This document shows positions 1-64,000 of a stretch of DNA of 64,000 bases, one piece after another. Under the pieces are notes generated by a model. That model saw only the letters and a program-made list of their open reading frames with translations. It had not been told where the DNA came from and searched no databases. The position numbers and the translations under genes were made by a program. Where the stretch lies: contig OX597821.1 in NCBI GenBank assembly GCA_951406725.2, positions 24,056,001-24,120,000 on the forward strand, given 5' to 3'. Positions within the stretch are counted from its first letter, which is position 1. Every line of letters begins with the position of its first letter. This DNA is from Octopus vulgaris (Eukaryota).

Positions 1-614
1 CTGTACATAGCCATCTATCATTTCTTCTGTTTACATTCTGATTTTCATCAAAGTTTTTTCTCGTAGAGAAGAACCAAATGACATCTTTCTCTTCTGGGTT
101 TTTAAGTTTGTTCTGGAGTCTTCTAGATCTGATTAAGCGATATTTCTACACTTTTCTGACATGAAATTACCTTTCCTTATCACATAAGATTTATATTTGA
201 TGTCTTTGTGGACAACATTCCGGATTGTTCTTTTTGACACATGGTGTTCTTTAGCAATCAGCCTCATGGATCTTCTGGGGTTGTCATGAAGGGTCTGCTT
301 TACTCGTTGAATAAATTCTGGTGTTCTAATAGTCTCAGTGCGTCCACAATGTTTGACACTGGCGATACATTTCCGTTTTTAGCCTCTAACTCTTTGCAAA
401 TTTTGTAGACGAAGGACCAGGCGGCTTCTAAAAATCGTGCTGTTTCTAAATTGCTATGTTCAGCCTTTAGAGCCACGATGACAACGTGCTTCTTAATTTC
501 TTGTGTAATCATAGGGTCTGCCATTGATAATTCTGAAATATAGAAAATATTAAGTTGATAAATATGCTGCTATAGTAAAATTAATATATGTTCTCAAATA
601 CCTTACGCACCCTG
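1..614 (-). mobile_element. Tc1/mariner-superfamily (maT/DD37D-like) transposon, 5' part, degenerate; runs off the window
   Basis: Minus strand starts TA-CAGGGTG (terminus at 614). ORF 300-524 is an HTH-type N-terminus. Frameshifted continuation reads ...DNPRRSMRLIAKEHHVSKRTIRNVVHKDIKYKSY... and EKNFDENQNVNRRNDRWLC (first catalytic-Asp region of this group). Confidence 0.7.
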
Positions 615-663
615 TATATATACATATATATATACATATATATACATATACACACACACACAC

Positions 664-760
<97 letters not shown>
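615..760. repeat. (TA)n/(CA)n compound microsatellite
   Basis: Direct reading. Confidence 0.95.
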
Positions 761-762
<2 letters not shown>

Positions 763-941
763 AGATAAGAAAATGGAGAAATACACCTAAATCAAATATC
801 AATTACCATATAATACTCAATCACATACTTTATTAAACCACCACATAAGAGACTGTAGGGTTAGATATAAAAAGCAGAACAACAGTATATTGGATATATG
901 TTATCCCATGGAGGGCTGCATTTACAACCCCTATCTCAATT

Positions 942-943
<2 letters not shown>
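761..943 (-). mobile_element. Internally deleted copy of the ribozyme-bearing element at 38620-39156
   Basis: 761-882 is close to the reverse complement of ~39035-39156, and 883-943 of 38620-38680. Flanked by (TA)n. Confidence 0.85.
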
Positions 944-1000
<57 letters not shown>

Positions 1001-1391
1001 AAATATGTGGAATTCCATTAAATAAGTCTAAAAAAACATATAATAGATGCACCAACAAACGGAAAACAAGCAGAAAAGGTCACTAAATCTTCATCAGTTA
1101 TCAGCCAGAGGGTCAAACGCATTATCGTTGAAAGCGCGAAATTGCGGACTCGGGTCCGTATGTATCATGTCAGGCTGGAGATGAGAACGATGATTTCCCT
1201 TTGCAAATACTGATAGGCACAGTGTGTTAATAGCCAACTGGAGGAGATGTCTTCCTTGGGCTATAAGGTACAGTAGCAACGTTCCTAATGGGTCAGCCAC
1301 TTTTAGGTGGCAAATATACATCATAACATATATATATATAATTCTGTCAGAATGGAGTAAGTTGAACAAGAACACACACGAAAACGAAAAG

Positions 1392-1436
1392 TGTCACTGA
1401 AGAAGTCACAGATGTGTGACGAAAGATTTCTGGACA
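1392..1436 (+). ncRNA. Minimal type I hammerhead ribozyme (intact core) in a short microsatellite-flanked element (~1340-1552)
   Basis: tgtca-CTGAAGA-a-gtcaca(gatg)tgtgac-GAAA-GAT-TTC-tggaca: 6-bp stem II, near-palindromic mini stem III, stem I with one bulge. Confidence 0.75.
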
Positions 1437-1552
1437 ATGGACATGAGTTAAAATAATAAAATAAGAACAGTAATAAACGAGTGAAGAAAAAATATATAGT
1501 GCGTGTGTTTATTTGGCAAAAAAGAAAAAAATGACCGACGCGAAATACAACA

Positions 1553-1611
1553 ACATACATACATACATACATACATACATACATACATACATACATACAT
1601 ACATACATACA

Positions 1612-1645
<34 letters not shown>

Positions 1646-1661
1646 ATGACCGTCCCGAAAT

Positions 1662-1704
<43 letters not shown>
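1553..1704. repeat. (TACA)n and (TA)n microsatellites
   Basis: Direct reading; a 21-nt near-copy of the adjacent element end (aatgaccg..gaaatacaa) sits between the two arrays. Confidence 0.9.
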
Positions 1705-1712
<8 letters not shown>

Positions 1713-2152
1713 AAAGTAAATAAATGGTACAACGAAGCACCGATATCTACTGGAAAATAGCGAACGTAATAAATACGACGCTAATGTATAGCTTCACTGT
1801 GTATGTACTAGTAAAGATGCGTGTGTGCAACAAACATGAAAAATTGTCTTACCTCTAGGAAAAACATCTGAAAAATGAAAAACCTAGATAATGGATAATG
1901 TAGTACCGGTTTCGGATTTTTCAAGATACGCTTGCCAAACGTATACTTGATTTATCCTCATCAGCTGCATAAACCCCGACAATATTTCAAAAGTTACTAG
2001 AGGTAAGACAATTTTTTTCATGTTTGTTGCACACACGCATCTTTACTAGTACATACGCAGTGAAGCTATACATTAGCGTCGTATTTATTACGTTCGCTAT
2101 TTTCCAGTAGATATCGGTGCTTCGTTGTACCATTTATTTACTTTTATGTATA
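1705..2152. repeat. ~155-bp near-perfect inverted repeats (1705-1858 / 1997-2152) enclosing a hammerhead; probable Penelope-like pLTR inversion
   Basis: The arms differ by one substitution and a 2-nt homopolymer length difference, by eye. Confidence 0.9.
1898..1970 (-). ncRNA. Type I hammerhead ribozyme (intact core)
   Basis: Minus strand: atgcag-CTGATGA-ggat..tcaag..atacg(loop)cgtat-cttga..atcc-GAAAC-CG-GTA-ctacat. Palindromic stem III ACCGGT; GUA cleavage triplet. Confidence 0.85.
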
Positions 2153-2211
2153 ATTTTACCCTCACGGGCTATCCTTTACTGGAAAGCAATACTCTAGTAT
2201 TGCATTACTAT

Positions 2212-2216
<5 letters not shown>

Positions 2217-2265
<49 letters not shown>

Positions 2266-2266
2266 C

Positions 2267-2342
<76 letters not shown>

Positions 2343-2363
2343 CAGACAGAAAGAGAGAGAGAG
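2217..2363. repeat. (TA)n, (GATA)n, (GA)n microsatellites
   Basis: Direct reading. Confidence 0.95.
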
Positions 2364-2474
2364 CGCGAACCAGAGAGGATATTACATATCTAGTAATTAA
2401 ACATAAATAATGACCTGTATGCATATGACATTATAATTATATATAACGTATTATTAATGTCAACCAGTCAACCT

Positions 2475-2951
2475 TGTAATGTTATATAAGAGGTGTACAG
2501 AGCACAGTTGTGTTTAGACATACAATAAGTAGTCGTTTCCCGCTAGTTTTAATGGCAAATGTCTTGCAAACAACTTGCACTTGCAAGTGCTACCAGTTAA
2601 AAGCTCCGTATACCGGAAGCTAGCAAGTGTATGGGGTCATCAGGAGAGAATGCGCGCCGTTTCGGGGCCTACCTCTCGACGGCATCAATGCGCACCGGCC
2701 CCCCCTCACTGACATGAGGCCCCGCTTGCTAGATCAGCTGGTTATGAAGAACTCAATATACTTCTAGCCATCGCTCATCGTCTCTTTTTAACCAAATCCA
2801 GTGGCTAGCCTTCTCCACTGTTAAGTAATCTCTAATAAGTCTTAAGAAAGACGGAACTAGCTGTTTCTATTTTCACTCTAAGCTGACGAAATCTCTGTTG
2901 CTGTAACTGTGGTTCTAATTTCAGTAAAAGACTAAATATATCTTTATTACA
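2475..2951. mobile_element. Possible solo LTR containing a GC-rich structured core
   Basis: TGTAAT...ATTACA termini; no clean TSD. Confidence 0.3.
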
Positions 2952-3244
2952 CAATATGAATATTTTTTTACTCCGTGTGTGTGTGACTGAGTAATATAAG
3001 ACGTGGATTCAGTGAATCGTTTGAAATTAATACTACAAGAAAAGGTTGCAAAACGGCCATAAACCCTGAGGATGTTACGTCGTTAAATAAATATATAGTC
3101 ACCTCTCATATCTCCTGACTTTTATATGTATATCATTATTCAGTTTATTTCAAGATTTCTTGCCAATAGATAAAGAACCGGTTCCTAACTGGATCCATCA
3201 TTGGTTCCATCATTGGAATTTCAACATCAACAACAGGGAATTTT

Positions 3245-3738
3245 TGTATGTATGTATGTATGTATGTATGTATGTATGTATGTATGTATGTATGTATGTA
3301 TGTATGTATGCATGTATGTATGCATGTATGTGTGTATGCTTGTATGCATGCATGTAGGCATGCATGTATGCATGCATGTATGTATGTATGTTTGTATGCA
3401 TGTATGTATGTATGTATGTATGTATGTATGTATGTATGTATGTATGTATGCATGCATGTATGTATGTATGTATGTATGTATGTATGTATGTATGTATGTA
3501 TGCATGTATGTATGTATGTATGTATGTATGTATGTATGTATGTATGCATGTATGCGTGTATATATGTATGTATGTATGTATGCATGCATGCATGCATGCA
3601 TGTATGTATGTATGTATGTATGTATGTATGTATGTATGTATGTATGTATGTATGCATGCATGTATGCGTGTATGTATGTATGTATGTATGTATGTATGTA
3701 TGTATGTATGCATGTATGTATGCATGTATGTATGTATG
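3245..3738. repeat. (TATG)n/(CATG)n microsatellite
   Basis: Direct reading; source of the spurious MYVC/HTYI ORFs. Confidence 0.97.
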
Positions 3739-4177
3739 TGGCGAAGATCAAGTTGAGTAGGTCTTCAAGTTTCGCCTACTGGCTTGTTCAGCCAGTGAAG
3801 TAATCTTTGCCGACTTGTATTTTTATATAAGGAGAAAAGCTTCATCAAAAGAACGTGGATTTTACAATTTGTTAAAAATTCCCGTAAATGGAATGTTTAT
3901 TTCATTCGCGGTAGTAAGCTAAATAAACGGTTAAAGGTCAAATAAACTACTAACTAGACATGTCAATAAAAAGGTTGTGATATGGAAGTAGAGAATGAAA
4001 AAAAAAAAGGGTATGGGAAAGTTTGTTGGGTAGAGGTCACAATAAGGTCAAATTGAAGACAATTGTTTAGCATAGTTCATGGTATCTTATAAAGGGACTG
4101 ACTTTTACAGTGTTTTTATGCTAAAATACTAAGTATTAAATAAATATATGAAAAAATATCTAACATACTAAAAGATA

Positions 4178-5343
4178 TTTGGTTGGAAGGAAAGTTCTGT
4201 TGCTTTTTTTTATATAATGACTTTGCGGGTATTTTTTACGATAAAATAAAGCATCAATTTTTACATTCTAATGTATCTGTTTTTCTTTGCAGGTTACTTT
4301 ATATCTTAATGATTAAATTCGTGTTGATTTTAATATTTTAAAATGAATTTAGACCAGTCCCTTATCCGGCACTGCATGCTTGAGTTAAAAAGTGTGAAGA
4401 AATATTTGCAATGTGTATGAAAATGAAGCTTTAAGTGTCGGGACATACTATGATAGTTTGGCCAATTTCGCTAGGGAAATGTTTCTCTCGCAGATTCCCT
4501 TCGATCTGGACAACGAAGTTCTGTCAAACTGATCTTCTGACAACCGTAAATGAGGAAAAACCAAAGCAAACTGCACGAGAATTTGCAAAAATAGTTTAAT
4601 TAAAGTCACACTTCAATCATAAAACACCTTCGTGAACGAGGGAAAGTGGTTCTCTCCTGATCTGACTGCTTTTCAGCATAATCAAAACGTTGCCTTCTGC
4701 TTATCATTGAAAAGTACAGTTGCTACCAAACCTTTCTGAGGTTCTCTATAACCATAGCCAGTGAAAACAATAATGGTTAACACCAAATGGAAAAGAGAAT
4801 CCTTCTTCTAAACAAGGATTACTCCAGAAAAAAGTTTTTCTCTGTGTTTTGTGGGATGTGGAGGCTGTCGTCTCTCGCGAAATGTTTCACCGAAAGAAGA
4901 CAGTTTATGCAGAAAAGTATTGCCGTCAATTGGAATCATTACACAATTTGCAGGAAAAGCAACCATCATTGGTCGATCATAAAGGGAGGAGTGGCGTTAA
5001 CACGATAATGCAAGGCCACATATAGTCTAAGATTATAAGACTAAATATGGGAGCTTTGCCATACTCTCCTGAACTTGCTCCATCTATCATTCTTTTGAGA
5101 GCAATACAAGCTTATTTAGAAGGAGAACAATCATTGTAAAAAGATTTAAAATGATATCGAATGTCTCTTTGTTTGGAAACCTGGAGAGGTTTGCGTCAAA
5201 GGATCAGCTGTTTGCTAAATAGATGGGATTATATTAGTGATAATGAGGGGGAATATTATCTTGATGTAATATATAAAGTGAGATCAAAGAACTATTTGTT
5301 TCTTCCAATCTTGAAACGTGACAAGACTTTCTTTCCAAGCTAA
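4178..5343 (+). mobile_element. Degenerate mariner (DD34D) element
   Basis: TIR-like ends tttggttggaaggaaagt / actttctttccaagctaa. Remnant motifs HDNARPH (5001-5021), PYSPELAPS (~5059-5085) and RWDYISDNEGEY. Confidence 0.8.
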
Positions 5344-5390
5344 CACGTGTATGGGTTTGCGTAGATGCCTATCTTTACAGTGAGTGTGTA

Positions 5391-5594
5391 TACGAGTGGG
5401 GTGCTGAAAAGTTCGCGAATGGCCTAGTTAGAATCCGAACCTTCCAAATTCTTTTACATGGCTTAGAAAAAGTGAAGAACCATTGCAATATGTGTGTAAA
5501 TCTGAGAGGGCAATATGTTGAATGAAATCATAATTTACTGATTCGCCTGTATTTTCTTTTACTCAAAGCCAGAAACCTTTCAGCACCTGTGATA
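5391..5594 (+). mobile_element. Mariner-derived MITE
   Basis: ggtgctgaaaagtt / aacctttcagcacc inverted ends; internal transposase C-terminal remnant (CNMCVNLRGQYVE*). Confidence 0.65.
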
Positions 5595-6470
5595 TATATG
5601 TAGTGTTATACGACCGTACGTAAGGAGGTTGGTGACAAATGTCTCCTTTTGTACGCCGCACGGTCGCATCCTAACATAAGTATATAAGAGAAGCCATACT
5701 ACATGGATATATAAAATACAGTACCAAAAAATATAATGAAGGACAACAAACCGTTCCACTGTTTGAGAGAGAAGAGATAGCTTTATTTACAATGTATAAA
5801 GTGAGAGTGTTGTGAGTGCTAGCAAGGTGGAGCGAATGTGAGCATGCATCAAATGTTTGTGTCTGTGTGCGTGCGACACGTATTTGTGTCTGTGTGTTCG
5901 TGTATGTGACAGAAGGTACAGACAAAGGTGTATGCACATGAAACAGAAATACAGAATACAGAGCATAAGATGAGTCTCAGCATAGAGAGTTATGATAGAG
6001 TTTAAATTACCAGTTCATATGGTACACGATAATAAGTTCTATAACAAGATGTTGGTGTCTCGAGGCGGAGGCCGGCCGGTTGGGCTCATGTCGTGCAGCG
6101 GTTGGAGCCTCAACGCCGAGCTGAGTCTCTTGATATAGTATCTCTTTAGATGGACTGACTGTTATCCTTGGTGAAAGATTCACTCTAACAGCGTGAGTTA
6201 AACTTGGTCGGGTTGTTGACGTGTACATGCTGTTGATGGTGGAATGGCGACGATGGTGAAGACGGCGTAAAGTTGGAGTACGATGATGGTGATGATGGCG
6301 GCGGAGATAGAAAACGTTCTGTCTGTCGTCTGTCGCTGGAACTGGAACATAGCTGAGTAGCTCTGTTGGTTAGTGACTAGACCTTAAAAGGTCTGGAGTC
6401 GAAAGATGAATCTTTATTATAGGCACAATGGCCCGAATGAAGAGGGGACATAACAATACAGGACATGGGG

Positions 6471-6870
6471 TACTCTCTTTTCCTTGTTTCAGTCTTTTGA
6501 CTGTGGCCATGTTGGAGCACCGCCTTTAGTCGAGCAAATCGACCCCGGGACTTATTCTTTGTAAGCCCAGTACTTATTTTTTCGGTCTTTTTGTCGAACC
6601 GCTAAGTGACGGGGACGTAAACACACCAGCATCGGTTGTCAAGCGATGTTGGGGGGGACAAACACAGACACATAAACATATACACACACACATATATATA
6701 TATACATATATACGACAGGCTTCTTTCAGTTTCCGTCTACCAAATCCACTCACAAGGCATTGGTCGGCCCGGGGCTATAGCAGAAGACACTTGCCCAAGA
6801 TGCCACGCAGTGGGACTGAACCCGGAACCATGTGGTTAGTTAGCAAGCTACTTACCACACAGCCACTCCT
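6471..6870 (-). mobile_element. SINE family A (tRNA-like head, internal CA/TA tract, ..gactgaaacaagtaaaagag tail)
   Basis: Matches more than ten copies in this window. Confidence 0.9.
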
Positions 6871-6977
6871 AAAAATACAAAAAGGATGGTATGACAATGA
6901 AATATCTATAATGAATTAAATGGAATGACTTACGAGCCCCCCCAAAGCTCGCAGTTTCATTTACAATTACAATTGTG

Positions 6978-8350
6978 CTATCCGGGGCGTTCATCCGTAA
7001 TGTAATCGAGTAACTCCTCCTGTTCTATAACACCTGGCAAACTGTCATATGGAATGTATTGCATTACGCCTACAGCTATATTTGAATACAAATTTATTAA
7101 TTTCATTACTGTCTCTCTTTCTACAATTGCCGCCTTTATTTGGTCATCGAATATCTTCGGGTTCAGTTTTACTCTAGTTAGATTTTTTATATTCGCTAAT
7201 TTCTTCTTAATTTCTTTGTCCTTTTTGTACAACATTATAGCTTTGAGATTTCTTCCTTTTGGCCTTCGTCCTTCCTTACATATTTTCAGTTGTTCTTCCA
7301 TTTTTCTTTCCCATTCTTTCTCTTCCTCCCACATTGAAACTTCACTCACTTTCGTTTCTGTATCTCTCTCTTCGTGCATTCGATCCTCTATCTCGTCGGT
7401 AGACTTCTTTTTAGCGTTTTTCTTTTTTTTTGTGCTTTGGGTGGTGATTCCACCCGCGTTCTCTTTCTATCCTCTTTTTCTTCTGTTCTTTCCTTTTCTT
7501 TCTCCTTCACCAACTCGTCACCACTTTCCACATTATCTGTAGTCACGATTTCCTCTTCCGCTTGCAATTCCACATTCGCCTTTTGTAACTCCTCTGTCAA
7601 AGCCTCCAATGTTGTCGTCTTCTCTTGTACTTCTCTTAGCGGACACATATCCTTCATGTGACCTCTACTTTTACATTTGTAACACACTGGGGGTCTCCCC
7701 TCCACCACGACTCTGAGACGTGTCTCGTCGGGGAACACCAACTCCTCTGGGATGTTATACAGGTCTGGCATGGTTATGTGAACCAAAGCCTGCACCGCAT
7801 AACCCCACCAATTTATTTCTTTCGGCTTTTCTACCTTCAGTATGTCGACGCTCTCTTTGCAGTTGAATATTATTGCTGCTACAATTCTTTCCGTGTCCAG
7901 TTCCGGTGAAATTTTACTAATCCGTATTCTCACTGCTCTTTTTCCACAATAGTTAGGTAGTAATACCCATTTTTCGGATTTCAATACTGTCGTGGCGTTT
8001 CTCTTCGCTTCGTCTTCGTTTTCAAAACGAACGTCTACTGTCGCGTATTTTCTACCTCTATTGTAGAAGGTAGTTTTTCCTTTAATTTCCTGTAGACACT
8101 TCTCGATTTCTTCCACCTCTGCAACTTCTATTCTCTTCGAAACCACACTCCACGTTCTGTACGTTATAATTCTCTTCTCAACTTCTTTCACTTCGTCTTC
8201 AGGTGGTGTGACCCTCAGACAATCACCTTCCTTCTTGAAACTGTCGTAGTACTTCCTCAAACTCTCCTTCTCGATAACTATTTCTTCCAACTGTAGTTCG
8301 CTCGCAGCCAGGCCTTTGCCTGCTGCCCTCGCATAAGTTTGGGCTTGCAT
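6978..8350 (-). CDS. L1/Tx1-type ORF1 protein (~457 aa if one frameshift in the A-run near 7420 is corrected), CCHC zinc knuckle
   Basis: MQAQTYARAA start; RRM-like middle; VVVEGRPPVCYKCKSRGHMKDMCP knuckle; charged tail continues in ORF 6978-7379. Confidence 0.75.
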
Positions 8351-9906
8351 ACCCAACAAAAACTCCAACAATTCACCACGCCGCAACAACTTCCAACAAC
8401 AAAATCAACAAAATCCAACTCACAGCCGTAATACACAATAACCGTAATACAAAATAACCGACACAAACACTTCCACCTTTTTGAGTATCCGGTCTGGAGT
8501 CGAAAGACGAAGAATAGTGAAAGCTGGCCTTTTTATAAGGAAAAAATGGCTCAATGATGCAGGCCTTATCCGAAGGCTGTGATTGGCTGGCTTTACACAG
8601 TGGCGCGAAATAAGTAGAGAAACAAACCGCGCCACATGCCAACCAATCAGATCAGTGGACACAACAGGGACAAACCATCCAAAGATGACTGTAATCTCAA
8701 ACGAGATCATTCTTATTGTGTTTCTCAAACAGTGAGGATATCAAATATGCTACATATGTCTAAAGAAAGAAAGAACTACAAAAGTTTATATTTTTGAATT
8801 CTCCAAAAGAATGTCGTTTGCGGTTTTATGTGCGCGTGCGCACACACACACATACACACACACCAGTCCATCCTGCGATTATGACTGTCGGTTTACGTAT
8901 CTACCTTCTCCATCGCCACCCTTCCTCTTCGGCATGTGTCTTCAGTGTGTTTAAATTTGGTTGCTGCTTATCTCTAACTTGAATTTCTGTAACGATGTGT
9001 TTGCTCCATGCTGGCCTTATAAGCTGCATCTACCGGTTGCAGCTGTAAGTGTGACGTCATGCATTACCAAATACTGAAACATACATAAAAAATAGAATGA
9101 AGGAATACCAAGTCATACCCATGTAACTTACACACATACACACACACACACATACATTAATAACGAACAATGAGGACGAGTGCTCAACACCGCCTTGGTA
9201 GACAAAAATTCTTTATTTATGGGTTAAGGCTACCATTGGTTTCATGTTAAAATCAAAGTTGGAATACATGGATGTGTAAATGAAAACTATAAGCATTTCG
9301 TGATTCTGCTCGTAAATAAGAACTATCAAATTGCTCAGTGCCATCAAGAAACCTCTTGAATAAGTACTGAAAATTTTCATGAAAAAAATATAGAGTAACG
9401 TATGAACAAAGCGATGGGTTAAGTTTGAAGTACCAGTCAATTTGATCTTCACAATAAATCTGATTCCCCTCTCAGTAAAGAACCATGCCATCAGTAAATG
9501 CTTAGTTGTTTTTAAAAGTGCTTTACAATAAAGACACTATTTTCACACACAAACTGCGATTTGGCAGAGTTAATTGTAAGAACGTAGGGGGGTAATGCCT
9601 TGCAGTATTTATTCCGGCTCTTTGTGTGTTGAATTATATTTCCTCGGGGTAAACTTTGCTTTCATTCGTCCAAGGTCGATAGAATAAAGTACTAGGAGCG
9701 ATAATATTGACGAACCATTGCCTTCCAAATTGTTGGTCTTGTGCCTAAATTAGAAACAATTATGTTCATACGCACATTTGATAAGTGTACATATTATTAA
9801 CTCGAAACTTTATATTCTTGAGTCACTGTAGCAACTCAGAAATTTAATATATATATATATGTAACAAATGTTGTTCTTTGGTCCAGGAGTCACCAAAATG
9901 TAACTA

Positions 9907-10132
9907 TTTCTTTATTACCCACAAGGGCTAAACATAGAGGGGACAAACAAGGACAGACAAAGGTATTAAGTCGATTACATCGACCCCAGTGTGTAAATGG
10001 TACTTAATTTATCGACCCCGAAAGGATGAAAGGTAAAGTCGACCTCGGTGGAATCTGAACTCAGAACGTAGCTGCAGACGAAATACCGCTTAGCATTTCG
10101 TCCGCCGTGCTAACGTTTGTGCCAGCTCGCCG
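9907..10132 (-). mobile_element. SINE family B (Tx1-like 3' tail)
   Basis: Reverse complement of 11584-11813. Confidence 0.85.
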
Positions 10133-10471
10133 CCAAAATGTAACGACATAAATTGGGATGAGAAGTCGGAAGTAGCAGTCATGTTTGAATGATGAGGATA
10201 CACCGTAGAAATGAATGAGTAAATAACAATTACGTATGAAGACGGTCATTTATTTTGTTGATTATAATGTCGTTGCAATATAAAACGAGAATGGAGACAG
10301 CGCAAAGCTGCCAAGGCAGCACCCACGTTCTCTCAACGAATAGCCGGAGATGATTTTTAAAATGAGAATATCTGAAATAAACTAGACTGCTCTCACAAAC
10401 GAGAATACTAAAAATGAACCCGACCGCTCTCAAAAATTAAGTAAAAACAAAAACGGTAAAGTAATCCAGAA

Positions 10472-10877
10472 GGCGCAGGAGTGGCTGTGTGGTAAGTAGC
10501 TTGTTTACCAACCACATGTTCCGGGTTCAGTCCCACTGCGTGGCACCTTGGGCAAGTGTCTTCTACTATAACCTCGGGCCGACCAAAGCCTTGTGAGTGG
10601 ATTTGGTAGACGGAAACTGAAAGAAACCCGTCGTATATATGTATATATATATATATGTGTGTATGTGTGTGTGTGTGTGTTTGTCCCCCTAGCATTGCTT
10701 GACAACCGATACTGGTGTGTTTATGTCCCCGTAACTTAGCGGTTCGGCAAAAGAGACCGATAGAATAATTACTGGACTTAGAAAGAATAAGTGCCGGGGT
10801 CGAGTTGCTCGACTAAAGGCGGTGCTCCAGCATGGCCACAGTCAAATGACTGAAACAAGTAAAAGAGTAAAGAGTAA
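10472..10877 (+). mobile_element. SINE family A
   Basis: ggcgcaggagtggctgtgtggtaag head with A/B-box-like motifs; multicopy. Confidence 0.9.
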
Positions 10878-11053
10878 AATCCTTGTCCGGTACTGGATCG
10901 ATCTCAGAATCTAATAAGTTCATGCCAGTCACGAAGCCAAACATACCTGAAAGTTTTATCCGAATCCATCCAGCGGCTCTTGAGATATCTTGTCCATGGA
11001 CAAACAAACACAACTGAAAACAATACCTCCGCCTTCGTTAAGACGAAGGTAAT
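10878..11053. mobile_element. Possible non-autonomous Helentron/HINE-like fragment
   Basis: Terminal tacctccgcc..gaaggtaat stem-loop next to an (ACAA)n tract. Confidence 0.4.
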
Positions 11054-11503
11054 AAAAACGATGTCATCACATTGCTTGTTTGTGTCTATACGTATTGGTG
11101 TTTTGTTGCCGTAAAATACTTTCCGGTTTCATGAATTCTTTATGTATGGAAGCTAGCTTAAAGATCCCGCTGCTAGAAAGGAAGAAAGGATAAGATCTGT
11201 AATGTCAAACTGAGAATATAAGCAATATGCGGTCCCTCTATTTTCCATTCGACCGAGATGCTCGATGGTAAGAAGGTAGCAATCAGGATGTCTGAATAAG
11301 ACTCTCTTTGAATATATATAAGGTTTGGAAACTAAAGTAGGTCATCCTAAAACAAAGGATTGACCTTTCGGTGACCAGAGAAAGTCTCAGAGATTAACTC
11401 ATCCTCATTAATCTCCAAATGCAGAGGGGAGAAAATAAAGACCGGAAATTTATCTGACAATCAATGAAAATGTGGATTCGGTTTTGAGTCTTAACTGGTC
11501 CCT

Positions 11504-11583
<80 letters not shown>

Positions 11584-11813
11584 GGGCGGTGAGCTGGCAG
11601 AAACGTTAGCACGCCGGGCGAAATGCGCAGCCGTATCTCGTCTGTCGTTACGTTCCGAGTTCAAATTCTGCCGAGGTTGACTTTGCCTTTCATCCTTTCG
11701 GGGTCGATAAATAAAGTACCAGTTACGCACTGGGGTCGATGTAATCGACTTAATCCCTTTGTCTGTCCTTGTTTGTCCCCTCTATGTTTAGCCCCTTGTG
11801 GGTAGTAAAGAAA
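11584..11813 (+). mobile_element. SINE family B
   Basis: gggcggtgagctggcagaaacgttagc head, gagttcaaattc B-box, ccccttgtgggtagtaaag tail. Confidence 0.85.
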
Positions 11814-12168
11814 TATATATGTGTGTATACGTATATATATACATATCTATATATACATATATATATAGAGAGAGAGATAGAGGGGGAGAGAGAGAGAATT
11901 CAGTTAGAGTTTATGTTAGCCTCTTGGAGGGATGGTATCATCCAAGGAAATACTGATTCAATAGCTAATATTTTGGAGGGAAGTGATTTCCTTAAAATAA
12001 CAGGTTTGTATATAAACTGTAGTTTATTATCTGCAACAAACCGATCGTTATTCCCTACAGTTGTTTCAGTTATACACAGTGAGGTGAATCAAATATTAAA
12101 TTCATATTTCTGGGCATAATCTTTGCAGAGGGAAAAATATATACCCCTAGAGTGGTATATACCCCTAC

Positions 12169-12583
12169 AGCGCAGGAGTTGCTGTGTGGTAAGTAGCTTG
12201 TTTACCAACCACATGGTTCCGGGTTCAGTCCCACTGCGTGGCACCTTGGGCGAGTGTCTTCTACTATAGCCTTGGGCCGACCAAAGCCTTGTGAGTGGAT
12301 TTGGTAGACGGAAACTGAAAGAAGCCCGTCGTATATATGTATATATATATGTGTGTGCGTGTGTGTTTGTGTGTCTGTGTTTGTTCCCCTAGCATTGCTT
12401 GACAACCGATGCTGGTGTGTTTATGTCCCCGTTACTTAGCGGTTCGGCAAAAGAGACCGATAGAATAAGTACTGGGCTTACAAAAGAATAAGTCCCGGGG
12501 TCGAGTTGCTCGACTAAAGGCGGTGCTCCAGCATGGCCGCAGTCAAATGACTGAAACAAGTAAAAGAGAAAAAGAGGAAAGAG
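12169..12583 (+). mobile_element. SINE family A
   Basis: Multicopy match. Confidence 0.9.
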
Positions 12584-12880
12584 ATGTTATGTATGTTTGT
12601 TTGTAAATTCATTGCAGCAGACTCATATATACATTCCAACCAGAGTTGGTACAGAAACAATTGTAACTGATCATTAAAGATGTTATAAAGTATTCCTTTT
12701 GTCTTATCACTTGTTTTATATTTTACTCTTCACAACAACCATACAACGGTTTTCCCGTCGTGAAACTAGGATTTTCTGCACCTGAAGAATTTCGGTATTA
12801 GTTTGGAATCCGACTGTTGATAGCCCAGAACTAAGACTGAGTGTTTCTCTGGAAATACCACGACCTTAGATTATACATAT

Positions 12881-13669
12881 ACTCTTTTATTCTTCTAGTT
12901 GTTTCAGTCATTTGACTGCGACCGTGCAGAAGCACTGCCTTTAGTCGAAGAAATCAACCCCAGGACTTATTCTCTGTAAGCCTAGTACTTATTCTATCGG
13001 TCTCTTTTGCCGAACCGTTAAGTTACGGGATCGTAAACACACCAACATCAGTTGTCAAGCAATGGTGGAAGGACAAACACACACGCGCGCACGTACATAT
13101 ATATACATATAGATACATACACATAAATATATACACATAAATATTATACGCATAAATATATGCATGAAGGCGCGTGGCTCAGTGGTTAGAGCGTCGAGCT
13201 TACGATCGTGAGGTTGTGAGCTCGAATCCCGGACCGGGCTGCGTGTTGTGTTCTTGAGCAAGACACTTTATTTCACGTTGCTCCAGTTCACTCAGCTGTA
13301 GAAATGAGTTGCGACGTCACGGGTGCCAAGCTGTATTGGCCCTTTTGCCTTTCCCTTGGATAACATTGATGGAGAGGGGAGGCTGGTATGCATGGGCGAC
13401 TGCTGGTCTTCCATGAAACAACCTTGCCCAGACTTGTGCCTCAGAGAGTAACTCTCTAGGTGCAAACCCATGGTCAGTGTCTGACCGAAGGGGGTCACTA
13501 ACTAACTAAATATATGCATGTATATATACAACGGGCTTCTTTTAGCTTCCATCTACCAAATCCACTCGAAAGACTTTGATCGGCCCGAAGTTATAGAGGA
13601 AGACACTTTCCCAAGGCGCCACGCAGTGGGACTGAACCCGGAACCATGTGACTGGGAAGCAAGCTTCTT
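12881..13669 (-). mobile_element. SINE family A, host of two nested insertions; head remainder at 16196-16217
   Basis: The consensus resumes after the inserts. Confidence 0.8.
13167..13506 (+). mobile_element. SINE family C (tRNA-derived head, (CTAA)n tail), nested
   Basis: 14-bp TSD taaatatatgcatg (13153-13166, 13507-13520); ggctcagtggttagagc A-box and tcgaatccc B-box. Confidence 0.9.
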
Positions 13670-13963
13670 TATTTTATTAAATTTGCTATAAAGGCAGTAC
13701 ATAGGGTAAGGAAGCTTGCGCGCTGGACACAGATATTAATGAGATGAATGATACAAGGATGATAAGGATGGGAGAGGACGAAAAGCGCCTGCTGACTTTT
13801 GCTTCTCTAAAACATCGTTCTTTTAAAGTATCATACCGAGGCAATAGTTAAAAAAAAACACACACACATTAATGAGACAATAAACCTCTTACATTTTTGC
13901 TATACAAAAACCCTTTTGAGGCAATAAACCTCTCACACAATTCAATAAAATACAAAAAATACA

Positions 13964-14169
13964 GTTACTCTTTTACTTGTTTCAGTCATTTGACTGCGGC
14001 CATGCTGGAGCACCGCCTTTTTTAATCGAGCAACTGATTCTTATGTAAGCCCAGTACTTATTCTATCGGTCTCTTTTGCCGAACCGCTAAGTAATGGGGA
14101 CGTAAACACACCAGCATCGGTTGTCAAGCAATGCTAGGGGGACAAACAACAGACACACAAACACACCCA

Positions 14170-14229
<60 letters not shown>

Positions 14230-14396
14230 TACGACGGGCTTCTTTCAGTTTCCGTCTACCAAATCCACTCACAAGGCTTTGGTCGGCCCGAGGCTATAGT
14301 AGAAGACACTTGCCCAAGGTGCCACGCAGTGGGACTGAACCCGGAACCATGTGGTTGGTAAACAAGCTACTTACCACACAGCCACTCCTACGCCTA
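13964..14396 (-). mobile_element. SINE family A inserted in the 3' UTR of the ORF1-only element
   Basis: Multicopy match. Confidence 0.9.
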
Positions 14397-14402
14397 TACA
14401 AG

Positions 14403-15595
14403 TTACATGCTTTTCTGTCCGACCAGGCTCCTCGCTTCTTCGAAGCATCTAGAAGGTTCCAAGCCAGACAACTTTGTCATGTATCTAAAGGAGTCCGCTG
14501 GAAAGGAATTCATTATCCTGCACAGATCGGTTTCCCATATGACCTCTGCAACCACCTGCAAAGGCCACTCAGGGTTCTCCGTGCAGGACAGAAGCCCCTC
14601 CCATTGTCCTCTCCTTTCAAACTTCTTAACAAAGTCTTGTAATGTCCCTCCCTTATGGAGGAGGACCACAAATTGCTCCTCCAATGGAACTACTCCCACC
14701 GAAGGAGATACGGGACACGCCGGCAGTGTCACAAACCTCCGGCAATGTCTCGCTTTTCTATTTTTTCTTCTTTTTCCTTTGAACCACGGGAAGGTGGTGT
14801 ACCTCTGCTTTGTCCAGCAGGTCCTCCCTTCCTCCCGCAGCCTTCGGATCCTTCTGTGGGTAACCACTGTTGCCCACCTTTCGTTTCTTTCCTTTTTTCG
14901 AGGAGGTTTCCACTTCCTCGACTTCCTCCCTCTCTTCCTCCACTGAGGGAGCAGGGAGCGGTATTTTGATTAACTGCTCCAGGACCCTATTTTTGTCCTT
15001 CGGGCAGTTCTTTCTTATATATCCCGGCTCCAGGCACAAGTGACACTTGTGGGGGGATGGGGGGGGGGCGTCCCTCAAGCATCACCGGATACCTAGACCC
15101 GGCCATTCTTAAAAAAAATCTGGAAATACCAGATTTTCGGCTGATTGGGTCCATAGGGTCAAAACAGCTTTTGACCCCTCCCAATCAACCGCAGGCAAAA
15201 TTTTCACATCGAATAGCTTGATACTGCTGCCACCCAGACCCCGGCGGATAGTGTCTTCTATCCATTCGGGCTCAATTCCGGGTGGCAAACCGCAGACCCA
15301 AGCCCTCAACTTCTTCCCTCAATAAGTGGGAAGGAACAAAATTTCACTGCTCTCCAGGGGCTGGCTTGCGAATTCGCAAACTTCTTCGGGGAGTCAAACA
15401 GCAACCACACCGTTGCAAATTTGTCTCCCCGAGAGATATAAGTAACAGCTGGCATATAGTCTGCCAGCTCTTTTTCAGTTATCTTTTTCGGGAAGACTTG
15501 GAGTAAGTCCTCAACACCACCGTCTTCCTTTCAAACTCCTCAAGCCATGTTTTGAGAGGTGTCAACTCCCATTCAACAAATTTGTTCTTTGCCAT
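14403..15595 (-). pseudogene. L1/Tx1-type ORF1 remnant with CCHC knuckle
   Basis: MAKNKFVEW..., RAWVCGLPPGIEPEWI, YPVMLEGRPP, KCHLCLEPGYIRKNCP; same motif order as the ORF1 at 6978-8350. Confidence 0.75.
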
Positions 15596-16214
15596 TTAAA
15601 AATAAAAGTTCCAAATATAGTCCACAAAATTTTTAAATTGATGTAGAGAGAAAAACAAAAGGAAAGACTTAACAAAAAGGAAACAAAAAATAAAAATAAC
15701 AGTTCAATACAGTTTTTTTTCTCCAAATAAACGACAGAAGAAGAGAACGAGATTTCAAATTACAGCAAAGAAAAATATTTTTCGGCCGTACGGTACCCCT
15801 GGCCTTCGCAGCTTTTTCAATCCTTGTGTAAACCCTTGTGTAATTCCTTAAAACTATTTTCCAAAAACTTCCACGCAGGCAAACAAACAGTTCTTGAAAA
15901 TAGTTGAGAATAATTCAACTCTCAAATTAAATTAAAACGCACCTCCAGACTTCAGTTCTCACAGCTAATTGAGAGAAACACACGTCTCTACTGCAGGCAG
16001 ACCAAAAGCCCCGAATCCAGTGAGGACTCCTTGCTTGTACAAAAAATAAACTTTGCGAACAACGAATCCCACTGGACTCAAAAAGCAAAAAAGTCTTACC
16101 TTACAGTAGAGCGTCTTTCAAATACAACTTCCGTCCGCTGCACGCCAGCATGACGACTTCAACGGTGTCAAGAAGAGAACTAAACAACCGGAACCGGAAG
16201 CAAGCTTCTTACCA

Positions 16215-16273
<59 letters not shown>

Positions 16274-16859
16274 CATGCATGCATGTATATTATTTGAAGT
16301 AGTTGGATTCAGCTCTGTGCGACTTAAAGTTTCGTAAGCTTCTTATAGAAACCTAGCTCGTTCAGACTCATTATATACATATAATGAAGAGATTAGATCC
16401 TGGATTCTCAACCAGGAACTGAAACTGCAGCCTGAATGTTTCTGTAAGATTCTTACCTTTTTTTGTTTTGTTTTTTGTCGCACCCGTTGATTTATGACTG
16501 TCAGCTGTCAACTTGGCTATCTTGGGTCAAGATCAGTTCAACCTAGATAACCTACGAAATGTTCTTTAACTGTGACCCATTTAGCAATGAAAATATAAGC
16601 ACGGCCGCTAATAGAAATCTTCCTCATTCTTGTTCTCTTTTTGGTTCGACACCTGTAGAGATAGCAGGCATGTTTTCACATACTTGATGGTTGTCATGGA
16701 GGTAATGTAGAGGTCTGACCCTAGTCACTCGGTAACTTTCAGAGAGGCAATTTCTTTTACTTTTTCTTCCTTTCCTTCGGCCACTTAGAATTTGTTAAAT
16801 TTACCAGAAATATCCACACGAGGGACAACAGAACGACAACCAGCTTTTAGTATCAAAAA

Positions 16860-17000
16860 GACACCCTTCGGTCACGAATGACCATGAGATTGCGCCTAGA
16901 AAGTTCCCCCTCCGAGGCACAAGTCCGGGCAAGGTTGTTTATGGAAGACCAACTGTCACCCATACATACCAACATACCAGCCTCACCTGTCCACGTCACT
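16860..17000 (-). mobile_element. SINE family C 3' fragment
   Basis: Reverse complement resembles 13370-13495. Confidence 0.7.
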
Positions 17001-17292
17001 TACATTGACCCTCCATAAATCCAAAATTTTATTTTGGTACTTATGGGAGCAAATACCTTCGAAGACTCATACTGTCGTTCAATGCACGAAATGAGGAGTA
17101 GATGGACAGACGACAACTGACAAAGAGCCGTTCTTTATGTTACTTGTCCTGTTTCCCATTTGTTTCTCTCGTTGTCTGCATATTGAACTCATTTGTTTTC
17201 GTATTTCATGTTGTTTACTGTTGGTGACGTCCTGTACCCATATATGCATATGTATAGATGTGTACGTGTGTGTGTATATGCATAGACATATT

Positions 17293-18339
17293 AGGATCTT
17301 TTCTTTTTGATGGACGGAATTTTCTAGTTAACTAAAAAATTTGAAACTTCGTATACTGGTAGAATGTGTCAAAAGAAAACATTATTGTAAACAAAATTGA
17401 AAACAAAATTGTAATTCGTAACTTTAACGTAGTTTTATTCTTCGAATTTTAACCAATGAAATCGCAGCATCTTCGAATTTTAACCAATGAAATCCGAGCA
17501 TTTGAGCTCAAATCATTTGCTGCGTAATCGATTTTGATAAACAATCATAGCAGACGCACGTCACACACACACACACACACAAACTCTCTCTGTCTGTCTG
17601 TTTGTCTCTCTCTCTCTCTCTCTCAAACACATGCATATACATTTGCACAAGCACATAGTAATTTATATATAAGCGTACACACACATACAAACGGAGATAT
17701 ACATACACACACATACGCACACAAGACTACATACACGTTTGTGTTTTGCCCCTTGCCGCAACAAATTTGCACAAAAGGTAAATAAACCAGAAGGAGTGGG
17801 GGTCAATGTTTCATCGTTTCGGGGTCAATAAATTAAGTACCAATTACGCACTGGTGTCGAGGATTTTTTCCCAAATTTATATCACAGCTTCCGATAAGCT
17901 GGGGCATTCTTTTATGAAAAAATATTTCGCAAATTTTTACTTCTGGCCCTTGAAAACCATGGGAGAACACTTTTCTGTAAAAAAAAAATAAAGAAAATAT
18001 TCAAAAAATATCGTTAATATTTTTATTGGGCGACGAAATTCATCGATTTAAGAGATATAGCTGTTATTTCTAGCACATGTAGAATACAGAAGACAGAAGA
18101 GAGAAAGGATGAATAAGACGTGTGTGTGTGAGTTTTTAGACGCAGCAAATGGTTTGAGCTCGAATGCTAGGATTTCATTGGTTAAAATTCGAAGAATAAA
18201 ACAACGTTAAAGTTACGAATTACAATTTTGTTTTCAATTTTGTTTACAATAATGTTTTCTTTTGACACATTCTACCAGTATACGAAGTTTCAAATTGTTT
18301 AGTTAACTAGAAAATTCCGTCCATCAAAAAGAAAAGATC

Positions 18340-18341
<2 letters not shown>
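17293..18341. mobile_element. Non-autonomous DNA transposon with ~200-bp TIRs (GGATC.. / ..GATCCC)
   Basis: 17293-17525 is close to the reverse complement of 18140-18341; the left arm has a ~31-bp internal tandem duplication. Superfamily not determined. Confidence 0.85.
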
Positions 18342-18375
<34 letters not shown>

Positions 18376-18390
18376 AAGATCCCATATATA

Positions 18391-21300
18391 GAGAGTTGGC
18401 TTGCCGAAATGGCACATTGCTTCCCTTTCTTTATCCTTACCGAGACTCACCTGAACAACACCCATATGGACGCAGAGGTGAAAATAAAAGATTACACCAT
18501 TGTTCGTGCGGATCGCACAGACCGAAATAAGGGAGGGACAGCCATCTTTATCCATGACTCCTTTTCACTTGATGCCAAGGACATATTTTCCAATGGCTAC
18601 TGTGAATCGGTATCACTATACAACAAAGCCAAGGACATAACCATTGTTGGTCTTTACAGGCCTCCCCAGGCACCTCTAAAGTACTTTGAAGAGTGCCTTA
18701 GCAAAGTCAAGTCCTTCCTTCGGAAGTACCACTCCGGAAACATACTAGTGATGGGTGATTTTAACCTCCCTCATGTGAACTGGCCCACAAATACTCTGAA
18801 GTTAGGCAAGTGCTCTACATCAGAGAGAGCAGCAGCAGAACTGCTCTTTAATCTGATGGATGAGTATTTCCTGACTCAGCTAGTGCTTGAACCAACGAGA
18901 CAGAATAAAACGATCTTGGATCTGGTATTGACCAATCACTCTAGCTACGTTCACAGTATTTCAGTCGAAAAAACTCTCCTCTCAGACCACGACATGGTAC
19001 TCTGCAATCTTAATTCCCGACATATAAAAACCAAACCAGCCAATCCCATTCCATGGCACCCATTTGACAACATAAACTTCCACAAAGCGGACTGGGGAAC
19101 AATCAGAAAGGATCTGTCTTCCATCGACTGGTCTTTTACTCTCAATTCCTCTCATATTGAGACCGCGTGGCAGCACTTTGAAAACATTGTCACCTATACA
19201 TGCTCTAAACACGCTCCCAAGAAATCTACTAACACAAACAGAAACCGGCTCCCTAAAAAGAAAAAAAACACTCATCAGGCGCATCAAAAGACTCAACAAA
19301 AAATCAACCAATTAAAATATTCCCACACACAACATCCACATTCAACAACAATGAAAAGACTAGAGCTGGAAAAACTTCATCTGCAGACCAACATGAAAAC
19401 CTCCATTGAAAATCAAAGAGCTGTGGAGGAACAATGGGTAATCAAAAACATCAAACAGAACCCAAAAGTGTTCTATTCTTATGCAAATAAGCATAGAACC
19501 ACTGTCTCACCCATTGGGCCATTGATTGATGATAACGGCATTCTCCAACACGATGCTAAAGAAATGGCAGAAATACTGCAGAAACAATACTGCTCTGTCT
19601 TTAGTGTCCCCACTGATATCGACGTAAGGGAAACGAACGAAGTTGACTCCCAACACAAAATCTCAGACATAACCTTCACTGCCACCGACATCGTAGCAGC
19701 AATAAATGAGGTCAAACATTACTCTGCTGAAGGCCCTGATAGATTTCCCGCTAGTTTCCTGAAGGAATGTAGATACCAACTTGCAGTCCCTCTGACCAAC
19801 CTCTGGAGAAATTCGTTAGACGCAGGTTATATACCGAAACAGTTTCTATCCCAGTCGGTCATCCCGGTTTTCAAACAGGGAAACAGATCCCTCGCAGTCA
19901 ACTATCGCCCAATCTCACTCACCTCCCACATCATTAAAGTGTTTGAAAGAGTGTTAAGATCAAGGATAGCTGACTTCCTGGAGACCCACAAACTCCTAAA
20001 TGCAAATCAGCATGGCTTTCGCTGTGGCAGGAACTGTCTAACACAGCTCTTGCACCACATTGAAGATGTACTCAAAGCCTTGGGAACAGGTTCGAACTCT
20101 GACGTCATATATCTTGACTTCAGTAAAGCGTTCGACAGGGTAGACCATAACATCCTACTCTCAAAATTGGCAAATGTTGGAATCCGTGGAAAAGTTCTAC
20201 ACTGGATTAAGTATTTCCTGGCGAATAGAACACAACATGTTGTAGTTGATGGAGTCCACTCAAACCCAGCAAAAGTCACCAGCGGTGTTCCCCAGGGAAC
20301 TGTTTTGGGTCCGCTACTCTTCATAATTTACGTAAACGACCTTTCCAGTGTCGTACATTACTGCAAAGTGAAAATATTTGCTGATGACACTAAGCTCCAG
20401 CAAATTGTCAATGAAGAAGCAGACCGAACTCAACTCCAGTCTGATCTATATGCTGTGAGTCAATGGGCAGACAGAAACAAAATGCAACTGAATGAGGGAA
20501 AATTTGAGCTGATGCATTTTGGAAGAAATTCCTCACTAAAACAACCATACTCTCTTCCTTCAGGGGAACCGCTCACAGCCTCTAACAATATCAGAGACTT
20601 GGGTGTAATTGTTGATGACGATCTCAGTTGGAGTGCACACATCAACAAGAAGGTCGATATAGCTCGTAGGATGAGTTCCTGGATCTTAAGAACTTTCCGG
20701 TCCAGAGAACAAGGTGTCATCATACCACTTTTTTCCTCCTTTGTACGGCCACACCTTGAATACTGCTGCCCATTGTGGTCTCCTCACGCAAGACAAAACA
20801 TCTCCAGAATTGAGTCACCCCAGAGGGCACTCACTAAACAAATTGAAGGCATGGCTGCTCTCGATTATTGGGATCGCCTTAAAGCCTTGAAACTTTACTC
20901 CCTCCAGCGTCGCCGTGAGCGGTACATCATTTGTACGATGTGGAAAATATACCGCCAACTTTGCCCAAACGACCTAAACATTAGCTTCAAGGTTCATCCA
21001 AGACTTGGACCACGGGCTATACGTCCCCTGCCCAATTCAAGATCACAACATACATGTACACTGCAACATAATTTCTTTTCCTCAACAGGCCCTGCCCTAT
21101 TTAACATTGTCCCGAGGGAGATCAAAGAGAAAAAGGATCCCATCAACTTTAAACAGAGTCTGGATAGATTCCTTCAAAGAATACCAGATAAGCCACCCAT
21201 AATTGGATACAACTCACCCAACAAGAACTCACTACTTGAACAAAACTGGATACAACTCACCCAACAAGAACTCACTACTTGAACAAAACTTGACTTAAAC

Positions 21301-21393
21301 AGGATTCGAATAATCCTATCAGGTGGTGCTATTAAGTTAGACATGGCCTGGACCAATCTTTGGTCGAAACATATCTAAGTTTATCTAAGTTTA
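18391..21393 (+). mobile_element. CR1-group LINE, 5'-truncated
   Basis: Open ORF2; 3' stem-loop (gaccaa/ttggtc) and (TATCTAAGTT)2 tail. Confidence 0.9.
18409..21282 (+). CDS. LINE ORF2: AP endonuclease + reverse transcriptase (957 aa, extreme N-terminus missing)
   Basis: APE motifs LTETHL, YRPP, GDFN, LDLVLT, SDH. RT motifs YRPISLTS, QHGF, YLDFSKAFD, GVPQGTVLGP, FADD. C-terminal VRPHLEYCCPLWSP and SLQRRRER. Confidence 0.95.
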   Translation: MAHCFPFFILTETHLNNTHMDAEVKIKDYTIVRADRTDRNKGGTAIFIHDSFSLDAKDIFSNGYCESVSLYNKAKDITIVGLYRPPQAPLKYFEECLSKVKSFLRKYHSGNILVMGDFNLPHVNWPTNTLKLGKCSTSERAAAELLFNLMDEYFLTQLVLEPTRQNKTILDLVLTNHSSYVHSISVEKTLLSDHDMVLCNLNSRHIKTKPANPIPWHPFDNINFHKADWGTIRKDLSSIDWSFTLNSSHIETAWQHFENIVTYTCSKHAPKKSTNTNRNRLPKKKKNTHQAHQKTQQKINQLKYSHTQHPHSTTMKRLELEKLHLQTNMKTSIENQRAVEEQWVIKNIKQNPKVFYSYANKHRTTVSPIGPLIDDNGILQHDAKEMAEILQKQYCSVFSVPTDIDVRETNEVDSQHKISDITFTATDIVAAINEVKHYSAEGPDRFPASFLKECRYQLAVPLTNLWRNSLDAGYIPKQFLSQSVIPVFKQGNRSLAVNYRPISLTSHIIKVFERVLRSRIADFLETHKLLNANQHGFRCGRNCLTQLLHHIEDVLKALGTGSNSDVIYLDFSKAFDRVDHNILLSKLANVGIRGKVLHWIKYFLANRTQHVVVDGVHSNPAKVTSGVPQGTVLGPLLFIIYVNDLSSVVHYCKVKIFADDTKLQQIVNEEADRTQLQSDLYAVSQWADRNKMQLNEGKFELMHFGRNSSLKQPYSLPSGEPLTASNNIRDLGVIVDDDLSWSAHINKKVDIARRMSSWILRTFRSREQGVIIPLFSSFVRPHLEYCCPLWSPHARQNISRIESPQRALTKQIEGMAALDYWDRLKALKLYSLQRRRERYIICTMWKIYRQLCPNDLNISFKVHPRLGPRAIRPLPNSRSQHTCTLQHNFFSSTGPALFNIVPREIKEKKDPINFKQSLDRFLQRIPDKPPIIGYNSPNKNSLLEQNWIQLTQQELTT

Positions 21394-21469
21394 TATTACA
21401 AAATACAAAGTTATATCTTGAGATCGCTAGTGACAACAACACTCAAAATATATAACAGACTGGAATATA

Positions 21470-21989
21470 CACTTTTTAATCCGAGGGGAGGCAATGCGAG
21501 CAGCAACTACAAGAGCACTACAAAACCCACAGAAAGATCAAACACATACATATATTCATATATTCATTTATATCTACTGAACAGATATAAAGCCTGACGT
21601 TTAAAAATATAGTAATATATAAATATATAAATATCATATAAAAATATATAAATATAAAAGAATCAATGTTGCATATATAACATCTCGAATTTACGCTTAA
21701 ACTCGTAAAACATTTGGTATAAATTTGTTAAATCAAAAATTTGGAATAATAAAACATACAATGACATATTAAAAAGACGAATTAAAATTCCAGAGAAAAC
21801 TACATAGAAGATAAATATACAAATTTGCAAAAATACATAAAAGTTCATCTATGGGCCGTCAGGATGTTTTTTACACACAACACATAGTACATAGAAACAA
21901 ATGCACAATTACATACCGGCTATATGCGAAAGACCAGACATTACGTACTCTCACATTGCCCCCCCCCCCGCCACTCGGATTAAAAAGTA
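21470..21989. mobile_element. Non-autonomous TIR element
   Basis: actttttaatccgag..ggcaatg / cattgcc..ctcggattaaaaagt inverted ends, TA flanks. Confidence 0.65.
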
Positions 21990-22040
21990 TATATATATTT
22001 ATATATATATGTATGTATACGTATATATATGTATGTATAA

Positions 22041-22078
<38 letters not shown>

Positions 22079-22079
<1 letters not shown>

Positions 22080-22278
22080 GTGATCTCGTGAGTACTGCAG
22101 GCGATTTTTTTCCTCTGTCTTCCCTTCTCGGGATCTTTCCTTCTCCTATGTTTCCAACGAAGAGCTCCGCTCGAAACGTTAAACCCTCCTTCTTCCCTTC
22201 TTTCCTGAGCGTCCAATAATACTTTATTTGTTCCACGTCCTCGCGTTGTTGTGTTTTTTTTTGTTTTCTTGTTTGGAT

Positions 22279-22283
<5 letters not shown>
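22079..22283 (+). mobile_element. (TA)n-flanked short element with degenerate hammerhead (22150-22184), Penelope pLTR-like
   Basis: gttt-CCAACGA-a-gagc(tcc)gctc-GAAAC-GTT-aaac. Confidence 0.6.
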
Positions 22284-22369
<86 letters not shown>

Positions 22370-22373
<4 letters not shown>

Positions 22374-23648
22374 ACGAAACGGACGGAATCGCCCGTCGTC
22401 GCTCGCCCGAACGGCCTACAAGTTCGCCACGGAACCCAAAGAGGAGAGAGGAGAGGAGAGATACAACAACAACCACAACCGCAACAGAGATACAGAGGCA
22501 CAACCCGAGATACAACCCAAAGAGGCAAGGCAACAACTGGCAACACTGGCTTATATTCAAACAACAGTTTATACGACAATCAATTGCTACACATCAAATA
22601 CATTTAAGGCAAACAACAAATCAATACATTATACGGTATACCACAGATCAAAGCATTTAACAACATGCATGTAACAATATAACAGTGTTCAGTAACGACA
22701 CAACAAGTCCAGATCAAATAATGTTCACGATACGTCACAGTCCAATCAGAACACTTCGATACATTATACAATGTTCGTATCACAACAATTCACGTTACAA
22801 TTCAACAAGTCCTTTACTCAATTCACAATGTTCTTTATCGACTACATCGACAGAGTCCTTCTTTTTCTCTCTTCTTTCTCTTCTTTTACAGTCTCTTTAC
22901 CTCGTGACACATATCAATGCACAACACATACCTTAATTCCTAACTGAATCGCCAGTGTCCCATTCTGCACTCATCTCTTAATACTGCTAAATCCTCTGAA
23001 TACTCTGCTAATTCCCCTCTGTGCATATTCCAATCGCTTGCTCCTAGGCCTCCTCGCATCCCAGCTCGCTCCCAGGAATTCCAACGCTTGCTCCCTAAAT
23101 CCAAGGTTCCATCCACTCGCTCTGACCTCCAGAGTCCGTCTCTCTTCTTCGACGACCAGCCACGAACTCCAAGATCCGTCTGTGTTCTTCGACGACCGCT
23201 CAACGACTCCCCAGACCTCACTTCGTCTCTGTCCTTCTTCCACTCCCTCATCTCCCTCTGTACCGCTCACACCCTCTCTAACTGCCCTGGTCCTTATACT
23301 CTATCTATATCCTCAATCTGTCCCTTACTGCTTATCCTTTCTATTTGCCCTCTGATTCCTTACTCTATCTATATCGCCTGCTGTCTCTTAGCCTCTCCAT
23401 CCGTCCCTTTAGCCTTATACTCTATCTCTATTTGCTCTCAGCCCTTAATCTGTCTTCCTCTTTACTTCTTCAAGGGGTGCTCAGAATGACCTCCAATCGA
23501 CCGCACAAGGTCAGAAAGGTCTCATTAATCTCCCACTAGACAAAGGACCCGTCACTTTTCACCAGACATACTGGAACCATTATTCCTATGTGGGTCACCA
23601 GAAACACTACACTAATTAAACCCGAAATGCACTTAGCCAACCGTAACA
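22370..23648 (-). repeat. 3' LTR
   Basis: About six differences from 25637-26916, by eye. Confidence 0.95.
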
Positions 23649-23660
23649 CTACCCCTACCT
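23649..23660 (-). promoter_or_regulatory. Polypurine tract
   Basis: AGGTAGGGGTAG immediately before the 3' LTR. Confidence 0.8.
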
Positions 23661-25578
23661 AAGCTTTTGTCGACCCGACAAAGCATAACAAAACTCGCAC
23701 CTCCGAGCAGCAGACTCTCCAGGGGCTGGGGGTCCCCTTGGGTGGTTTCTCCTCCGGGGGTCTCACCTCCCACGGCCACCACTTCAGCACCAGCCACAGG
23801 TTGGCACCTTCCCTCTGCGGCTTGGGTAACACCTCCGCCAACGCCGCCAGGCTTCCTACTAGCCGCCCACAATAGGCGCACCGTCCGAGGAAGTTCCTCA
23901 AATCCCTCACACAAGAAGGGTCCGGCCAATCCTTCACAGTGGCCACCTTCCTCAGGGCTCTATAGCCCACGTAGCATCTTGCTGTACCATCTCCATTCCG
24001 CGCAATCATCGCCGACGACCAGGGACCATTCCGCTTTTCCACTGTTCCCCGTCGCCGATATCTCCTCTTGCGCTGCTGTACTGAGACCTTCCTCCGGCCT
24101 CGCTGCTTCCTCAAGCGACAACCGCCCTGGTCGACGAAACGTTCTGCCAGGTCCGTGCGACCAGCATCCAACAACCCTCGCGACCAACGTCCTGCGCTCT
24201 TCACCAACGGTTGCTTCTTCCGCAACTGCATCAGCGGACCACGATCTCTGACTGCATCACTGTATTGGCAGAACTGGCCCTGCCGCTGGTCCACCGTCCG
24301 GCGCAGTTCCACGATTTGCCCTCTGCAAATCGCCTGCGCAGCCTTCAATAACTCGGCCGACCCAACCAGCGCTCTGTCAGCCTCTGCCTCCACCAGGGTC
24401 CAGCCGACCCTCAATTGAGCTCCTATTCCGCACTGCATGTCGGGCTCCACCGGCCCCACGCAACCATCAAATACAGAGCTCCCCCAAGTGCCAACAAAGC
24501 ACCAGCGACTCCTTGCGGACCGCCTCCTCAACTGCATCCGTGGGCCACCAACTCCTTCAACTGCGTTGCCGTATCGGCAGAACTGGCCCCACCACTGGTT
24601 CGCCATCTGGCACGATTCCTCGATTTGCCTTCTGCAAATCGCCTGTGCCACTTCCAAAAGATCGGCCGACCCAGCCAGCGCTCCACCAGCTTCTGCTTCC
24701 ACTAGGGTCCACCCGACCCTCAATCGAGCTTTCACTAGGCACTGCCTGTCGGGCTCCACCGGCCCCAAGCAACCATCAACCACAAAGCTCACCCAACGCT
24801 GAAGCAGTCTTCCTGGTCTCGGTGGACCCACCACCGTTCGCAGCCGTCTCGCCTCGTCAACGGGCCTGGTCCTTTTCCTCACCAGCTTCCGTACCGCAGG
24901 CCTCACAACACACACGCTCGGCCGCCAGTCCATCCACGCCTGTGGACTCTCCACAGTGGGAACCATACTGTCCCTCTGGGCCCCAAGAGACAGGAGTCCA
25001 GACACCAAAGGACTCGCACACGGCACAACACCTGCCGCGACCATCACACACAGAGCCGGAACCTCGGATTCAGCGACATCCGCCCCAGACCTCGCCAGCT
25101 CTTCGTCCTGAGCTCCGAGAGACAGGGGTCGAGATGCCAAGGGCTCCAGACACGGAACAACAGCATCAGCCATAACACCTTCCACAGGCCTTTTGGTTAC
25201 TTCAACCTCTACGGGTTCCAAATCACAAGATTTCTTGGGTACAGCGTCACAAATTTCGGCAACCAGCCCAGGTTCCGCAAACACAACCGGTCCAGCATCA
25301 CAGATTTCGGCAACACTTCCTTCACTATCTGTTTCCCTCGATGCTTCGTTCGACGGGCAATCTCTGCCCACAGGACCGTCGCTAACCTCGGTCCAACACC
25401 GATCCTTCAAAGCTGACCCATCCGCAACCTCAAGCTCCCGCTGATCTGCCCACAGGCCCCGTCGCCTCTTGTCCATTCTTTCCACGAACGCGTCCGTCTG
25501 CGCCATCTGGCCCCTTAACATCTCCACAATCAGAGCAAGCGAAATCTCGTCTCCGGTCTGACAACCAGACAAATCCAT
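23659..25578 (-). CDS. Chimeric gag-like / RT-remnant protein (639 aa from ATG 25578), no catalytic domains
   Basis: Coiled-coil-like N-terminus and duplicated blocks. GPWSSAMIARNGDGTARCYVGYRALRKV (RT N-terminal) is fused directly to ATVKDWPDPSCVRDLRNFLGRCAY (post-RT). Confidence 0.7.
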   Translation of the reverse strand: MDLSGCQTGDEISLALIVEMLRGQMAQTDAFVERMDKRRRGLWADQRELEVADGSALKDRCWTEVSDGPVGRDCPSNEASRETDSEGSVAEICDAGPVVFAEPGLVAEICDAVPKKSCDLEPVEVEVTKRPVEGVMADAVVPCLEPLASRPLSLGAQDEELARSGADVAESEVPALCVMVAAGVVPCASPLVSGLLSLGAQRDSMVPTVESPQAWMDWRPSVCVVRPAVRKLVRKRTRPVDEARRLRTVVGPPRPGRLLQRWVSFVVDGCLGPVEPDRQCLVKARLRVGWTLVEAEAGGALAGSADLLEVAQAICRRQIEESCQMANQWWGQFCRYGNAVEGVGGPRMQLRRRSARSRWCFVGTWGSSVFDGCVGPVEPDMQCGIGAQLRVGWTLVEAEADRALVGSAELLKAAQAICRGQIVELRRTVDQRQGQFCQYSDAVRDRGPLMQLRKKQPLVKSAGRWSRGLLDAGRTDLAERFVDQGGCRLRKQRGRRKVSVQQRKRRYRRRGTVEKRNGPWSSAMIARNGDGTARCYVGYRALRKVATVKDWPDPSCVRDLRNFLGRCAYCGRLVGSLAALAEVLPKPQREGANLWLVLKWWPWEVRPPEEKPPKGTPSPWRVCCSEVRVLLCFVGSTKA

Positions 25579-25616
25579 AGCGAAAAAGAACCGATCGAAA
25601 CGCAGCAATCAGGACA

Positions 25617-25634
25617 ATCCCACTTCTGACACCA
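25617..25634 (-). promoter_or_regulatory. Primer binding site, tRNA-Leu type
   Basis: TGGTGTCAGAAGTGGGAT, 2 nt after the 5' LTR; complementary to a tRNA-Leu 3' end. Confidence 0.85.
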
Positions 25635-25636
25635 GT

Positions 25637-26916
25637 TGTTACGAAACGGACGGAAATCGCCCGTCGTCGCTCGCCCGAACGGCCTACAAGTTCGCCACGG
25701 AAACCAAAGAGGAGAGAGGAGAGGAGAGATACAACAACAACCACAACCGCAACAGAGATACAGAGGCACAACCCGAGATACAACCCAAAGAGGCAAGGCA
25801 ACAACTGGCAACACTGGCTTATATTCAAACAACAGTTTATACGACAATCAATTGCTACACATCAAATACATTTAAGGCAAACAACAAATCAATACATTAT
25901 ACGGTATACCACAGATCAAAGCATTTAACAACATGCATGTAACAATATAACAGTGTTCAGTAACGACACAACAAGTTCAGATCAAATAATGTTCACGATA
26001 CGTCACAGTCCAATCAGAACACTTCGATACATTATACAATGTTCGTATCACAACAATTCACGTTACAATTCAACAAGTCCTTTACTCAATTCACAATGTT
26101 CTTTATCGACTACATCGACAGAGTCCTTCTTTTTCTCTCTTCTTTCTCTTTTTTTACAGTCTCTTTACCTCGTGACACATATCAATGCACAACACATACC
26201 TTAATTCCTAACTGAATCGCCAGTGTCCCATTCTGCACTCATCTCTTAATACTGCTAAATCCTCTGAATACTCTGCTAATTCCCCTCTGTGCATATTCCA
26301 ATCGCTTGCTCCTAGGCCTCCTCGCATCCCAGCTCGCTCCCAGGAATTCCAACGCTTGCTCCCTAAATCCAAGGTTCCATCCACTCGCTCTGACCTCCAG
26401 AGTCCGTCTCTCTTCTTCGACGACCAGCCACGAACTCCAAGATCCGTCTGTGTTCTTCGACGACCGCTCAACGACTCCCCAGACCTCACTTCGTCTCTGT
26501 CCTTCTTCCACTCCCTCATCTCCCTCTGTACCGCTCACACCCTCTCTAACTGCCCTGGTCCTTATACTCTATCTATATCCTCAATCTGTCCCTTACTGCT
26601 TATCCTTTCTATTTGCCCTCTGATTCCTTACTCTATCTATATCGCCTGCTGTCTCTTAGCCTCTCCATCCGTCCCTTTAGCCTTATACTCTATCTCTATT
26701 TGCTCTCAGCCCTTAATCTATCTTCCTCTTTACTTCTACAAGGGGTGCTCAGAATGACCTCCAATCGACCGCACAAGGTCAGAAAGGTCTCATTAATCTC
26801 CCACTAGACAAAGGACCCGTCACTTTTCACCAGACATACTGGAACCATTATTCCTATGTGGGTCACCAGAAACACTACACTAATTAAACCCGAAATGCAC
26901 TTAGCCAACCGTAACA
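25637..26916 (-). repeat. 5' LTR
   Basis: Direct repeat of 22370-23648. Confidence 0.95.
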
Positions 26917-26934
26917 ATATATATATATGTATAC

Positions 26935-27008
<74 letters not shown>

Positions 27009-27068
27009 GTGAGAGTGGGCAAATCAAAGAAAAGGGCATTCAGCACATTTAGTGGGAGTTACATGTAA

Positions 27069-27237
27069 TATTTAAAACAGTTTGATTGGGTACCGTGCTA
27101 CTTCAAGTTCGGCAGGCTCTAAACAAGAGCCCAATACATTCACGCTTCTTGAATGCTGAAGCCTAATGGAGTCACGTTCACGTTAGGGGCCCGTGAAACT
27201 TGAGTTAGCACGGAACCCAACCTAACTGTTTTAAATA
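27069..27237. repeat. Foldback element: ~40-bp terminal stem with three internal hairpins
   Basis: tatttaaaacagtt..gggtaccgtgcta..tcaagtt pairs with aacttga..tagcacggaaccc..aactgttttaaata. Confidence 0.7.
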
Positions 27238-27240
27238 ATA

Positions 27241-28505
27241 TATCAGATCATCCCATAAGTTCTGTCCGAATTTTGAATAAAGAAGACAAGTAATCAAATG
27301 TTATATTTAATTTTAATTTAATCATCAATGTACTTTCCCCGATTATCTATGACTTCCTTCCATCTATTTACAAGCTTTTTAATCCCATCACTTTTGGTTT
27401 CAAAGTAAAGAACTCTGAAATGTTAGTTTCGACCTCCTCCTGGCTTGCGAAAGTTATGTCCCCCAAGTGATTCTGTAAGCTGGGGAACAAATGGTAGTCT
27501 GAAGGAGCAAGGTTGGGAGAATAAGGTGGATGAGGAAATTTTCCCAACCAAGCTCTTCGATCTTGTGATGTGATCTTTGTGGGATCGCGCATTGTCCTGA
27601 TGAAACATCACTCCTTTTCAATTCACTGAAGCAGGTCATTTTTCTTCAAAGCTTGGTTCAAACGCTGTAATTGCTGACAGTTGACTTGAGCATTGATTGT
27701 TGCATTAGGTGGTAACAATTCAAAGTGAATTACTCCTTTGCAATCCCACCAGATAGAGAAAAGAACTTTTTTCCCATGAAGTTCCCTTCTCTGTTGTGGT
27801 TGAGCCTTTTCCCTTTTACCAAGCCACTGTTTATGACGTTTGACATTTCGATAGAAGATTAATTTTTCGTCACTAGTTACTAGTCTATCCAAAAAGAGTG
27901 AAATGAGTTCGCGAGAATGGAGAGAAGAGCAGATGTCAACTCGGGATTTGCTGTTGCTTTTGGACAATTCATGAGGCACCCATTTTCCAAGTTTAGGAAC
28001 CTTTCCAAGTTGTTGAAGATGATGAACAGTTGTATGGTTTGAACTAAGCTTTATTGCCAATTCTTCAACCGATAATGCAGGATTTTCTTCAAGTAATGCC
28101 TCAAGGAGCTTATCATCAAACTCGACTGGACGTCCTGTTCGATCTTCATCTTCAAGGCTGAAATCTCCACTTCTGAATTTTGCAAACCATCTTCTGCAAG
28201 TTCTTTCATTCAAGCATTCTTTCCCATAAACTGAGTGTATGTTTCGAGTCGCTTCGGCTGCAGAGTTTCCTTTTTTGTACTCATAAAGTATTATGTGCCT
28301 CAAATGCTTTTTGTATACTTCTATGTTAGAAATGGTTTTAATTAAAGAAATTTTAATTCTATTAGTCTGTAAAATGATATTTAATTAGTTTAAGTGTACA
28401 GAAATGCATAAAAATAATTTTTAATTCCATTAGACATTCTAAAATACTATTAAATTTCATTCAATTCTAAAAAAGGTAAAATCGGACAGCATATGTGTGA
28501 TGTTT
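27241..28505 (-). mobile_element. Mariner (DD34D) element with disrupted transposase (~27330-28325)
   Basis: HTH, WVPHEL, VTSDEK, FHQDNARSH, HPPYSPNLAPSDYHLF. Start codon appears mutated to ATA; frameshifts; TIR core tgtccga.tttt / aaaatcggaca. Confidence 0.92.
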
Positions 28506-29195
28506 GTGTATGTGCGTGCGTGCGTATTTGTTCAACGTCATGTCTTGAGTTCTATTTCTTCTGTTCATTAAGATACACGTATATGCAGACGTGTGTGCGT
28601 ATGTATGAGCGAATGCACGTGTGTAGAGAGAAAAAAGTAAATGTTAGAGAGAGGAAGGGGCAGGTAAGTGTTTACGAGTATTATGTTATTTAAATTTGGA
28701 ATTCATTATCTTGAGCTAATTTTAACCAGATATTCCATGATGCATGGGGAACGCGTTTTATTATTTTAAATAGTGTATGTGTGTGTTTTTTAAAATTTTA
28801 ATTAATATAGTCTCTATTAAGAGTGGGAATTGAAATAGTAACCATCCCATGGCTCCACAGTAAATGTGCTAAAGATAGATTAGTAATATGATACCTGATG
28901 TAGAGACAAGACTAAAACCTAATGAGAAATACATATGCGGTGAGGAAAGCCAATGTCATTGACACTTAATGACATATCGTGATGTTCGCAGTTAATAAGA
29001 GGAGACAACTCTGGACAAGGTTTGTCCTTTTAAGCATGACTAAATAACTAAAAAATAAATAAATTAATAAATAAATAAATAAATAAATTACAGTGGTTAA
29101 TTTATTTGAAGTCAGAAACTGAACTATTACGTTTCACTCGGATACATAGATAAAATGAAACACACACACGCACCAACGCGCGCGCACGCACACAC

Positions 29196-29265
<70 letters not shown>

Positions 29266-29546
29266 ATGTACAGAGTTATCAACCTCGGTGGTTTACTTTG
29301 TTGTTTTTGTACATTGGGTGCGTCTTTGCAATTGACGATACACACACCGGTTATGTTTCACTTCAGTTATTAACATTAGTCAACCAGTTAAGCTAATTAA
29401 CCCATTAATTAACAGGTTGTTTAGTCAATCAATCGATCCAATTGGTTAGTCCAGAGTCCTTCCGTCGGCATTTGCGACTTCGTCAACGGTATGCCCACAT
29501 CTGGGCCACGTCTGTCTTCAAGTCACAAACAAGATTTATTGTTTTA

Positions 29547-30062
29547 TCTCTTTTACTCTTTTACTTGTTTCAGTCATTTGACTGCGGCCATGCTGGAGCA
29601 CCGCCTTTAGTCGAGCAAATCGACCCCGGGACTTAATCTTTGTAAGCCTAGTACTTATTCTATCGGTCTCTTTTGCCGAACCGTTAAGTGACGGGGACGT
29701 AAACACACCAGCATCGGTTGTCAAGCAATGCTAGGGGGACAAACACAGACACACAAACACACACACACATACATTTATATACATATATACGACAGGCTTC
29801 TTTCAGTTTCCGTCTACCAAATCCATTCACAAGGCATTGGTCGGCCCGGGGTTATAGCAGAAGACACTTGCCCAAGATGCTACGCAGTGGGACTGAACCC
29901 GGAACCATGTGGTTGGTTAGCAAGCTACTGTAGCAATATTGTTTTCTTCGTGGCTATCTTCACTGTTTGAGAAACTCAAACGAGATCATTCTTAATACTT
30001 ATCTCAAACAGTGAAGGAAACAATAGTGCTACACTACTTACCACACAGCCACTCCTGCGCCT
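29547..30062 (-). mobile_element. SINE family A with nested MITE
   Basis: The consensus is interrupted at 29929-30033. Confidence 0.9.
29929..30033. mobile_element. 105-bp MITE with TGT..ACA termini and 4-bp TSD (Ginger-like)
   Basis: CTAC TSD (29925-28, 30034-37); inverted arms; related fragment at ~8695-8753. Confidence 0.75.
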
Positions 30063-30480
30063 ATTGCCACGCAGTGGGACTGAACCCGGAAGAGTATATA
30101 TGTATGTTTCTATGTGCGTGTATTGATATGTGTGAGTGAGTGTGTATGCGTCGTATGCCCTTGTGTAAGTATATTTCACCTGAATTCCAGTGTTTGTGTG
30201 TGCCTGCATGTGTGAGTGTTTGTGTGATATTCAGCGTCTTTATGTAGGTCAAGTGCATGTGCATGTATATGTGATACTGTCTGTATACGTGAGTGAGTGT
30301 GTGTGAGAGAGGGAGAGAGACTGTATGTGTGAGAAAGAGGGAGAGAGACAGAGAATGTGTGTGTACGTGAGTGAGTGTATGTGTGCCTACCCATGCATAA
30401 GGTTACGTTTTTTCTTCCTGTGTTAAGCACGTCACTGTTCAGCGACATTTCCTAATCCTGGAACGTACTGCTGCAGTGTA

Positions 30481-30870
30481 ACTCTCTTACTCTCTTTTAC
30501 TCTTTTACTTGTTTCAGTCATTTGACTGCGGCCATGCTGGAGCACCGCCTTTAATCGAGCAACTCGACCTCGGGACTTAATTCTTTTGTAAGCCCAGTAC
30601 TTATTCTATCGGTCTCTTTTGCCGAAACGCTAAGTAACGGGGACATAAACACACCAGCATCGGTTGTCAAGCAATGCTAGGGGGACAAACACAGACACAC
30701 AAACACACACATGCATATATATATTTCCGTCTAACAAATCCACTCACAAGACTTTGGTCGGCCCGAGGCTATAGTTGAAGACACTTGCCCAAGGTGCCAC
30801 GCAGTGGGACTAAACCCGGAACCATGTGGTTGGTAAACAAGCTACTTACCACACAGCCACTCTTGCGCCT
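30481..30870 (-). mobile_element. SINE family A
   Basis: Multicopy match. Confidence 0.9.
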
Positions 30871-31104
30871 ATGTAAGGTTAGCAATCTTATATTGACTTC
30901 TTTCATAGAATCGTTGATAACTTATCGACCTCCCCCAGCCACCGCCATGGTGTAAATTACTAAAATAAAATGAAAATGCATAAATAACATAAATTTTCTT
31001 GATTTAAAAACAATAACTCCTTCACTCTTTTGTGTCATTACTGTTTTTCTATTGGAAATACTTAAAGATATTTAAATGAAAATACCTAACGAATTTGATG
31101 AAAC

Positions 31105-33654
31105 TGTGGGATGACGTCAGCAGCTAGGGAGCTGACCGGAACTTGGGGCTGACTGAAAGGCCACGCCAGGGTTGAGTTTGAAGACGAGGTGGAGAGGTGG
31201 ATCGAGGAAGGGGTCCTTGTCCCTTGGGAGGATGAGGTAGCGGTCGGAGTGCTACCCCTGATGGCGGTGGTGCAGCCTACGAAGGGAAAAGTCAGACCGG
31301 TGCTGGACTTCAGGGAGCTAAACCAGCATATATCGTGTCACACGGGAGGTGAGGCGACAGACGTTTGTGGCGAGACGTTACGTGCGTGGAGACAGTCGAC
31401 CAAGGCAGCGACGATTGTCGACTTGAAATCGGCATACTTGCAGCTCCATGTGAGCGACAAACTGTGACAATATCAGCTGGTGCGGTACAAAGGCCGGACG
31501 TACTGTTTAACCAGGCTGGGTTTCGGACTGAATTCCGCCCCGAAGATCATGGCGGCAGTGCTTAAGTCCGTCCTAGGGAAAGACGGCAAGATTAGAAAGG
31601 CCACCAGCTCCTACATTGACGACATTTTGGTGGACGAAACTGTAGTGCAAGCCAACGAGGTAGTTAGACATCTGGAAAAGTTCGGACTGATTGCTAAGCC
31701 ACCGGAGTCGATTGAAGGGGGAGCCGGGCTGGGGCTGAAGCTGCGAAGAGATAGATCGGGTGAATTGGTGTTCCGGAGAGGGAATGAAATCCCAGAGCTG
31801 AGTTCCAGCGTCAGCAGGAGAGAGCTGTTCTCGGTGTGTGGGAAGTTGGTCGGTCACTACCCGATCGCTGGATGGCTGCGCATGGCGTGAAGTTACACCA
31901 AGAGACGAGCGGAGGGGGAGAGTTGGGGCGACAAGGTGGCGATGATGCAGGAAATCCTAGAGAGGACGAGAGCGGAAGACCCGGTCAGGGGGAACTTGTA
32001 CGTGCCCAAGACGGAATGCGGGACCGTCTGGTGTATAGCGATAGGGGTTGTGTTGGCAATCGAAGGCGCTGCGGTGGAGGACGCGGCCTGGCTTCGGAAA
32101 GCAGATGACTTCAACCACATCAATGTCGCCGAATTAGACGCGGTGCTGAAAGGGGCGAACTTGGCCCTGAAATGGGGGCTGCGCACGATTGAAATCCGGA
32201 CGGATTCGGCCACTGTGCTTGGCTGGGTAGGATAGGTGATCACCGGTGAAAGGAGAGTGCGGACGAAAGGTGCCGCGGAGATGTTAGTGAAGCGCCGTCT
32301 AGGAGTTCTAGGTGAATTGATCGCCGAGTTCGGACTGAAGCTGAACGTGGTTTACGTGCCTTCGGAGAAAAACAGGGCGGACGCACTGATCAGGGTGAAA
32401 AGAGCGTGGTTGGAAGAACCGGAGGAGGCCCGGAAAGGGATAGCTGCAGCGTGTCGGTTGGATGACTCTGAACTGAAGAGACTGCATGCTATGCATCACC
32501 TGGGTGTGGACAGGACCCTGTATCTGGCGTAGAAAATTGATGCTGACGTCACTAGGAGAAGCATCCGGAAAGTGGTCGGGAGCTGTGACAGGTGTCAGTC
32601 CATCGACCCTGCTCCGTGTGGGCATGAACAGGGAAGCCTTTCGGTGGAGCACAACTGGAAAAGGCTAGCTGTGGATGTGACGCACTACCGTCAGGGAATG
32701 TACTTCTCCATGGTCGACTGCGAGCCAGGCCGGCTGGCCATTTGGAGGGAGTTGAGGTCCTGTGGAAGAACTGCTGATGGACAACGGGGCGGTGTTTCGT
32801 TCGGAAGCATTGAGGGTTATGCTTGATCGGTTGAAGGTGCGTCGCTTGTTCAGAGCAGCGTATAGGCTGAGCGGTAACGGGATCGTAGAGAGGCACCATC
32901 GGACAGTCAAGGCCATAGCGGAAAGAGGGCACATTTCGCCGTTTGAAGCAGTTTTTTGGTACAACTTGTCTCCCCGATCCGGACAAGCTGAGGAATCTGT
33001 GCCGCAGAGAGCTGTATTTAAATATGAATGGAGGCACCCGAGCAAAGCGCCGGAGGGCCACGAGGAAGAGAAGGGACCCGTTTGCGTGAAAATAGGGGAG
33101 GAAGTCTGGGTTAAGCCACCAAAGGCGCGCTGTAGGTCTCAATGGAGCAGAGGAACGGTGACGGCGGTCAATTCCAGAAACAACGTCTCCGTGGACGGAA
33201 TGCCGCGACACGTCTTGGACCTCCGCAGGATTGTCGCTTCGACGGACGACGATTGTGGAGAGGAGGAGAACGAGGTGCCCAGCTTCAGAAGATCTCGACG
33301 CGCAAGGCGCCCTCCCGGTTGGATGGTGGACTACGACATGGAGTAGAGAGATTGTGATCTTTAAGATCAGGGTGGCGTGTGGGATGACGTCAGCAGCTGG
33401 GGAGCTGACCGCAACTTGGGGCTGACCGGAAGGGGCAGCCGTGACGCGCGCGCAGCGAGCGGGGCATTCTGCCTTTTCGAGTTAGGTCGTCGAGGGGTTA
33501 AGACGGGTGATCACGTTGTTAAGGTTGGGTGAAGTAGCTACTATCTCTAGCGTTCGGGTCGGGCTGTGTCGAAGAATCCATTACCGTTGAAGGGTCTCCA
33601 TCAGAGCAAAGAGAAGGTAGGTGCTTTTATTTAGAATCTCTCGCACACACCACA
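31105..33654 (+). mobile_element. Gypsy LTR retrotransposon with a large 5' deletion
   Basis: GAAAC 5-bp TSD; 5' LTR stub 31105-~31160; full 3' LTR 33378-33654; purine-rich tract before it. Confidence 0.93.
31165..33346 (+). pseudogene. Gypsy pol remnant (RT - RNase H - integrase) with several stops and a frameshift
   Basis: VRPVLDFRELN, DLKSAYLQ, RLGFGLNSAP, YIDD; HINVAELDA, TDSA, NRADAL; HH..C..C; DNG, GNGIVERHHRTVK. Confidence 0.92.
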
Positions 33655-34559
33655 GAAACTAATAAAATTCAGTCATATTATATTTATATAGTCGAATATT
33701 TAATGTGAAATATGTGTTTGGCGAATATAATTGGCTGGAAATTAATAAGTTTTAGCCTTACAGTTTGCTAATAATTAAGCACCTTAAATTCCCCAGGGTT
33801 CAGTTTTGACTATTTTGTCGACCTTAGCTGTTGAGAAAAAAATGACTAGAATCAGAAGCTATTCTTCCAAACAAATCACTGAAAAAAATCTTCATGATAG
33901 AAACAAAAGCTTTGCATGTCTCACGCAGTGTTTTGGAACGTTAGTCTGTCCGTTTGAACTAATTCAGAATTGGGTCATTTGTCACTTTGCAATCACACGG
34001 ATGTCAATGTCGTCAGTCAGTCGCTGTCAGGTAGAGACAGACATGGCTAAAGACATTCATTAAATCAACTAAACTCTCCCCTCTCCTTTGCCAACTTGCT
34101 ACAATGTAATGTAAAAATAAATCAGTTTAACCACTGTTAAATATAGCGGACCGGTTACTGATTTTTTTTTCTGTATCAAATGGATTGATCTCTCATATAA
34201 TTTTACCATGAAATTCTTAACAGTGGATTCAGTCTTTATAAACACCCCACGGTTTATACAGAAGATTATGTCCATGAGTAACTGTGCGGATAGAAGTAAG
34301 GTAAATCGAGGGAGACATGGTTGTAATGGTTATTGTTAATAAAAATGAATAAAGTTTAAGCATATTGAAAAGAGGATAATGAATACGATTATCAGATGCA
34401 TCCATACGTACATACGTACATCGATTTCTTTAACTAACATCCTTTAAGGGAGTGCTCCAGCATGGTTTCAGTCAAATGACCAAACAACAAGTAAAAACAT
34501 AAAAGAATATATATATATTTATATATATATATATGTATCTGTATATATATAAGGCAGGA

Positions 34560-34591
<32 letters not shown>

Positions 34592-35149
34592 CGTGTGTGT
34601 GTGTGCGTGTGTGTGTGCGTGTGGGGGTGTATGTGAATGTAGTTTATGCACATCCACAAATTAGCACTATGTTGCTCAAATTTTAGGAGGACATTCGTCA
34701 CGATCCTAGCTGTATTTTCTTCAAATTACTTTCCCCCGAGGCACCCGCGAATAGCGGTAAATAATTTTGAGCCATAACTTCCAACAATTTTCATAGCGGA
34801 GAAATCCACCATTGTTTACAAACCAAACATGACTTAAGTCCCCTTCTAGCGACGGTGTAAAGAGAAGGAAGAAAGGGAGAGAGAAAGAAAGATAGCAGAT
34901 TTTTTAAATTTCGTCTTTTTACTGAGTGATTGACAGGCAAAGACAGACAGACAGGTGTTGTTTTATATGTATGTATGTATGGCTTCAGTCACACACATAC
35001 ACACACACACACACGAGTATGTATGCGTACAAAACACATGTATGCAATGTGTGTGTGTGTGTGTGTGTTGCCCGTAAATGTATATATATATATATATACA
35101 CACACAATATAAACGATATTCTCCGTTTCTCCACAACTAATTTCCAAAT

Positions 35150-35350
35150 TAGCTGAATCCATTGCTCTACTCAGAGCGATATATAGCTGGTCGTGCGTGA
35201 ACATGGGAGAGAGCAGAGGTTACCAGAGCAAAAGACTTACGTGTTGACTGTAGATACACTCCTTTGCAAATGATCAGCTATTATTTTGTAAACAATGTTT
35301 CGAAACTGTTCATGTTTTCGAAAGGAGAGATATGACTCTCACATCACTGT
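35150..35350 (-). pseudogene. Small degenerate PIF1/Helitron helicase C-terminal fragment
   Basis: MFTHDQLYIALSRA (motif VI-like) and a separate RNIVYK remnant. Confidence 0.55.
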
Positions 35351-35513
35351 AGGGGAATGTAGGCTTCTCCATTCCTGTTACAAAACTTACGTCCGGGTGC
35401 CAAATTTGCTTCAATTGATAGTATAACTCGGGTAGGAGGTGGTGGTGGGACAGTGGCAGGGGCAAAGGCGTGCAAAAACATGTATGCAATAAGTGTATGT
35501 ACGTTTATGTTTG

Positions 35514-35591
<78 letters not shown>

Positions 35592-35629
35592 GCCCATATA
35601 TATATACTTAGTTGTGATCTGAACATAAC

Positions 35630-38312
35630 CGCTTCTCACACACAGACGAAATAGTTAAAGCAAACATGGTACATGGTCCATGTGGGCGTGGATTCAACAT
35701 AAACACACCATGCTTGAAGGACAGCATATGTTCAAAAAGATTTCTAAGAAGGTTCCTACAAGAAACTCAGACAGGTGCTGATGGGTATCCATCATACAGA
35801 CGCAAAAAAACAGAAGACGGAGGTTTCACAGCAACTATCGGACAGCACGATATTGATAATAGATCGATTGTTCCATACTACCCACTCCTGTCAAAGACTT
35901 TCAATGCCCACATAAACATTGAGTTTTGCAACTCCGTTAAATCCATCAAGTACGTTTGCAAATATGTAAACAAGGGTTCTGACGCTGCATTGTTTGGACT
36001 TCAACCAGAATACTGCCAGGATGAGGTGACGCTTTCCAATTCACCAACGACACCCCGCCATTCAACAGCTTGCAGTGCACCTGGAAAATGGTCAAAGAGT
36101 GTACTTCACCGATGCTAATGCTTCTCTGTTGGCAGAGGAACCAAGGGATAGCACACTCAATGCATTCTTCAAGCTTTGTCAAGTGGATCCATTCGCTCAA
36201 ACCTTGCTGTATCTACATCCACAGATTCCATCGTACTACACTTGGAATGAAAAAAAATGGGCCCCACGGAAAGCAGGTCAAAATGTTCATGGATACCCTG
36301 GCATTAAGTTTCACACTTGCCTTGGGCGAGTATACACAGTGCATCCCACTCAACAAGAGTGCTTCTACATTCGTCTACTACTGCATGAGGCCAGAGGGCC
36401 AACGTCTTTCCAGGCCCTAAAAACCGATCATGGACATGTCTGCACAACATACAGAGAAGCCTGCTATCGACAAGGTCTGTTAGAAGATGGTGCACAATGG
36501 GATGCAACTTTAGGAGAGGCTGCTTTATCACAATCACCTAAAAGTCTCAGGGCACTATTTGCAGTATTACTACAGGCATGCGAACTGTGTGATCCGGCCA
36601 CTCTATGGCTCAAATATAGAGACAACCTGGCTGAAGACTTTCAGCGCCAAGCTCAACTGCTCTATCCTGACATGGAGGGAATCAGCAATGAAATCTATAA
36701 CAAAACACTCATTGACATTGAAGACAGAATTGCTAAACTGGGTGGAAATGAATTGTCGACGTATGGCCCGCCACAAGCATTCAGGTCAGGGTCAAATAGC
36801 CTTCCCACTGCTGTCATTCGTGAAACAACCTACGACACTCAATCGCTTTCAAATACATTGTTGAAAATGAGCCTAAATTACTTCCGGACCAACTGCAGGC
36901 CTACAGAACAATTCTTAACAGTGTACACCAACGCGAGGGACAAATCTTCTTCCTCGATGCTCCTGGAGGGACAGGAAAAACATTTATTACAAAGCTTCTC
37001 CTTGCAGAAGTTAGGTAGCATCAGGACATTGCAGTAGCTGTAGCCTCCTCTGGCATTGCAGCTACTTTGTTACCCAGTGGCAGGACAGCACACTCAACTT
37101 TTAAACTCCCTCTCAATTTAGCAGCATCCGAAATGCCTTCATGCAACATCAACAAAAGCTCAGATCAGGGACAAGTACTTAAAATGTGTCATCTAATTGT
37201 CTGGGATGAGTGCACTATGGCTCACAAGGAAGCTTTGGAAGCATTAGATAGAGCCCTGAAAGACATCTGAGACTGTCAGGCTCCAATGGGAGGTGTAACG
37301 CTTTTGTTGTCAGGTGATTTCAGGCAAACTCTTGTCATTCCGAAAGGCACTAGAGCAGATGAAGTCCAAGCATGCCTAAAGTCCTCTACCCTGTTGAATC
37401 ATGTTACAATCCTCAGTCTCACCACTAACATGAGGGCTCAGCTACACGGCGACAAAATGTCCACAAAGTTTGCACAGGACATTTTGAAGGCAAGTGAAGG
37501 CAAGATGCCTCTCGATGCTGCAGGACAAATGGAAGTGTGGTCATTTTCCTCTGTTGTTAATTCTGTAGATGACCTCAAAATCAAAGTCTTTCCCAACTTC
37601 ACGCAAAACTACCAAAATCACAATTGGCAGTGTGAAAGAGCTCCAAAAAACGTCGCTGTTAACAAAATTAATCAACAGCTAATGCATTCTCTTCCCGGCA
37701 CTATACACACTTACAAGTCTGTTGATACAATTCCAGATATAAATGAAGTTGTGAACTATCCTCCTGAATTTCTCAATTCACTGGAGCCTCCTGGACTACC
37801 TCCACACATATTAGCACTTAAAGTTGGAACTCCTGTAATGCTACTCCGCAATCTGGAACCACCAAGAGTTTGCAATGGAACACGACTGGTGATAAAGAAA
37901 ATGATGTCACATGTTATCGAGGCGATCATTCTTTCTCGACGTGGAAAAGGTGATGACGTCTTTATTCCAAGAATTCCTCTTACTCCATCAGGAACAGAAA
38001 TTCCATTTACATTCAAAAGACTGCAATTCCCGCTTCGTGTCAGCTTTGCCATGTCCATTAACAAATCTCAGGGTCAAACCCTCTCTGTAGCTGGTCTTCT
38101 GTTGGAACAGGCCTGCTTCTCGCATAGGCAACTGTATGTTGGCTGCTCAAGAGTAGGAACCAAAAGAAACCTTTTTGTATATACTCCACAAGGAAAAACA
38201 AGGAACATTGTTTACAACGAGGTGTTATAATCTCAACAGCCAGGAGGTATATACATGATCCCCTTTTTTTAACAAACTTCATGTACTTTCATGTATTTAT
38301 ATTAATATACAA

Positions 38313-38349
<37 letters not shown>

Positions 38350-38438
38350 TGTGTGTGTGTATCCATATATATATATATATATAACAGAAAAGTCTAATTC
38401 TTCAATTGAATGTAACCGAGGAACGCCGGTCTCTGCTA

Positions 38439-38439
<1 letters not shown>
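35630..38439 (+). mobile_element. Helitron, 5'-truncated (Rep C-terminus + PIF1 helicase pseudogene to 38230)
   Basis: MVHGPCG, HINIEFC, KYVCKYVNKG, HLENGQRVYF, DAPGGTGKT, ASSGIAA, GRTAHS, DECTM, GDFRQ, LCNGT-like, MSINKSQGQT. 3' accgaggaacgccggt hairpin followed by CTAG|T at 38436-38440. Confidence 0.92.
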
Positions 38440-38514
<75 letters not shown>

Positions 38515-38619
38515 ATATATATACATATATATATATGTATATATATGTATATATATGTATATATATTTATATATGTATATATATGTATATATATGTATCT
38601 TTATATATGTATATATATA

Positions 38620-39156
38620 CAAATTGAGATAGGGGTTGTAAATACAACCCTCCATGGGATAACATATATCCAATATACTGCTAGTGAAGTACCCTATAGA
38701 TGTATATGAGACATTTGCAAGGGTATCGTAGGGCCTCCTCGGAGATATACATATACATATGAGTGCACTCATATGTATATTTATATCTCCGAGGAGGCCT
38801 TGTGATGTTTTTGTGAGTGTCTCATTTGTATCTGTGTATTGACCTACCATAAAAGGCTAATATTGGTAAAATGAGACATACTTATCTACATGGCCGAAAC
38901 AGCTGTAAGATGTAATCTATACTTATATTTATATTTACTTATATTTATATTCTCTTTTATATATATTCTATTTATTATACAACATTACTCTGTTTTGTAC
39001 ACTTTTTTATGTACATTCCTTTATGTACACTGATTTGTTCTGCTTTTTATATTTAACCCTACAGTCTCTTATGTGGTGGTTTAATAAAGTATGTGATTGA
39101 GTATTATCTGGTAATTGATATTTGATTTAGATGTATTTCTCCATTTTCTTATCTTG
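38620..39156 (+). mobile_element. (TA)n-inserted non-coding element with hammerhead and long hairpin (Penelope pLTR/retrozyme-like)
   Basis: Ends confirmed by the deleted copy at 761-943. Confidence 0.8.
38782..38914 (+). ncRNA. Type I hammerhead with 92-nt loop II; core variant CCGAGGA
   Basis: tatatct-CCGAGGA-ggcc-(92 nt)-ggcc-GAAAC-AGCT-GTA-agatgta; 7-bp stem I. Confidence 0.7.
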
Positions 39157-39211
<55 letters not shown>

Positions 39212-39290
39212 ATATATGTATATATATGTATATATATGTGTATATATAAGTATCTATATGTATATATATATATATGTATATATATGTGTA

Positions 39291-39346
<56 letters not shown>

Positions 39347-39348
<2 letters not shown>

Positions 39349-39708
39349 AATAAGAAAATGGAGGAACAGATTCATTTCAATCATCAACTTACAGATATTA
39401 CCAATTCATATTATTATTAACTACATAAATAGGAACATCCAAGTCCAACAAAATAAAGCAATATACATCAATAAGCAAGATAATACCATAAAAATAATAC
39501 ACATAAAATGGATCTTACAGCTGTTTCAGCCTGTAGATAAAGGTATCTCATTCTGCCTATATTAGTCAGATGTATTGAGGTAATATGCAGTTAAAAATGA
39601 GTTACTTATATATATATATATCTGAAGGCCTCATCAGAGATTTTATTGTACAATTATAAAGATATAAAAAGCAAATATAAATATGAAACAAAATACACAG
39701 ACACAAGA

Positions 39709-39709
<1 letters not shown>
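39347..39709 (-). mobile_element. Related (TA)n-flanked element, opposite orientation
   Basis: Shares the ctccattttcttat.tg 3' end and the ribozyme with 38620-39156. Confidence 0.7.
39512..39641 (-). ncRNA. Type I hammerhead (intact core) with 93-nt loop II
   Basis: Minus strand: atct-CTGATGA-ggcct-(93 nt)-aggct-GAAAC-AGCT-GTA-agat. Confidence 0.78.
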
Positions 39710-39770
<61 letters not shown>

Positions 39771-40541
39771 TAAGTGTATATACATATATACATATATATA
39801 TACATATATAAGTATATATATAATAATATACATACACATAAGGTATCTTTATCCTTTTACATCATACAAAAGATATATGCATGTACATATGTAGATTTCA
39901 CAGATCAAGAGGTAAGAGACAGGCCGTTAGGGGCTATGCTTACGTTATTATTAATATAGTATTACAGTGGTTTAAAATCTTACGGGGGGTAGGGGAGAGA
40001 TTATTTACAATCTCAAGCTAAATCCAATTGGTTGACACATTAGAATTCCATTGTCTTAGTTACGGTTGGTTGATTACATATATGCGCATACACACACACG
40101 TACACATAGATATGCATATGTACATAAATACACACATACATACATACATACGTACATATCTATATACACATATACATATATATATACATATACATATAAA
40201 TATATACACCCACATACACATATACATATATATACATACATATACATACTAACTAAAATAATAATATTATCAACCATTTAAAGTGAAAACTATGCTAATT
40301 CTTAATATATATATATGTACATATATATATATATATATATATATTTATTAGCTTGGTGATAACTATTAATATCCAGTACCACTGCCGTAGTCTCCTCTAG
40401 AGAGACTTAGAAATATTAATATTTCTATCATGCATATATATATATATATATATATATGAAAACCAGTGGATGTATTCAACTGAATTTAGGTAAATAATCC
40501 TTCGAACAGTCAGTAGCGACGCATGATGGGTTTGGCTGCTC

Positions 40542-40580
40542 TGCACTGATAAGGGGCAAATACCCTGAAACTAGTCTGCA
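40542..40580 (+). ncRNA. Minimal type I hammerhead with G8A core change, in a (TA)n-flanked element (~40458-40752)
   Basis: tgca-CTGATAA-gggg(caaata)ccct-GAAAC-TA-GTC-tgca. Confidence 0.65.
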
Positions 40581-41324
40581 AATGCCTGACCAGCAAGGGG
40601 AAGTGGCTGACCTCCCCTGTTTGAAGGTTATAATGGACACAGGTTTGTGTGTCACATAGCTAGCTAGAGGTGATTGCCTCTTGGAGCTAATCAACAGCAG
40701 CATTCGTCCTATATTTCTGGACTGCCATATTAGCTTGGCAATAACTATTAATATATGTATATATGTGCATATATATATATAGAGAGAGAGAGGGCGAGGA
40801 GAGGGCAAGAGAGAGAGAGGGAGAGGTTTGCTGATACAAACATGAAAAATATAACTCAAAACATGAGTATATATTTTTATTAATACTTAACAGAAGCAAC
40901 AGAGTGAGACAATGGCTGAGAGTTTCATGTATTACCACTTATCAAATTAGTTATGTATATATATATATTTATAGAAGGTTGATTGTTATGGTCAGTCAAA
41001 GAAGGACCATTAGTTTCGCACCTATAAAATGCTTGGCTGTTTGGGTGACTCATAACATTTAAATGACTGGTGGCACCTAACCTCTGCAATTGGAGTATAT
41101 ATATATATGTCATCAAATACCAACCAATAACCTCCCTTTCATCACCACTAAAATGACCCAATTTTAATTGTTCTTTTAATCATTAATTTAATAGCCTTCG
41201 TAAATACTAAACAAGTTTTAGTGTGAAAGGTTGGTAGACTTCTAAGTCATCAACTCTAGTGGGAAAATATTAACACTATCATTTCTATAACTTTTATTCT
41301 CAATAACCTTTAAATTCAGATACT

Positions 41325-41720
41325 CTCTATACTTTTTTACTTGTTTCAGTCATTTGACTGCGGCCATGCTGGAGCACTGCCTTTAGTCGAGCAAATCGAC
41401 CCCGGGATTTATTCTTTGTAAGCCCAGTACTTATTCTATCGGTCTCTTTTGCCAAACCGCTAAGTGATGGGGACGTAAACACACCAGCATCAGTTGTCAA
41501 GCAATGCCAGGGGGACAAACACAGACACACAAACATACACACACATACATATATATATACATATATACGACAGGCTTCTTTCAGTTTCCGTCTACCAAAT
41601 CCACTCACAAGGCATTGATCGGCCCGGGGCTATAGCAGAAGACACTTGCCCAAGATGTCACGCAGTGGGACTGAACCCAGAACCATGTGGTTGGTTAGCA
41701 AGCGACTTACCACACAGCCA
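41325..41720 (-). mobile_element. SINE family A
   Basis: Multicopy match. Confidence 0.9.
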
Positions 41721-41729
41721 TATCTCGGC

Positions 41730-42922
41730 TCAAACAAAACTTTATTAATCAAAATAAACACCATCAGAATCAACACACTTTTGCCGACGCAAAACAAGTT
41801 TATTTATGCCAGTAGTGTAAAAATCCTGTGTTCTGATGGAATGAAGTCATTGAAGGTGTGTTTGGCATCGTCTTGGTTTTTGAAGCATTTCTCATGCGGG
41901 AAGTTGTCGAGATGCTTGAAAAAGTGGTAGTCAATAGGCGAGACGTCTGGTGAGTATGGTGGATGAGGCAGAGTTTCGTAGCCCAATTCGTTCAACTTCT
42001 GCAGGGTCAGTTGTGCAATGTGCGGCCAAGCATTGCCATGGAAAAGAATTGGTCCTTTTCTATTGACCAATGCTGGCTGTTGTTGTCGGAGTTTCTTATG
42101 CCTTTCATCCATTTACTGACAGAACTTCTCCACCATAATGGTTTTGCCTGGATCCAAGAAGCTGTGATGGATGAGACTGGCCACAGTCCACCAAACAGTC
42201 ACCATGACCCTCTTTTGGAGCAACTTTGGCTTCGGGAAGTGCCGTAGAGCTTTGTCGGCGTCCAACCACTGAGCTGAGCATTGCCAGTTGTCGTAAAGAA
42301 TCCACTTTTCATCGCTAGTCACAATCTGGTTGAGAAATGGGTTGTTCTTGTTGTGTAAAAGAAGGGAAGATGACACTTCAAAACAGTGTTTTTTTGGTTG
42401 TTGTTCAATTTGTGCAGCACCCATTTCTCAAATATTTTTGCTTTTCCAATCTCTTTCAAGTGGTTGAAAATTTTCGTATTTGTTATGTCTAATTCAGAAG
42501 CAAGCTTGCAAACAGTTGTGCATGGATTGGCTTCAACTAAGACTCTTAGTTGATCGTTGTCAACATCCGATGACTGACCACTACACTTATTATCTTCAAG
42601 GCTCTCGTCACCTGTACAAAATTTCTTGAACCACCATTAGTGGTTTCTGGGCCAAATGCATCGTTGATATCACAAACTGTTTCAGCAACTTTTCGGCCTA
42701 GCTTGAACTGGAATAAGAAAACTGTGCGAATTTGCTTTTTGTCCATGTTGTATTCAACGTTCTGGAAAAAATGGCCTAATTATTCAAAACGATTAGATAG
42801 AGTGAAAAACAGGCTTTAAAATGATATATAAAGTCAAATTAATTTAACGGAAATTAATTTGAAAATATGTCATTTAAAACCAAAATTTAAAATTCCGCAA
42901 GTACTTTCTTGACATTCTAATA
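41730..42922 (-). mobile_element. Mariner (DD34D) element, degenerate transposase from ATG 42746
   Basis: MDKKQIRTVFLFQFKLGRK, IVTSDEKWILYDN, VMVTVWW, FHGNAWPH, HPPYSPDVSPIDYHFF; TIR-like end at ~42890-42920. Confidence 0.9.
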
Positions 42923-42951
42923 TTTCATTCAGTGTAACTAACCTCCAGTGA

Positions 42952-43252
42952 AGGCGCATGGCTCAGTGGTTAGAGCATTGAGCTTACGATTGTGAGGTTG
43001 TGAGCTCAAATCCCAGACTGGACTACATGTTGTGTTCTTGAGCAAGACACTTTATTTCACGTTGCTCCAGTTCACTCAACTGTAGAAATGAGTTGCGATG
43101 TCACAGGTTCCAAGCTGTATTGGCCTTTGCTTTTCCCTTGGATAACACTGGTGGTGTGGGGAGGGGAGGCTGGTATGCATGGGTGACTGCTGGTCTTCCA
43201 TAAACAACCTTGCCTGGACTTGTGCCTGGGAGGGTAACTTTCTAGGTGCAAT
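42952..43252 (+). mobile_element. SINE family C, CpG-decayed
   Basis: Colinear with 13167-13470. Confidence 0.85.
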
Positions 43253-43254
43253 CG

Positions 43255-43790
43255 TTACTATCAGTCTCTTTTGTCAAACCGTTAAGTTATGGTGATGTAA
43301 ACACATCAACATTGGATGTCAAGTGATGGTGGAGGGACAAACACAGACACACAAATACATGTATATATATACATATATATATATGACGGGCTTCTTTCAG
43401 TTTCCATCCACCAAATCTACTCACAAGGCTTTGGTTGAACAGAGGCTATATTAGAAGACACTTGCCTATGGTGTCACGCAGTGGGACTGAACCTGGAACC
43501 ATGTGATTGAGAAGAAAGCTTCTTATTTCTTTATTGCCCACAAGGGGCCAAACATAGAGGGGACAAACAAAGACAGACAAAGGGATTAAGTCGATTACAT
43601 TGACCCAGTGCATAACTGGTACTTAATTTATTGACCCCAAAAGGATAAAAGGCAAAGTCGACCTCGGCGGAATTTGAACTCAGAACGCAGCGGCAGACGA
43701 AATACCACAAAGCATTTCGCCCGGCTTGCTAACGTTTCTGCCAGCTCACCTGTGTGGTAAGCAAGTTTCTTACCACACAGCCACACCTAT
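43255..43790 (-). mobile_element. SINE family A host with nested SINE family B (43526-43750)
   Basis: Degenerate target duplication ..aagcttctta / ..aagtttctta. Confidence 0.8.
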
Positions 43791-44296
43791 ACCTATTATG
43801 ATAATGTTATGATGATCATGTTTTTTTTTGTTTGTTTTTAGGCATAATGTATCAAGAAATGTAAACATCATATCAACGTTTCGTTCAAGTGGTGACAAGT
43901 GAAGCTGAGGAACATTAACATTAACATACATTTGCTCAGATACACACACACACTCAACACACACACTCATATACATAGGCACATACAAACACTGGGTTGC
44001 CTATGGGTATATTTATAAATATATTAAACATACTGAAGTGTATTTACATCACGTACCTGCATTGGCAAGCCGACAAATTCCCATCCTTACAAAACATGTT
44101 TACTTTTGGTTATGGTAAATGTGTTTTACTCAAACTTTCATCCTGAATTGTTCATACCAAGTATGATATCCTATAAACACTTTCAGGGAAGATTTTGTAC
44201 TATTTGTTTAAAATAATTTTCTCAGCTTTGATTATTGACATGAACAGCTCTTGTTGAATGAATAGATTTTATAAGCAATATAAAAAAGGAATTTGT

Positions 44297-44485
44297 GTAG
44301 CCCACAAGGGGCCAAACATAGAGGGGACAAACAAGGACAGACAAAGGGATTAAGTCGATTACATCGACCCAGTGCATAACTGGTACTTAATTTATTGACC
44401 CCCAAAAGGATGAAAGGCAAAGTCGACCTCGGCGGAATTTGAACTCAAAACGCAGCGGCAGACGAAATACCACAAAGCATTTCGC
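44297..44485 (-). mobile_element. SINE family B, truncated
   Basis: Near-identical to 43536-43719. Confidence 0.85.
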
Positions 44486-45076
44486 ATATTACTTTTAAGT
44501 TAGGTCTATATTTCACGGCCTAGTGGTTAAGGTGTTGGACTGACAGTCATAATTCAATTCTTGGACTGGGTTGCATGTTGTCTCTTTGGGAAAAATACAT
44601 TATTTCATGTTGCTCCAGTCTGCTGAGCTGAAATTGATACTAGCCAAGTTCTGGTATGGTCCTCTATCTTTCAAATGGTCCTCTATCCCTCAAATCCTGG
44701 ATACTCCCCTGGATCAAAGATGAGAAGAGTCTGTGTTTGCAACTATGTAGGTCCTAAAGCAACTAATGTTACACAGTCATACTCTTTTGCAAGTAACACC
44801 TTTTTTTTTTTGGTGATGTTAGAAGGTTGTAGAATATTTTATATTATTCTATACAAATGGTAAAATAGTTAAAATAACTATTTAAGCTTAAAAAAATGTA
44901 ATTTCAGTCAACAACCAATGTACAATCTTGTACACTTATTTATTAATTGTTTCTTCTTTATAGCAAGTACAGTGAAGGCTGTGCTTTGATGATGAGATCA
45001 CAATAAGACTGTAACATGTGTACAGTTGTCTTTTGTACTTATTAGAAATAATTCAAATAGTATTGTTCATTAATGG

Positions 45077-45365
45077 AGGCACATGGCCTAGTGGTTATAG
45101 CAGTGGAATCATAGTCAAGGGATCGCGGGTTCAAATCTCAGACTGGGTGATGTGTATGATTATGAGCGAAAACACCTAAGCTCCACGCGGCTCCAGCAGA
45201 AGGTAATGACGAACCTCTGCTGACACTTTCGCCACAACTTTCTCTCACTCTTTCCTCCTGCATCTTGCAGCTCACCTGCAACAGACCAGTGGGGAACCTA
45301 TATGCCAAGGAAACCAGGAAACCAGCCCTATGAGCCAGGCGTGACTCGAGAAGGAACAAACAACA
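45077..45365 (+). mobile_element. tRNA-derived SINE (further family)
   Basis: tggcctagtggtta A-box, ggttcaaatc B-box, (CAA)-rich tail. Confidence 0.65.
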
Positions 45366-46001
45366 AACAACAAAAACATTGATCATTAACTTAGGTTTGT
45401 TTGTACTTTTTTTTCATCACTGAGTCTTCTATGCTTGAGAAAACTCATCAAACCAAGTGAACTCATAGTCATGGCCATTTCCAGTGTCATGTAAATTGCA
45501 CCTGTATTGGTGGCACTTAAAAGGCAGCCATGGCACTCTTGGAATGGTTGGCGTTTGTAAGAGCATTCAGCTGTAGAAACCATGCCAAGTCAGATTGGAA
45601 CCTGGTGCAACTCTCCAGCTTACCAGTTCCAGACAAACTGTCCAACCCATGCCAGCATGGAAAGTGGACATTAAATGATAATGATGATGATAAGGATGTT
45701 ATTATTTCTAGTTAACTCTTTTAATTCTCCTTGAATCAAATATAGTAACACAAATTTTAAAATAAATATTTTACTCATTAGATCTGGGAGGAAGAGGCAT
45801 TGCCCAAGATTTTTGCAGGCTCTCCAAGGCTGGTGAGCTCATTATCATTAATGTTCCTTTTAAACTGTTACAGGTCAACAGATGTAGCAAAAAGATGAAT
45901 AGAAAAAAGATTTCAGGGGAACAATGCTCTGGGGAAGAAAGGATTGGGAATAATGGTTAGTGATGAGAGGTGAAAAGACAAAGGAGTTGGTATATCTAAA
46001 T

Positions 46002-46220
46002 CAGTGGTTTTCAACCAGGGTTCCGCGGAACCTTAGGGTTCTGCCAGTACAGTCCAGGGGTTCCGCAAGAAGTTACAAAACTGCTAAAATCGGCAGTAAT
46101 TTTTAATTCTCCTGTGCAGATATGTATGCATAAGACTATTAAATTATTGCACAGGGGTTCCTCGAGCTAGTGGAGTGTTTCCTTGGGGTTCCGCTCCAGC
46201 AAAAAGTTTGAAAAGCACTG
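46002..46220. mobile_element. hAT (Charlie-like) MITE
   Basis: CAGTGGTTTTCAAC / TTTGAAAAGCACTG; 8-bp TSD atctaaat/gtctaaat; second copy at 56880. Confidence 0.9.
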
Positions 46221-46589
46221 GTCTAAATGATAAAAGTACAAGACCAGCCCTTTAGCTCTGAGGAATGGAGGAGGCCATTATAGTAGTGATAAAAATGACA
46301 ATGAGGTGAAGCAGCAAACCTGTAGACTATTTAATGTCTGTTTCACATTGAACTGTAATTAGTTGAGTAGCTCTTCTGTGAATGTGGTCCATGATGTGTG
46401 TGTGTGCATAGCAGCAGCACTGTTCCAGATGGTTGGAAAAATATTCCATTAGGTGTAAATATTATTATTTTTCATTTTTGGCTCCCAACATTAAGTATAT
46501 TAACATCCACAACAGGCAGTTTATCAATTTATCCACATATTTATAACTAATTAGCTTTCTAATGCTCTGCTTTATTAAATATGTTAACA

Positions 46590-46741
46590 CTTACTTACCT
46601 GTCTATCTAACAGTCTGTCTGCCTGACTACCCATCAGTCAGCCTGTCTGTCTGTCTCTCTCTCTGTTTGTCTAGATATCTGACTGCCTGTCTGTTTGCCT
46701 GCATGTCTGTCTATCTGTTTGTCTGTCTATCTGTCTGTCTT

Positions 46742-46818
<77 letters not shown>

Positions 46819-46980
46819 TTTTTTTTTCTTTTGTTTTGTGTTCTCTTCATCCCCCAAAAGAAAAGCTCTACCTTGTAACTTGTCCCATCTGTGTGCAGCC
46901 CTGTGTGGCCAATAAAGAAACTTATCTATCTATCTGCCTATCTGTCTGTCTATCTATATATCTGTCTGTCTGTCTGTCTA
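46590..46980. repeat. (TCTG)n/(TCTA)n microsatellite containing a Tx1-like 3' end fragment (~46820-46920)
   Basis: ..cagccctgtgtggccaataaagaaa embedded in (CTAT)n. Confidence 0.7.
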
Positions 46981-47022
46981 ATCAACTATTTCTTGTTAGC
47001 TTTCTAATACTTCATGTGTTAA

Positions 47023-47242
47023 CCCTTTAGTGTTTAAACCGGCCATATCTGGCCCAGATATTCCACATGTTTTATATTCAAACTGGCCAGATCCAGCCTC
47101 TCACACCTAACCTACATTGACATTCTTAAAATAAACAATCATGTCATTGAAACCTCAAAGCTATAAGATAATGCATGATTAATTAAAAGCAAGTTGAGTG
47201 AAAAAGTATTACATTTAACAGAGTAATCTGAACACTAAATGG
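47023..47242. mobile_element. piggyBac-like MITE
   Basis: TTAA flanks; ccctttagtgttta / tgaacactaaatgg. Confidence 0.75.
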
Positions 47243-47336
47243 TTAAAGATGTATTAGATATGTGAGCATTGACTTATTTGTCTATCTGTCAGTCTTCCTC
47301 CTGCCTACCTAAATATCTGACCATAATCTATCAGTT

Positions 47337-47740
47337 TACTCTTTTACTTGTTTCAGTCATTTGACTGCGGCCATACTGGAGCACCACCTTTAGTCGAGCA
47401 AATCGACCCCGGGACTTATTCTTTGTAAGCCCAGTACTTATTCTATCGGTCTCTTTTGCCGAACTGCTAAGTGACGGGGACATAAGCACACCAGCATCGG
47501 TTGTCAAGCAATGCTTAGGGGACAAACACACACACACAAACAAACACACAAACATATATATATATACATACATACACATATACGACAGGCTTCGTTCAGT
47601 TTCCGTCTACCAAATCCACTCACAAGGCATTGGTCGGCCCAGGGCTATAGCAGAAGACACTTGCCCAAGATGCCACGCAGTGGGACTGAACCCGGAACCA
47701 TGTGGTTGGTTAGCAAGCTACTTACCACACAGCCACTCCT
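47337..47740 (-). mobile_element. SINE family A
   Basis: Multicopy match. Confidence 0.9.
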
Positions 47741-47934
47741 GTTTGGTAGACTATTTATCAATCAATCTAGCCAGCTAGCCATGTCTGTCTGTCTGATGAA
47801 AAATCGGCTGGTCTGTCTGTCTGTCTGCATGCACTTAAATACTATCTGCAGCGCATCATTGCACTGTAGTGTACTGTTTTTGAACCATTGCTCTAAACAT
47901 GAAATAATAATAATAATTAATGATAATAATAATA

Positions 47935-48330
47935 TGTCTTCTAATTGATGTATCAATATCAACAGATGACAATGTTTTTCTAAAAGAAATGGAGAAACTT
48001 TCAAAATACAAAGATCTGGAAATAGAGGTAACTCGAATGTGGAGCCTAAAATCAGAAATGATTCCTATAATAGTAGGTGCATTAGGTATGATAAAAAAAA
48101 AAAAGAAAAACATTTAGAGAAATATTTAGAGCAAAAACAGCAGGACTTACAAGTGTATATAACATACAATAAATAGCACTACTAGGCATCGCACACATCC
48201 AACATAAAGCATTTTCAATAGAGTGAAAATAAGAACACCACAACAAACCACAGCACATATCCGAGGCACTCAGAGTGGTGCTCAATAGTGCAGTGAAAGC
48301 ACGTGATAAAAATAAAACCACTGAAAATGA
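47935..48330 (+). pseudogene. R4/Dong-like LINE 3' fragment (restriction-like endonuclease C-terminus)
   Basis: CLLIDVSIS..KEMEKLSKYKDLEIEVTRMW..IPIIVGALG; lies in (AAT)n. Confidence 0.8.
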
Positions 48331-48574
48331 AAATAATGATGATGATAATGATGATGATAATTCATTCTTTTATTAGCCACAAGGGCTCACATACAAAAAC
48401 ATTAAAGGACATACAACATAAAAGACAAAAACAGGATGATAGAATGAGTTTTCCGCATGTAAACAATATAAATAACAATTAAAATTGAACAAATTAAAAT
48501 TCCCAATAGGGGCGGTACTTTAAGGTCCTTGTAGAAAAAGCCACAGGTGCCTGATCAACAAGGGGATGTTGGCC

Positions 48575-49380
48575 ATTCTTCCAACATTCAAGAATTATAC
48601 AAGAAGGCACTACACAATCAGTTCCGTGTAGCCACAACAGAAGTTGCCAGAGAAAATAAGTGGGATTGGCTGATGAAAGGAACCCTAGAAAAAGAGACCA
48701 GCAAGTGTCTCTGCCATGCTGCATCTGCAAAAGAGTGGGTGAAACCATTGCCCATATCATGAACAAATGCCCTAGACTTACCCAAAACCACTACAGGTTG
48801 TGGTGACATGCCCAGGTAGCGAAAGTGCTACATTGGAAACTGTACGAAAAGTGGGGGCTAGAAAGAGGCAAGACATGGTATGAGCACAAACTGCAGAGAG
48901 TGGCAGAGTCGGAGACTAATAAAATCCTCTGCGATTTCCTAATCCATACAGATCAGGTGCTAGAGCATAACAAGCCGGACCTAGTGGTGGTGGACAAGGT
49001 GCACCACATATGCTATATAGGTGACAGTGCATACCCCTTTGACCCATGAATAGTCAAAAAGGAAGGCAAAAAGATAAATAGATACAACCCTCTTAAGAAC
49101 GAAATAGCTCAGCTATGGGAAATAAAGAAGGTGGAGATAGTGTCAATTATTGTTGGGTCCTTGGTAGCAGAAGGTATCAAGAGGAATATACAAGAAATTA
49201 GAACAGAAAGCCCAGTAGAACTGTTACAAAAGGTTTGCCTCCTTGGCATGGAAAGTATTAGGTAGCTGAAAAGAACGAATAGCATGGTACCATAGGCTGC
49301 AAGTAGGAAGCCTGCATAAACCCACGGGTCAGCAGGAGCTCCAACAAAACCTGTGATAAAGAGAAAATAATAATAATAAT
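48575..49380 (+). pseudogene. Second R4/Dong-like LINE 3' fragment
   Basis: WDWLMKGTLEKET, LHWKL..WYEH, HNKPDLVVVDK; (AAT)n tail. Confidence 0.8.
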
Positions 49381-49384
49381 GAGT

Positions 49385-50190
49385 TTTTTATCAACCACAA
49401 GGGTTTACATTAAAAAAAAACATTATGGACAGTCCAGGACAAAACAATGTGTGTGTGTGTGTGAGTGTGTGTTGTGAAGGTTTTGTGTGTAAACAAGACC
49501 AACAAAATTTTAAAAATCAACAATGTGTGATCCTCATTAGGGAAGAGATGTTCGAGGGCTGCTCATGGAAAAATCCCATTAAAAAAATCATGGATACCCT
49601 GACTTTTGGGGCAGGTGCCTTTTTCCCTTTCCTTTTTTTCCCAACTACAGGCATATGCTCAGGGCAGGCCTGTTCACCTGCACCACTTTCATCCACCTTT
49701 CAGCAAATTGGTTAGAAGACAATACTTTCCTGTCTACCCCTATTTTCCTTTTCAAGTGAAACTTGAAGAAGTTGATTAGGGATTAGCCAATGAGAAAAGT
49801 GCTTGTCTTCAGCTCCTTCAATCTTGTCCACTATACAACCTCTTTTGCCATAGCCACCGGGCATATAAACACAACTTTTCCTTCTCAGCTAAAGGAAGGC
49901 AGCGGGGTGAACTTCATGATGGTTGACAGTTGAATCTGTTTCGCATGTGACAGCAGCTGTTCAACGTAAACCCACAGTGCATGGACGAGTGCATGCAGGA
50001 CTGTCCTGTCATCCTGCATCCATCTCGGACATGCTCAGCTGACAGCACTTCTATGCCTGTCTCGAATTGGCAAAGCTCCCTGGTAGCACTGTCAGGCCAA
50101 AGATTTTGGGAAATTATTCATTGGTCTCAGGCCGAAAGTTCTCTGGGAAAGGGTGGCTAGTTGATCTTCTTCAATGCCCAAGTCTGCAAA
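49385..50190 (-). pseudogene. Tx1/L1-type LINE 3' fragment (ORF2 C-terminus + 3' UTR)
   Basis: Minus-strand remnants KSLA*QCYQGALPIRDR, ACPRW..TVLHAL, LWVYVEQLL, QFAERW; ends cccttgtggttgataaaa. Confidence 0.7.
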
Positions 50191-50194
50191 GAAA

Positions 50195-52405
50195 GAGGCT
50201 GGAGATGCCATTATGAAAGACTGCTGAATGTGGAGAAGGAATGGGAGGAGGAGAGTCTGCCAAATTTTGACCCAACTAAGGGACCAGATATCTGAATTGA
50301 CAGTACCCTGGTAGATAAAGCAATTAGGGATATGAAGACAGGGAAAGCCCCTGGCCCATTGGGAATCACCGCTGAGATGTGGTGAGGTTTATGGTCTAGT
50401 CACCTGTATTGTAAATCAGGTGGTTCATGAAGGAGTCATGCACAATGACTGTTATAGCAGCACCATAGTCAACTGCTACAAAAGTAAAGGTGATGCCTTA
50501 GATAGAAATAATTACAGAGGTATCAAATTGTTGGAACAGGTGATGAAAGTTGTGGAGAGAGTCATAACCCAGCTAATCAAGGAGAGAGTCTAGAGGATAT
50601 GCAGTTTGGCTTTGTGCCTGGTAGAAGCACCATTGATGCTATATTTCTGGTAAGGCAACTGCAGGAGAAATACCTAACCAAAGATAAACCTCTGTACTTG
50701 GCTTTTGTTGACTTGGAGAAAGCTTTTGACAGAGTCCTCCGATCTGTTATCTGGTGGTCAATGCAGAAACTAGGGATAAACGAGTGGTTGGTGAGGGCTG
50801 CACAAGTCTTGTACAGAGACACTACCAGTAAAGTGAGGGTGGGCAACGAGTACAGTGAAGAATTCAGGGTACAAATAGGGGTTCACCAAGGATTGGTGCT
50901 CAGCCCCTTCTTGTTCATCATAGTCCTCCAAGCAATAACAAAGGAATTCAAGACAGGCTGTTCCTGGGAGCTCCTCTATGCCGTTGACCTTGCTCTTATA
51001 GCTGAGTCATTACCTGAGCTAGAGAAGAAGTTCCAGGTATAGAAACAAGGTCTAGAATCAAAAAGCCTTAGGTCATAATAAGTAGAAAGGTAAACAAATC
51101 ACAAATCCCCTCAGGTAGATGGTCTTGCTCAATCTGTACAAAAGGTGTAGGTAGAAACTTCATAAGATGCACCCAATGTAAGCTTTGGACACACAAAAGG
51201 TGCAGCAACATTAAAGGAAGGTTAATAGACAAACTAACTTTTGCCTGTGGAAGGTACACAAGCATAATAAATGCTGAACATGTGTGGAAAATAGACTCCG
51301 TCAACTGCCAGGAGGGCAAGCTAGAGGTAGTAGATAGCTTCAGGTATCTAGACAGCCAGGTTAGTAGTGGCGGTGGTTGTTCTGAGAGTGTAGTTGTGAG
51401 AATAAGATTAGTTTGGGCAAAGTTCCAAGAGCTCATACCCCTGATGGCAACAAAGGGCCTCTCTCTCAGGGCAAAAGGCAGATTGTATGATGCCCATGTG
51501 CAAACAGCTATGCTCTGAAACATGGCCTATAATAGCTGAGGACATGTGTAGGCTCGAAAGAAATGAAGCCAGTATGCTTTGCTGGATGTACAATGTCTGT
51601 GCATGTTCGACAGAGTGTAAGCATCTTGAGAGAAAAGTTAGGCATAACAGGAATCAGATGTGGTGTGCAAGAGAGACAGCTGTGCTGGTATGGTCATGTG
51701 ATGCATATGGATGAGGACAGCTGTGTAAAGAGGTGCTGATCTCAAACTGTAGAGGGCCCCTGAGGTAGAGGTAGACCCAGGAAGACATGGGACTAGGTGG
51801 CTAAGTATGACCTTCGAACTTTGAACCTCACGGAGACAATGACTAGTGACCAAGACCTTTGGCAATGTGCTCTGCTTAAGAGGACCAATCAAGCCGAGTG
51901 CACCTGTGCTGGTGGCACATATAAAAAAATCAAACTTTGAATGTTGGGCTCCATGAAGGCAAAGTGGCTGAGTTCCTTTTGAGTATTGGACCTGATGGAG
52001 GCAAAATGGCTAAGTTCCTTTAGAGTGTTGGGCCTTATGGAAGCGAGGTGGCTGAGTTCCTTTCAAGTGGGCCTCACGGAGGTGAGGTGGCTGAGGTCCT
52101 TTCGTGTATTGGGTCTCATGGAGGCAATGACCGAGACTGGCATTTAGTTGTGTTTGAAAAGAAGACCCATCAAGCCGATCAAAATTGTAGTCATAGCAGA
52201 TACCGGTGTTATGCAAATGGCACCCATGCTAGTGGCACGTAAAAGCACCTATTGCACTCTCGGAGTGTTGGCATTAGGAAGGGCATCTAAAGTAGAAAAC
52301 CATGCCAAATCAAACTGGATCCTGGTGCACCCTTCCAGCGTACCAGCCCAGTCAAACTGTCCAACCCATGCCAACATGGACAACAGACGTTAAATGATGA
52401 TGATG
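50195..52405 (+). mobile_element. RTE-clade LINE, 5'-truncated and degenerate
   Basis: QFGFVPGRSTIDAIF, FVDLEKAFDRV, GVHQG, LYAVD, FRYL, RGRPRKTW. ~40-bp tandem units in the 3' UTR (~51940-52135); (TGA)n tail. Confidence 0.9.
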
Positions 52406-52554
52406 TATGTGTTTTGTGTGGTTTGAATAATGATTTGTATGTGTGCAGGTAGGAAGATTGTGTGTGTGATAAAATTATTTGTGTGTGTTATTCATTGCTT
52501 TTTGTGTTTATTGCCATGTAGTTTGTAATGTTAGTAATAATAATAATAATAATA

Positions 52555-53139
52555 ATCCTGATGCCTTGATGCAATATCAGGCACTGGTTCTCATGGCCAT
52601 GCCCTGATGCAATATCAGGCACTGGCTCTCCTGGCTTCTGATCTCAACTGATTGGAAGTGTCATCATGTACATATATGTTTTGGTATAAGAAATGGGCTA
52701 CAGCAAATATTCTGCTCAATGCTGCAGATTTGCTTGTCACTTGTTTGACTTTAACCAGTTGAGCATGTCCCTTGGTGGCTGACGATATGTGCATCTCTGA
52801 TCATGAACAGAAGTAGTCGGGGCGCATCATAGAGGAATTCTTTGGGGTCTGAATAATTCACCTCTGGAAACATGGGTGTTTCATTCACATCCTTGAACAA
52901 CCCTTATTCAAGCATCTTTTGAGTAGGATGGACTACTCAACCTGAAGAAAATTCTAGCTGGGCCCCGCCTGCAAGGTCATGTGCTGTTTATCTTGGTATG
53001 AGATCACCATGTCACGCACATATGGTTGTGATGCATGTGCCTGGTGTCCCCTCACCAGATGGGTAGTCATAATGGGTATGTTGGGTTTCATATATTTTAC
53101 CCCAATGTCACTTTGATGGCATGCATCGCTCTCTCACTC

Positions 53140-53174
<35 letters not shown>

Positions 53175-53340
53175 TATCCATTTAAATATCTGTGTTGTAT
53201 TACATGAAGATATTTCACTACCTCCCCTCCCCAAGCTTTCAGTCATATTGTAACAGCTCTTATCCTTCACTCTCCCCAGGATGCTGGATGTGTCTCAGCA
53301 AATGACTGTAACAAAGATGCAAATTAAAAGTAAAAATAAC

Positions 53341-53383
<43 letters not shown>

Positions 53384-53600
53384 GTCTTGATGCCCTGATG
53401 CAATATCAGGAACTGGTTCTCATGGCCATTCCCTGATGTAAGGTCTTGCACTGTTTATCTTGATATGAAATCACCATTTGGTTGTGATGCATGTGCCTGG
53501 TGTACCCTTATCAGACGGGTAGTCATGATGGGTATACTGGGCTTTGTATATTTGTACCCCAGTGTCACTTTGATGGCATATGCTGCTCTCTCACTCAATA
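52555..53600. repeat. Two copies (52555-53140; internally deleted 53385-53600) of an (AAT)n-flanked interspersed repeat
   Basis: Shared cttgatgc..tgcaatatcagg start and ..gctctctcactc end. Confidence 0.75.
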
Positions 53601-53689
53601 ATAAACCTTTCTAATAAAGATACAAGGCCTGAAATTTTGTGGGGGGGGGGGGAACTAGTCAATTATGTCAACCCTAGTGTTTCTCTGGT

Positions 53690-54104
53690 TAGGTAGTGGG
53701 TAGTGATTTTCTTCACTACTTCAGGAAGTGATAACCCTGCCTGACATGTGTCCCAGGATCAGCTGGCTCCAGCTGACAGTACCAGGTATGGGCCCCTATC
53801 CAGGGTTACGGAAAGGAGACAACCTTCAAAGAAATCCAGAGTGGAGCCCCGTAGGCAGTTTAGTGTTCAACTTGACACTCTTCTGGCAGCTCCTGCAACC
53901 AAGCTGGTACCAAACGTAATGCTCTGCACTCCTTTGGACTACGTTAGCAAGGTCGAGAGAAGAACCCTGACAATTGGGCTACCCAGGATTTTCTTACGTC
54001 TAGCCCAGGCCTGCGCAAAACTGGAGAGGACATGAAATGTAGAAACCAGGCTGGATTAGTTTATGCACAACTCCATTGTCTCCCGAGACAAAAGGACGCC
54101 AACA
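53690..54104 (-). mobile_element. Short non-coding retroelement, probably RTE-derived, nested in a SINE B remnant
   Basis: 14-bp TSD agtgtttc(t/a)ctggt; (CTAC)-type tail. Confidence 0.6.
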
Positions 54105-55148
54105 AGTGTTTCACTGGTACTTAATTTATCAACCCGGAAAGGATGAAAAATAAAGTTGGCCTTAGTGGAATTTGAATTCAGCATGTAAAGCCAGTAGAAA
54201 TGCCACTAAATATTTTGTCCGGCACACTAACAATTTTGTGAGCTTATTGTATACAATACTCCGGTGCACATAATTTGTCAGAAAAGGATAAAAATAGAAC
54301 AGAAAGCAGCCATAAATCAAGTAAACAAAAGGTTGCAATGATATTCAGACATTGAATAAAACTGTAAAGCAAACAGTTAAAGATCCATAGAAAGGAACTG
54401 GTTCATAGGTACATCAGGAATAATGTTAGCAAATTTCAGAAAACATGCAATTTTTGAAGGTTGTAGTATCCTGACAGCTAACAACCGATATCAATAGTTT
54501 GTTACATACTGTAACAATTCTGATTGTGAAAAACTGTTTTCCAAAAGTTATGGGTATTCTTCTGCATTTTGATTATAATGTCCCAGACTATTAGAGATAC
54601 TGAATAAAAAAGGTGGCTAAAGTTGTTTTTTGAAAGATGGTGCATAACCTTGTGTGCTTCTACAAAGTTGGCTACTACACTGGAACTTTAGTGTATCAAT
54701 ATCCTGAGAAGCAATATATTCAAGATAGAGTAAGTGACTAATGGAAGTAGTTTGTCTGATTGCAAGTCATTTGGATGGCTTCCAGCAGATCAAGATTCTG
54801 GACAAGATTGGGGTTCCAGATGGGAGATGCAAACTGTAAGTATGGAAAGCTGTAAACAAAATATTTTCCCAAACTTTGATTATCAATGTCAAATGGTCAT
54901 TGTTAAATCTAAGTATACTGCAAACCATTATGAAGCAGTGAATTGCCTAAGATAAAAGAATCTCAGACAAGATGCCTTGTTTTAGCTCTTTGTATTATGA
55001 TTTCAAATCTTGTAATGGCCTACAAGGCAGGGAATTGGCAGATTTGCTTTACAGGAAGACTTAGGGCATTCATTCTGGTTATCTGCACACTGAGTTCAAA
55101 TCCCACTGAGGTTGCCTTTTGTCCTTTCAAAGTAAAAAAAAATAAAAT

Positions 55149-55268
55149 AGGTGCAGGAGTGGCTGTGTGGTAAGTAGCTTGCTAACCAACCACATGGTTC
55201 CGGGTTCAGTCCCACTGCGTGGCATCTTGTGAGTGGATTTGATAGACGGAAACTGAAAGAAGCCTGTC

Positions 55269-55316
<48 letters not shown>

Positions 55317-55525
55317 TGTGTGTCTGTGTTTGTCCCCCTAGCATTGCTTGACAACCGATGCTGGTGTGTTTACGTCCCCGTCACTTAGCGGTTCGGCCAA
55401 AGAGACCGATAGAATAAGTACTGGGTTTACAAAGAATAAGTCCCGGGGTTGATTTGTTCGACTAAAGGCGGTGCTCCAGCATGGCTGCTGTCAAATGACT
55501 GAAACAAGTAAAAGAATAAAGAGAG
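55149..55525 (+). mobile_element. SINE family A (small internal deletion)
   Basis: Multicopy match. Confidence 0.9.
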
Positions 55526-56055
55526 TAAAATAAAAAGTGCCAAACCAGAGCAGCAAATTGCCAGAACTGTAAAAACGTATATGCCTCGTGGTATTTGATC
55601 CATCTCTTTGTGTGCTGAGTTCAAATACCCCCATGACCCATTTAGGTGGTTGACTTAATTCTTAGTGCAGTTTAATGCCACTATCTGACAGCTATAAAAC
55701 CTTTAGTGGAATCCACTTTGCTACAAACATATGAGCCAGGGTCCCAGTTTGAGAATACTTTCATCCCTTACTATGTGCCATCAGTCTTGAAGTCCCTGTA
55801 AAGACAGATCATGGGCTTTGACTTCCTCCACCTGACAAAAAGAAGTGTAAAAGATAGTAACAAGAACAATTCTACAATCACCCTGATCAGGTAGGCTGTG
55901 TATAAATTCACTAGTCTATATTTATAGTATTCTCTGCTTTCCTGTATTTGCAGGTTTGAATCACTACCTATCAATTTAACTTTCTACATCTTGTTAAGTG
56001 GGGTAAGATAAAACGTGAAACAAGAGAACGTAATAACAGTTTTCAAGCCAACTAA

Positions 56056-56090
<35 letters not shown>

Positions 56091-56251
56091 CGCACACACA
56101 CACACCAGTTGCTAAGACAAATACATACCAGCTAGCTTGACATACTACATGTACATAAAAAGTAACTACACACATATACAAAATCAGTAGACACACATAT
56201 ACGCTAGGTACACACACATTTAAACACATGAAAATATATATCTATCAATCT

Positions 56252-56310
<59 letters not shown>

Positions 56311-56879
56311 AAATAACTAATTACACTCACAAACTAGCTAAGCACACACATACACATAAATTAGGTACATATGCACGGACACAACTATGCACTTAAATAC
56401 ACGTGCACACACACACATATATATTTACACACACACATAACATACACATGTCTACCAAATTTATTTGCAAGGCAGGTACTACACAAGTGCAGACATGCTC
56501 ACACACACACTCACATGCATACGCTCACACACACACACACACAACACACACACATGCACGCATGCATTTTTACACAAACTGCTGGTCTAGCAACTTACAA
56601 CACATAAATAAGGCTTTTCCCAATGTTTTGTATGAAATAAGATTACATCATAGACACCCCCCCCGCCTCTTTCTAGTTACCTATTATTTACCTCTTTATC
56701 TCTTTTCCCCCCCTCTCAACCTGGCTCTTTCTTTTTCTTATTCCTCCTTTGCTTATATCTTCCTTATCTTTTACAGTACATGTATGGAAGGCCATGCATG
56801 CTATATTCCGTAATCTTTGAGTGCCATTAACCATTTTGGGTTATTGTAACACCACTAAACACTGTGTGTATATCTAGGC

Positions 56880-57089
56880 CAGTGGTTTTCAACCAGGGTT
56901 CTGCGTAACCTTAGGGTTCCTCCAGTACAGTTCAGGGGTTCCGCAATTAGTTACAAAACTGCTAAAATCGGCAGTAATTTTAAATTTTCCTGTGCAGATA
57001 TGTGTGCATAAATTATTGCACAGGGGTTCCCCGAGGCAGTGGAATGTTTCCTTGGGGTTCCGCTCCAGCAAAAAGTTTGAAAAGCACTG
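56880..57089. mobile_element. hAT (Charlie-like) MITE
   Basis: Exact 8-bp TSD atctaggc. Confidence 0.92.
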
Positions 57090-57197
57090 ATCTAGGCTAT
57101 AGGTTAGTCAGTCCTACATCCCCTGTCTGTCACTTTACCATAACCTACAAAAGGAGTTGAACTTAGTATAAGCTGCTTAATGCGAGATCCTAAAACC

Positions 57198-57540
57198 AAG
57201 GTGCCATGTAAAAAGCATTGGTGTGGGTGCTGATGCCATGTAAAAAGCACTGGCAATGGTGCCTCATAAAAATCACTGGTGATGATGCCATATAAAAATG
57301 ACTGTTTATGGTGCCATGTAAAAAGCACTGGCGATGGTGCCTCATAAAGGCCCCCAGTTACACTCAGTGAGGTGGTTGGTGCTGGGAAGGGCATCCAGCC
57401 ATAGAAGCCAAGACAAAACAAACTATGAAACCTGGTGTGAGCCCTGGCCCTGCCAGTTCCTGTCAAGTCAGCATGGAAAATGGACATTAAATGATGATGA
57501 CGGCGACGACAATGATGATAATGATGATGATGATGATGGT
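57198..57540 (+). mobile_element. RTE 3'-UTR fragment with tandem ggtgccatgtaaaaagcact units
   Basis: Shares its tail with 52220-52405, 45495-45695 and 62080-62260. Confidence 0.7.
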
Positions 57541-57760
57541 ATCAATTAGTATTGTTATTTTGTTGTCGTTTAGCATCAGGTCAACATGGACTGGGCAGAC
57601 CTGTGACCTAAGACGGTCCAGTAATGACCATCTTGTCTTTTTGTATACATTTAGGAATACATTTGCCCCATTATAAAGGTGAAAGAAGTGTTCTGAGAAA
57701 GAGTTGGTTTTATTTAAGCATGCAAGACTACAAATATTCATCCCTTATTTTATATCTAAA

Positions 57761-58158
57761 CTAGCAGTATCGCCCGGCGTTGCTCGGGTTTGTAAGGGAA
57801 ATAACTATATAAGCCTTTTTAGAGAGTTATAGCCAAAAAGTAGCAAAAAAATACATTAAAAATGGAAAAAAATTATGGTAAATTTTTTTTTAAATCGTTG
57901 ACTCATCGTAGACATTTTTAGAGAGTTACTTCACTTATATAATAGCGAAAAAAATGCATTAAAATGGAAAAAAATGATGGTAATTTTTTTTTTAAATCGT
58001 AGACTCATCGTAGACGCACGCTAATACCCAGAAGGGCTCGATATGAATCACGACTATAAGATACCCGGTTTTGGTTAAACTGCACCGCAAAATGTGGGAG
58101 TAGTTAGGAATCTAAATCGTAGGAGACAGACACACAACTTGACTTTTATATATAAAGA
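57761..58158 (-). mobile_element. Non-autonomous Helitron
   Basis: 5' TC; 3' cccgagcaacgccggg hairpin followed by CTAG; A|T target; internal ~100-bp tandem duplication. Confidence 0.9.
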
Positions 58159-58789
58159 TGTACATATTCTGCACAATGTTTTAAGCATTCTCATCTTTGT
58201 TTGTGAAGCCATTCATAAATTATTATTATTACTATCATTAGAATCATCATCATCCTTATCATCATCTTTATTTTCATCATAAATCATAATCTTTCTTCTT
58301 CTTCTTCTTCTTCTTCTTCTTCACCATCATCTTTATCATGGCAGTAAGCTGGCAAAATTGTTAGCACACCGGGCACAATGCTTTGTGGTCTTTTGTTTGT
58401 CTTTATGTTCTGAGTTCAAATTCTGATAAGGTTGACTTTGCCTTTCATTGTTTCGGGGTTGATAAAATAAGTACCAGTTGAGTACTGGGGGTCGATGCAA
58501 TCGACTTACTCCTTCCCTGAAATTGCTGACTTTGTGCCAAAATTTGAAATCATGATTATTATTGTTATTATTATCATTATTATTATTAGGGTGGGCAAAA
58601 TGCTTAGTGGCATGTCATCCATCATTCTGAGTTCAAATTCTGCCAAGGTTGACTTTGCCTTTCATCCTTTTGGGACTCAATAAAATTAAGTACCAGTGAA
58701 ACACTAGGGTCAATGTAATCAACTAGTCCCCTACCCCAAAATTTCAGGCCTTGTGCCTTTAATAGAAAAGAATATTATTATTATTAGAC

Positions 58790-59345
58790 TATAACAAGAG
58801 CATGATGTGATTGTAATAGATTATTTATTGGTTTGAATGATATTTCAACAGCTCACCCTTTTTCAAGTTCAAAATGTAAAATAAAGAAATTCAAAATTAT
58901 GAACGAGGCGATCCTGTGTCCACACTCTGACAGAATGACATCATCAGTCTTCAATTTTGCAACTGGCAAAAGGATGAAGAAAGAAAAAAGAATAAAGAAT
59001 AGAAAAAAGAAGGAAAGAATATCTAGTGAAACAGTTTTGTGTAAATGAAATTCACCTGCCGTTTTAATTATTCCTCCAGGTGAATTTCATCACATTTACA
59101 CAAAACTGTTCAACTAAATATTCTTTTTTTTTTCGTTTTTCTTTCCTTTACCTTTTGCCAGTTGCAAAACTGAAGACTGATTATGTCATCCTGTCAAAGT
59201 GGAAATGCAGGATCTCCTTGTTCATAATTTTGAATTTTTGAATTTCTTCATTTTACATTTTGGACTTGAAAGACAGGCGAGCTGTTGAAATATTGTTCAA
59301 ACCAAAATAACAATCTATTACAATTGCATTGTGCTCTTCTTATTG
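58790..59345. mobile_element. Foldback MITE (~270-bp diverged inverted arms)
   Basis: Symmetry centre ~59068 (atgaaattcacctg / caggtgaatttcat). Confidence 0.85.
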
Positions 59346-59845
59346 TTTATTTAACTTTATGAAGAGTTACATCAATCTTTATAAAATATTATTATTATTA
59401 TTATTGTGGTATTTCCCCTGTCACTATGTTCTGAGTTCAAATTCTGCTGAGGTCACACTTTGCCTTTCAGGGTCGATTAAATAAGTACCAATTATGCACT
59501 GGGGTCGATGTAATCGACTTAAACTCTTCTCCCTTCCAGTAGAAAGGATTATCATAATTATTATTTCCATACTTACAAGGCTTTGGTCGGCCCGAGGCTA
59601 TAGTAGAAGACACTTGCCCAAGATGCCACACAGTGGGACTGAACCCAGAACCATGTGGTTGGTAAACAAGCTACTTACCACACAGCCACTCCTGCACCTT
59701 ATTTGCAATATTTTTCACCCATCAGAGTAACTAAGGACTTATGAAAAGAAAGCTTTATATTCTTCAGAACATATGAAACAAGGGCCAACTAAAAATCTGA
59801 AAACAAGAATAGACATTTAGGACAAACGTATGAAAGTGCTTTGGA

Positions 59846-60721
59846 CAGTTGTTTTCAACCAGGGTCCACATGACCCTTGGGAGTCGATATAAGATTTTGT
59901 CACTCTTTTCTCTTTTACTTGTTTGTCATTTGACTGCGGCCATGCTGGAGCACCGCCTTTAGTCAAGCAAATCAACCCTGGGACTTATTCTTTGGAAGCC
60001 CAGTACTTATTCTATTGGTCTCGTTTGCCGAACCGCTAAGTGACGGAGACGTAAACACACCAGCATCGGTTGTCAATCAATGCTAGGGGGACAAACACAG
60101 ACACACAAACACCACACACGCATACATATATATATATACATATATACGACAGGCTTCTTTCAGTTTCTGTCTACCAAATCCACTCACAAGGCATTGGTCA
60201 GCCCGGGGCTATAGCAGAAGACACTTGCCCAAGATGCCACGCAGTGGGACTGAACCCGGAACCATGTGGTTGGTTAGCAAGCTACTTACCACACAGCCAC
60301 TCCTGTGCCTGTTGTTAAAACTTATCTTAAATAAATTGGTTAGAAGAACTTTGACAAACAAAAACAAAACGATCGGTTAATTAGTTGGATATTTTATCAA
60401 TTGACTAATAATAAAGGAATGGAATTGAACCAGGAATGGAATTGACATAATGACACTCCCTAGATACAACAAAATTTGTTACAAGACATAAATTCACATA
60501 AAGAACCTTGCAAACCAGATACAAAAACAAAGTAATGATTTTTTATTTTATTTTACCTAGTTTCAGCTCACAAGCTGTGGCCATGCTGGGGCACCGCCAT
60601 TCTGATATATAATTATAGAAATATAATATGATTTTTTTCAACATCAAATGGCTAGGAGGGTCTGTCTGAGTAAAGTAGGAATCAAAGGGGTCCCTTGGCA
60701 AAAAATGGTTGAGAATCACTG
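59846..60721. mobile_element. hAT-like non-autonomous element with nested SINE A (59901-60309, minus)
   Basis: cagttgttttcaacc / ggttgagaatcactg ends; TSD not clear. Confidence 0.6.
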
Positions 60722-62619
60722 GATTAAACCTTATTTTTCTCCCTGTGCTATGCTGTTTATGTACACTGACATTATGCATCTAGTGAAGCAAGCTCACTTT
60801 ATTTCTTTCCCAGCATTTGCATTCAGTGTCCATGTCTCTTAACCATGCAGTATGGCATTTTGTACACAAGTATCATACAAGCTTCCATTCAATTACTGTG
60901 AGAGAATCAATTTGTTGTCAGTATAGGCAATAGTTGCCTGAACTTTTTCCACTTCATCTTTATTCTTTTATCTTTTACCTTTTATTTTCTACTTGTTTTA
61001 GATGGTAGTCATGCTAGGGCACTACCCTGAAGGGGTACCAGAGGGCGCACACTATCCTACCCTGATGTGTCTCGACCACGCAAGCATGGAGGACATTAAA
61101 ATGTTTATTCACACTAGCATTGTTTGGAATGGATCTGACATCTTCTTGTCACCAGTTGTGGCCTTCATCATCTGATACAGAGTATAGCAGAGATAAACTG
61201 CTTAATGTTTGTATATGTCATGTTTCCTGTATAGCAGGATGCTCTGCCTTTCACCAGTCACTTAGCAGCTATAGTCTGGGTAGATTTCACCATGTCACCA
61301 ACATTAAAGAGGTTGTTGGCACATCCAAACTCAAGCGTCCGCTTTCTTCTGTATCAATTTTTATTCAAAGTTACGGGCCTATCAGTTTGGGTGTAGGGCT
61401 CATGATCATAAGATTGTGAACTTGATTCCTGAACTTATTGCCAGGTTGTGTTTCTCAGCAAGGCACTTCATTCCACATTGCTCCAGTCTGATAAGCTGTA
61501 AATAAGTACCAGCCTAGTGCTATGGCTGCAGTCTCTCTTTTCAGTTGTGACATCCTTGATGTTTCACTGAATCAAGGAAGGAAAGGCCATGAGAATCTCT
61601 AGGTCTATTCACAATGAGAGACACATAAAATAATCATCAAATCATATTCACTTGCAAGTGATGGTCATATTTATATTGCTCTCTTTGATGGGTTTCCTGC
61701 ACAGTGGCTGGCAGAAACAATGTCACTTCTGTGTACTTCTGATGATAAAATGCATGTGAGTAATAATGTGGTACATATCCCTATTCTCACCTTGTATCTT
61801 GAGAGTTTGCACTGGCACTCCATTACAACTATTTTTTATCTACTTCCCAGCTACTCATATCCACCCCTATATATGTGGTATCCAAGAATCCCCTCTATAG
61901 CCAGACACCCGTGCTTGTCCCTCTATCACACTCTAGCCTTTCAACACTTGGCATAAAATCACTTCCTTGCATCAAGTGCTTTCCACCACCCCACCCCCAC
62001 CCCACACACTTTGTAGCAAGAGCTTTTTTCCTTTTCTGTGTCTTTATCTCGCAAGTTACCTGACAACCATGCTAGTACCAGTGGCATGAAAACAGCACTG
62101 AATAAATACTGTAAAGTGATTGGTGTTGGGGAGGATATTCAGCTGCAGTAACCATGCCAAATCTAACACTGGAGTTCAGCACGTCCATGTGGCTTGCTGG
62201 ATCCTGTCAGTCTACCCAACCAATGTCAGGAGAGAAAACGGACATTAAATGATAATAATACATAGAAAACAGTGAACTGGGATGCTAAATGATGTTTGAA
62301 CATGCTAAACGTGTTGACAATGAACACACCCACCATTAAGATAATTAAACAATAAAGCATAAATTACAACAAAACAAATGATAGTGGATTTATGATTTTT
62401 TTTCCTTTATTGTTAAGCAGCAAACACTTGTTAGACCTAAGCATCTACGATTGATTTATGTATGATTGGTCATATAAATAATGAAGGATTTTTAACATAA
62501 AATACAAAGTACAAAAGATTGCAGTATCTTTAAGACCACTTCAAGCACAACAGGATCCACATCATGAAATGTAAATTATTATTCCTTTTTGAGGATTAAT
62601 AAAATAAATAATAGTTGGG

Positions 62620-63300
62620 CACTGGGCTTAATGAAATTGACTATCCTCTTTCCACAGAATTTCAGGCCTTGTGCCTTTACTAGAAAGGATTAATGTTATT
62701 AAGGAGACAAACTGGCAGAATCATTAGTGTCCAAAAAAATGCTTTATGGTATTTGTGCCAACTCTTTACATGCTGAGGTCAACTTTATCACGTACCCTTC
62801 TGTGGTCAATGAATATAGCACAACAGTTGAGGTAATTGACTAGGCTCTACTTCCTCTCCCAAATTTCAGGCCTTATGCATATATTAGAAATAATTACTAT
62901 TATTATTGAAGTAGCAAACTGGCAGAATCATGGGAGTATCAGGAAAAAAAAAATTACACTGTTTGTTCTGACTCTTCATTCTAAATTCAAATCCTGCAGG
63001 GGTCAACTTTGCTGTTTATCCCACTAGGGTCGAAGTACCAGTGAAGCATTGGGACTGATGTAATTGATTATCCCAAACCCTAAAACTGCTGGTTTTGTTC
63101 CAAAAATTTGAAACATTATCATTATTAAGGTAATGAGCTGAAAGAGTCATTAGCATGCCAGACAAAATTTTCAGTGGCATTTCGCCTATCTTTATGTTCT
63201 GGGATCAACTTTGTCTTTCATCCTTTTGGAGTTGATAAAATAAGTACCAGTTGACTACTGGGGTCAATTTAATTGACTTAGCTCATTCCCCAAAATTTGA
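62620..63300 (+). repeat. Tandem degenerate SINE B-related copies
   Basis: Repeated ctggcagaatc, gtcaactttg, aagtaccag, tttcaggcctt motifs; similar array at 58340-58770. Confidence 0.65.
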
Positions 63301-63709
63301 AATCATCATCATCATTATTCTTATACTATATATTTTTTTTATTTATCTAGTTTCAGTTCACAAGCTGTGGCCATGCTGGGGCACCACCATTTAAATGTAG
63401 AAATGAAATAATTGGGGTGGATAATATGCTGGATTGCTAACCGATAATTTGTGAGTTCAAATCTGCTGTTGATGTTTTAGTGAGTTATTTGAGAGAGCAT
63501 TTCAATCTATTGTGCCTCAGTTTACCTGGTCATCAAAAGTACACATCTTCCTGTTTTGGACATAGGTCAGTTCGGTACACCCCCTAGTAATCATGTAAAT
63601 AGAAGGCAAGGACAGAAGAATGTTAATCAAAAAATATTATTTAAACCCTTGAAACTAAATATACTTTAAATATTTAAAATTTATTGACATGTAATATAAG
63701 CTCAAATAT

Positions 63710-63870
63710 GACCGTGTGGTTAGGAATTGTGCTTCCTAAACATGATTTTGGGTTCAGTCTCACTGCATAGCACCTTGAACAAGTGTGTTCTACTAAAGCA
63801 GCAAGTTGACTGAAGGCTTGTGAGTGGTTTTGGAAGCTGGAAACTGAAAGAAGCCTATTGTGTATGTGCA
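63710..63870 (+). mobile_element. Old SINE family A-related head
   Basis: gggttcagtctcactgca..gaaactgaaagaagcc. Confidence 0.7.
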
Positions 63871-64000
63871 TACACTTGTGTGTATATTTTCCCTCCTCTC
63901 AGTTAGGAGGCACAAGCACTTACATACACATGTACATACATGATGGGAACTTCCACCTATGAAATTCAATTACAAGGCTTCAGTCAGCCCGAGGCTGTAG

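Follow-up and report, generated by a model that had tools for sequence, protein, structure and literature searches.

A 64,000-nt stretch of Octopus vulgaris DNA, referred to here as the window, carries near its start a hammerhead ribozyme in the loop of a long inverted repeat. The arrangement raises the question whether it represents an RNA hairpin that opens its own loop, as the initial annotation had proposed from the sequence letters, or the trace of a particular mode of insertion. In the reading that we consider likely, a non-coding hammerhead retroelement with a 429-nt unit inserted here in truncated, head-to-head form, through two-strand priming at a (TA)n tract by a Penelope-type reverse transcriptase-endonuclease.

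Architecture of the locus and its repeat family

The near-perfect inverted repeat of ~155 bp that had been described at first was confirmed. Its arms (Table 1) enclose a 138-nt spacer and differ by one substitution (1800/2057) and a 2-nt indel within an A/T run. The element exceeds the interval annotated originally, since the tail reaches 2217 and both outer ends adjoin (TA)n. It is composed of two family copies set head to head, which are named here after their 3' ends A and B. The A arm is a 5'-truncated copy of 290 nt corresponding to monomer positions m138-m429, and behind position 1995 other family copies part from the window sequence. The stretch m138-271 is found only in the A arm and the tail only in the B arm.

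Table 1. Features of the head-to-head insertion, in window coordinates.
Feature	Position	Strand	Basis or remark
Left (TA)n target microsatellite	1666..1705	.	
Left arm of inverted repeat	1705..1858	.	arm pairing
Arm ending at 3' end A, carries hammerhead	1706..1995	-	97% BLAST to natural monomer from L009
AG/GTAAG donor-like site	1848..1854 (-), also 2001-2007 (+)	-/+	family sequence
Type I hammerhead	1898..1970	-	motif, family fold, covariation
Head-to-head junction	1995..1997	.	either a single additional base (1996) or a TT microhomology plus one substitution
Right arm of inverted repeat	1997..2152	.	arm pairing
Arm ending at 3' end B	1997..2217	+	monomer m272/275-m429 plus tail; BLAST to monomer
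66-nt tail between ends A and B	2152..2217	+	on B side only
Right (TA)n target microsatellite	2218..2262	.	

Judged by its sequence, the locus belongs, as one insertion, to a dispersed family of 429-nt head-to-tail monomers with a type I hammerhead and no ORF, and the family is best classed as a non-LTR retrozyme or non-autonomous Penelope-like element. The monomer (36% GC, stops in all six frames) was defined from copies with upstream sequence, which close head-to-tail; L009:1495-1923 serves as the natural reference. Exact matches across the genome, an assembly of 2.8 Gb in 227 contigs, numbered 49 for a 30-nt tag and 83 for a 29-nt tag, and another tag of 29-30 nt was located in 60 places. 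A second, younger subfamily consists of 427-nt monomers with 88% identity. Arms longer than one unit occurred 38 times, the longest (848 nt, L178) holding about two units; two-unit insertions are rare and long arrays were not seen. Li et al. regard a retrozyme as "active" if it contains two consecutive complete ribozyme units, and the window contains one ribozyme. In two DNA runs the summed contig depth of the arm was about ten to twenty times that of the spacer, a hint that many further copies exist in diverged or short form.

Folded as a circle, the natural monomer was predicted to be more stable than its shuffled versions (z -4.7, 60 shuffles). Between the arms at the same locus, ~270 nt of non-family DNA (L009:1958-2228), partly flank-like and itself inverted, may stem from a template switch to host DNA. 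Within L267:2444-8576, a 1146-aa LINE-like ORF is enclosed by a family insertion and its inverted duplicate. The window itself contains a further 177-nt inverted repeat (17294-17470 / 18164-18340, 98%, 693 nt between the arms) beside a (TA)n tract. Other mobile elements, recognised from translations and repeats only, lie at 18307-21282 (-), 22589-26105, 27623-28384 (-), 31468-33346, 35618-38230 and 1-530 (-); they comprise a 991-aa endonuclease-RT LINE ORF, an LTR-like pair, mariner-like remnants, gypsy-like pieces and a Helitron-like helicase.

An ORF for a reverse transcriptase with a GIY-YIG endonuclease was present neither in the monomer nor attached to any family copy screened. Comparison of the monomer with 62 GIY-YIG loci, drawn from 6136 first-look candidates, revealed no significant DNA similarity and thus no autonomous parent; a 60-point local alignment to L126 was judged to be due to chance. 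Several (TA)n-ended families encoding RT plus GIY-YIG exist in the genome. Among them is an abundant young element (L121:1745-4090 and relatives) with a 781-aa RT, a C-terminal GIY-YIG domain and a CxxxxCxxC linker, which by the description in PMC8557442 would be Neptune/Nematis-like. It ends in (TA)n and has an optional tail of its own of ~40 nt; a regular-expression search of its 3' repeat found no CTGANGA box.

The hammerhead ribozyme and the donor-like site

The hammerhead core reported for the minus strand is indeed present: CUGAUGA (1964-1958) is followed by a long, interrupted stem II (1957-1914), GAAA (1913-1910), CCGG and UA. Stem I would be formed by 1970-1965 with 1903-1898, a palindromic stem III/loop lies at 1910-1905 and cleavage is predicted at 1904/1903. 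Rfam returned only a weak hammerhead match at the locus (HH9, 16.2 bits against a cut-off of 52, E 0.38) and no hammerhead match in a scan of the whole 64-kb window, and it is therefore on the motif, together with the fold and covariation in the family, that the assignment is based. In an alignment of 45 variants, 93.3% of the cells were paired and 7 of 25 pairs had changed on both sides, compared with 4.1 +/- 1.1 in a shuffle control that reached this number in 11 of 500 runs and that related sequences can beat. Two-sided changes in stems I and II were found in the second subfamily, and the first pair of stem II is mismatched in 12 of the 45 variants. On this comparison the hammerhead fold of the family is supported, with modest covariation. 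The minor-allele fraction, taken without a significance test, was 0.011 in the core, 0.032 elsewhere and 0.029 in stem I.

The window copy itself cannot be called intact, as had been claimed for it: the third pair of stem I is a C-A mismatch (1901), and a second copy-specific change, at 1976, is predicted to favour a rival hairpin which swallows CUGAUGA. Across the family, stem I pairs at 6 of 6 positions in 89 of 101 complete copies and the core is intact in 97. Predicted stem I pairing was 0.0 in the context of the locus versus 0.7-1.0 in family-type copies, and the energy of the hammerhead fold exceeds the minimum by 7.4 kcal/mol in the window copy and by 2.6 in family-type copies. The window copy is likely a dead-on-arrival relic with a ribozyme predicted to misfold.

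Stem III is a palindrome of 1-2 bp that would pair with itself between two molecules at a predicted -10.3 kcal/mol. Hammerheads of this type are reported to cleave poorly or not at all as monomers and to need a dimer (PMC4209133, PMC7229834). The predicted cut site is spanned by 58 of 60 tagged copies, so the templates would mostly have been uncleaved, multimeric or religated. Two independent arms (L002:1735-1747 and L052:1645) break 2 nt past the cut, the only breakpoints of the 60 copies within a 45-nt interval; they give a weak hint of occasional cleavage, which microhomology renders ambiguous.

Further type I hammerhead families, numerous and for the most part with a palindromic stem III, occur in the flanks of the loci examined, and the motif is common in this genome. 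Examples were seen at L099:455(+) and 3057(-), L256, L053, L205, L234, L181, L186, L222, L266, L281, L289, L010, L058, L013, L021 and L060; L099 and L256 carry one hammerhead on each strand. Pairs of hammerheads on opposite strands, 100-700 bp apart, were already noted in 2014 (PMC4209133).

An AG/GTAAG donor-like site at the start of the arm had been considered notable in view of introns retained by Penelope-like elements. The site exists, 6 nt inside each arm (1853/1852 on the minus, 2002/2003 on the plus strand), and no support was obtained for a special role of it. Arm breakpoints fell within 10 nt of it in 5 of 112 cases, where ~5.5 would be expected from a uniform distribution. A breakpoint hotspot was accordingly dismissed; the site belongs to the sequence common to the family, in which putative donor-like and acceptor-like splicing motifs both occur. 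In the window an acceptor-like pyrimidine tract with AG (1853-1875, minus strand) precedes the donor-like site by 15 nt. Speculatively, the pair could frame an ATG-initiated micro-exon of 15 nt, and in a dimer the intron would then amount to nearly one monomer and hold the ribozyme.

Paired ends and the origin of the inverted repeat

The inverted arrangement recurs widely. The survey covered 132 distinct insertions, at loci that form a search-ranked sample and not a census, and 65 of them are head-to-head. The family has two fixed 3' ends 66 nt apart, B being A plus the tail, whose length varies from 62 to 67 nt. End A falls at m429 in 98 of 114 cases and end B at m66-67 in 55 of 66. TA-rich DNA adjoins 163 of 185 scored 3' ends, compared with 25 of 65 5' ends.

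These ends are combined in a nearly strict manner. The 65 inverted insertions comprise 54 with one A and one B end (AB), one AA, no BB and ten with one uncallable end, so that 54 of the 55 with two callable ends are AB (p 1.6e-15 against 0.5). The sole AA case runs 18 nt into the tail, and four of the eight "Ax" insertions among the ten uncallable ones terminate at the B terminus. Single insertions, by comparison, ended 50 times in A, 10 times in B and 7 times otherwise, and independent ends should hence have produced mostly AA. A subset found with an internal tag (73 insertions, 32 inverted) held 27 AB and 5 uncallable cases, and the second subfamily (28 insertions, one already counted) 12 AB, both without AA or BB. 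A second-arm stub was detected in 2 of 60 non-inverted insertions.

What is directly seen comprises a repeat family with a defined monomer and two fixed ends, flanks of (TA)n, the pairing of these ends, short overlaps at junctions and variants common to both arms; from this we infer the following priming steps. In a (TA)n tract, a Penelope-type reverse transcriptase-endonuclease would cut one nick into each strand, and the element RNA would offer two fixed sites, each the start of one cDNA. One nicked strand would prime at A, here copying 290 nt through the ribozyme, and the other at B, 66 nt downstream, copying 221 nt and reading through A. Joining of the two cDNA 3' ends, in most cases across a few microhomologous bases, would turn the doubly copied stretch into the 154-bp inverted repeat. 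The position of the hammerhead in the loop would have no other cause than the longer extension of the cDNA primed at A compared with that primed at B. In the source element the ribozyme would likely act as a dimer or with the help of proteins, on multimeric or circular RNA.

Among 39 clean junctions out of 56 two-arm junctions (17 with insertions or long overlaps were left out), 30 overlap by at least 2 nt, where chance would give 16.5%; BLAST overlaps may inflate this microhomology. Partner arms share 67 of 123 non-majority bases versus an expectation of 12.6 (in 30 insertions whose arms have 40 or more columns in common), including 29 variants below 10% frequency, although later gene conversion could also yield such sharing. 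The arms in the window share only one common variant. In the 46 simple AB insertions the A arm lies inside the B arm in 23, two are perfect hairpins, neither arm contains the other in 14, including the window, and the arms do not overlap in 7.

The best-surviving alternative, which we nevertheless hold to be rather unlikely, is fold-back self-priming of a single cDNA combined with endonucleolytic trimming of the tail from one side. Self-priming by fold-back was proposed for an antisense template (PMC3846280), and trimming by a nuclease is the explanation of the tail given in PMC8557442. Such a process would likewise leave one tailed and one tail-less end as well as shared variants, short complementary overlaps are present at junctions, and it accommodates at most 25 of the 46 simple AB insertions without extra steps (the 23 with A inside B and the two perfect hairpins). 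The other 21, including the window, cannot be built by simple fold-back, since neither arm contains the other; they would require a second round of RNA copying or later deletions. The tail, moreover, is accounted for by two RT start sites observed in vitro (PMC11167929). The 21 cases beyond simple fold-back make priming on both target strands likely.

The role envisaged at first, in which a functional RNA hairpin would cut its loop open and supply Dicer or ADAR, appears very improbable. Any read-through transcript of the locus would contain a 154-bp duplex, and the predicted fold of the minus-strand hairpin reaches -291.6 kcal/mol with the core nucleotides of the ribozyme in place. Contigs from two runs, guessed to be of RNA, contain family sequence, and rotifer Penelope copies are a source of small RNAs (PMC3846280). 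None of the listed pieces crosses the junction, however, which leaves these contigs uninformative on expression. Matches to miRNA models stayed far below their cut-offs. Opening of the loop is not supported by a single ribozyme with a dimer-dependent stem III and a stem I predicted to be unformed in this copy, and the architecture is a common by-product with arms of variable length. The locus is probably inert.

Equally improbable is that one (TA)n tract received two separate insertions, or that the region was locally inverted afterwards. Tracts of (TA)n are insertion hot spots, but the many AA cases to be expected from the single insertions are missing, which largely refutes this reading; the arms share rare variants and there is no TA tract between them. 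A MITE or foldback DNA transposon was rejected as well, in view of arm lengths ranging from 22 to 673 nt and ends that differ by the tail. An assembly or library fold-back artefact is hardly credible: sequencing can create long inverted repeats and no read spans the whole locus in the data examined, but a substitution and an indel distinguish the arms, the asymmetric tail obeys the family-wide rule, the same architecture stands at 65 insertions of which none shares both flanks with another, and a short-read contig, possibly derived from the assembled sample, is identical to 1947-2023 across the junction (with 27 letters on one side, below a 31-letter rule).

Two-strand priming is not free of counterevidence: no parent was found among the 62 GIY-YIG loci, the tail is longer than described elsewhere, 67 of the 132 insertions are not inverted, and of only three inverted insertions seen in the 781-aa family two were AB and one BB, next to 26 loci without a second end within 1.5 kb. 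The strictness of the pairing leads to a further proposal, to which we assign even chances of being correct. Twin priming may be coupled, in that one complex, perhaps the predicted dimer, assigns the RNA start sites to opposite strands and so provides exactly one tail per double-ended insertion, and animal retrozymes would integrate by the Penelope route. According to PMC11167929, Poseidon protein in purified form cuts nicks into both strands of AT-rich DNA and extends them, initiates at two internal RNA sites which bound the tail, is predicted to dimerise and inserts without need for ribozyme cleavage. The two start sites showed no strand preference in vitro, and strict pairing is therefore not predicted by that work as far as it was available.

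Relation to known elements and significance

The Penelope-type origin suggested initially is supported by the inverted 5'-truncated copies, the one-sided tail and the (TA)n targets. Penelope-like insertions share these traits with the octopus family as well as a hammerhead and donor-like site in the repeat and partial tandems (PMC8557442, PMC3846280). The octopus family differs in having no ORF, in a tail of 66 instead of 30-40 nt and in its near-strict pairing, whereas a one-sided tail is termed optional or frequent in these papers. The origin of tandem and inverted Penelope structures is named as an open question in PMC8557442.

Metazoan non-LTR retrozymes resemble the octopus family in their type I hammerhead, in low-GC, ORF-less head-to-tail monomers of 150-450 nt, in a short palindromic stem III like that of dimer-dependent amphibian forms and in many dispersed monomer copies (Cervera and de la Pena 2020, PMC7229834; Li et al. 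2026, bioRxiv 10.64898/2026.07.22.740005). Points of difference are the two fixed ends and head-to-head arrangement of half the octopus insertions, the word "inverted" being absent from the accessible portion of PMC7229834, and the lack of long arrays. The study in bioRxiv 10.64898/2026.07.22.740005 describes the mobility of retrozymes as unresolved and proposes that the non-LTR forms are non-autonomous Penelope derivatives.

Our observations also invite comparison with another retroelement. In the twin priming of L1, both target strands prime on the element RNA and the cDNAs join over microhomology, which results in an inversion; the second site varies, and an overlap of the segments is not known to occur. 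In the octopus family, by contrast, the sites are fixed and 39 of the 46 simple cases overlap, so that an inverted repeat is formed. For Penelope-like elements and retrozymes, no statement of a one-A-one-B rule or of twin priming was found in the literature searched, chiefly the main text of open-access papers.

The locus is an ordinary one, and it is the family-wide rule of end pairing that is of modest importance. The near-strict one-tail rule together with the 21 of 46 insertions beyond fold-back yields a prediction that bears directly on the in vitro system already established. For the octopus genome, the family seeds many long inverted repeats, which would give rise to dsRNA where they are transcribed.

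Follow-up and report, generated by a model that had tools for sequence, protein, structure and literature searches.

Two elements that each carry a single ORF1 and no ORF2 lie 5 kb apart in the 64-kb window of the Octopus vulgaris genome that was analysed. We regard both as non-autonomous retroelements that are mobilised in trans, probably by the ORF2 of L1-Tx1 elements, and give this reading a probability of about 0.7. The first (element 1) is a 1.7-kb unit made of a leader, a single type I ORF1 and a short tail with an AATAAA signal; it encodes no reverse transcriptase and lies between direct repeats. Marks of retrotransposition are found in both: the target-site duplication (TSD) of element 2 can be set against uninterrupted copies of the SINE head into which it was inserted, and the repeat that flanks element 1 is beyond chance.

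Organisation of element 1 and its protein

Element 1 is on the minus strand. The preliminary description gave it a 17-bp direct repeat (21 with one CpG-type mismatch), a leader of about 140 bp, an ORF1 of about 457 codons with a CCHC knuckle and a single disruption at a homopolymer, and a short AATAAA tail, for about 1.7 kb without the nested SINE. Each of these points was recovered. The 5' copy of the 21-nt repeat, a putative TSD, is at 8491-8511 (the exact 17-mer being 8491-8507) and the 3' copy at 6390-6410; they are identical at 20/21 positions, the first 17 exactly, and the mismatch is a C/T change of the CpG type. The 17-mer is found at two places only in the window, both at the ends of the element, and as a control for chance no exact non-microsatellite repeat of 17 nt arose in 300 Markov-shuffled regions of 5 kb. 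The leader (8490-8351, 140 nt) is G/T-rich, has no ATG and is a candidate internal promoter. ORF1 (6978-8350, 1373 nt) runs from an ATG at 8350 to a stop at 6978 and amounts to 457 codons and 2 nt; it is read in two frames that overlap, neither of which has an internal stop, and the frame switches once, in the A9-G-A5 run at 7431-7417. A frame that had diverged as far as the nested SINE would still be free of stops with a probability of 0.09-0.15, and the near-intact frame is thus no evidence of selection or youth. The stop is followed by 107 nt of T-rich (41% T) non-coding tail (6871-6977), by a SINE of an abundant family on the strand of ORF1 (6474-6870), which has 2.8% private changes and lacks its own TSD, and by the final 63 nt of the tail (6411-6473), whose AATAAA (6418-6413) is separated from the repeat by two bases, with no poly(A). 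Between the repeats there are 2080 nt, or 1682 nt once the SINE is subtracted. No ORF2 was found: the 170 nt of non-SINE sequence after the stop have neither a long frame nor a Pfam reverse transcriptase or endonuclease match.

The protein is, on the evidence of its predicted structure, a LINE ORF1 of type I (RRM-RRM-CCHC), and not of the mammalian L1/HAL1 type. The zf-CCHC match (residues 222-237, E 1.3e-4) passes the Pfam cut-off and is preceded by two RRM-like domains in the model (about residues 49-137 and 138-220). The model of residues 1-245 (pLDDT 89.9) resembles tandem-RRM proteins in Foldseek (best E 1.6e-4) and in VIA (best Z 9.4, rmsd 1.9, 75 residues aligned). Its language-model neighbours in the Atlas include ZCCHC3-type RBD/CCHC clusters (0.91 and 0.89) and bear PF23057/PF23058. 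Sequence searches of the PDB matched the knuckle region only. Transposase_22 is absent from the Pfam families reported for both ORF1 frames and for all relatives; fold searches also listed no L1 ORF1p structure, an absence that is not evidence. Beyond the knuckle, a charged linker leads to a C-terminal domain of about 90 aa (6996-7265) that is common to relatives and is predicted to adopt a small alpha/beta fold. Its fold matches are middling (best Z 5.9, rmsd 3.5, 68 residues aligned), with no clear structural match, and an Atlas search with it gave no usable match. This domain ends 0-14 residues from the protein end in nine strongly matching relatives (eight of which had been in the model of the domain), as it does in element 1. 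Both ORF1 frames are matched in order by 3 of the 161 relatives that match element 1 (168 searched). Because relatives span both frames and the C-terminal domain sits at the protein end, the ORF of element 1 is complete as an ORF1.

The repeat of element 1 could instead be part of the element or of the host, either as the terminal redundancy of an LTR- or DIRS-like element or around a domesticated ORF1 retrocopy, with an upstream TATA box as promoter. By eye, a TATA-like box (8538-8531) and CCAAT-like boxes can indeed be read in the host site upstream (8512-8754). The TATA-like box is on the same strand, 20-40 nt before the 5' repeat, and AATAAA precedes the 3' repeat, as would be the case for an R region. 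CCHC knuckles occur in gag proteins too, and no empty site for element 1 was seen in the window. However, the terminal repeat has only 21 nt, the predicted ORF1 fold is a tandem RRM and not a capsid, with fold matches to RRM proteins, and the unrelated repeat of element 2 is a proven TSD with no comparable box noted upstream. The inverted repeat of 12 nt that encloses the host site is, on its own, no more than expected by chance (181/200 shuffles), and the sequence at its right end is instead similar to a small inverted-repeat element (8693-8754 is 79% like the end of one at 29972-30033). Such an origin of the repeat is therefore very improbable. A solo LTR made of the element 1 flanks was also considered and dropped. 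The window has no Rfam or tRNA matches.

A second element and the absence of ORF2

Element 2 (16195-13670, minus strand) is decayed and has the same ORF1-only build, with about 30% protein identity to element 1. Its leader (15596-16195, 600 nt) is unrelated to that of element 1. Its ORF1 (14403-15595, the 3' end inferred from the last open frame) is interrupted by stops and several frameshifts; it is 63% identical to the relative P0084 over 205 aa and has no match to the C-terminal domain profile. A same-strand SINE (13968-14395) follows, lying between the copies of a TSD-like repeat that takes in the stop codon of ORF1, and then a T-rich tail of 298 nt (13670-13967) with AATAAA at its end (13678-13673) and without poly(A) or an open frame. 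Here too there is no ORF2, since the roughly 300 nt of non-SINE sequence after the stop show no long frame and no Pfam reverse transcriptase or endonuclease match. The element is bounded by an exact 15-nt duplication, whose 5' copy (16196-16210) lies inside a SINE head and whose 3' copy (13655-13669) adjoins the rest of the interrupted SINE. A 15-mer is shared in this way by 11/3000 random pairs, and in 12 of the 13 other matches to the SINE region that was hit the homologous 15-nt stretch is present once. Since the SINE head that the duplication splits is found uninterrupted elsewhere, this is a proven TSD.

A quick tree (59/173 rows) places the two elements far apart, their UTRs do not align with each other, and their tails show no similarity beyond P of about 0.05. 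These observations indicate that the ORF1-only build is present in two lineages. Their TSDs differ, and each has a terminal CC followed by an initial GG (one site per lineage). Neither tail has a stable fold (z of 0.5 and 1.2) or aligns with what follows either of two RT-bearing ORFs compared within the window. In a profile search of the 64 kb, elements 1 and 2 were the only ORF1 loci.

The presence of a second, divergent ORF1-only element in the window makes a one-off accident less likely. Each element might nevertheless be a single retrocopy of a short transcript of a two-ORF LINE, ended early after ORF1 or spliced, that never propagated. Spliced L1 insertions in humans are described in PMC5860796, both elements have an intact 5' end and a 3' end at AATAAA, and neither was met a second time in the window or in the metagenome and viral scans. 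For this to have happened twice within 8 kb, in two distant families, would nonetheless require a very high rate, and no 5'-truncated, ORF2-bearing copy of either family was noticed in the 64 kb. Moreover, several contigs with relatives (which are known at the protein level) measure 1.85-1.95 kb, which fits a unit size. We consider a pair of isolated retrocopies improbable.

The preliminary description also took the TSD as an indication that element 1 had moved without ORF2. Its observation that no ORF2 lies between the repeats stands, and element 2 has the same build, but a TSD marks a landing place and not the absence of a later deletion; that of element 1 alone is thus no proof of an ORF2-less move. 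A two-ORF LINE may have been inserted, with its TSD, and then have lost ORF2, most simply by recombination between same-strand SINEs that left one SINE behind. The SINE of element 1 is indeed where ORF2 would be expected. It has no TSD of its own (126/500 random pairs score equally), and its 3' block holds nine of the ten private changes (Fisher P 0.023). A near-full same-strand SINE occurs in the short tails of both elements (post hoc P of about 0.001 under uniform insertion), for which a SINE-linked deletion would account. Full-length L1-Tx1 elements occur in an octopus (PMC13282606), and since non-mammalian L1 elements are described as having T-rich spacers between their ORFs (PMC5381506), the 107 nt after the stop of element 1 could be such a spacer.

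Other observations weigh against this loss, which we find unlikely. The 3' block is also the more changed part in the other nine SINE copies (2.9% vs 1.3%), and after correction (P 0.20) the test for a chimaeric SINE in element 1 is not significant. A significant flanking repeat is missing in 6/8 other SINE copies tested, so that the missing TSD says little (10 of the 17 blast matches of this family in the window are near-full, that of element 1 included). In element 2 the TSD-like repeat of the SINE (its score equalled in 3/500 random pairs) covers the ORF1 stop, which implies that stop and tail adjoined before the SINE arrived, and that nothing was removed there. Finally, no ORF2 remnant was found on either side of either nested SINE.

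Relatives of ORF1 and the proposed mobilisation

The sequence matches of ORF1 point to a large and diverse protein family in octopods. Element 1 ORF1 has 486 relatives at E<=0.001, and the 18 of the 30 looked up for which a taxon is given are all octopods. Reverse transcriptase or endonuclease families were found in none of the 151 relatives scanned. This absence carries little weight, since ORF2 is a protein separate from ORF1 and most matches are fragmentary. At least three long gene models (P0014, P0069 and P0112) have a piece of the element 1 ORF within otherwise unrelated sequence, and are thus likely to be unmasked repeats. Among 24 listed sequencing runs, 15 (7 studies, 4 organism labels) share 0.21-0.48 of the sampled words of element 1, which speaks for related sequence only, and five others share <0.2; no listed run reaches half of the words, and no RNA run is among the listed holders. 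Word-index protein searches gave no match at E<=0.001 for the first ORF1 frame (3918 candidates) or the second (38 candidates). The same was true of alignment A2 against longer proteins (794-2265 aa, 7998 candidates), which says little about fused forms. Searches for loci together with their context confirmed none of the pattern matches obtained in metagenomes with the window protein (282) or with alignment A4 (89), or in viral contigs (47). An autonomous element with the ORF1 of element 1, i.e., a parent LINE, was not found in the window or in the metagenome and viral scans.

Under mobilisation in trans, RNA polymerase II would transcribe the element from its leader, and the ORF1 protein would coat its own RNA in cis through the two RRM-like domains and the knuckle. 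The endonuclease and reverse transcriptase of a helper would then nick the target and prime at the AATAAA end, leaving a duplication of 15-21 nt. The nested SINE and the frameshift of element 1 would be later events. Long TSDs are a trait of the L1 clade. In O. vulgaris, L1-Tx1 comprises 13 recently active families, with 421 insertions and 2.29 Mb (PMC13282606), and candidate helpers thus exist in at least one octopus. A curated repeat library of this species contains 80 L1-Tx1 consensus families. Type I ORF1 is also described in I, Jockey, R1, Tad1, L2 and CR1 elements (PMC4120745), so that it does not by itself establish a Tx1 parentage.

That two distant lineages occur within 8 kb of each other is a hint that the ORF1-only build is common in the octopus genome. 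More tentatively, octopods might carry an old, abundant and diversified ORF1-only clade, with lineages at 25-30% protein identity from Octopus to Argonauta, a complete RRM-RRM-CCHC-CTD protein and no surviving parent that shares its ORF1. Its members would parasitise the ORF2 of L1-Tx1 in trans and, being unmasked, would stand behind scores of gene models named 'uncharacterized CCHC'; this is possible rather than probable. Relatives of this ORF1 do sit in public octopus gene sets under the label of uncharacterized proteins. If the build is common, it would offer many natural replicates for asking why ORF1 is needed in cis while SINEs do without it.

Comparison with known ORF1-only elements

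The literature searched yielded no ORF1-only retroelement in cephalopods. The precedent named in the preliminary description, HAL1, is a functional analogue only. HAL1 elements are described as dispersed, non-autonomous and ORF1-only, as having arisen several times, and as thought to keep ORF1 in cis and to borrow ORF2 in trans (PMC5753468, PMC3627910). Elements 1 and 2 are likewise dispersed and have ORF1 only. The likeness does not extend to the protein: HAL1 ORF1 is of type II (coiled coil, one RRM and CTD; Transposase_22), whereas that of element 1 is predicted to be of type I, with a knuckle and another C-terminal domain. HAL1 also derives from mammalian L1, whereas the relatives of element 1 with a known taxon (18/30 looked up) are all octopods, and elements 1 and 2 have no poly(A).

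Further precedents are HeT-A and Ag-Sponge. The latter, a CR1-derived element of Anopheles, is placed alongside HAL1 and HeT-A among the ORF1-present bipartite non-autonomous LINEs (PMC5786205); its parent is thus CR1, and we liken it to element 1 by description only. As for L1-Tx1 itself, ORF1 variants with RRM plus zf-CCHC that are consistent with Tx1 are described in non-mammalian animals (PMC5203782). Element 1 shares this combination, which is not exclusive to Tx1; it differs in having no ORF2, so that its clade cannot be placed by the reverse transcriptase, and the insertions of elements 1 and 2 share no target sequence.

HeT-A and other telomeric Jockey elements of Drosophila are described as ORF1-only with a type I protein (RRM plus CCHC), in a group where ORF2 was lost repeatedly and ORF1-only lineages can spawn new ones (PMC13534243, PMC4120745). 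Elements 1 and 2 resemble them in being ORF1-only with a type I protein. However, such telomeric elements are added to chromosome ends in head-to-tail arrays. Elements 1 and 2 occur singly and interstitially, surrounded by SINEs and other repeats; their TSDs are long and their tails short, and there is one knuckle where the HeT-A type has three. Three LINE clades, of mammals and insects, are so far known to include ORF1-only retroelements. If our reading is correct, their occurrence in a mollusc, as dispersed insertions with an ORF1 of type I, would extend the range to a new phylum and probably to another parent clade.

The focal element and the SINE in its tail

Re-inspection of the sequence bore out the anatomy given in the preliminary description (repeats, leader, ORF1, SINE and AATAAA tail). 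The focal ORF1-only unit (element 1; minus strand, 6411-8490) lies between 21-nt direct repeats (6390-6410 and 8491-8511) that differ by one CpG-type mismatch, are exact over their first 17 bases and do not occur a third time in the window; as a chance control, an exact 17-mer repeat was seen in 0 of 300 Markov-shuffled 5-kb regions. Along the minus strand, a 140-nt leader lacking any ATG is followed by a 1373-nt ORF that starts at 8350 and stops at 6978 (two overlapping frames without internal stop), by 107 T-rich bases, by the nested SINE (6474-6870, minus strand) and by 63 bases closing with AATAAA and two further letters. There is no poly(A) in the sequence between the repeats, and the element is 1682 nt long once the SINE is subtracted. 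Its host site (5757-6389 and 8512-8754, about 0.9 kb) is bounded by a 12-nt inverted repeat and has TATA-like and CCAAT-like boxes immediately upstream of where the element inserted, as well as an AATAAA at 5786; the window contains no second copy of this site. Part of it (8693-8754) is 79% like the right part of a ~105-nt element at 29929-30033, which sits in a SINE; its inverted ends are long (TG...CA) and it comes with a 4-nt duplication, features that we take to be reminiscent of Ginger-type transposons.

The duplication had been read as a sign that the element moved without ORF2. Both the duplication and the absence of ORF2 stand, but they do not prove ORF2-less movement because the SINE lies at the place expected for ORF2. 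ORF2 could have been removed after insertion by recombination of two same-strand SINEs, which would fit the place of the SINE, the lack of a TSD in its flanks, where we looked for one, and the fact that 9 of its 10 private changes fall in its 3' block. However, this bias is common to other SINE copies (corrected P 0.20), and a significant flanking repeat is also missing in 6 of 8 of those copies. The private changes amount to 2.8%, a divergence at which an unselected ORF stays stop-free 9-15% of the time, so that the near-intact ORF indicates neither youth nor selection.

A second element and its empty site

Relatives of the element 1 protein match one further locus in the window (15595-14403, minus strand). 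It belongs to element 2 (minus strand, 13670-16195), which is flanked as a whole by exact 15-nt repeats (16196-16210 and 13655-13669) and consists of a 600-nt leader, a decayed ORF1 with stops and frameshifts, a SINE (13968-14395) that starts about ten bases past the stop, and a T-rich tail of 298 nt running up to AATAAA, all on the minus strand. A long CA repeat precedes the element with its 15-nt repeats (13655-16210 in all). The 15-nt repeats interrupt a SINE head. Among 13 further matches to this SINE portion, 12 have the homologous stretch as a single copy and the 13th has no head. These uninterrupted heads are empty-site proof of the TSD of element 2, of a kind that element 1 lacks, and this overlooked neighbour supports the ORF1-only reading better than the focal copy does. 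The nested SINE has its own TSD-like repeat, matched in score by 3 of 500 random pairs; since it covers the stop codon, stop and tail would have been adjacent before the SINE inserted. The ORF end is a putative one, because the C-terminal profile has no match in element 2. Near-full SINEs in the short tails of both elements have a post hoc chance of ~0.001 under uniform insertion; both are same-strand and they are of different subtypes. One guess is that a SINE preference for T-rich tails could account for both.

Over 205 aa, the ORF1 of element 2 shares 63% identity with P0084, a model from O. sinensis that matches element 1 at 30%. A quick tree that took in 59 of 173 rows placed element 1 with another relative, P0002 (support 98), and element 2 with P0084 (support 100), on separate branches. 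Judged from these comparisons, element 2 is distant from element 1 within the ORF1 family, and no alignment was obtained between their leaders or between their tails.

The window holds other repeats. Near-identical stretches at 22944-23486 and 26212-26754, 3.27 kb apart, enclose a GC-rich 649-codon frame (minus strand, no Pfam match), and the whole looks like an LTR-bounded element. Long inverted arms at 17294-17525 and 18140-18340 (177 nt at 98% and 56 nt at 95%, ~0.65 kb apart) are foldback or MITE-like. There are also a Mariner-type transposase fragment (27626-28384), PIF1 helicase frames that suggest a Helitron (35618-38227) and an RT fragment (50512-51039).

The ORF1 protein and its relatives

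The sole Pfam match of the element 1 protein is zf-CCHC (residues 222-237). Its AlphaFold model (44 sequences, pLDDT 89.9) resembles tandem-RRM proteins in fold searches. The protein's neighbours in the Atlas comprise CCHC clusters without a name (0.91-0.93) as well as ZCCHC3-type RNA-binding clusters (0.91, 0.89). An RRM followed by a CCHC defines type I ORF1, the mammalian one being type II (PMC5203782, PMC4120745). When residues 1-245 were scanned against the full set of 1.84 billion representative proteins, 486 relatives passed E<=0.001 and 144 passed 1e-10; a taxon was available for 18 of the 30 looked up, and every one of the 18 is an octopod (Octopus bimaculoides, O. sinensis, O. vulgaris, Argonauta hians), which makes an octopod the likely source of the window. 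Of 168 relatives searched, 161 match element 1, and three of these cover the two frames one after the other (second frame: pairwise E 3e-15 and 2e-11). Both frames thus belong to a single gene, with an apparent break at the A-run 7431-7417. The C-terminal 90 residues are a domain conserved among relatives, with an unremarkable fold match; it ends at most 14 residues before the protein end in 9 of 9 relatives with a strong match, showing the ORF to be complete. RT or endonuclease families were found in 0 of 151 scanned relatives, weak evidence because ORF2 is a separate protein.

Three long predicted proteins (P0014, P0069, P0112) carry a piece of this ORF1 amid unrelated sequence, which includes WD40 repeats for P0014 and LDL-receptor repeats for P0069, and are likely gene models that absorbed an unmasked element. 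A distant lineage (P0087, P0153-P0166) groups into one cluster of 28 members (90% identity) and lies on long contigs, as would a recently amplified repeat, judging from the proteins. CCHC families are described as expanded in decapods (PMC13218726). Contigs with relatives from two other lineages (1849-1930 nt in 4 of 4; 1934, 1945, 1507 and 904 nt) would fit a unit near 1.9 kb. Fifteen of the 24 runs listed, which come from seven studies and carry four organism labels, contain 0.21-0.48 of the sampled words of 6880-8490, and no listed run reaches half; this establishes that related sequence is present in several samples, be it as many copies or as one shared locus. Collection scans for loci (metagenomes, viral contigs) found none. 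We consider it rather unlikely that octopods hold a wide clade of ORF1-only elements without a parent.

A probable helper and known kinds

We favour, at roughly 70%, the reading that elements 1 and 2 are non-autonomous non-LTR elements; their build, their domains, the TSDs and the existence of two lineages are direct observations. By analogy with established LINE biology, transcription would start from the element's leader, its own ORF1 protein would coat the RNA, and a borrowed ORF2 would perform target-primed reverse transcription, leaving the duplication of 15-21 nt. L1-Tx1 would be the likeliest helper, because animal ORF1 variants of type I have been called consistent with Tx1 (PMC5203782) and 13 L1-Tx1 families have recently been active in O. 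vulgaris (PMC13282606), with a mean of ~5.4 kb per insertion computed from the same source (2,288,644 bp / 421). However, several clades carry type I ORF1 (PMC4120745), and the tails of our elements match neither of two RT-bearing elements tested in the window. In both elements, GG directly follows the closing CC of the TSD, and the sequence runs to AATAAA and carries no poly(A), which in two cases may be coincidence. At 18307-21279, an unbroken frame of 991 codons encodes endonuclease and RT domains, and two tandem copies of 44 nt come after it; this may be a young LINE, and no match links its tail to the ORF1-only elements.

The literature searched yielded no ORF1-only element in cephalopods, and the text examined of the O. 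vulgaris repeat paper (PMC13282606) mentions none; Repbase, Dfam or the O. vulgaris sequence library may contain the family. The kind is already known, since Kojima (PMC5786205) counts HeT-A (Jockey), HAL1 (L1) and Ag-Sponge (CR1) among the non-autonomous LINEs with ORF1, and ORF1-only telomeric elements are reported to have dozens of origins in Drosophila (PMC13534243). Element 1 is a real feature that probably belongs, as a new member, to this known kind. HAL1, proposed earlier as its precedent, differs in ORF1 type (type I here) and in host (mammals rather than, as is likely here, an octopod), so that the two are not to be equated; the likeness that holds is functional and lies in the mode of working.

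Follow-up and report, generated by a model that had tools for sequence, protein, structure and literature searches.

The DNA analysed here, a 64,000-nt stretch of the Octopus vulgaris genome (the window), carries two related hammerhead ribozyme motifs that point towards each other, and this arrangement raises the question of what kind of element brought them here and whether their very long stem II regions are part of the ribozyme fold. Copy A is a type I hammerhead motif on the forward strand (38785..38911) composed of stem I (ATCT at 38785-38788 with AGAT at 38908-38911), the core CCGAGGA (38789-38795), stem II (GGCC at 38796-38799 with GGCC at 38892-38895) and the 3′ half GAAAC-AGCT-GTA (38896-38907). 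Its core differs from CUGAUGA by U4C and U7G, and cleavage is predicted 3′ of position 38907, following GUA. Copy B, also of type I, lies on the reverse strand (39512..39641), with stem I formed by 39641-39638 and 39515-39512, a predicted cleavage site 3′ of position 39516 and, as a first-pass annotation of this DNA had noted, a perfect CUGAUGA core (CTGATGA, 39637-39631). The two motifs are 72% identical over 144 alignment columns, which bears out the relatedness proposed in that annotation. The blocks it described as common to both (atct, GGCC, GAAAC-AGCT-GTA and agat) are indeed found in the motifs, except that stem II of B pairs GGCC with GGCT, giving one G·U pair in place of G10.1-C11.1. 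The self-complementary helix III segment ACAGCUGU (38899..38906, forward strand) is identical in B.

A relaxed type I descriptor, which permits a loop II of up to 200 nt and was applied to both strands of the 64-kb window as the first-pass annotation had proposed, returns A and B as its sole matches. The same descriptor yields a mean of 0.07 matches (maximum 2) in 60 dinucleotide shuffles, and none of the 60 produces a match with a palindromic helix III. Likewise, the 20-nt 3′ half occurs twice in the window at up to three mismatches, compared to 0.02 expected occurrences. Standard short-loop descriptors miss both copies, as had been anticipated: the Rfam hammerhead models give no matches at gathering thresholds, and the published min-HHR descriptor limits loop 2 to at most 10 nt (PMC4209133, supplement Fig. 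S7). Beyond this genome, no exact copy of the 20-nt 3′ core was found in viral contigs. Its occurrences at six metagenome-contig loci were rejected as chance, since a CYGANGA core lies within 200 nt upstream in none of the six. In two of the metagenome contigs (L003:1630-1870 and L004:2840-3080), the sequence surrounding the 20-nt match is identical and a 27-nt direct repeat lies upstream; neither has a hammerhead core.

Copy B conforms to the CUGANGA/GAAA/UH core, whereas A departs from it at U4 (U4C), and all ten core-helix pairs form in each copy, one as G·U. Stem I reaches a length of 8 bp in A, and in B it continues beyond a 4-nt bulge. As a monomer, helix III consists of 2 bp capped by an AGCU tetraloop; as a dimer, it would become an 8-bp duplex of ACAGCUGU with a predicted energy of −11.1 kcal/mol. 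Both copies thus carry the short palindromic helix III that is a feature of dimer-type hammerheads associated with Penelope-like elements (PLEs). Hammerheads of this kind are described as cleaving mainly as dimers, and slowly in vitro (PMC4209133; review PMC6765202).

The two motifs belong to a repeat family that ends abruptly in (TA)n DNA. The T-rich 3′ part of A (38912..39156, forward strand) extends to the fixed 3′ end of the family beside a (TA)n tract, as judged by homology to the 3′ end of B, by a further copy (D, below) and by contigs, some of which run from the A 3′ end into TA. The 3′ part of B (39347..39511, reverse strand) aligns to the same shared end, and the 3′ ends of A and B are homologous (p 0.0005), with 77% identity over the last 81 nt. 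Between them lies a (TA)n/(TATC)n tract (39157..39346), the putative insertion target, which separates the two 3′ ends in the facing arrangement that the first-pass annotation had reported. Upstream of its core, B retains a T-rich 5′ remnant (39642..39712, reverse strand) that halts at another (TA)n tract 70 nt upstream of the core. Because B does not have the second family end described below and stops at this tract, it looks like a 5′-truncated copy. A match between this remnant and T-rich sequence downstream of A (p 0.0035) was considered as evidence for a tandem unit and dropped, both sequences being of low complexity. There is no tandem repeat of the unit within the window, and the unit is non-coding, with no credible open reading frame.

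On its other side, the unit containing A has a second fixed end, called E (38620..38694, reverse strand), which abuts TA and, from contig depth, joints and copy D, appears to be the 3′ end or ‘tail’ of an inverted arm. E has the highest summed contig depth of the aligned stretch, which began at 38630. The family sequence diverges from the locus beyond 38694, and no continuation of E past this position was found in the window. Likeness between E and the 3′ ends of A and B is weak (p 0.02-0.05). Two small hairpins can be drawn within E (38631-38652 and the 38657-38671 region), and its summed contig depth is about twice that of the A 3′ end.

Two further copies were absent from the first-pass annotation. 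One of these, C (38695..38765, reverse strand), is an inverted partial copy of A that comprises the stem I 5′ strand, the CCGAGGA core, GGCC and the first 37 nt of the insert. The other, D (761..945, reverse strand), joins E directly to the last ~120 nt of A, carries neither ribozyme nor fold-back, is flanked by (TA)n on both sides and matches the A 3′ end with 97.6% identity over 126 nt. D has the appearance of a deleted sister whose two fixed ends were joined through a short microhomology. A, B and D all finish with the same 3′ motif in (TA)n, and few copies have known 5′ ends.

Abundance of the family is evident from public sequencing runs. Seventeen of 24 runs, under four organism labels, hold 32-52% of the sampled words, whereas runs X18-X24 hold next to none. 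Contigs from four of the 24 runs were aligned to 38630-39150 (521 bases, copy A only); two of the runs, X11 and X13, are tentatively classed as RNA and may be DNA. In run X1, 2018 contigs align to the 521 bases, and summed depth reaches 1e5-1e6 over E, the ribozyme 3′ half and the A 3′ end, compared with depths of 6-99 for single listed contigs. Summed contig depth is not copy number, but it marks this as a high-copy family. Three X1 contigs, one for each joint and with depths of 27-30, connect E to the 3′ part of A (38661 to 39001, 38661 to 39048 and 38678 to 39027). Places in A that lack contig cover (38918-38953, in three runs) reflect a low-complexity filter.

The inserts between the two strands of stem II are 92 nt in A (38800..38891, forward strand) and 95 nt in B (39626-39532, reverse strand), the latter including a (TA)8 expansion, so the earlier estimate of about 92 nt for both is exact for A only. 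Homology had been noticed in the 3′ part of the inserts; it is real, but it spans the whole insert, where the alignment of A with B is better than those of all 2000 shuffles (2000/2000), and continues for ~240 nt beyond the ribozyme. A predicted rod-like extension of stem II is a more fitting description of the insert than an open loop. Specifically, stem II plus the insert of A has a predicted energy of −30.6 kcal/mol (z −3.4), which 2 of 500 shuffles equal in stability, and setting six places to the family letter moves the score to z −4.5, with 0 of 500 shuffles as stable. The corresponding value for B is only −1.75 (31 of 500 shuffles), and its (TA)8 expansion falls within the large internal loop of the rod.

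Stem II pairing across the insert, whose loss had been named in advance as grounds for rejecting the ribozyme proposal, is retained at all four pairs in both copies, one as G·U. A consensus drawn from the two sequences keeps 18 insert pairs in both copies, with two changed on both sides and five on one, and pairing is 100% at the true register compared with 30-40% in slid-partner controls. The proposed search for covariation in loop II therefore finds two double-sided changes, but two sequences are too few to establish covariation, and the score, computed on a consensus structure derived from those same sequences, is attained by 131 of 500 column shuffles. Two of the family variants disrupt predicted pairs (38865 G>A, at 6-39% of depth, and 38879 T>C, at 2-43%). 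No place among 30 in 38882-38911 shows another letter at 5% or more, compared with 19 of 123 in 38840-38881 plus 39034-39114 (Fisher p 0.026), but the variant-free segment adjoins 38912-38966, where contigs are cut, and cutting can hide differences. Judging by engineered hammerheads, the core can remain undisturbed when stem II is lengthened. As a matter of speculation, the role of loop 2 could be taken by the mismatch or internal loop that follows pair 4 or 5 of stem II. The conserved ATG of the insert (AATGAGA) was considered as the start of a pLTR-overlapping reading frame like that of PAc, and was rejected on reading by eye: A and B are one base out of frame with each other, and both frames stop within ~30 codons.

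A different explanation for the insert is that it represents a retained spliceosomal intron, extending in B from GTAACT at 39605 to CTACAG at 39531 (75 nt, with a branch-like CTGACTAAT), whose removal would shorten loop II and switch the ribozyme. The donor, branch and acceptor words do occur in order in B, as they do in 82 of 5000 insert shuffles examined post hoc, and PLEs are described as retaining introns, including a D. virilis intron that ends at hammerhead helix I (PMC4209133). However, these words are found in B only and are not kept across copies: A has no YAG acceptor, no contig variant at 5% or more restores one, and the donor-like words of A and B fall in non-homologous columns. 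Furthermore, the conserved words coincide with paired strands of the rod, splicing of B would remove one stem II pair, and insert-skipping joints number zero in the four runs aligned to A. We therefore regard an intron as improbable. To the same low degree we credit a fuller version, wherein the rod would be a working module: a 75-nt retained intron of the B subfamily, with its own hairpin closing stem II, would upon splicing leave a short-looped hammerhead and so gate self-cleavage of the retroelement RNA, and two-armed copies would be transcribed, ADAR-edited and written back into the inherited genome. A second splice-like pair is present in the 3′ part of A, where GTAATC directly follows stem I (38912) and a polypyrimidine stretch with CTACAG occupies 39035-39064 (forward strand); no joint between them appears in the aligned contigs.

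Structure prediction suggests that the rod-like stem II is not accompanied by an active ribozyme at this locus. For A, stem II forms with a predicted probability of 0.9 when the motif is folded alone and 0.0 when the upstream arm is included, in which case the core is predicted to be paired away with a probability of 1.0. For B, the predicted stem II probability is 0.03 even alone, and the hammerhead fold lies 7-9 kcal/mol above the free minimum. Thus, the active fold is not predicted to be favoured in its own context for either copy. Both local ribozymes are probably silent, A because its core would be locked in the fold-back and carries U4C, and B because of the G·U pair at 10.1-11.1 and its predicted misfolding. 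U4C is a known natural variant of a viroid hammerhead, described as having considerably lower activity in vitro while permitting infectivity (PMC3088659); the same core change is present in A and C, although topology and context differ. No other letter is listed at positions 38790 and 38793 in the aligned family contigs, where cover is low, so CCGAGGA may be a trait of a subfamily.

The upstream arm predicted to sequester the core of A probably holds a record of how the unit was copied. Together, C and the 5′ portion of A form a 71-bp head-to-head fold-back (38695-38836, centred at 38765/38766), with C as the left arm. On the forward strand its pairs comprise 55 Watson-Crick, 14 G·U, 0 A·C and 2 other, and the imbalance of 14 G·U to 0 A·C has a p value of 1.2e-4. 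Most other inverted matches in the window have mixed ratios, with a few leaning up to ~3-7 to 1. At six of the seven right-arm G sites, the family letter is A in 98-100% of X1 depth, and the seventh is without an entry. The seven left-arm G sites have right-arm partners with no listed variant, suggesting that the left-arm G letters derive from A too. Near-fixed G-for-A differences end exactly at the end of the hairpin, position 38836. A 5′ G precedes none of the 14 edited sites, compared with 9 of 35 unedited A nucleotides (one-sided p 0.034). ADAR enzymes avoid sites with a 5′ G neighbour.

These changes are A-to-G only, lie on one strand, are confined to the duplex and avoid a 5′ G, a combination characteristic of ADAR hyper-editing. 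Editing of the RNA, followed by its copying back into DNA, is the likely source of the 14 one-stranded A/G differences, and we infer that ADAR acted and that the copying took place in the germline. Selection for pairing alone does not readily account for the pattern, because C-to-U changes would then be kept too and none are evident. With the changes to both arms on a single strand, the two arms were parts of one RNA, and since near-fixed differences go no further than 38836, truncation of the left arm had taken place by the time of editing. The fold-back is thus a small, clean case in which an editing pattern reveals that both arms shared an RNA, that arm truncation preceded editing and that the two-armed insertion itself re-transposed. 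The E-C-A unit would then be a second-generation copy of a forward-strand transcript that already held both arms and folded into the 71-bp hairpin; ADAR would have edited (A-to-I) ~14 of 49 adenosines before the RNA was copied into genomic DNA again. In run X13, 38702-38737 is covered to a depth of 29 and no difference is listed, which hints weakly that the edited arm is not confined to this assembly; cover of this arm in X1 is very low. Copying of ADAR-edited RNA by L1 has been described in cultured cells, where 3 of 235 pseudogene insertions had changes clustered within inverted Alus (PMC11702581). As in that work, the changes here are clustered, one-way A-to-G and limited to an inverted-repeat hairpin of the template RNA. 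Unlike the L1 case as presented there, the present example comprises 14 sites in a hammerhead-bearing repeat of an assembled animal genome, and the part played by ADAR is deduced from the pattern.

The editing footprint also bears on whether the unit from E to A could be a MITE-like, non-autonomous DNA transposon that has two fixed ends, targets TA and undergoes internal deletion, its hammerhead being a passenger or relic. Copy D and the three X1 joints retain both ends without the middle, and the two ends have a short imperfect inverted likeness, as this explanation would predict. However, the A/G bias affects one strand only and does not extend beyond an RNA hairpin, a pattern that requires an RNA intermediate. 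In addition, B has the 3′ end but no E end, and the ribozyme 3′ core is the least variable part of the alignment. A DNA transposon is accordingly very improbable in our judgement, slightly more so than an intron.

We instead favour, with reasonable but far from complete confidence, an explanation in which A and B are diverged copies of a high-copy hammerhead-bearing repeat that is likely non-coding and likely copied by a Penelope-type reverse transcriptase/endonuclease, likely inserted independently into the same TA microsatellite region and carries an insert predicted to be a rod. Head-to-head inverted arms, 5′ truncation, junction palindromes, two different ends (the tail being optional), microsatellite targeting and microhomology deletions are traits of endonuclease-bearing (EN+) PLEs and their inverted pLTR structures as described in PMC3846280, PMC8557442 and PMC11167929. 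The fold-back, copy D and the three X1 joints display the same head-to-head, 5′-truncated arrangement with a junction palindrome. E, whose position in the unit is provisional, is longer (75 nt or more) than the 30-40-bp tail described for Penelope-like elements (PMC3846280, PMC8557442). A and B, moreover, are tail-to-tail, unlike the usual PLE inversion in the same sources.

If this model is correct, intact family RNA would fold as a type I hammerhead in which coaxial stacking of the long stem II does not alter the geometry of the core. The ribozyme would cut after GUA, probably best as two copies paired through the palindromic helix III. An enzyme acting in trans would then reverse-transcribe the released RNA into nicked (TA)n DNA, beginning at fixed internal sites, and insertion would yield both 5′-truncated copies, such as B, and two-armed head-to-head copies, such as E-C-A and D. 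For the PAc element, fixed internal reverse transcription start sites have been described, and hammerhead cleavage was reported as not needed for insertion in vitro (PMC11167929).

No Penelope reverse transcriptase or GIY-YIG domain was found near A or B or among 130 open frames scanned against Pfam (14 + 116 frames, chosen from 184 complex stop-free frames of at least 70 aa plus a few more), so mobilisation would be in trans; the lack of both a mobilising enzyme and a tandem unit in the window counts against our preferred explanation. Two RVT_1 matches are LINE-like, one at 18.4-21.3 kb with an AP endonuclease and one at 50.6 kb beside a PHD finger. The same lack of any PLE coding remnant, upstream of A and B or in the 130 frames, weighs against the proposal that an autonomous Penelope-like element, with its reverse transcriptase and GIY-YIG domains upstream, left A, B and C as truncated pLTR ends, which would then not belong to a separate non-coding retrozyme. 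This proposal leaves the ribozyme, the long stem II and the insertion pattern unchanged. It draws on the single, truncated state of most genomic PLE hammerheads, some of which form opposite-strand pairs 100-700 bp apart (PMC4209133), on head-to-head palindromes being typical of PLEs (PMC3846280) and on the lack of a tandem monomer in the window. We consider it unlikely, though a more serious contender than the intron or transposon explanations; the two identities, retrozyme and pLTR remnant, cannot be separated at this locus.

Whether the facing arrangement has a meaning of its own can also be addressed from the sister copies. The first-pass annotation treated A and B as a convergent pair, but this does not hold up as a meaningful unit. 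Because the copies lie on opposite strands, any one transcript holds only one of them in sense, and no cis dimer can form. Moreover, A is far closer to D (97.6%, 3′ end) than to B (72-77%), which indicates separate insertions. The convergent layout is thus probably the incidental outcome of two independent insertions, and opposite-strand hammerhead pairs 100-700 bp apart are reported in Schistosoma PLEs (PMC4209133). One could instead imagine a selected device, for example one that terminates two opposing transcripts or makes double-stranded RNA: each strand has one motif upstream of the TA tract, and in a forward-strand read-through RNA 105 of the 127 nt of A are predicted to pair with antisense B. 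Yet no gene or promoter context was found, A and B share only 72% identity with differing subfamily ties, and the core or fold of each is impaired. Given the abundance of the family, its TA targeting and the 32 perfect (TA)6+ tracts in the window, such adjacency is unremarkable, and a selected device is the least credible of the explanations weighed here.

A and B have their closest counterparts in two known groups of hammerheads. They resemble the PLE pLTR hammerheads of Cervera and de la Pena 2014 (PMC4209133) in type I topology, short helix I, U/AU-rich flanks, a small palindromic helix III suited to dimer cleavage, and occurrence as dispersed single copies and opposite-strand pairs. The 2-bp helix III with a palindromic tetraloop and the short bulged stem I are likewise as described for metazoan type I/PLE hammerheads, and the AGCU loop recurs in the D. 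willistoni PLE row (PMC4209133, Fig. S3). In contrast, stem II plus its loop spans 100-103 nt here, compared with helices II of 3-8 bp and loops of ~3-9 nt in the Fig. S3 rows, and, unlike the pLTR hammerheads described in that source, the present ones have no attached RT-EN open reading frame and A carries U4C. The animal non-LTR retrozymes (Cervera and de la Pena 2020, PMC7229834; Li, Clavereau and Pollet 2026, 10.64898/2026.07.22.740005) are likewise described as non-coding, high-copy and low in GC, with type I hammerheads that have a 2-bp helix III and tetraloop, monomeric dispersed copies and a proposed PLE derivation. They differ from the present family, which shows no tandem unit in the window and has a far longer stem II.

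Our literature search found no natural hammerhead with a ~100-nt stem II, although the supplement alignments of PMC3088659, PMC7229834, PMC8557442 and 10.64898/2026.07.22.740005 may hold long-stem cases. It also found no cephalopod hammerhead family, and ribozymes are unmentioned in the available main text of the O. vulgaris repeat paper (PMC13282606). Should the family prove to cleave, a conserved stem II of 100 nt would be tolerated by natural type I hammerheads, and whole high-copy families would escape counts based on short-loop descriptors. The rod is also a concrete candidate for recognition by a Penelope protein.

The surrounding DNA is repeat-rich animal sequence with TA and CA microsatellites, a Helitron remnant, mariner fragments and a LINE. 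Directly left of the unit is a (TA)n-rich tract (38441..38619) that follows the CTAG end (38436-38439) of the Helitron remnant, as judged by sequence and the Pif1 domains upstream. This broken Helitron (35618-38439, forward strand) contains Pif1 helicase frames and finishes with a short hairpin and the CTAG end directly before the TA tract. An open 957-aa frame with AP endonuclease and reverse transcriptase domains (18409-21282, forward strand) is possibly a young LINE, and a LINE-like reverse transcriptase fragment adjoins the PHD-finger frame at 50512-51515 (forward strand). Frame fragments with DUF7047, RVT_3 (RNase H-like) and integrase-like matches (31468-33346, forward strand) are probably from a decayed LTR element, and a 649-aa open frame in a GC-rich stretch (23659-25608, reverse strand) has no Pfam match. 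Tc1/mariner transposase fragments are found at 136-378, 4774-5022, 27623-28384 and 41807-42779. Further inverted-repeat structures lie at 17275-18360, 58785-59349, 1705-2152 and 27063-27243, none with a one-sided G·U bias; the first of these is MITE-like, with 197-bp arms that are 95% alike. Finally, a SINE-like repeat of ~400 bp is present in about ten copies on both strands that are 77-93% alike (6474-6870, 10476-10881, 12170-12589, 13965-14397, 29536-29929, 30479-30872, 41321-41720, 47335-47741, 55146-55536 and 59893-60313).

Follow-up and report, generated by a model that had tools for sequence, protein, structure and literature searches.

A-to-G changes in a hairpin copy of a putative Penelope-like element of Octopus vulgaris: a likely fossil of RNA editing

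A 5'-truncated copy of a repeat, assigned by its motifs to the Hydra-clade Penelope-like elements, carries an inverted 5' end in the genome of Octopus vulgaris, and the hairpin formed by its two arms bears A-to-G changes on one strand. We consider it likely, with a probability of roughly three in four, that a double-stranded RNA form of this hairpin was hyper-edited by ADAR and was then reverse-transcribed into a germ-line TA microsatellite. Indeed, changes of this single type, restricted to one strand and to a duplex, are the signature of ADAR, which makes editing of double-stranded RNA followed by germ-line reverse transcription the likely history. The copy lies in a stretch of 64,000 nucleotides (hereafter the window; assembly GCA_951406725.2, contig OX597821.1, positions 24,056,001 to 24,120,000), and positions given without a locus name refer to it.

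The insertion consists, in this order, of (TA)n, an inverted 75-nt tail, an inverted 71-nt arm, a forward copy running from a central TGCA to 39156, and again (TA)n (Table 1). The hairpin proper (38695-38836, centre 38765/38766) folds into one structure of -91.7 kcal/mol (z -15.4), a stability reached by none of 200 shuffled sequences, and the minus strand of the same segment folds at -66.6 kcal/mol. When TGCA is taken as a 4-nt loop, the stem has 69 positions, made up of 53 Watson-Crick pairs, 14 G-U pairs, 2 pyrimidine-pyrimidine mismatches and no A-C; the 71 bp of the preliminary description are therefore to be read as 71-nt arms, and both the fold and the recount of pairs agree with the hairpin, the centre and the mismatches reported there. 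The split of 14:0 between G-U and A-C has a two-sided p of 1.2e-4. Furthermore, when 426 inverted-repeat pairs from 1.29 Mb of the octopus genome were scored, this hairpin came out as the most asymmetric. That survey, of 199 partly overlapping stretches, is biased: 80 of them surround family copies picked among the first 100 of the 313 listed, and some loci overlap.

The asymmetry had initially been read either as selection on plus-strand RNA structure or as A-to-I edits fixed by reverse transcription, with the proposal that an alignment of copies be used to polarise the changes. Compared with 28 close copies, the 3' arm presents seven A-to-G changes and one G-to-T, the changed sites being A in 26-28 of the 28; compared with the reverse complement of copy L004, the 5' arm presents seven A-to-G and one A-to-T. 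All 14 G-U pairs (seven per arm) correspond to plus-strand A-to-G changes and none to C-to-T, the complete tally against L004 being 14 A-to-G, no T-to-C, no C-to-T and 2 transversions. The polarisation was repeated with about 150 matches per arm and had the same outcome, a lone T-to-C in this larger set being a mirrored family polymorphism at core position 7. At one of the sites, 38802, two of the 28 close copies also have G; the partner in the opposite arm is nevertheless still T, so that this A-to-G change arose after the inversion. A divergent subfamily as the source of either arm was considered and rejected: searched genome-wide, the patterns carrying the changes match this locus only, and hence no subfamily supplied the G. 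The proposal of edits fixed by reverse transcription is the part of the original reading which these data sustain, and selection on RNA structure is the part to which they lend no support.

Table 1. Features of the insertion and of its predicted hammerhead motif (window positions)
Feature	Position	Strand	Remark
Left target, (TA)n-type microsatellite	38440..38619	.	Ends of the family adjoin (TA)n in most copies
Final 75 nt of the 3' tail, as an inverted copy	38620..38694	-	0/27 plus-strand A changed
5' arm, inverted 71-nt copy of the hammerhead region	38695..38765	-	Polarised against family copies
A-to-G sites of the 5' arm	38702, 38717, 38721, 38722, 38723, 38728, 38731	+	Also A-to-T at 38705
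Palindromic TGCA, hairpin centre and junction of both arms	38764..38767	.	One occurrence in 2.8 Gb
3' arm, start of the forward 5'-truncated copy	38766..38836	+	Polarised against family copies
A-to-G sites of the 3' arm	38802, 38807, 38815, 38817, 38828, 38834, 38836		Also G-to-T at 38781
Inner 34 bp of the stem	38732..38799	+	0/19 A changed to G
Remaining pseudo-LTR up to the family's first 3' end	38837..39156	+	0/89 A-to-G in 38837-39147
Right target, (TA)n-type microsatellite	39157..39346	.	Sequence
Type I hammerhead motif (predicted), from the 3' arm onward	38782..38914	+	Read by hand from the letters and the fold; architecture as in PMC4209133
Hammerhead stem I	38782-38788/38908-38914		
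Hammerhead core CCGAGGA	38789-38795		
Hammerhead stem II	38796-38799/38892-38895		Loop II of about 90 nt
GAAA	38896-38899		
Palindromic stem-loop III	38900-38905		Predicted cut after 38907

Within the hairpin, 14 of the 50 A have become G, whereas the flanking parts of the insertion retain all of their 116 A (p=1.2e-8), and the background rates of 0.7-1.1% would predict 0.4-0.6 changes among 50 A (P<1e-15). Both arms are affected, the changes are confined to the duplex, and the outermost one, at 38836, falls in the last pair of the stem. Concerning their context, the 5' neighbours of the changed A are T (8), A (5), C (1) and never G. The A that follow a G were changed in 0/9 cases, versus 14/41 for the others (one-sided p=0.038); this depletion of upstream G, reported for hyper-edited sites across animals (PMC5625713), is weak when the outer stem is considered by itself (p=0.076), and nothing can be read from the 3' neighbour. 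If duplex DNA had been the target, the strands of a palindrome would be expected to be treated alike and the arms to stay complementary, which is not the pattern here; A-to-G on the same strand in both arms points to a folded single strand, or to the two strands of one duplex, as the substrate. One trait usual in ADAR hyper-editing, its spread over the whole duplex, is missing: 14 of the 31 A of the outer 37 pairs were changed (about 45%), and none of the 19 A of the inner 34 pairs, 14 of which stand in favourable contexts (permutation p about 3e-4).

The sequence of events that would best account for this pattern can be outlined in four steps. An earlier insertion would have generated a head-to-head inversion, a frequent outcome in this Penelope-like family; its plus-strand transcript would then have folded into the hairpin, or else sense and antisense RNAs would have paired. 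Within the outer 37 pairs, ADAR would have converted some 45% of the A to inosine, on both strands, and the reverse transcriptase of the family would finally have copied the edited RNA from its normal 3' end, reading I as G. The octopus genome has four adenosine-deaminase loci, one of them with a segment that matches at 100% identity a protein named Octopus vulgaris ADAR2-type editase, and hyper-editing has been described as exceptionally high in octopus (PMC5625713). The unchanged inner 34 pairs are not explained by a plain RNA hairpin, and our guesses are a bound protein, or a parent with a shorter stem to which the inner stem was added later by fold-back. As to this parent, exact-pattern searches of the 2.8-Gb assembly found none that shares the TGCA centre or the junction between tail and arm; its being missing from the assembly would be accounted for if the parent were lost or polymorphic.

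The spared inner stem and the missing parent are precisely what a different, and in our opinion unlikely, route would accommodate, in which ADAR acted on an RNA:cDNA hybrid within a single insertion. According to it, the cDNA started from the left target first copied the tail, then switched to 38836 and continued for 71 nt up to TGCA; the reverse transcriptase, stalled there, shielded the inner part of the hybrid, and ADAR edited both the RNA and the cDNA of the outer part left exposed; and the edited RNA was copied from the right end, both cDNAs being joined at TGCA. In such a twin-primed integration the 5' arm would be a cDNA strand deaminated by ADAR and the inner 34 pairs a footprint of the reverse transcriptase, a reconstruction to which we give an equally low probability. 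No parent would be required, and both the spared inner pairs and the arrest of editing at the tail-arm junction would be accounted for. The end of the inverted tail is identical to the base in three insertions (38694/38695 in the window, and those at L018 and L054), which suggests a preferred stop of reverse transcription; its recurrence at the latter two loci indicates that this end point forms at integration, as the hybrid route supposes. Moreover, a Penelope-like protein is able in vitro to cut the two strands of its target and to extend them (PMC11167929), full-length ADAR2 edits in vitro the DNA strand of a matched 90-bp hybrid (PMC5389660), and the arm that would have been DNA shows less editing than the RNA arm (7/20 versus 7/11, p=0.15). 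Nevertheless, only three sites reacted in those in vitro assays, where duplex RNA was the best substrate (PMC5389660); every insertion forms a hybrid and yet ordinary copies present no T-to-C cluster; and in the hybrid over the 75-nt tail 0/27 A were changed. If this deamination of DNA were the true explanation, octopus ADAR would be a germ-line DNA mutator of retrotransposition intermediates.

An origin of the G outside the chromosome must be considered as well. The chromosome would have A at these sites, and edited RNA reads would have entered the consensus at polishing or gap filling, the locus being then an ordinary hyper-edited hairpin. This would yield the same strand, the same confinement and the same neighbour bias, and would also explain the missing parent. 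We regard it as quite unlikely, since other near-perfect hairpins of the family have no such changes, the top pairs polarised among the other 425 inverted pairs gave no A-to-G cluster, and hyper-edited reads usually fail to align (PMC5625713). Errors of DNA reads passing through the palindrome would be expected to leave A-to-G in one arm and T-to-C in the other, a pattern that was not observed. A process other than those set out here has a similarly slim chance of being responsible. The fixation of ADAR-edited RNA by reverse transcription remains our preferred explanation.

The hairpin had also been proposed to act on a ribozyme. The predicted type I hammerhead begins in the 3' arm, which indeed holds the core CCGAGGA and, for stems I and II, their 5' strands. 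Furthermore, the mutual exclusion of hairpin and ribozyme is borne out in silico: the region deprived of the 5' arm folds with hammerhead topology (z -2.4), and the hairpin prevails when that arm is present. From this a built-in off-switch had been put forward, in which a plus-strand hairpin masking the hammerhead is maintained by selection, only transcripts lacking the 5' arm being able to cleave. Besides the mutually exclusive folds, the presence of only one mismatch in the inner stem over the core is in its favour; nevertheless, a divergence of about 1% would alone predict an unchanged inner stem. The density of changes, far above the background expectation, implies that purifying selection cannot be their source, the A-to-G excess reflecting a higher rate and not a filter. 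Selection for keeping pairs would have left C-to-T changes too, 14/14 A-to-G having in that case a probability of 5e-5 to 4e-4 for the whole stem and of 0.005-0.016 for the outer stem. In addition, the 14 changes weaken the hairpin from -112.9 to -91.7 kcal/mol, a loss of about 21 kcal/mol. The absence of the hairpin from other copies had been named beforehand as an observation that would refute the switch, and the hairpin does occur only once in the genome, in a family of about 313 copies; an inverted arm over the core is lacking in 75 of the 79 copies scored, the masking helix is not conserved across copies, and the stem contains no compensatory pair. The off-switch thus appears very improbable, and the masking of the hammerhead is likely a by-product without function.

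There may, besides, have been little to switch off, given the 2-bp stem III of the monomer and the U4C core, a known natural hammerhead variant of lower activity in vitro (PMC3088659). The U4C change had been described as mirrored in the opposite arm, and the C at 38790 is indeed mirrored; it is, however, the normal base of the family (86 exact matches to CCGANGA versus 5 to CTGANGA), which was copied in reverse. The whole recently spread family carries the U4C core together with a loop II of about 90 nt. Rfam returned no hammerhead at 38782-38914, neither at the gathering score nor among 62 weak matches, and its weak matches at the hairpin were microRNA models far below threshold, which we discarded. 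With the minimal type I hammerheads described from the pseudo-LTRs of Penelope-like elements (PMC4209133), the octopus motif shares the type I topology, a short stem III and a palindromic loop that favours dimers; it differs by its U4C core, its long loop II and the burial of half of the motif in a hairpin. In vitro, one Penelope-like element did not depend on cleavage for its insertion (PMC11167929). PMC4209133 already describes paired hammerhead motifs that lie on opposite strands at distances of 100-700 bp. In the window, a second and diverged hammerhead pseudo-LTR with a canonical CTGATGA core (39512-39652, minus strand) stands tail to tail with the hairpin copy across the TA repeat.

A repeat family with 313 genome matches to a 35-letter pattern includes the 3' arm together with the following 320 nt. 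The window copy has no open reading frame, and since a Pfam search gave no score to the reverse transcriptase or GIY-YIG domains of the hammerhead family, its Hydra-clade identity rests on motifs, compared with those listed in PMC8557442. At loci L122 and L123, reverse transcriptase motifs are followed on a single strand by a YIGAT motif and then by the hammerhead; RWK, DKT and CNCRSKNQC occur at L122, and CSLC...E...N...CLH at L106. The family has two 3' end points about 175 nt apart, (TA)n targets, a tail, an inverted 5'-truncated copy and a hammerhead in a pseudo-LTR. With the Hydra-clade elements of PMC8557442 it shares RWK, DKT, the CxCX5C linker, a C-terminal GIY-YIG with CxxC and CxH around E and N, the (TA)n targets, the hammerhead, the tail and the inverted 5'-truncated copy. 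In contrast, it measures about 4.9 kb, of which 2.2 kb form a spacer separating the endonuclease from the hammerhead, the Hydra elements being described there as mostly <3 kb, and it departs from them by the U4C core and the loop II of about 90 nt. A sister subfamily has some 60 extra bases upstream of stem I.

Inverted 5' pieces, already known from Hydra-clade elements (PMC8557442), are common in this family, so that a hairpin is an ordinary by-product of integration. In 80 stretches around listed copies, 79 of them scorable against the sister subfamily (ends are consequently approximate), 30 of the 79 copies have an adjoining inverted piece, and in 4 other copies of the 79 an inverted arm covers the hammerhead core. 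The arms of the other inverted ends in the family are near-identical and have no G-U excess. Long near-perfect palindromes outside the hammerhead region (L037:1770-3074, L050 and L061) have balanced mismatches. A second, abundant Penelope-like family is represented by L083 and L088, with intact 781-aa frames for reverse transcriptase and GIY-YIG at many loci; no sequence link connects it to the hammerhead family.

Neither 326 alignments of the family (208 kb) nor the 426 inverted pairs in 1.29 Mb, of which the top ones were polarised, yielded a second A-to-G case, and the fixing of edits looks rare, with one event in the 426 pairs examined. Several candidates were discarded along the way. Among those with clustered changes, L018, L100, L042 and L059 are diverged subfamilies, and L133 and L058 are microsatellites; the 7:0 count at L002 came mostly from a misaligned loop; L168, L169, L148 and L160 were not A-to-G only when polarised; and L011 had no relatives for polarising. 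The other top inverted-repeat matches outside the window are probably degenerate TA/TG repeats, and were lost under a complexity filter. Two SINE-like copies have transition clusters on one strand, with 10 C-to-T among 13 changes at L168:2876-3068 and 10 G-to-A among 23 at L169:9546-9656; they may carry the marks of cytidine deaminases or may merely be old.

The closest precedent that we found lies in hypermutated avian retroviruses (U3 of Rous-associated virus, and an inverted repeat of avian leukosis virus), with nearly 50% of the A of an inverted repeat changed to G, ascribed to ADAR, as summarised in PMC12925331. The share of changed A, about half, and the passage through reverse transcription are common to both; the avian cases are exogenous retroviruses, unlike the octopus one, a Penelope-like copy in an animal assembly with both arms edited and the inner stem spared. 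The DNA editing of endogenous retroelements by APOBEC (PMC2873906) likewise leaves clusters of a single type on one strand, fixed by reverse transcription, which are, in contrast, G-to-A and derive from cytidine deamination of cDNA; the changes described here are A-to-G, tied to a duplex and with the neighbour bias of ADAR. Finally, the hyper-editing of repeat-derived double-stranded RNA in octopus (PMC5625713) shares the dense A-to-G changes in palindromic or inverted repeats and the depletion of upstream G, but those edits lie in RNA transcribed from an unedited genome, whereas the hairpin copy has G in the assembled DNA. The available text of a bioRxiv preprint on retrozymes (10.64898/2026.07.22.740005) makes no mention of octopus or cephalopods. 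Taken singly, the components have all been described: the Hydra elements with their hammerheads and their inverted ends, hyper-editing by ADAR, and the fixation of edits by reverse transcription. In the part of the literature that was covered, we found no report of an ADAR-hyper-edited copy of a Penelope-like or other non-LTR element fixed in an animal genome.

RNA editing in cephalopods has been studied as a change of the RNA which spares the genome. If the G are chromosomal, ADAR met a retrotransposon duplex in the cell lineage from which the germ line derives, and its edits became heritable. A screen requiring only genomes follows, in which inverted repeat ends are sought with G-U pairs that all go back to A-to-G changes of a single strand, and it could gauge both the rate at which edited RNA returns to DNA and whether Penelope-like elements are restricted by ADAR. 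The hairpin copy itself is probably inert, a dead retrotransposon in which a single event of RNA editing has likely been fossilised.

Other mobile sequences populate the window. The minus strand of 615-1000 holds a further 3' end and tail of the family of the hairpin copy, and a 991-aa frame of the LINE endonuclease-reverse transcriptase type lies at 18307-21282 (plus strand). The remaining frames comprise a mariner transposase (27623-28384, minus), a piece of a Pif1-type helicase (37271-38230, plus) and a zinc-knuckle frame (7388-8404, minus).
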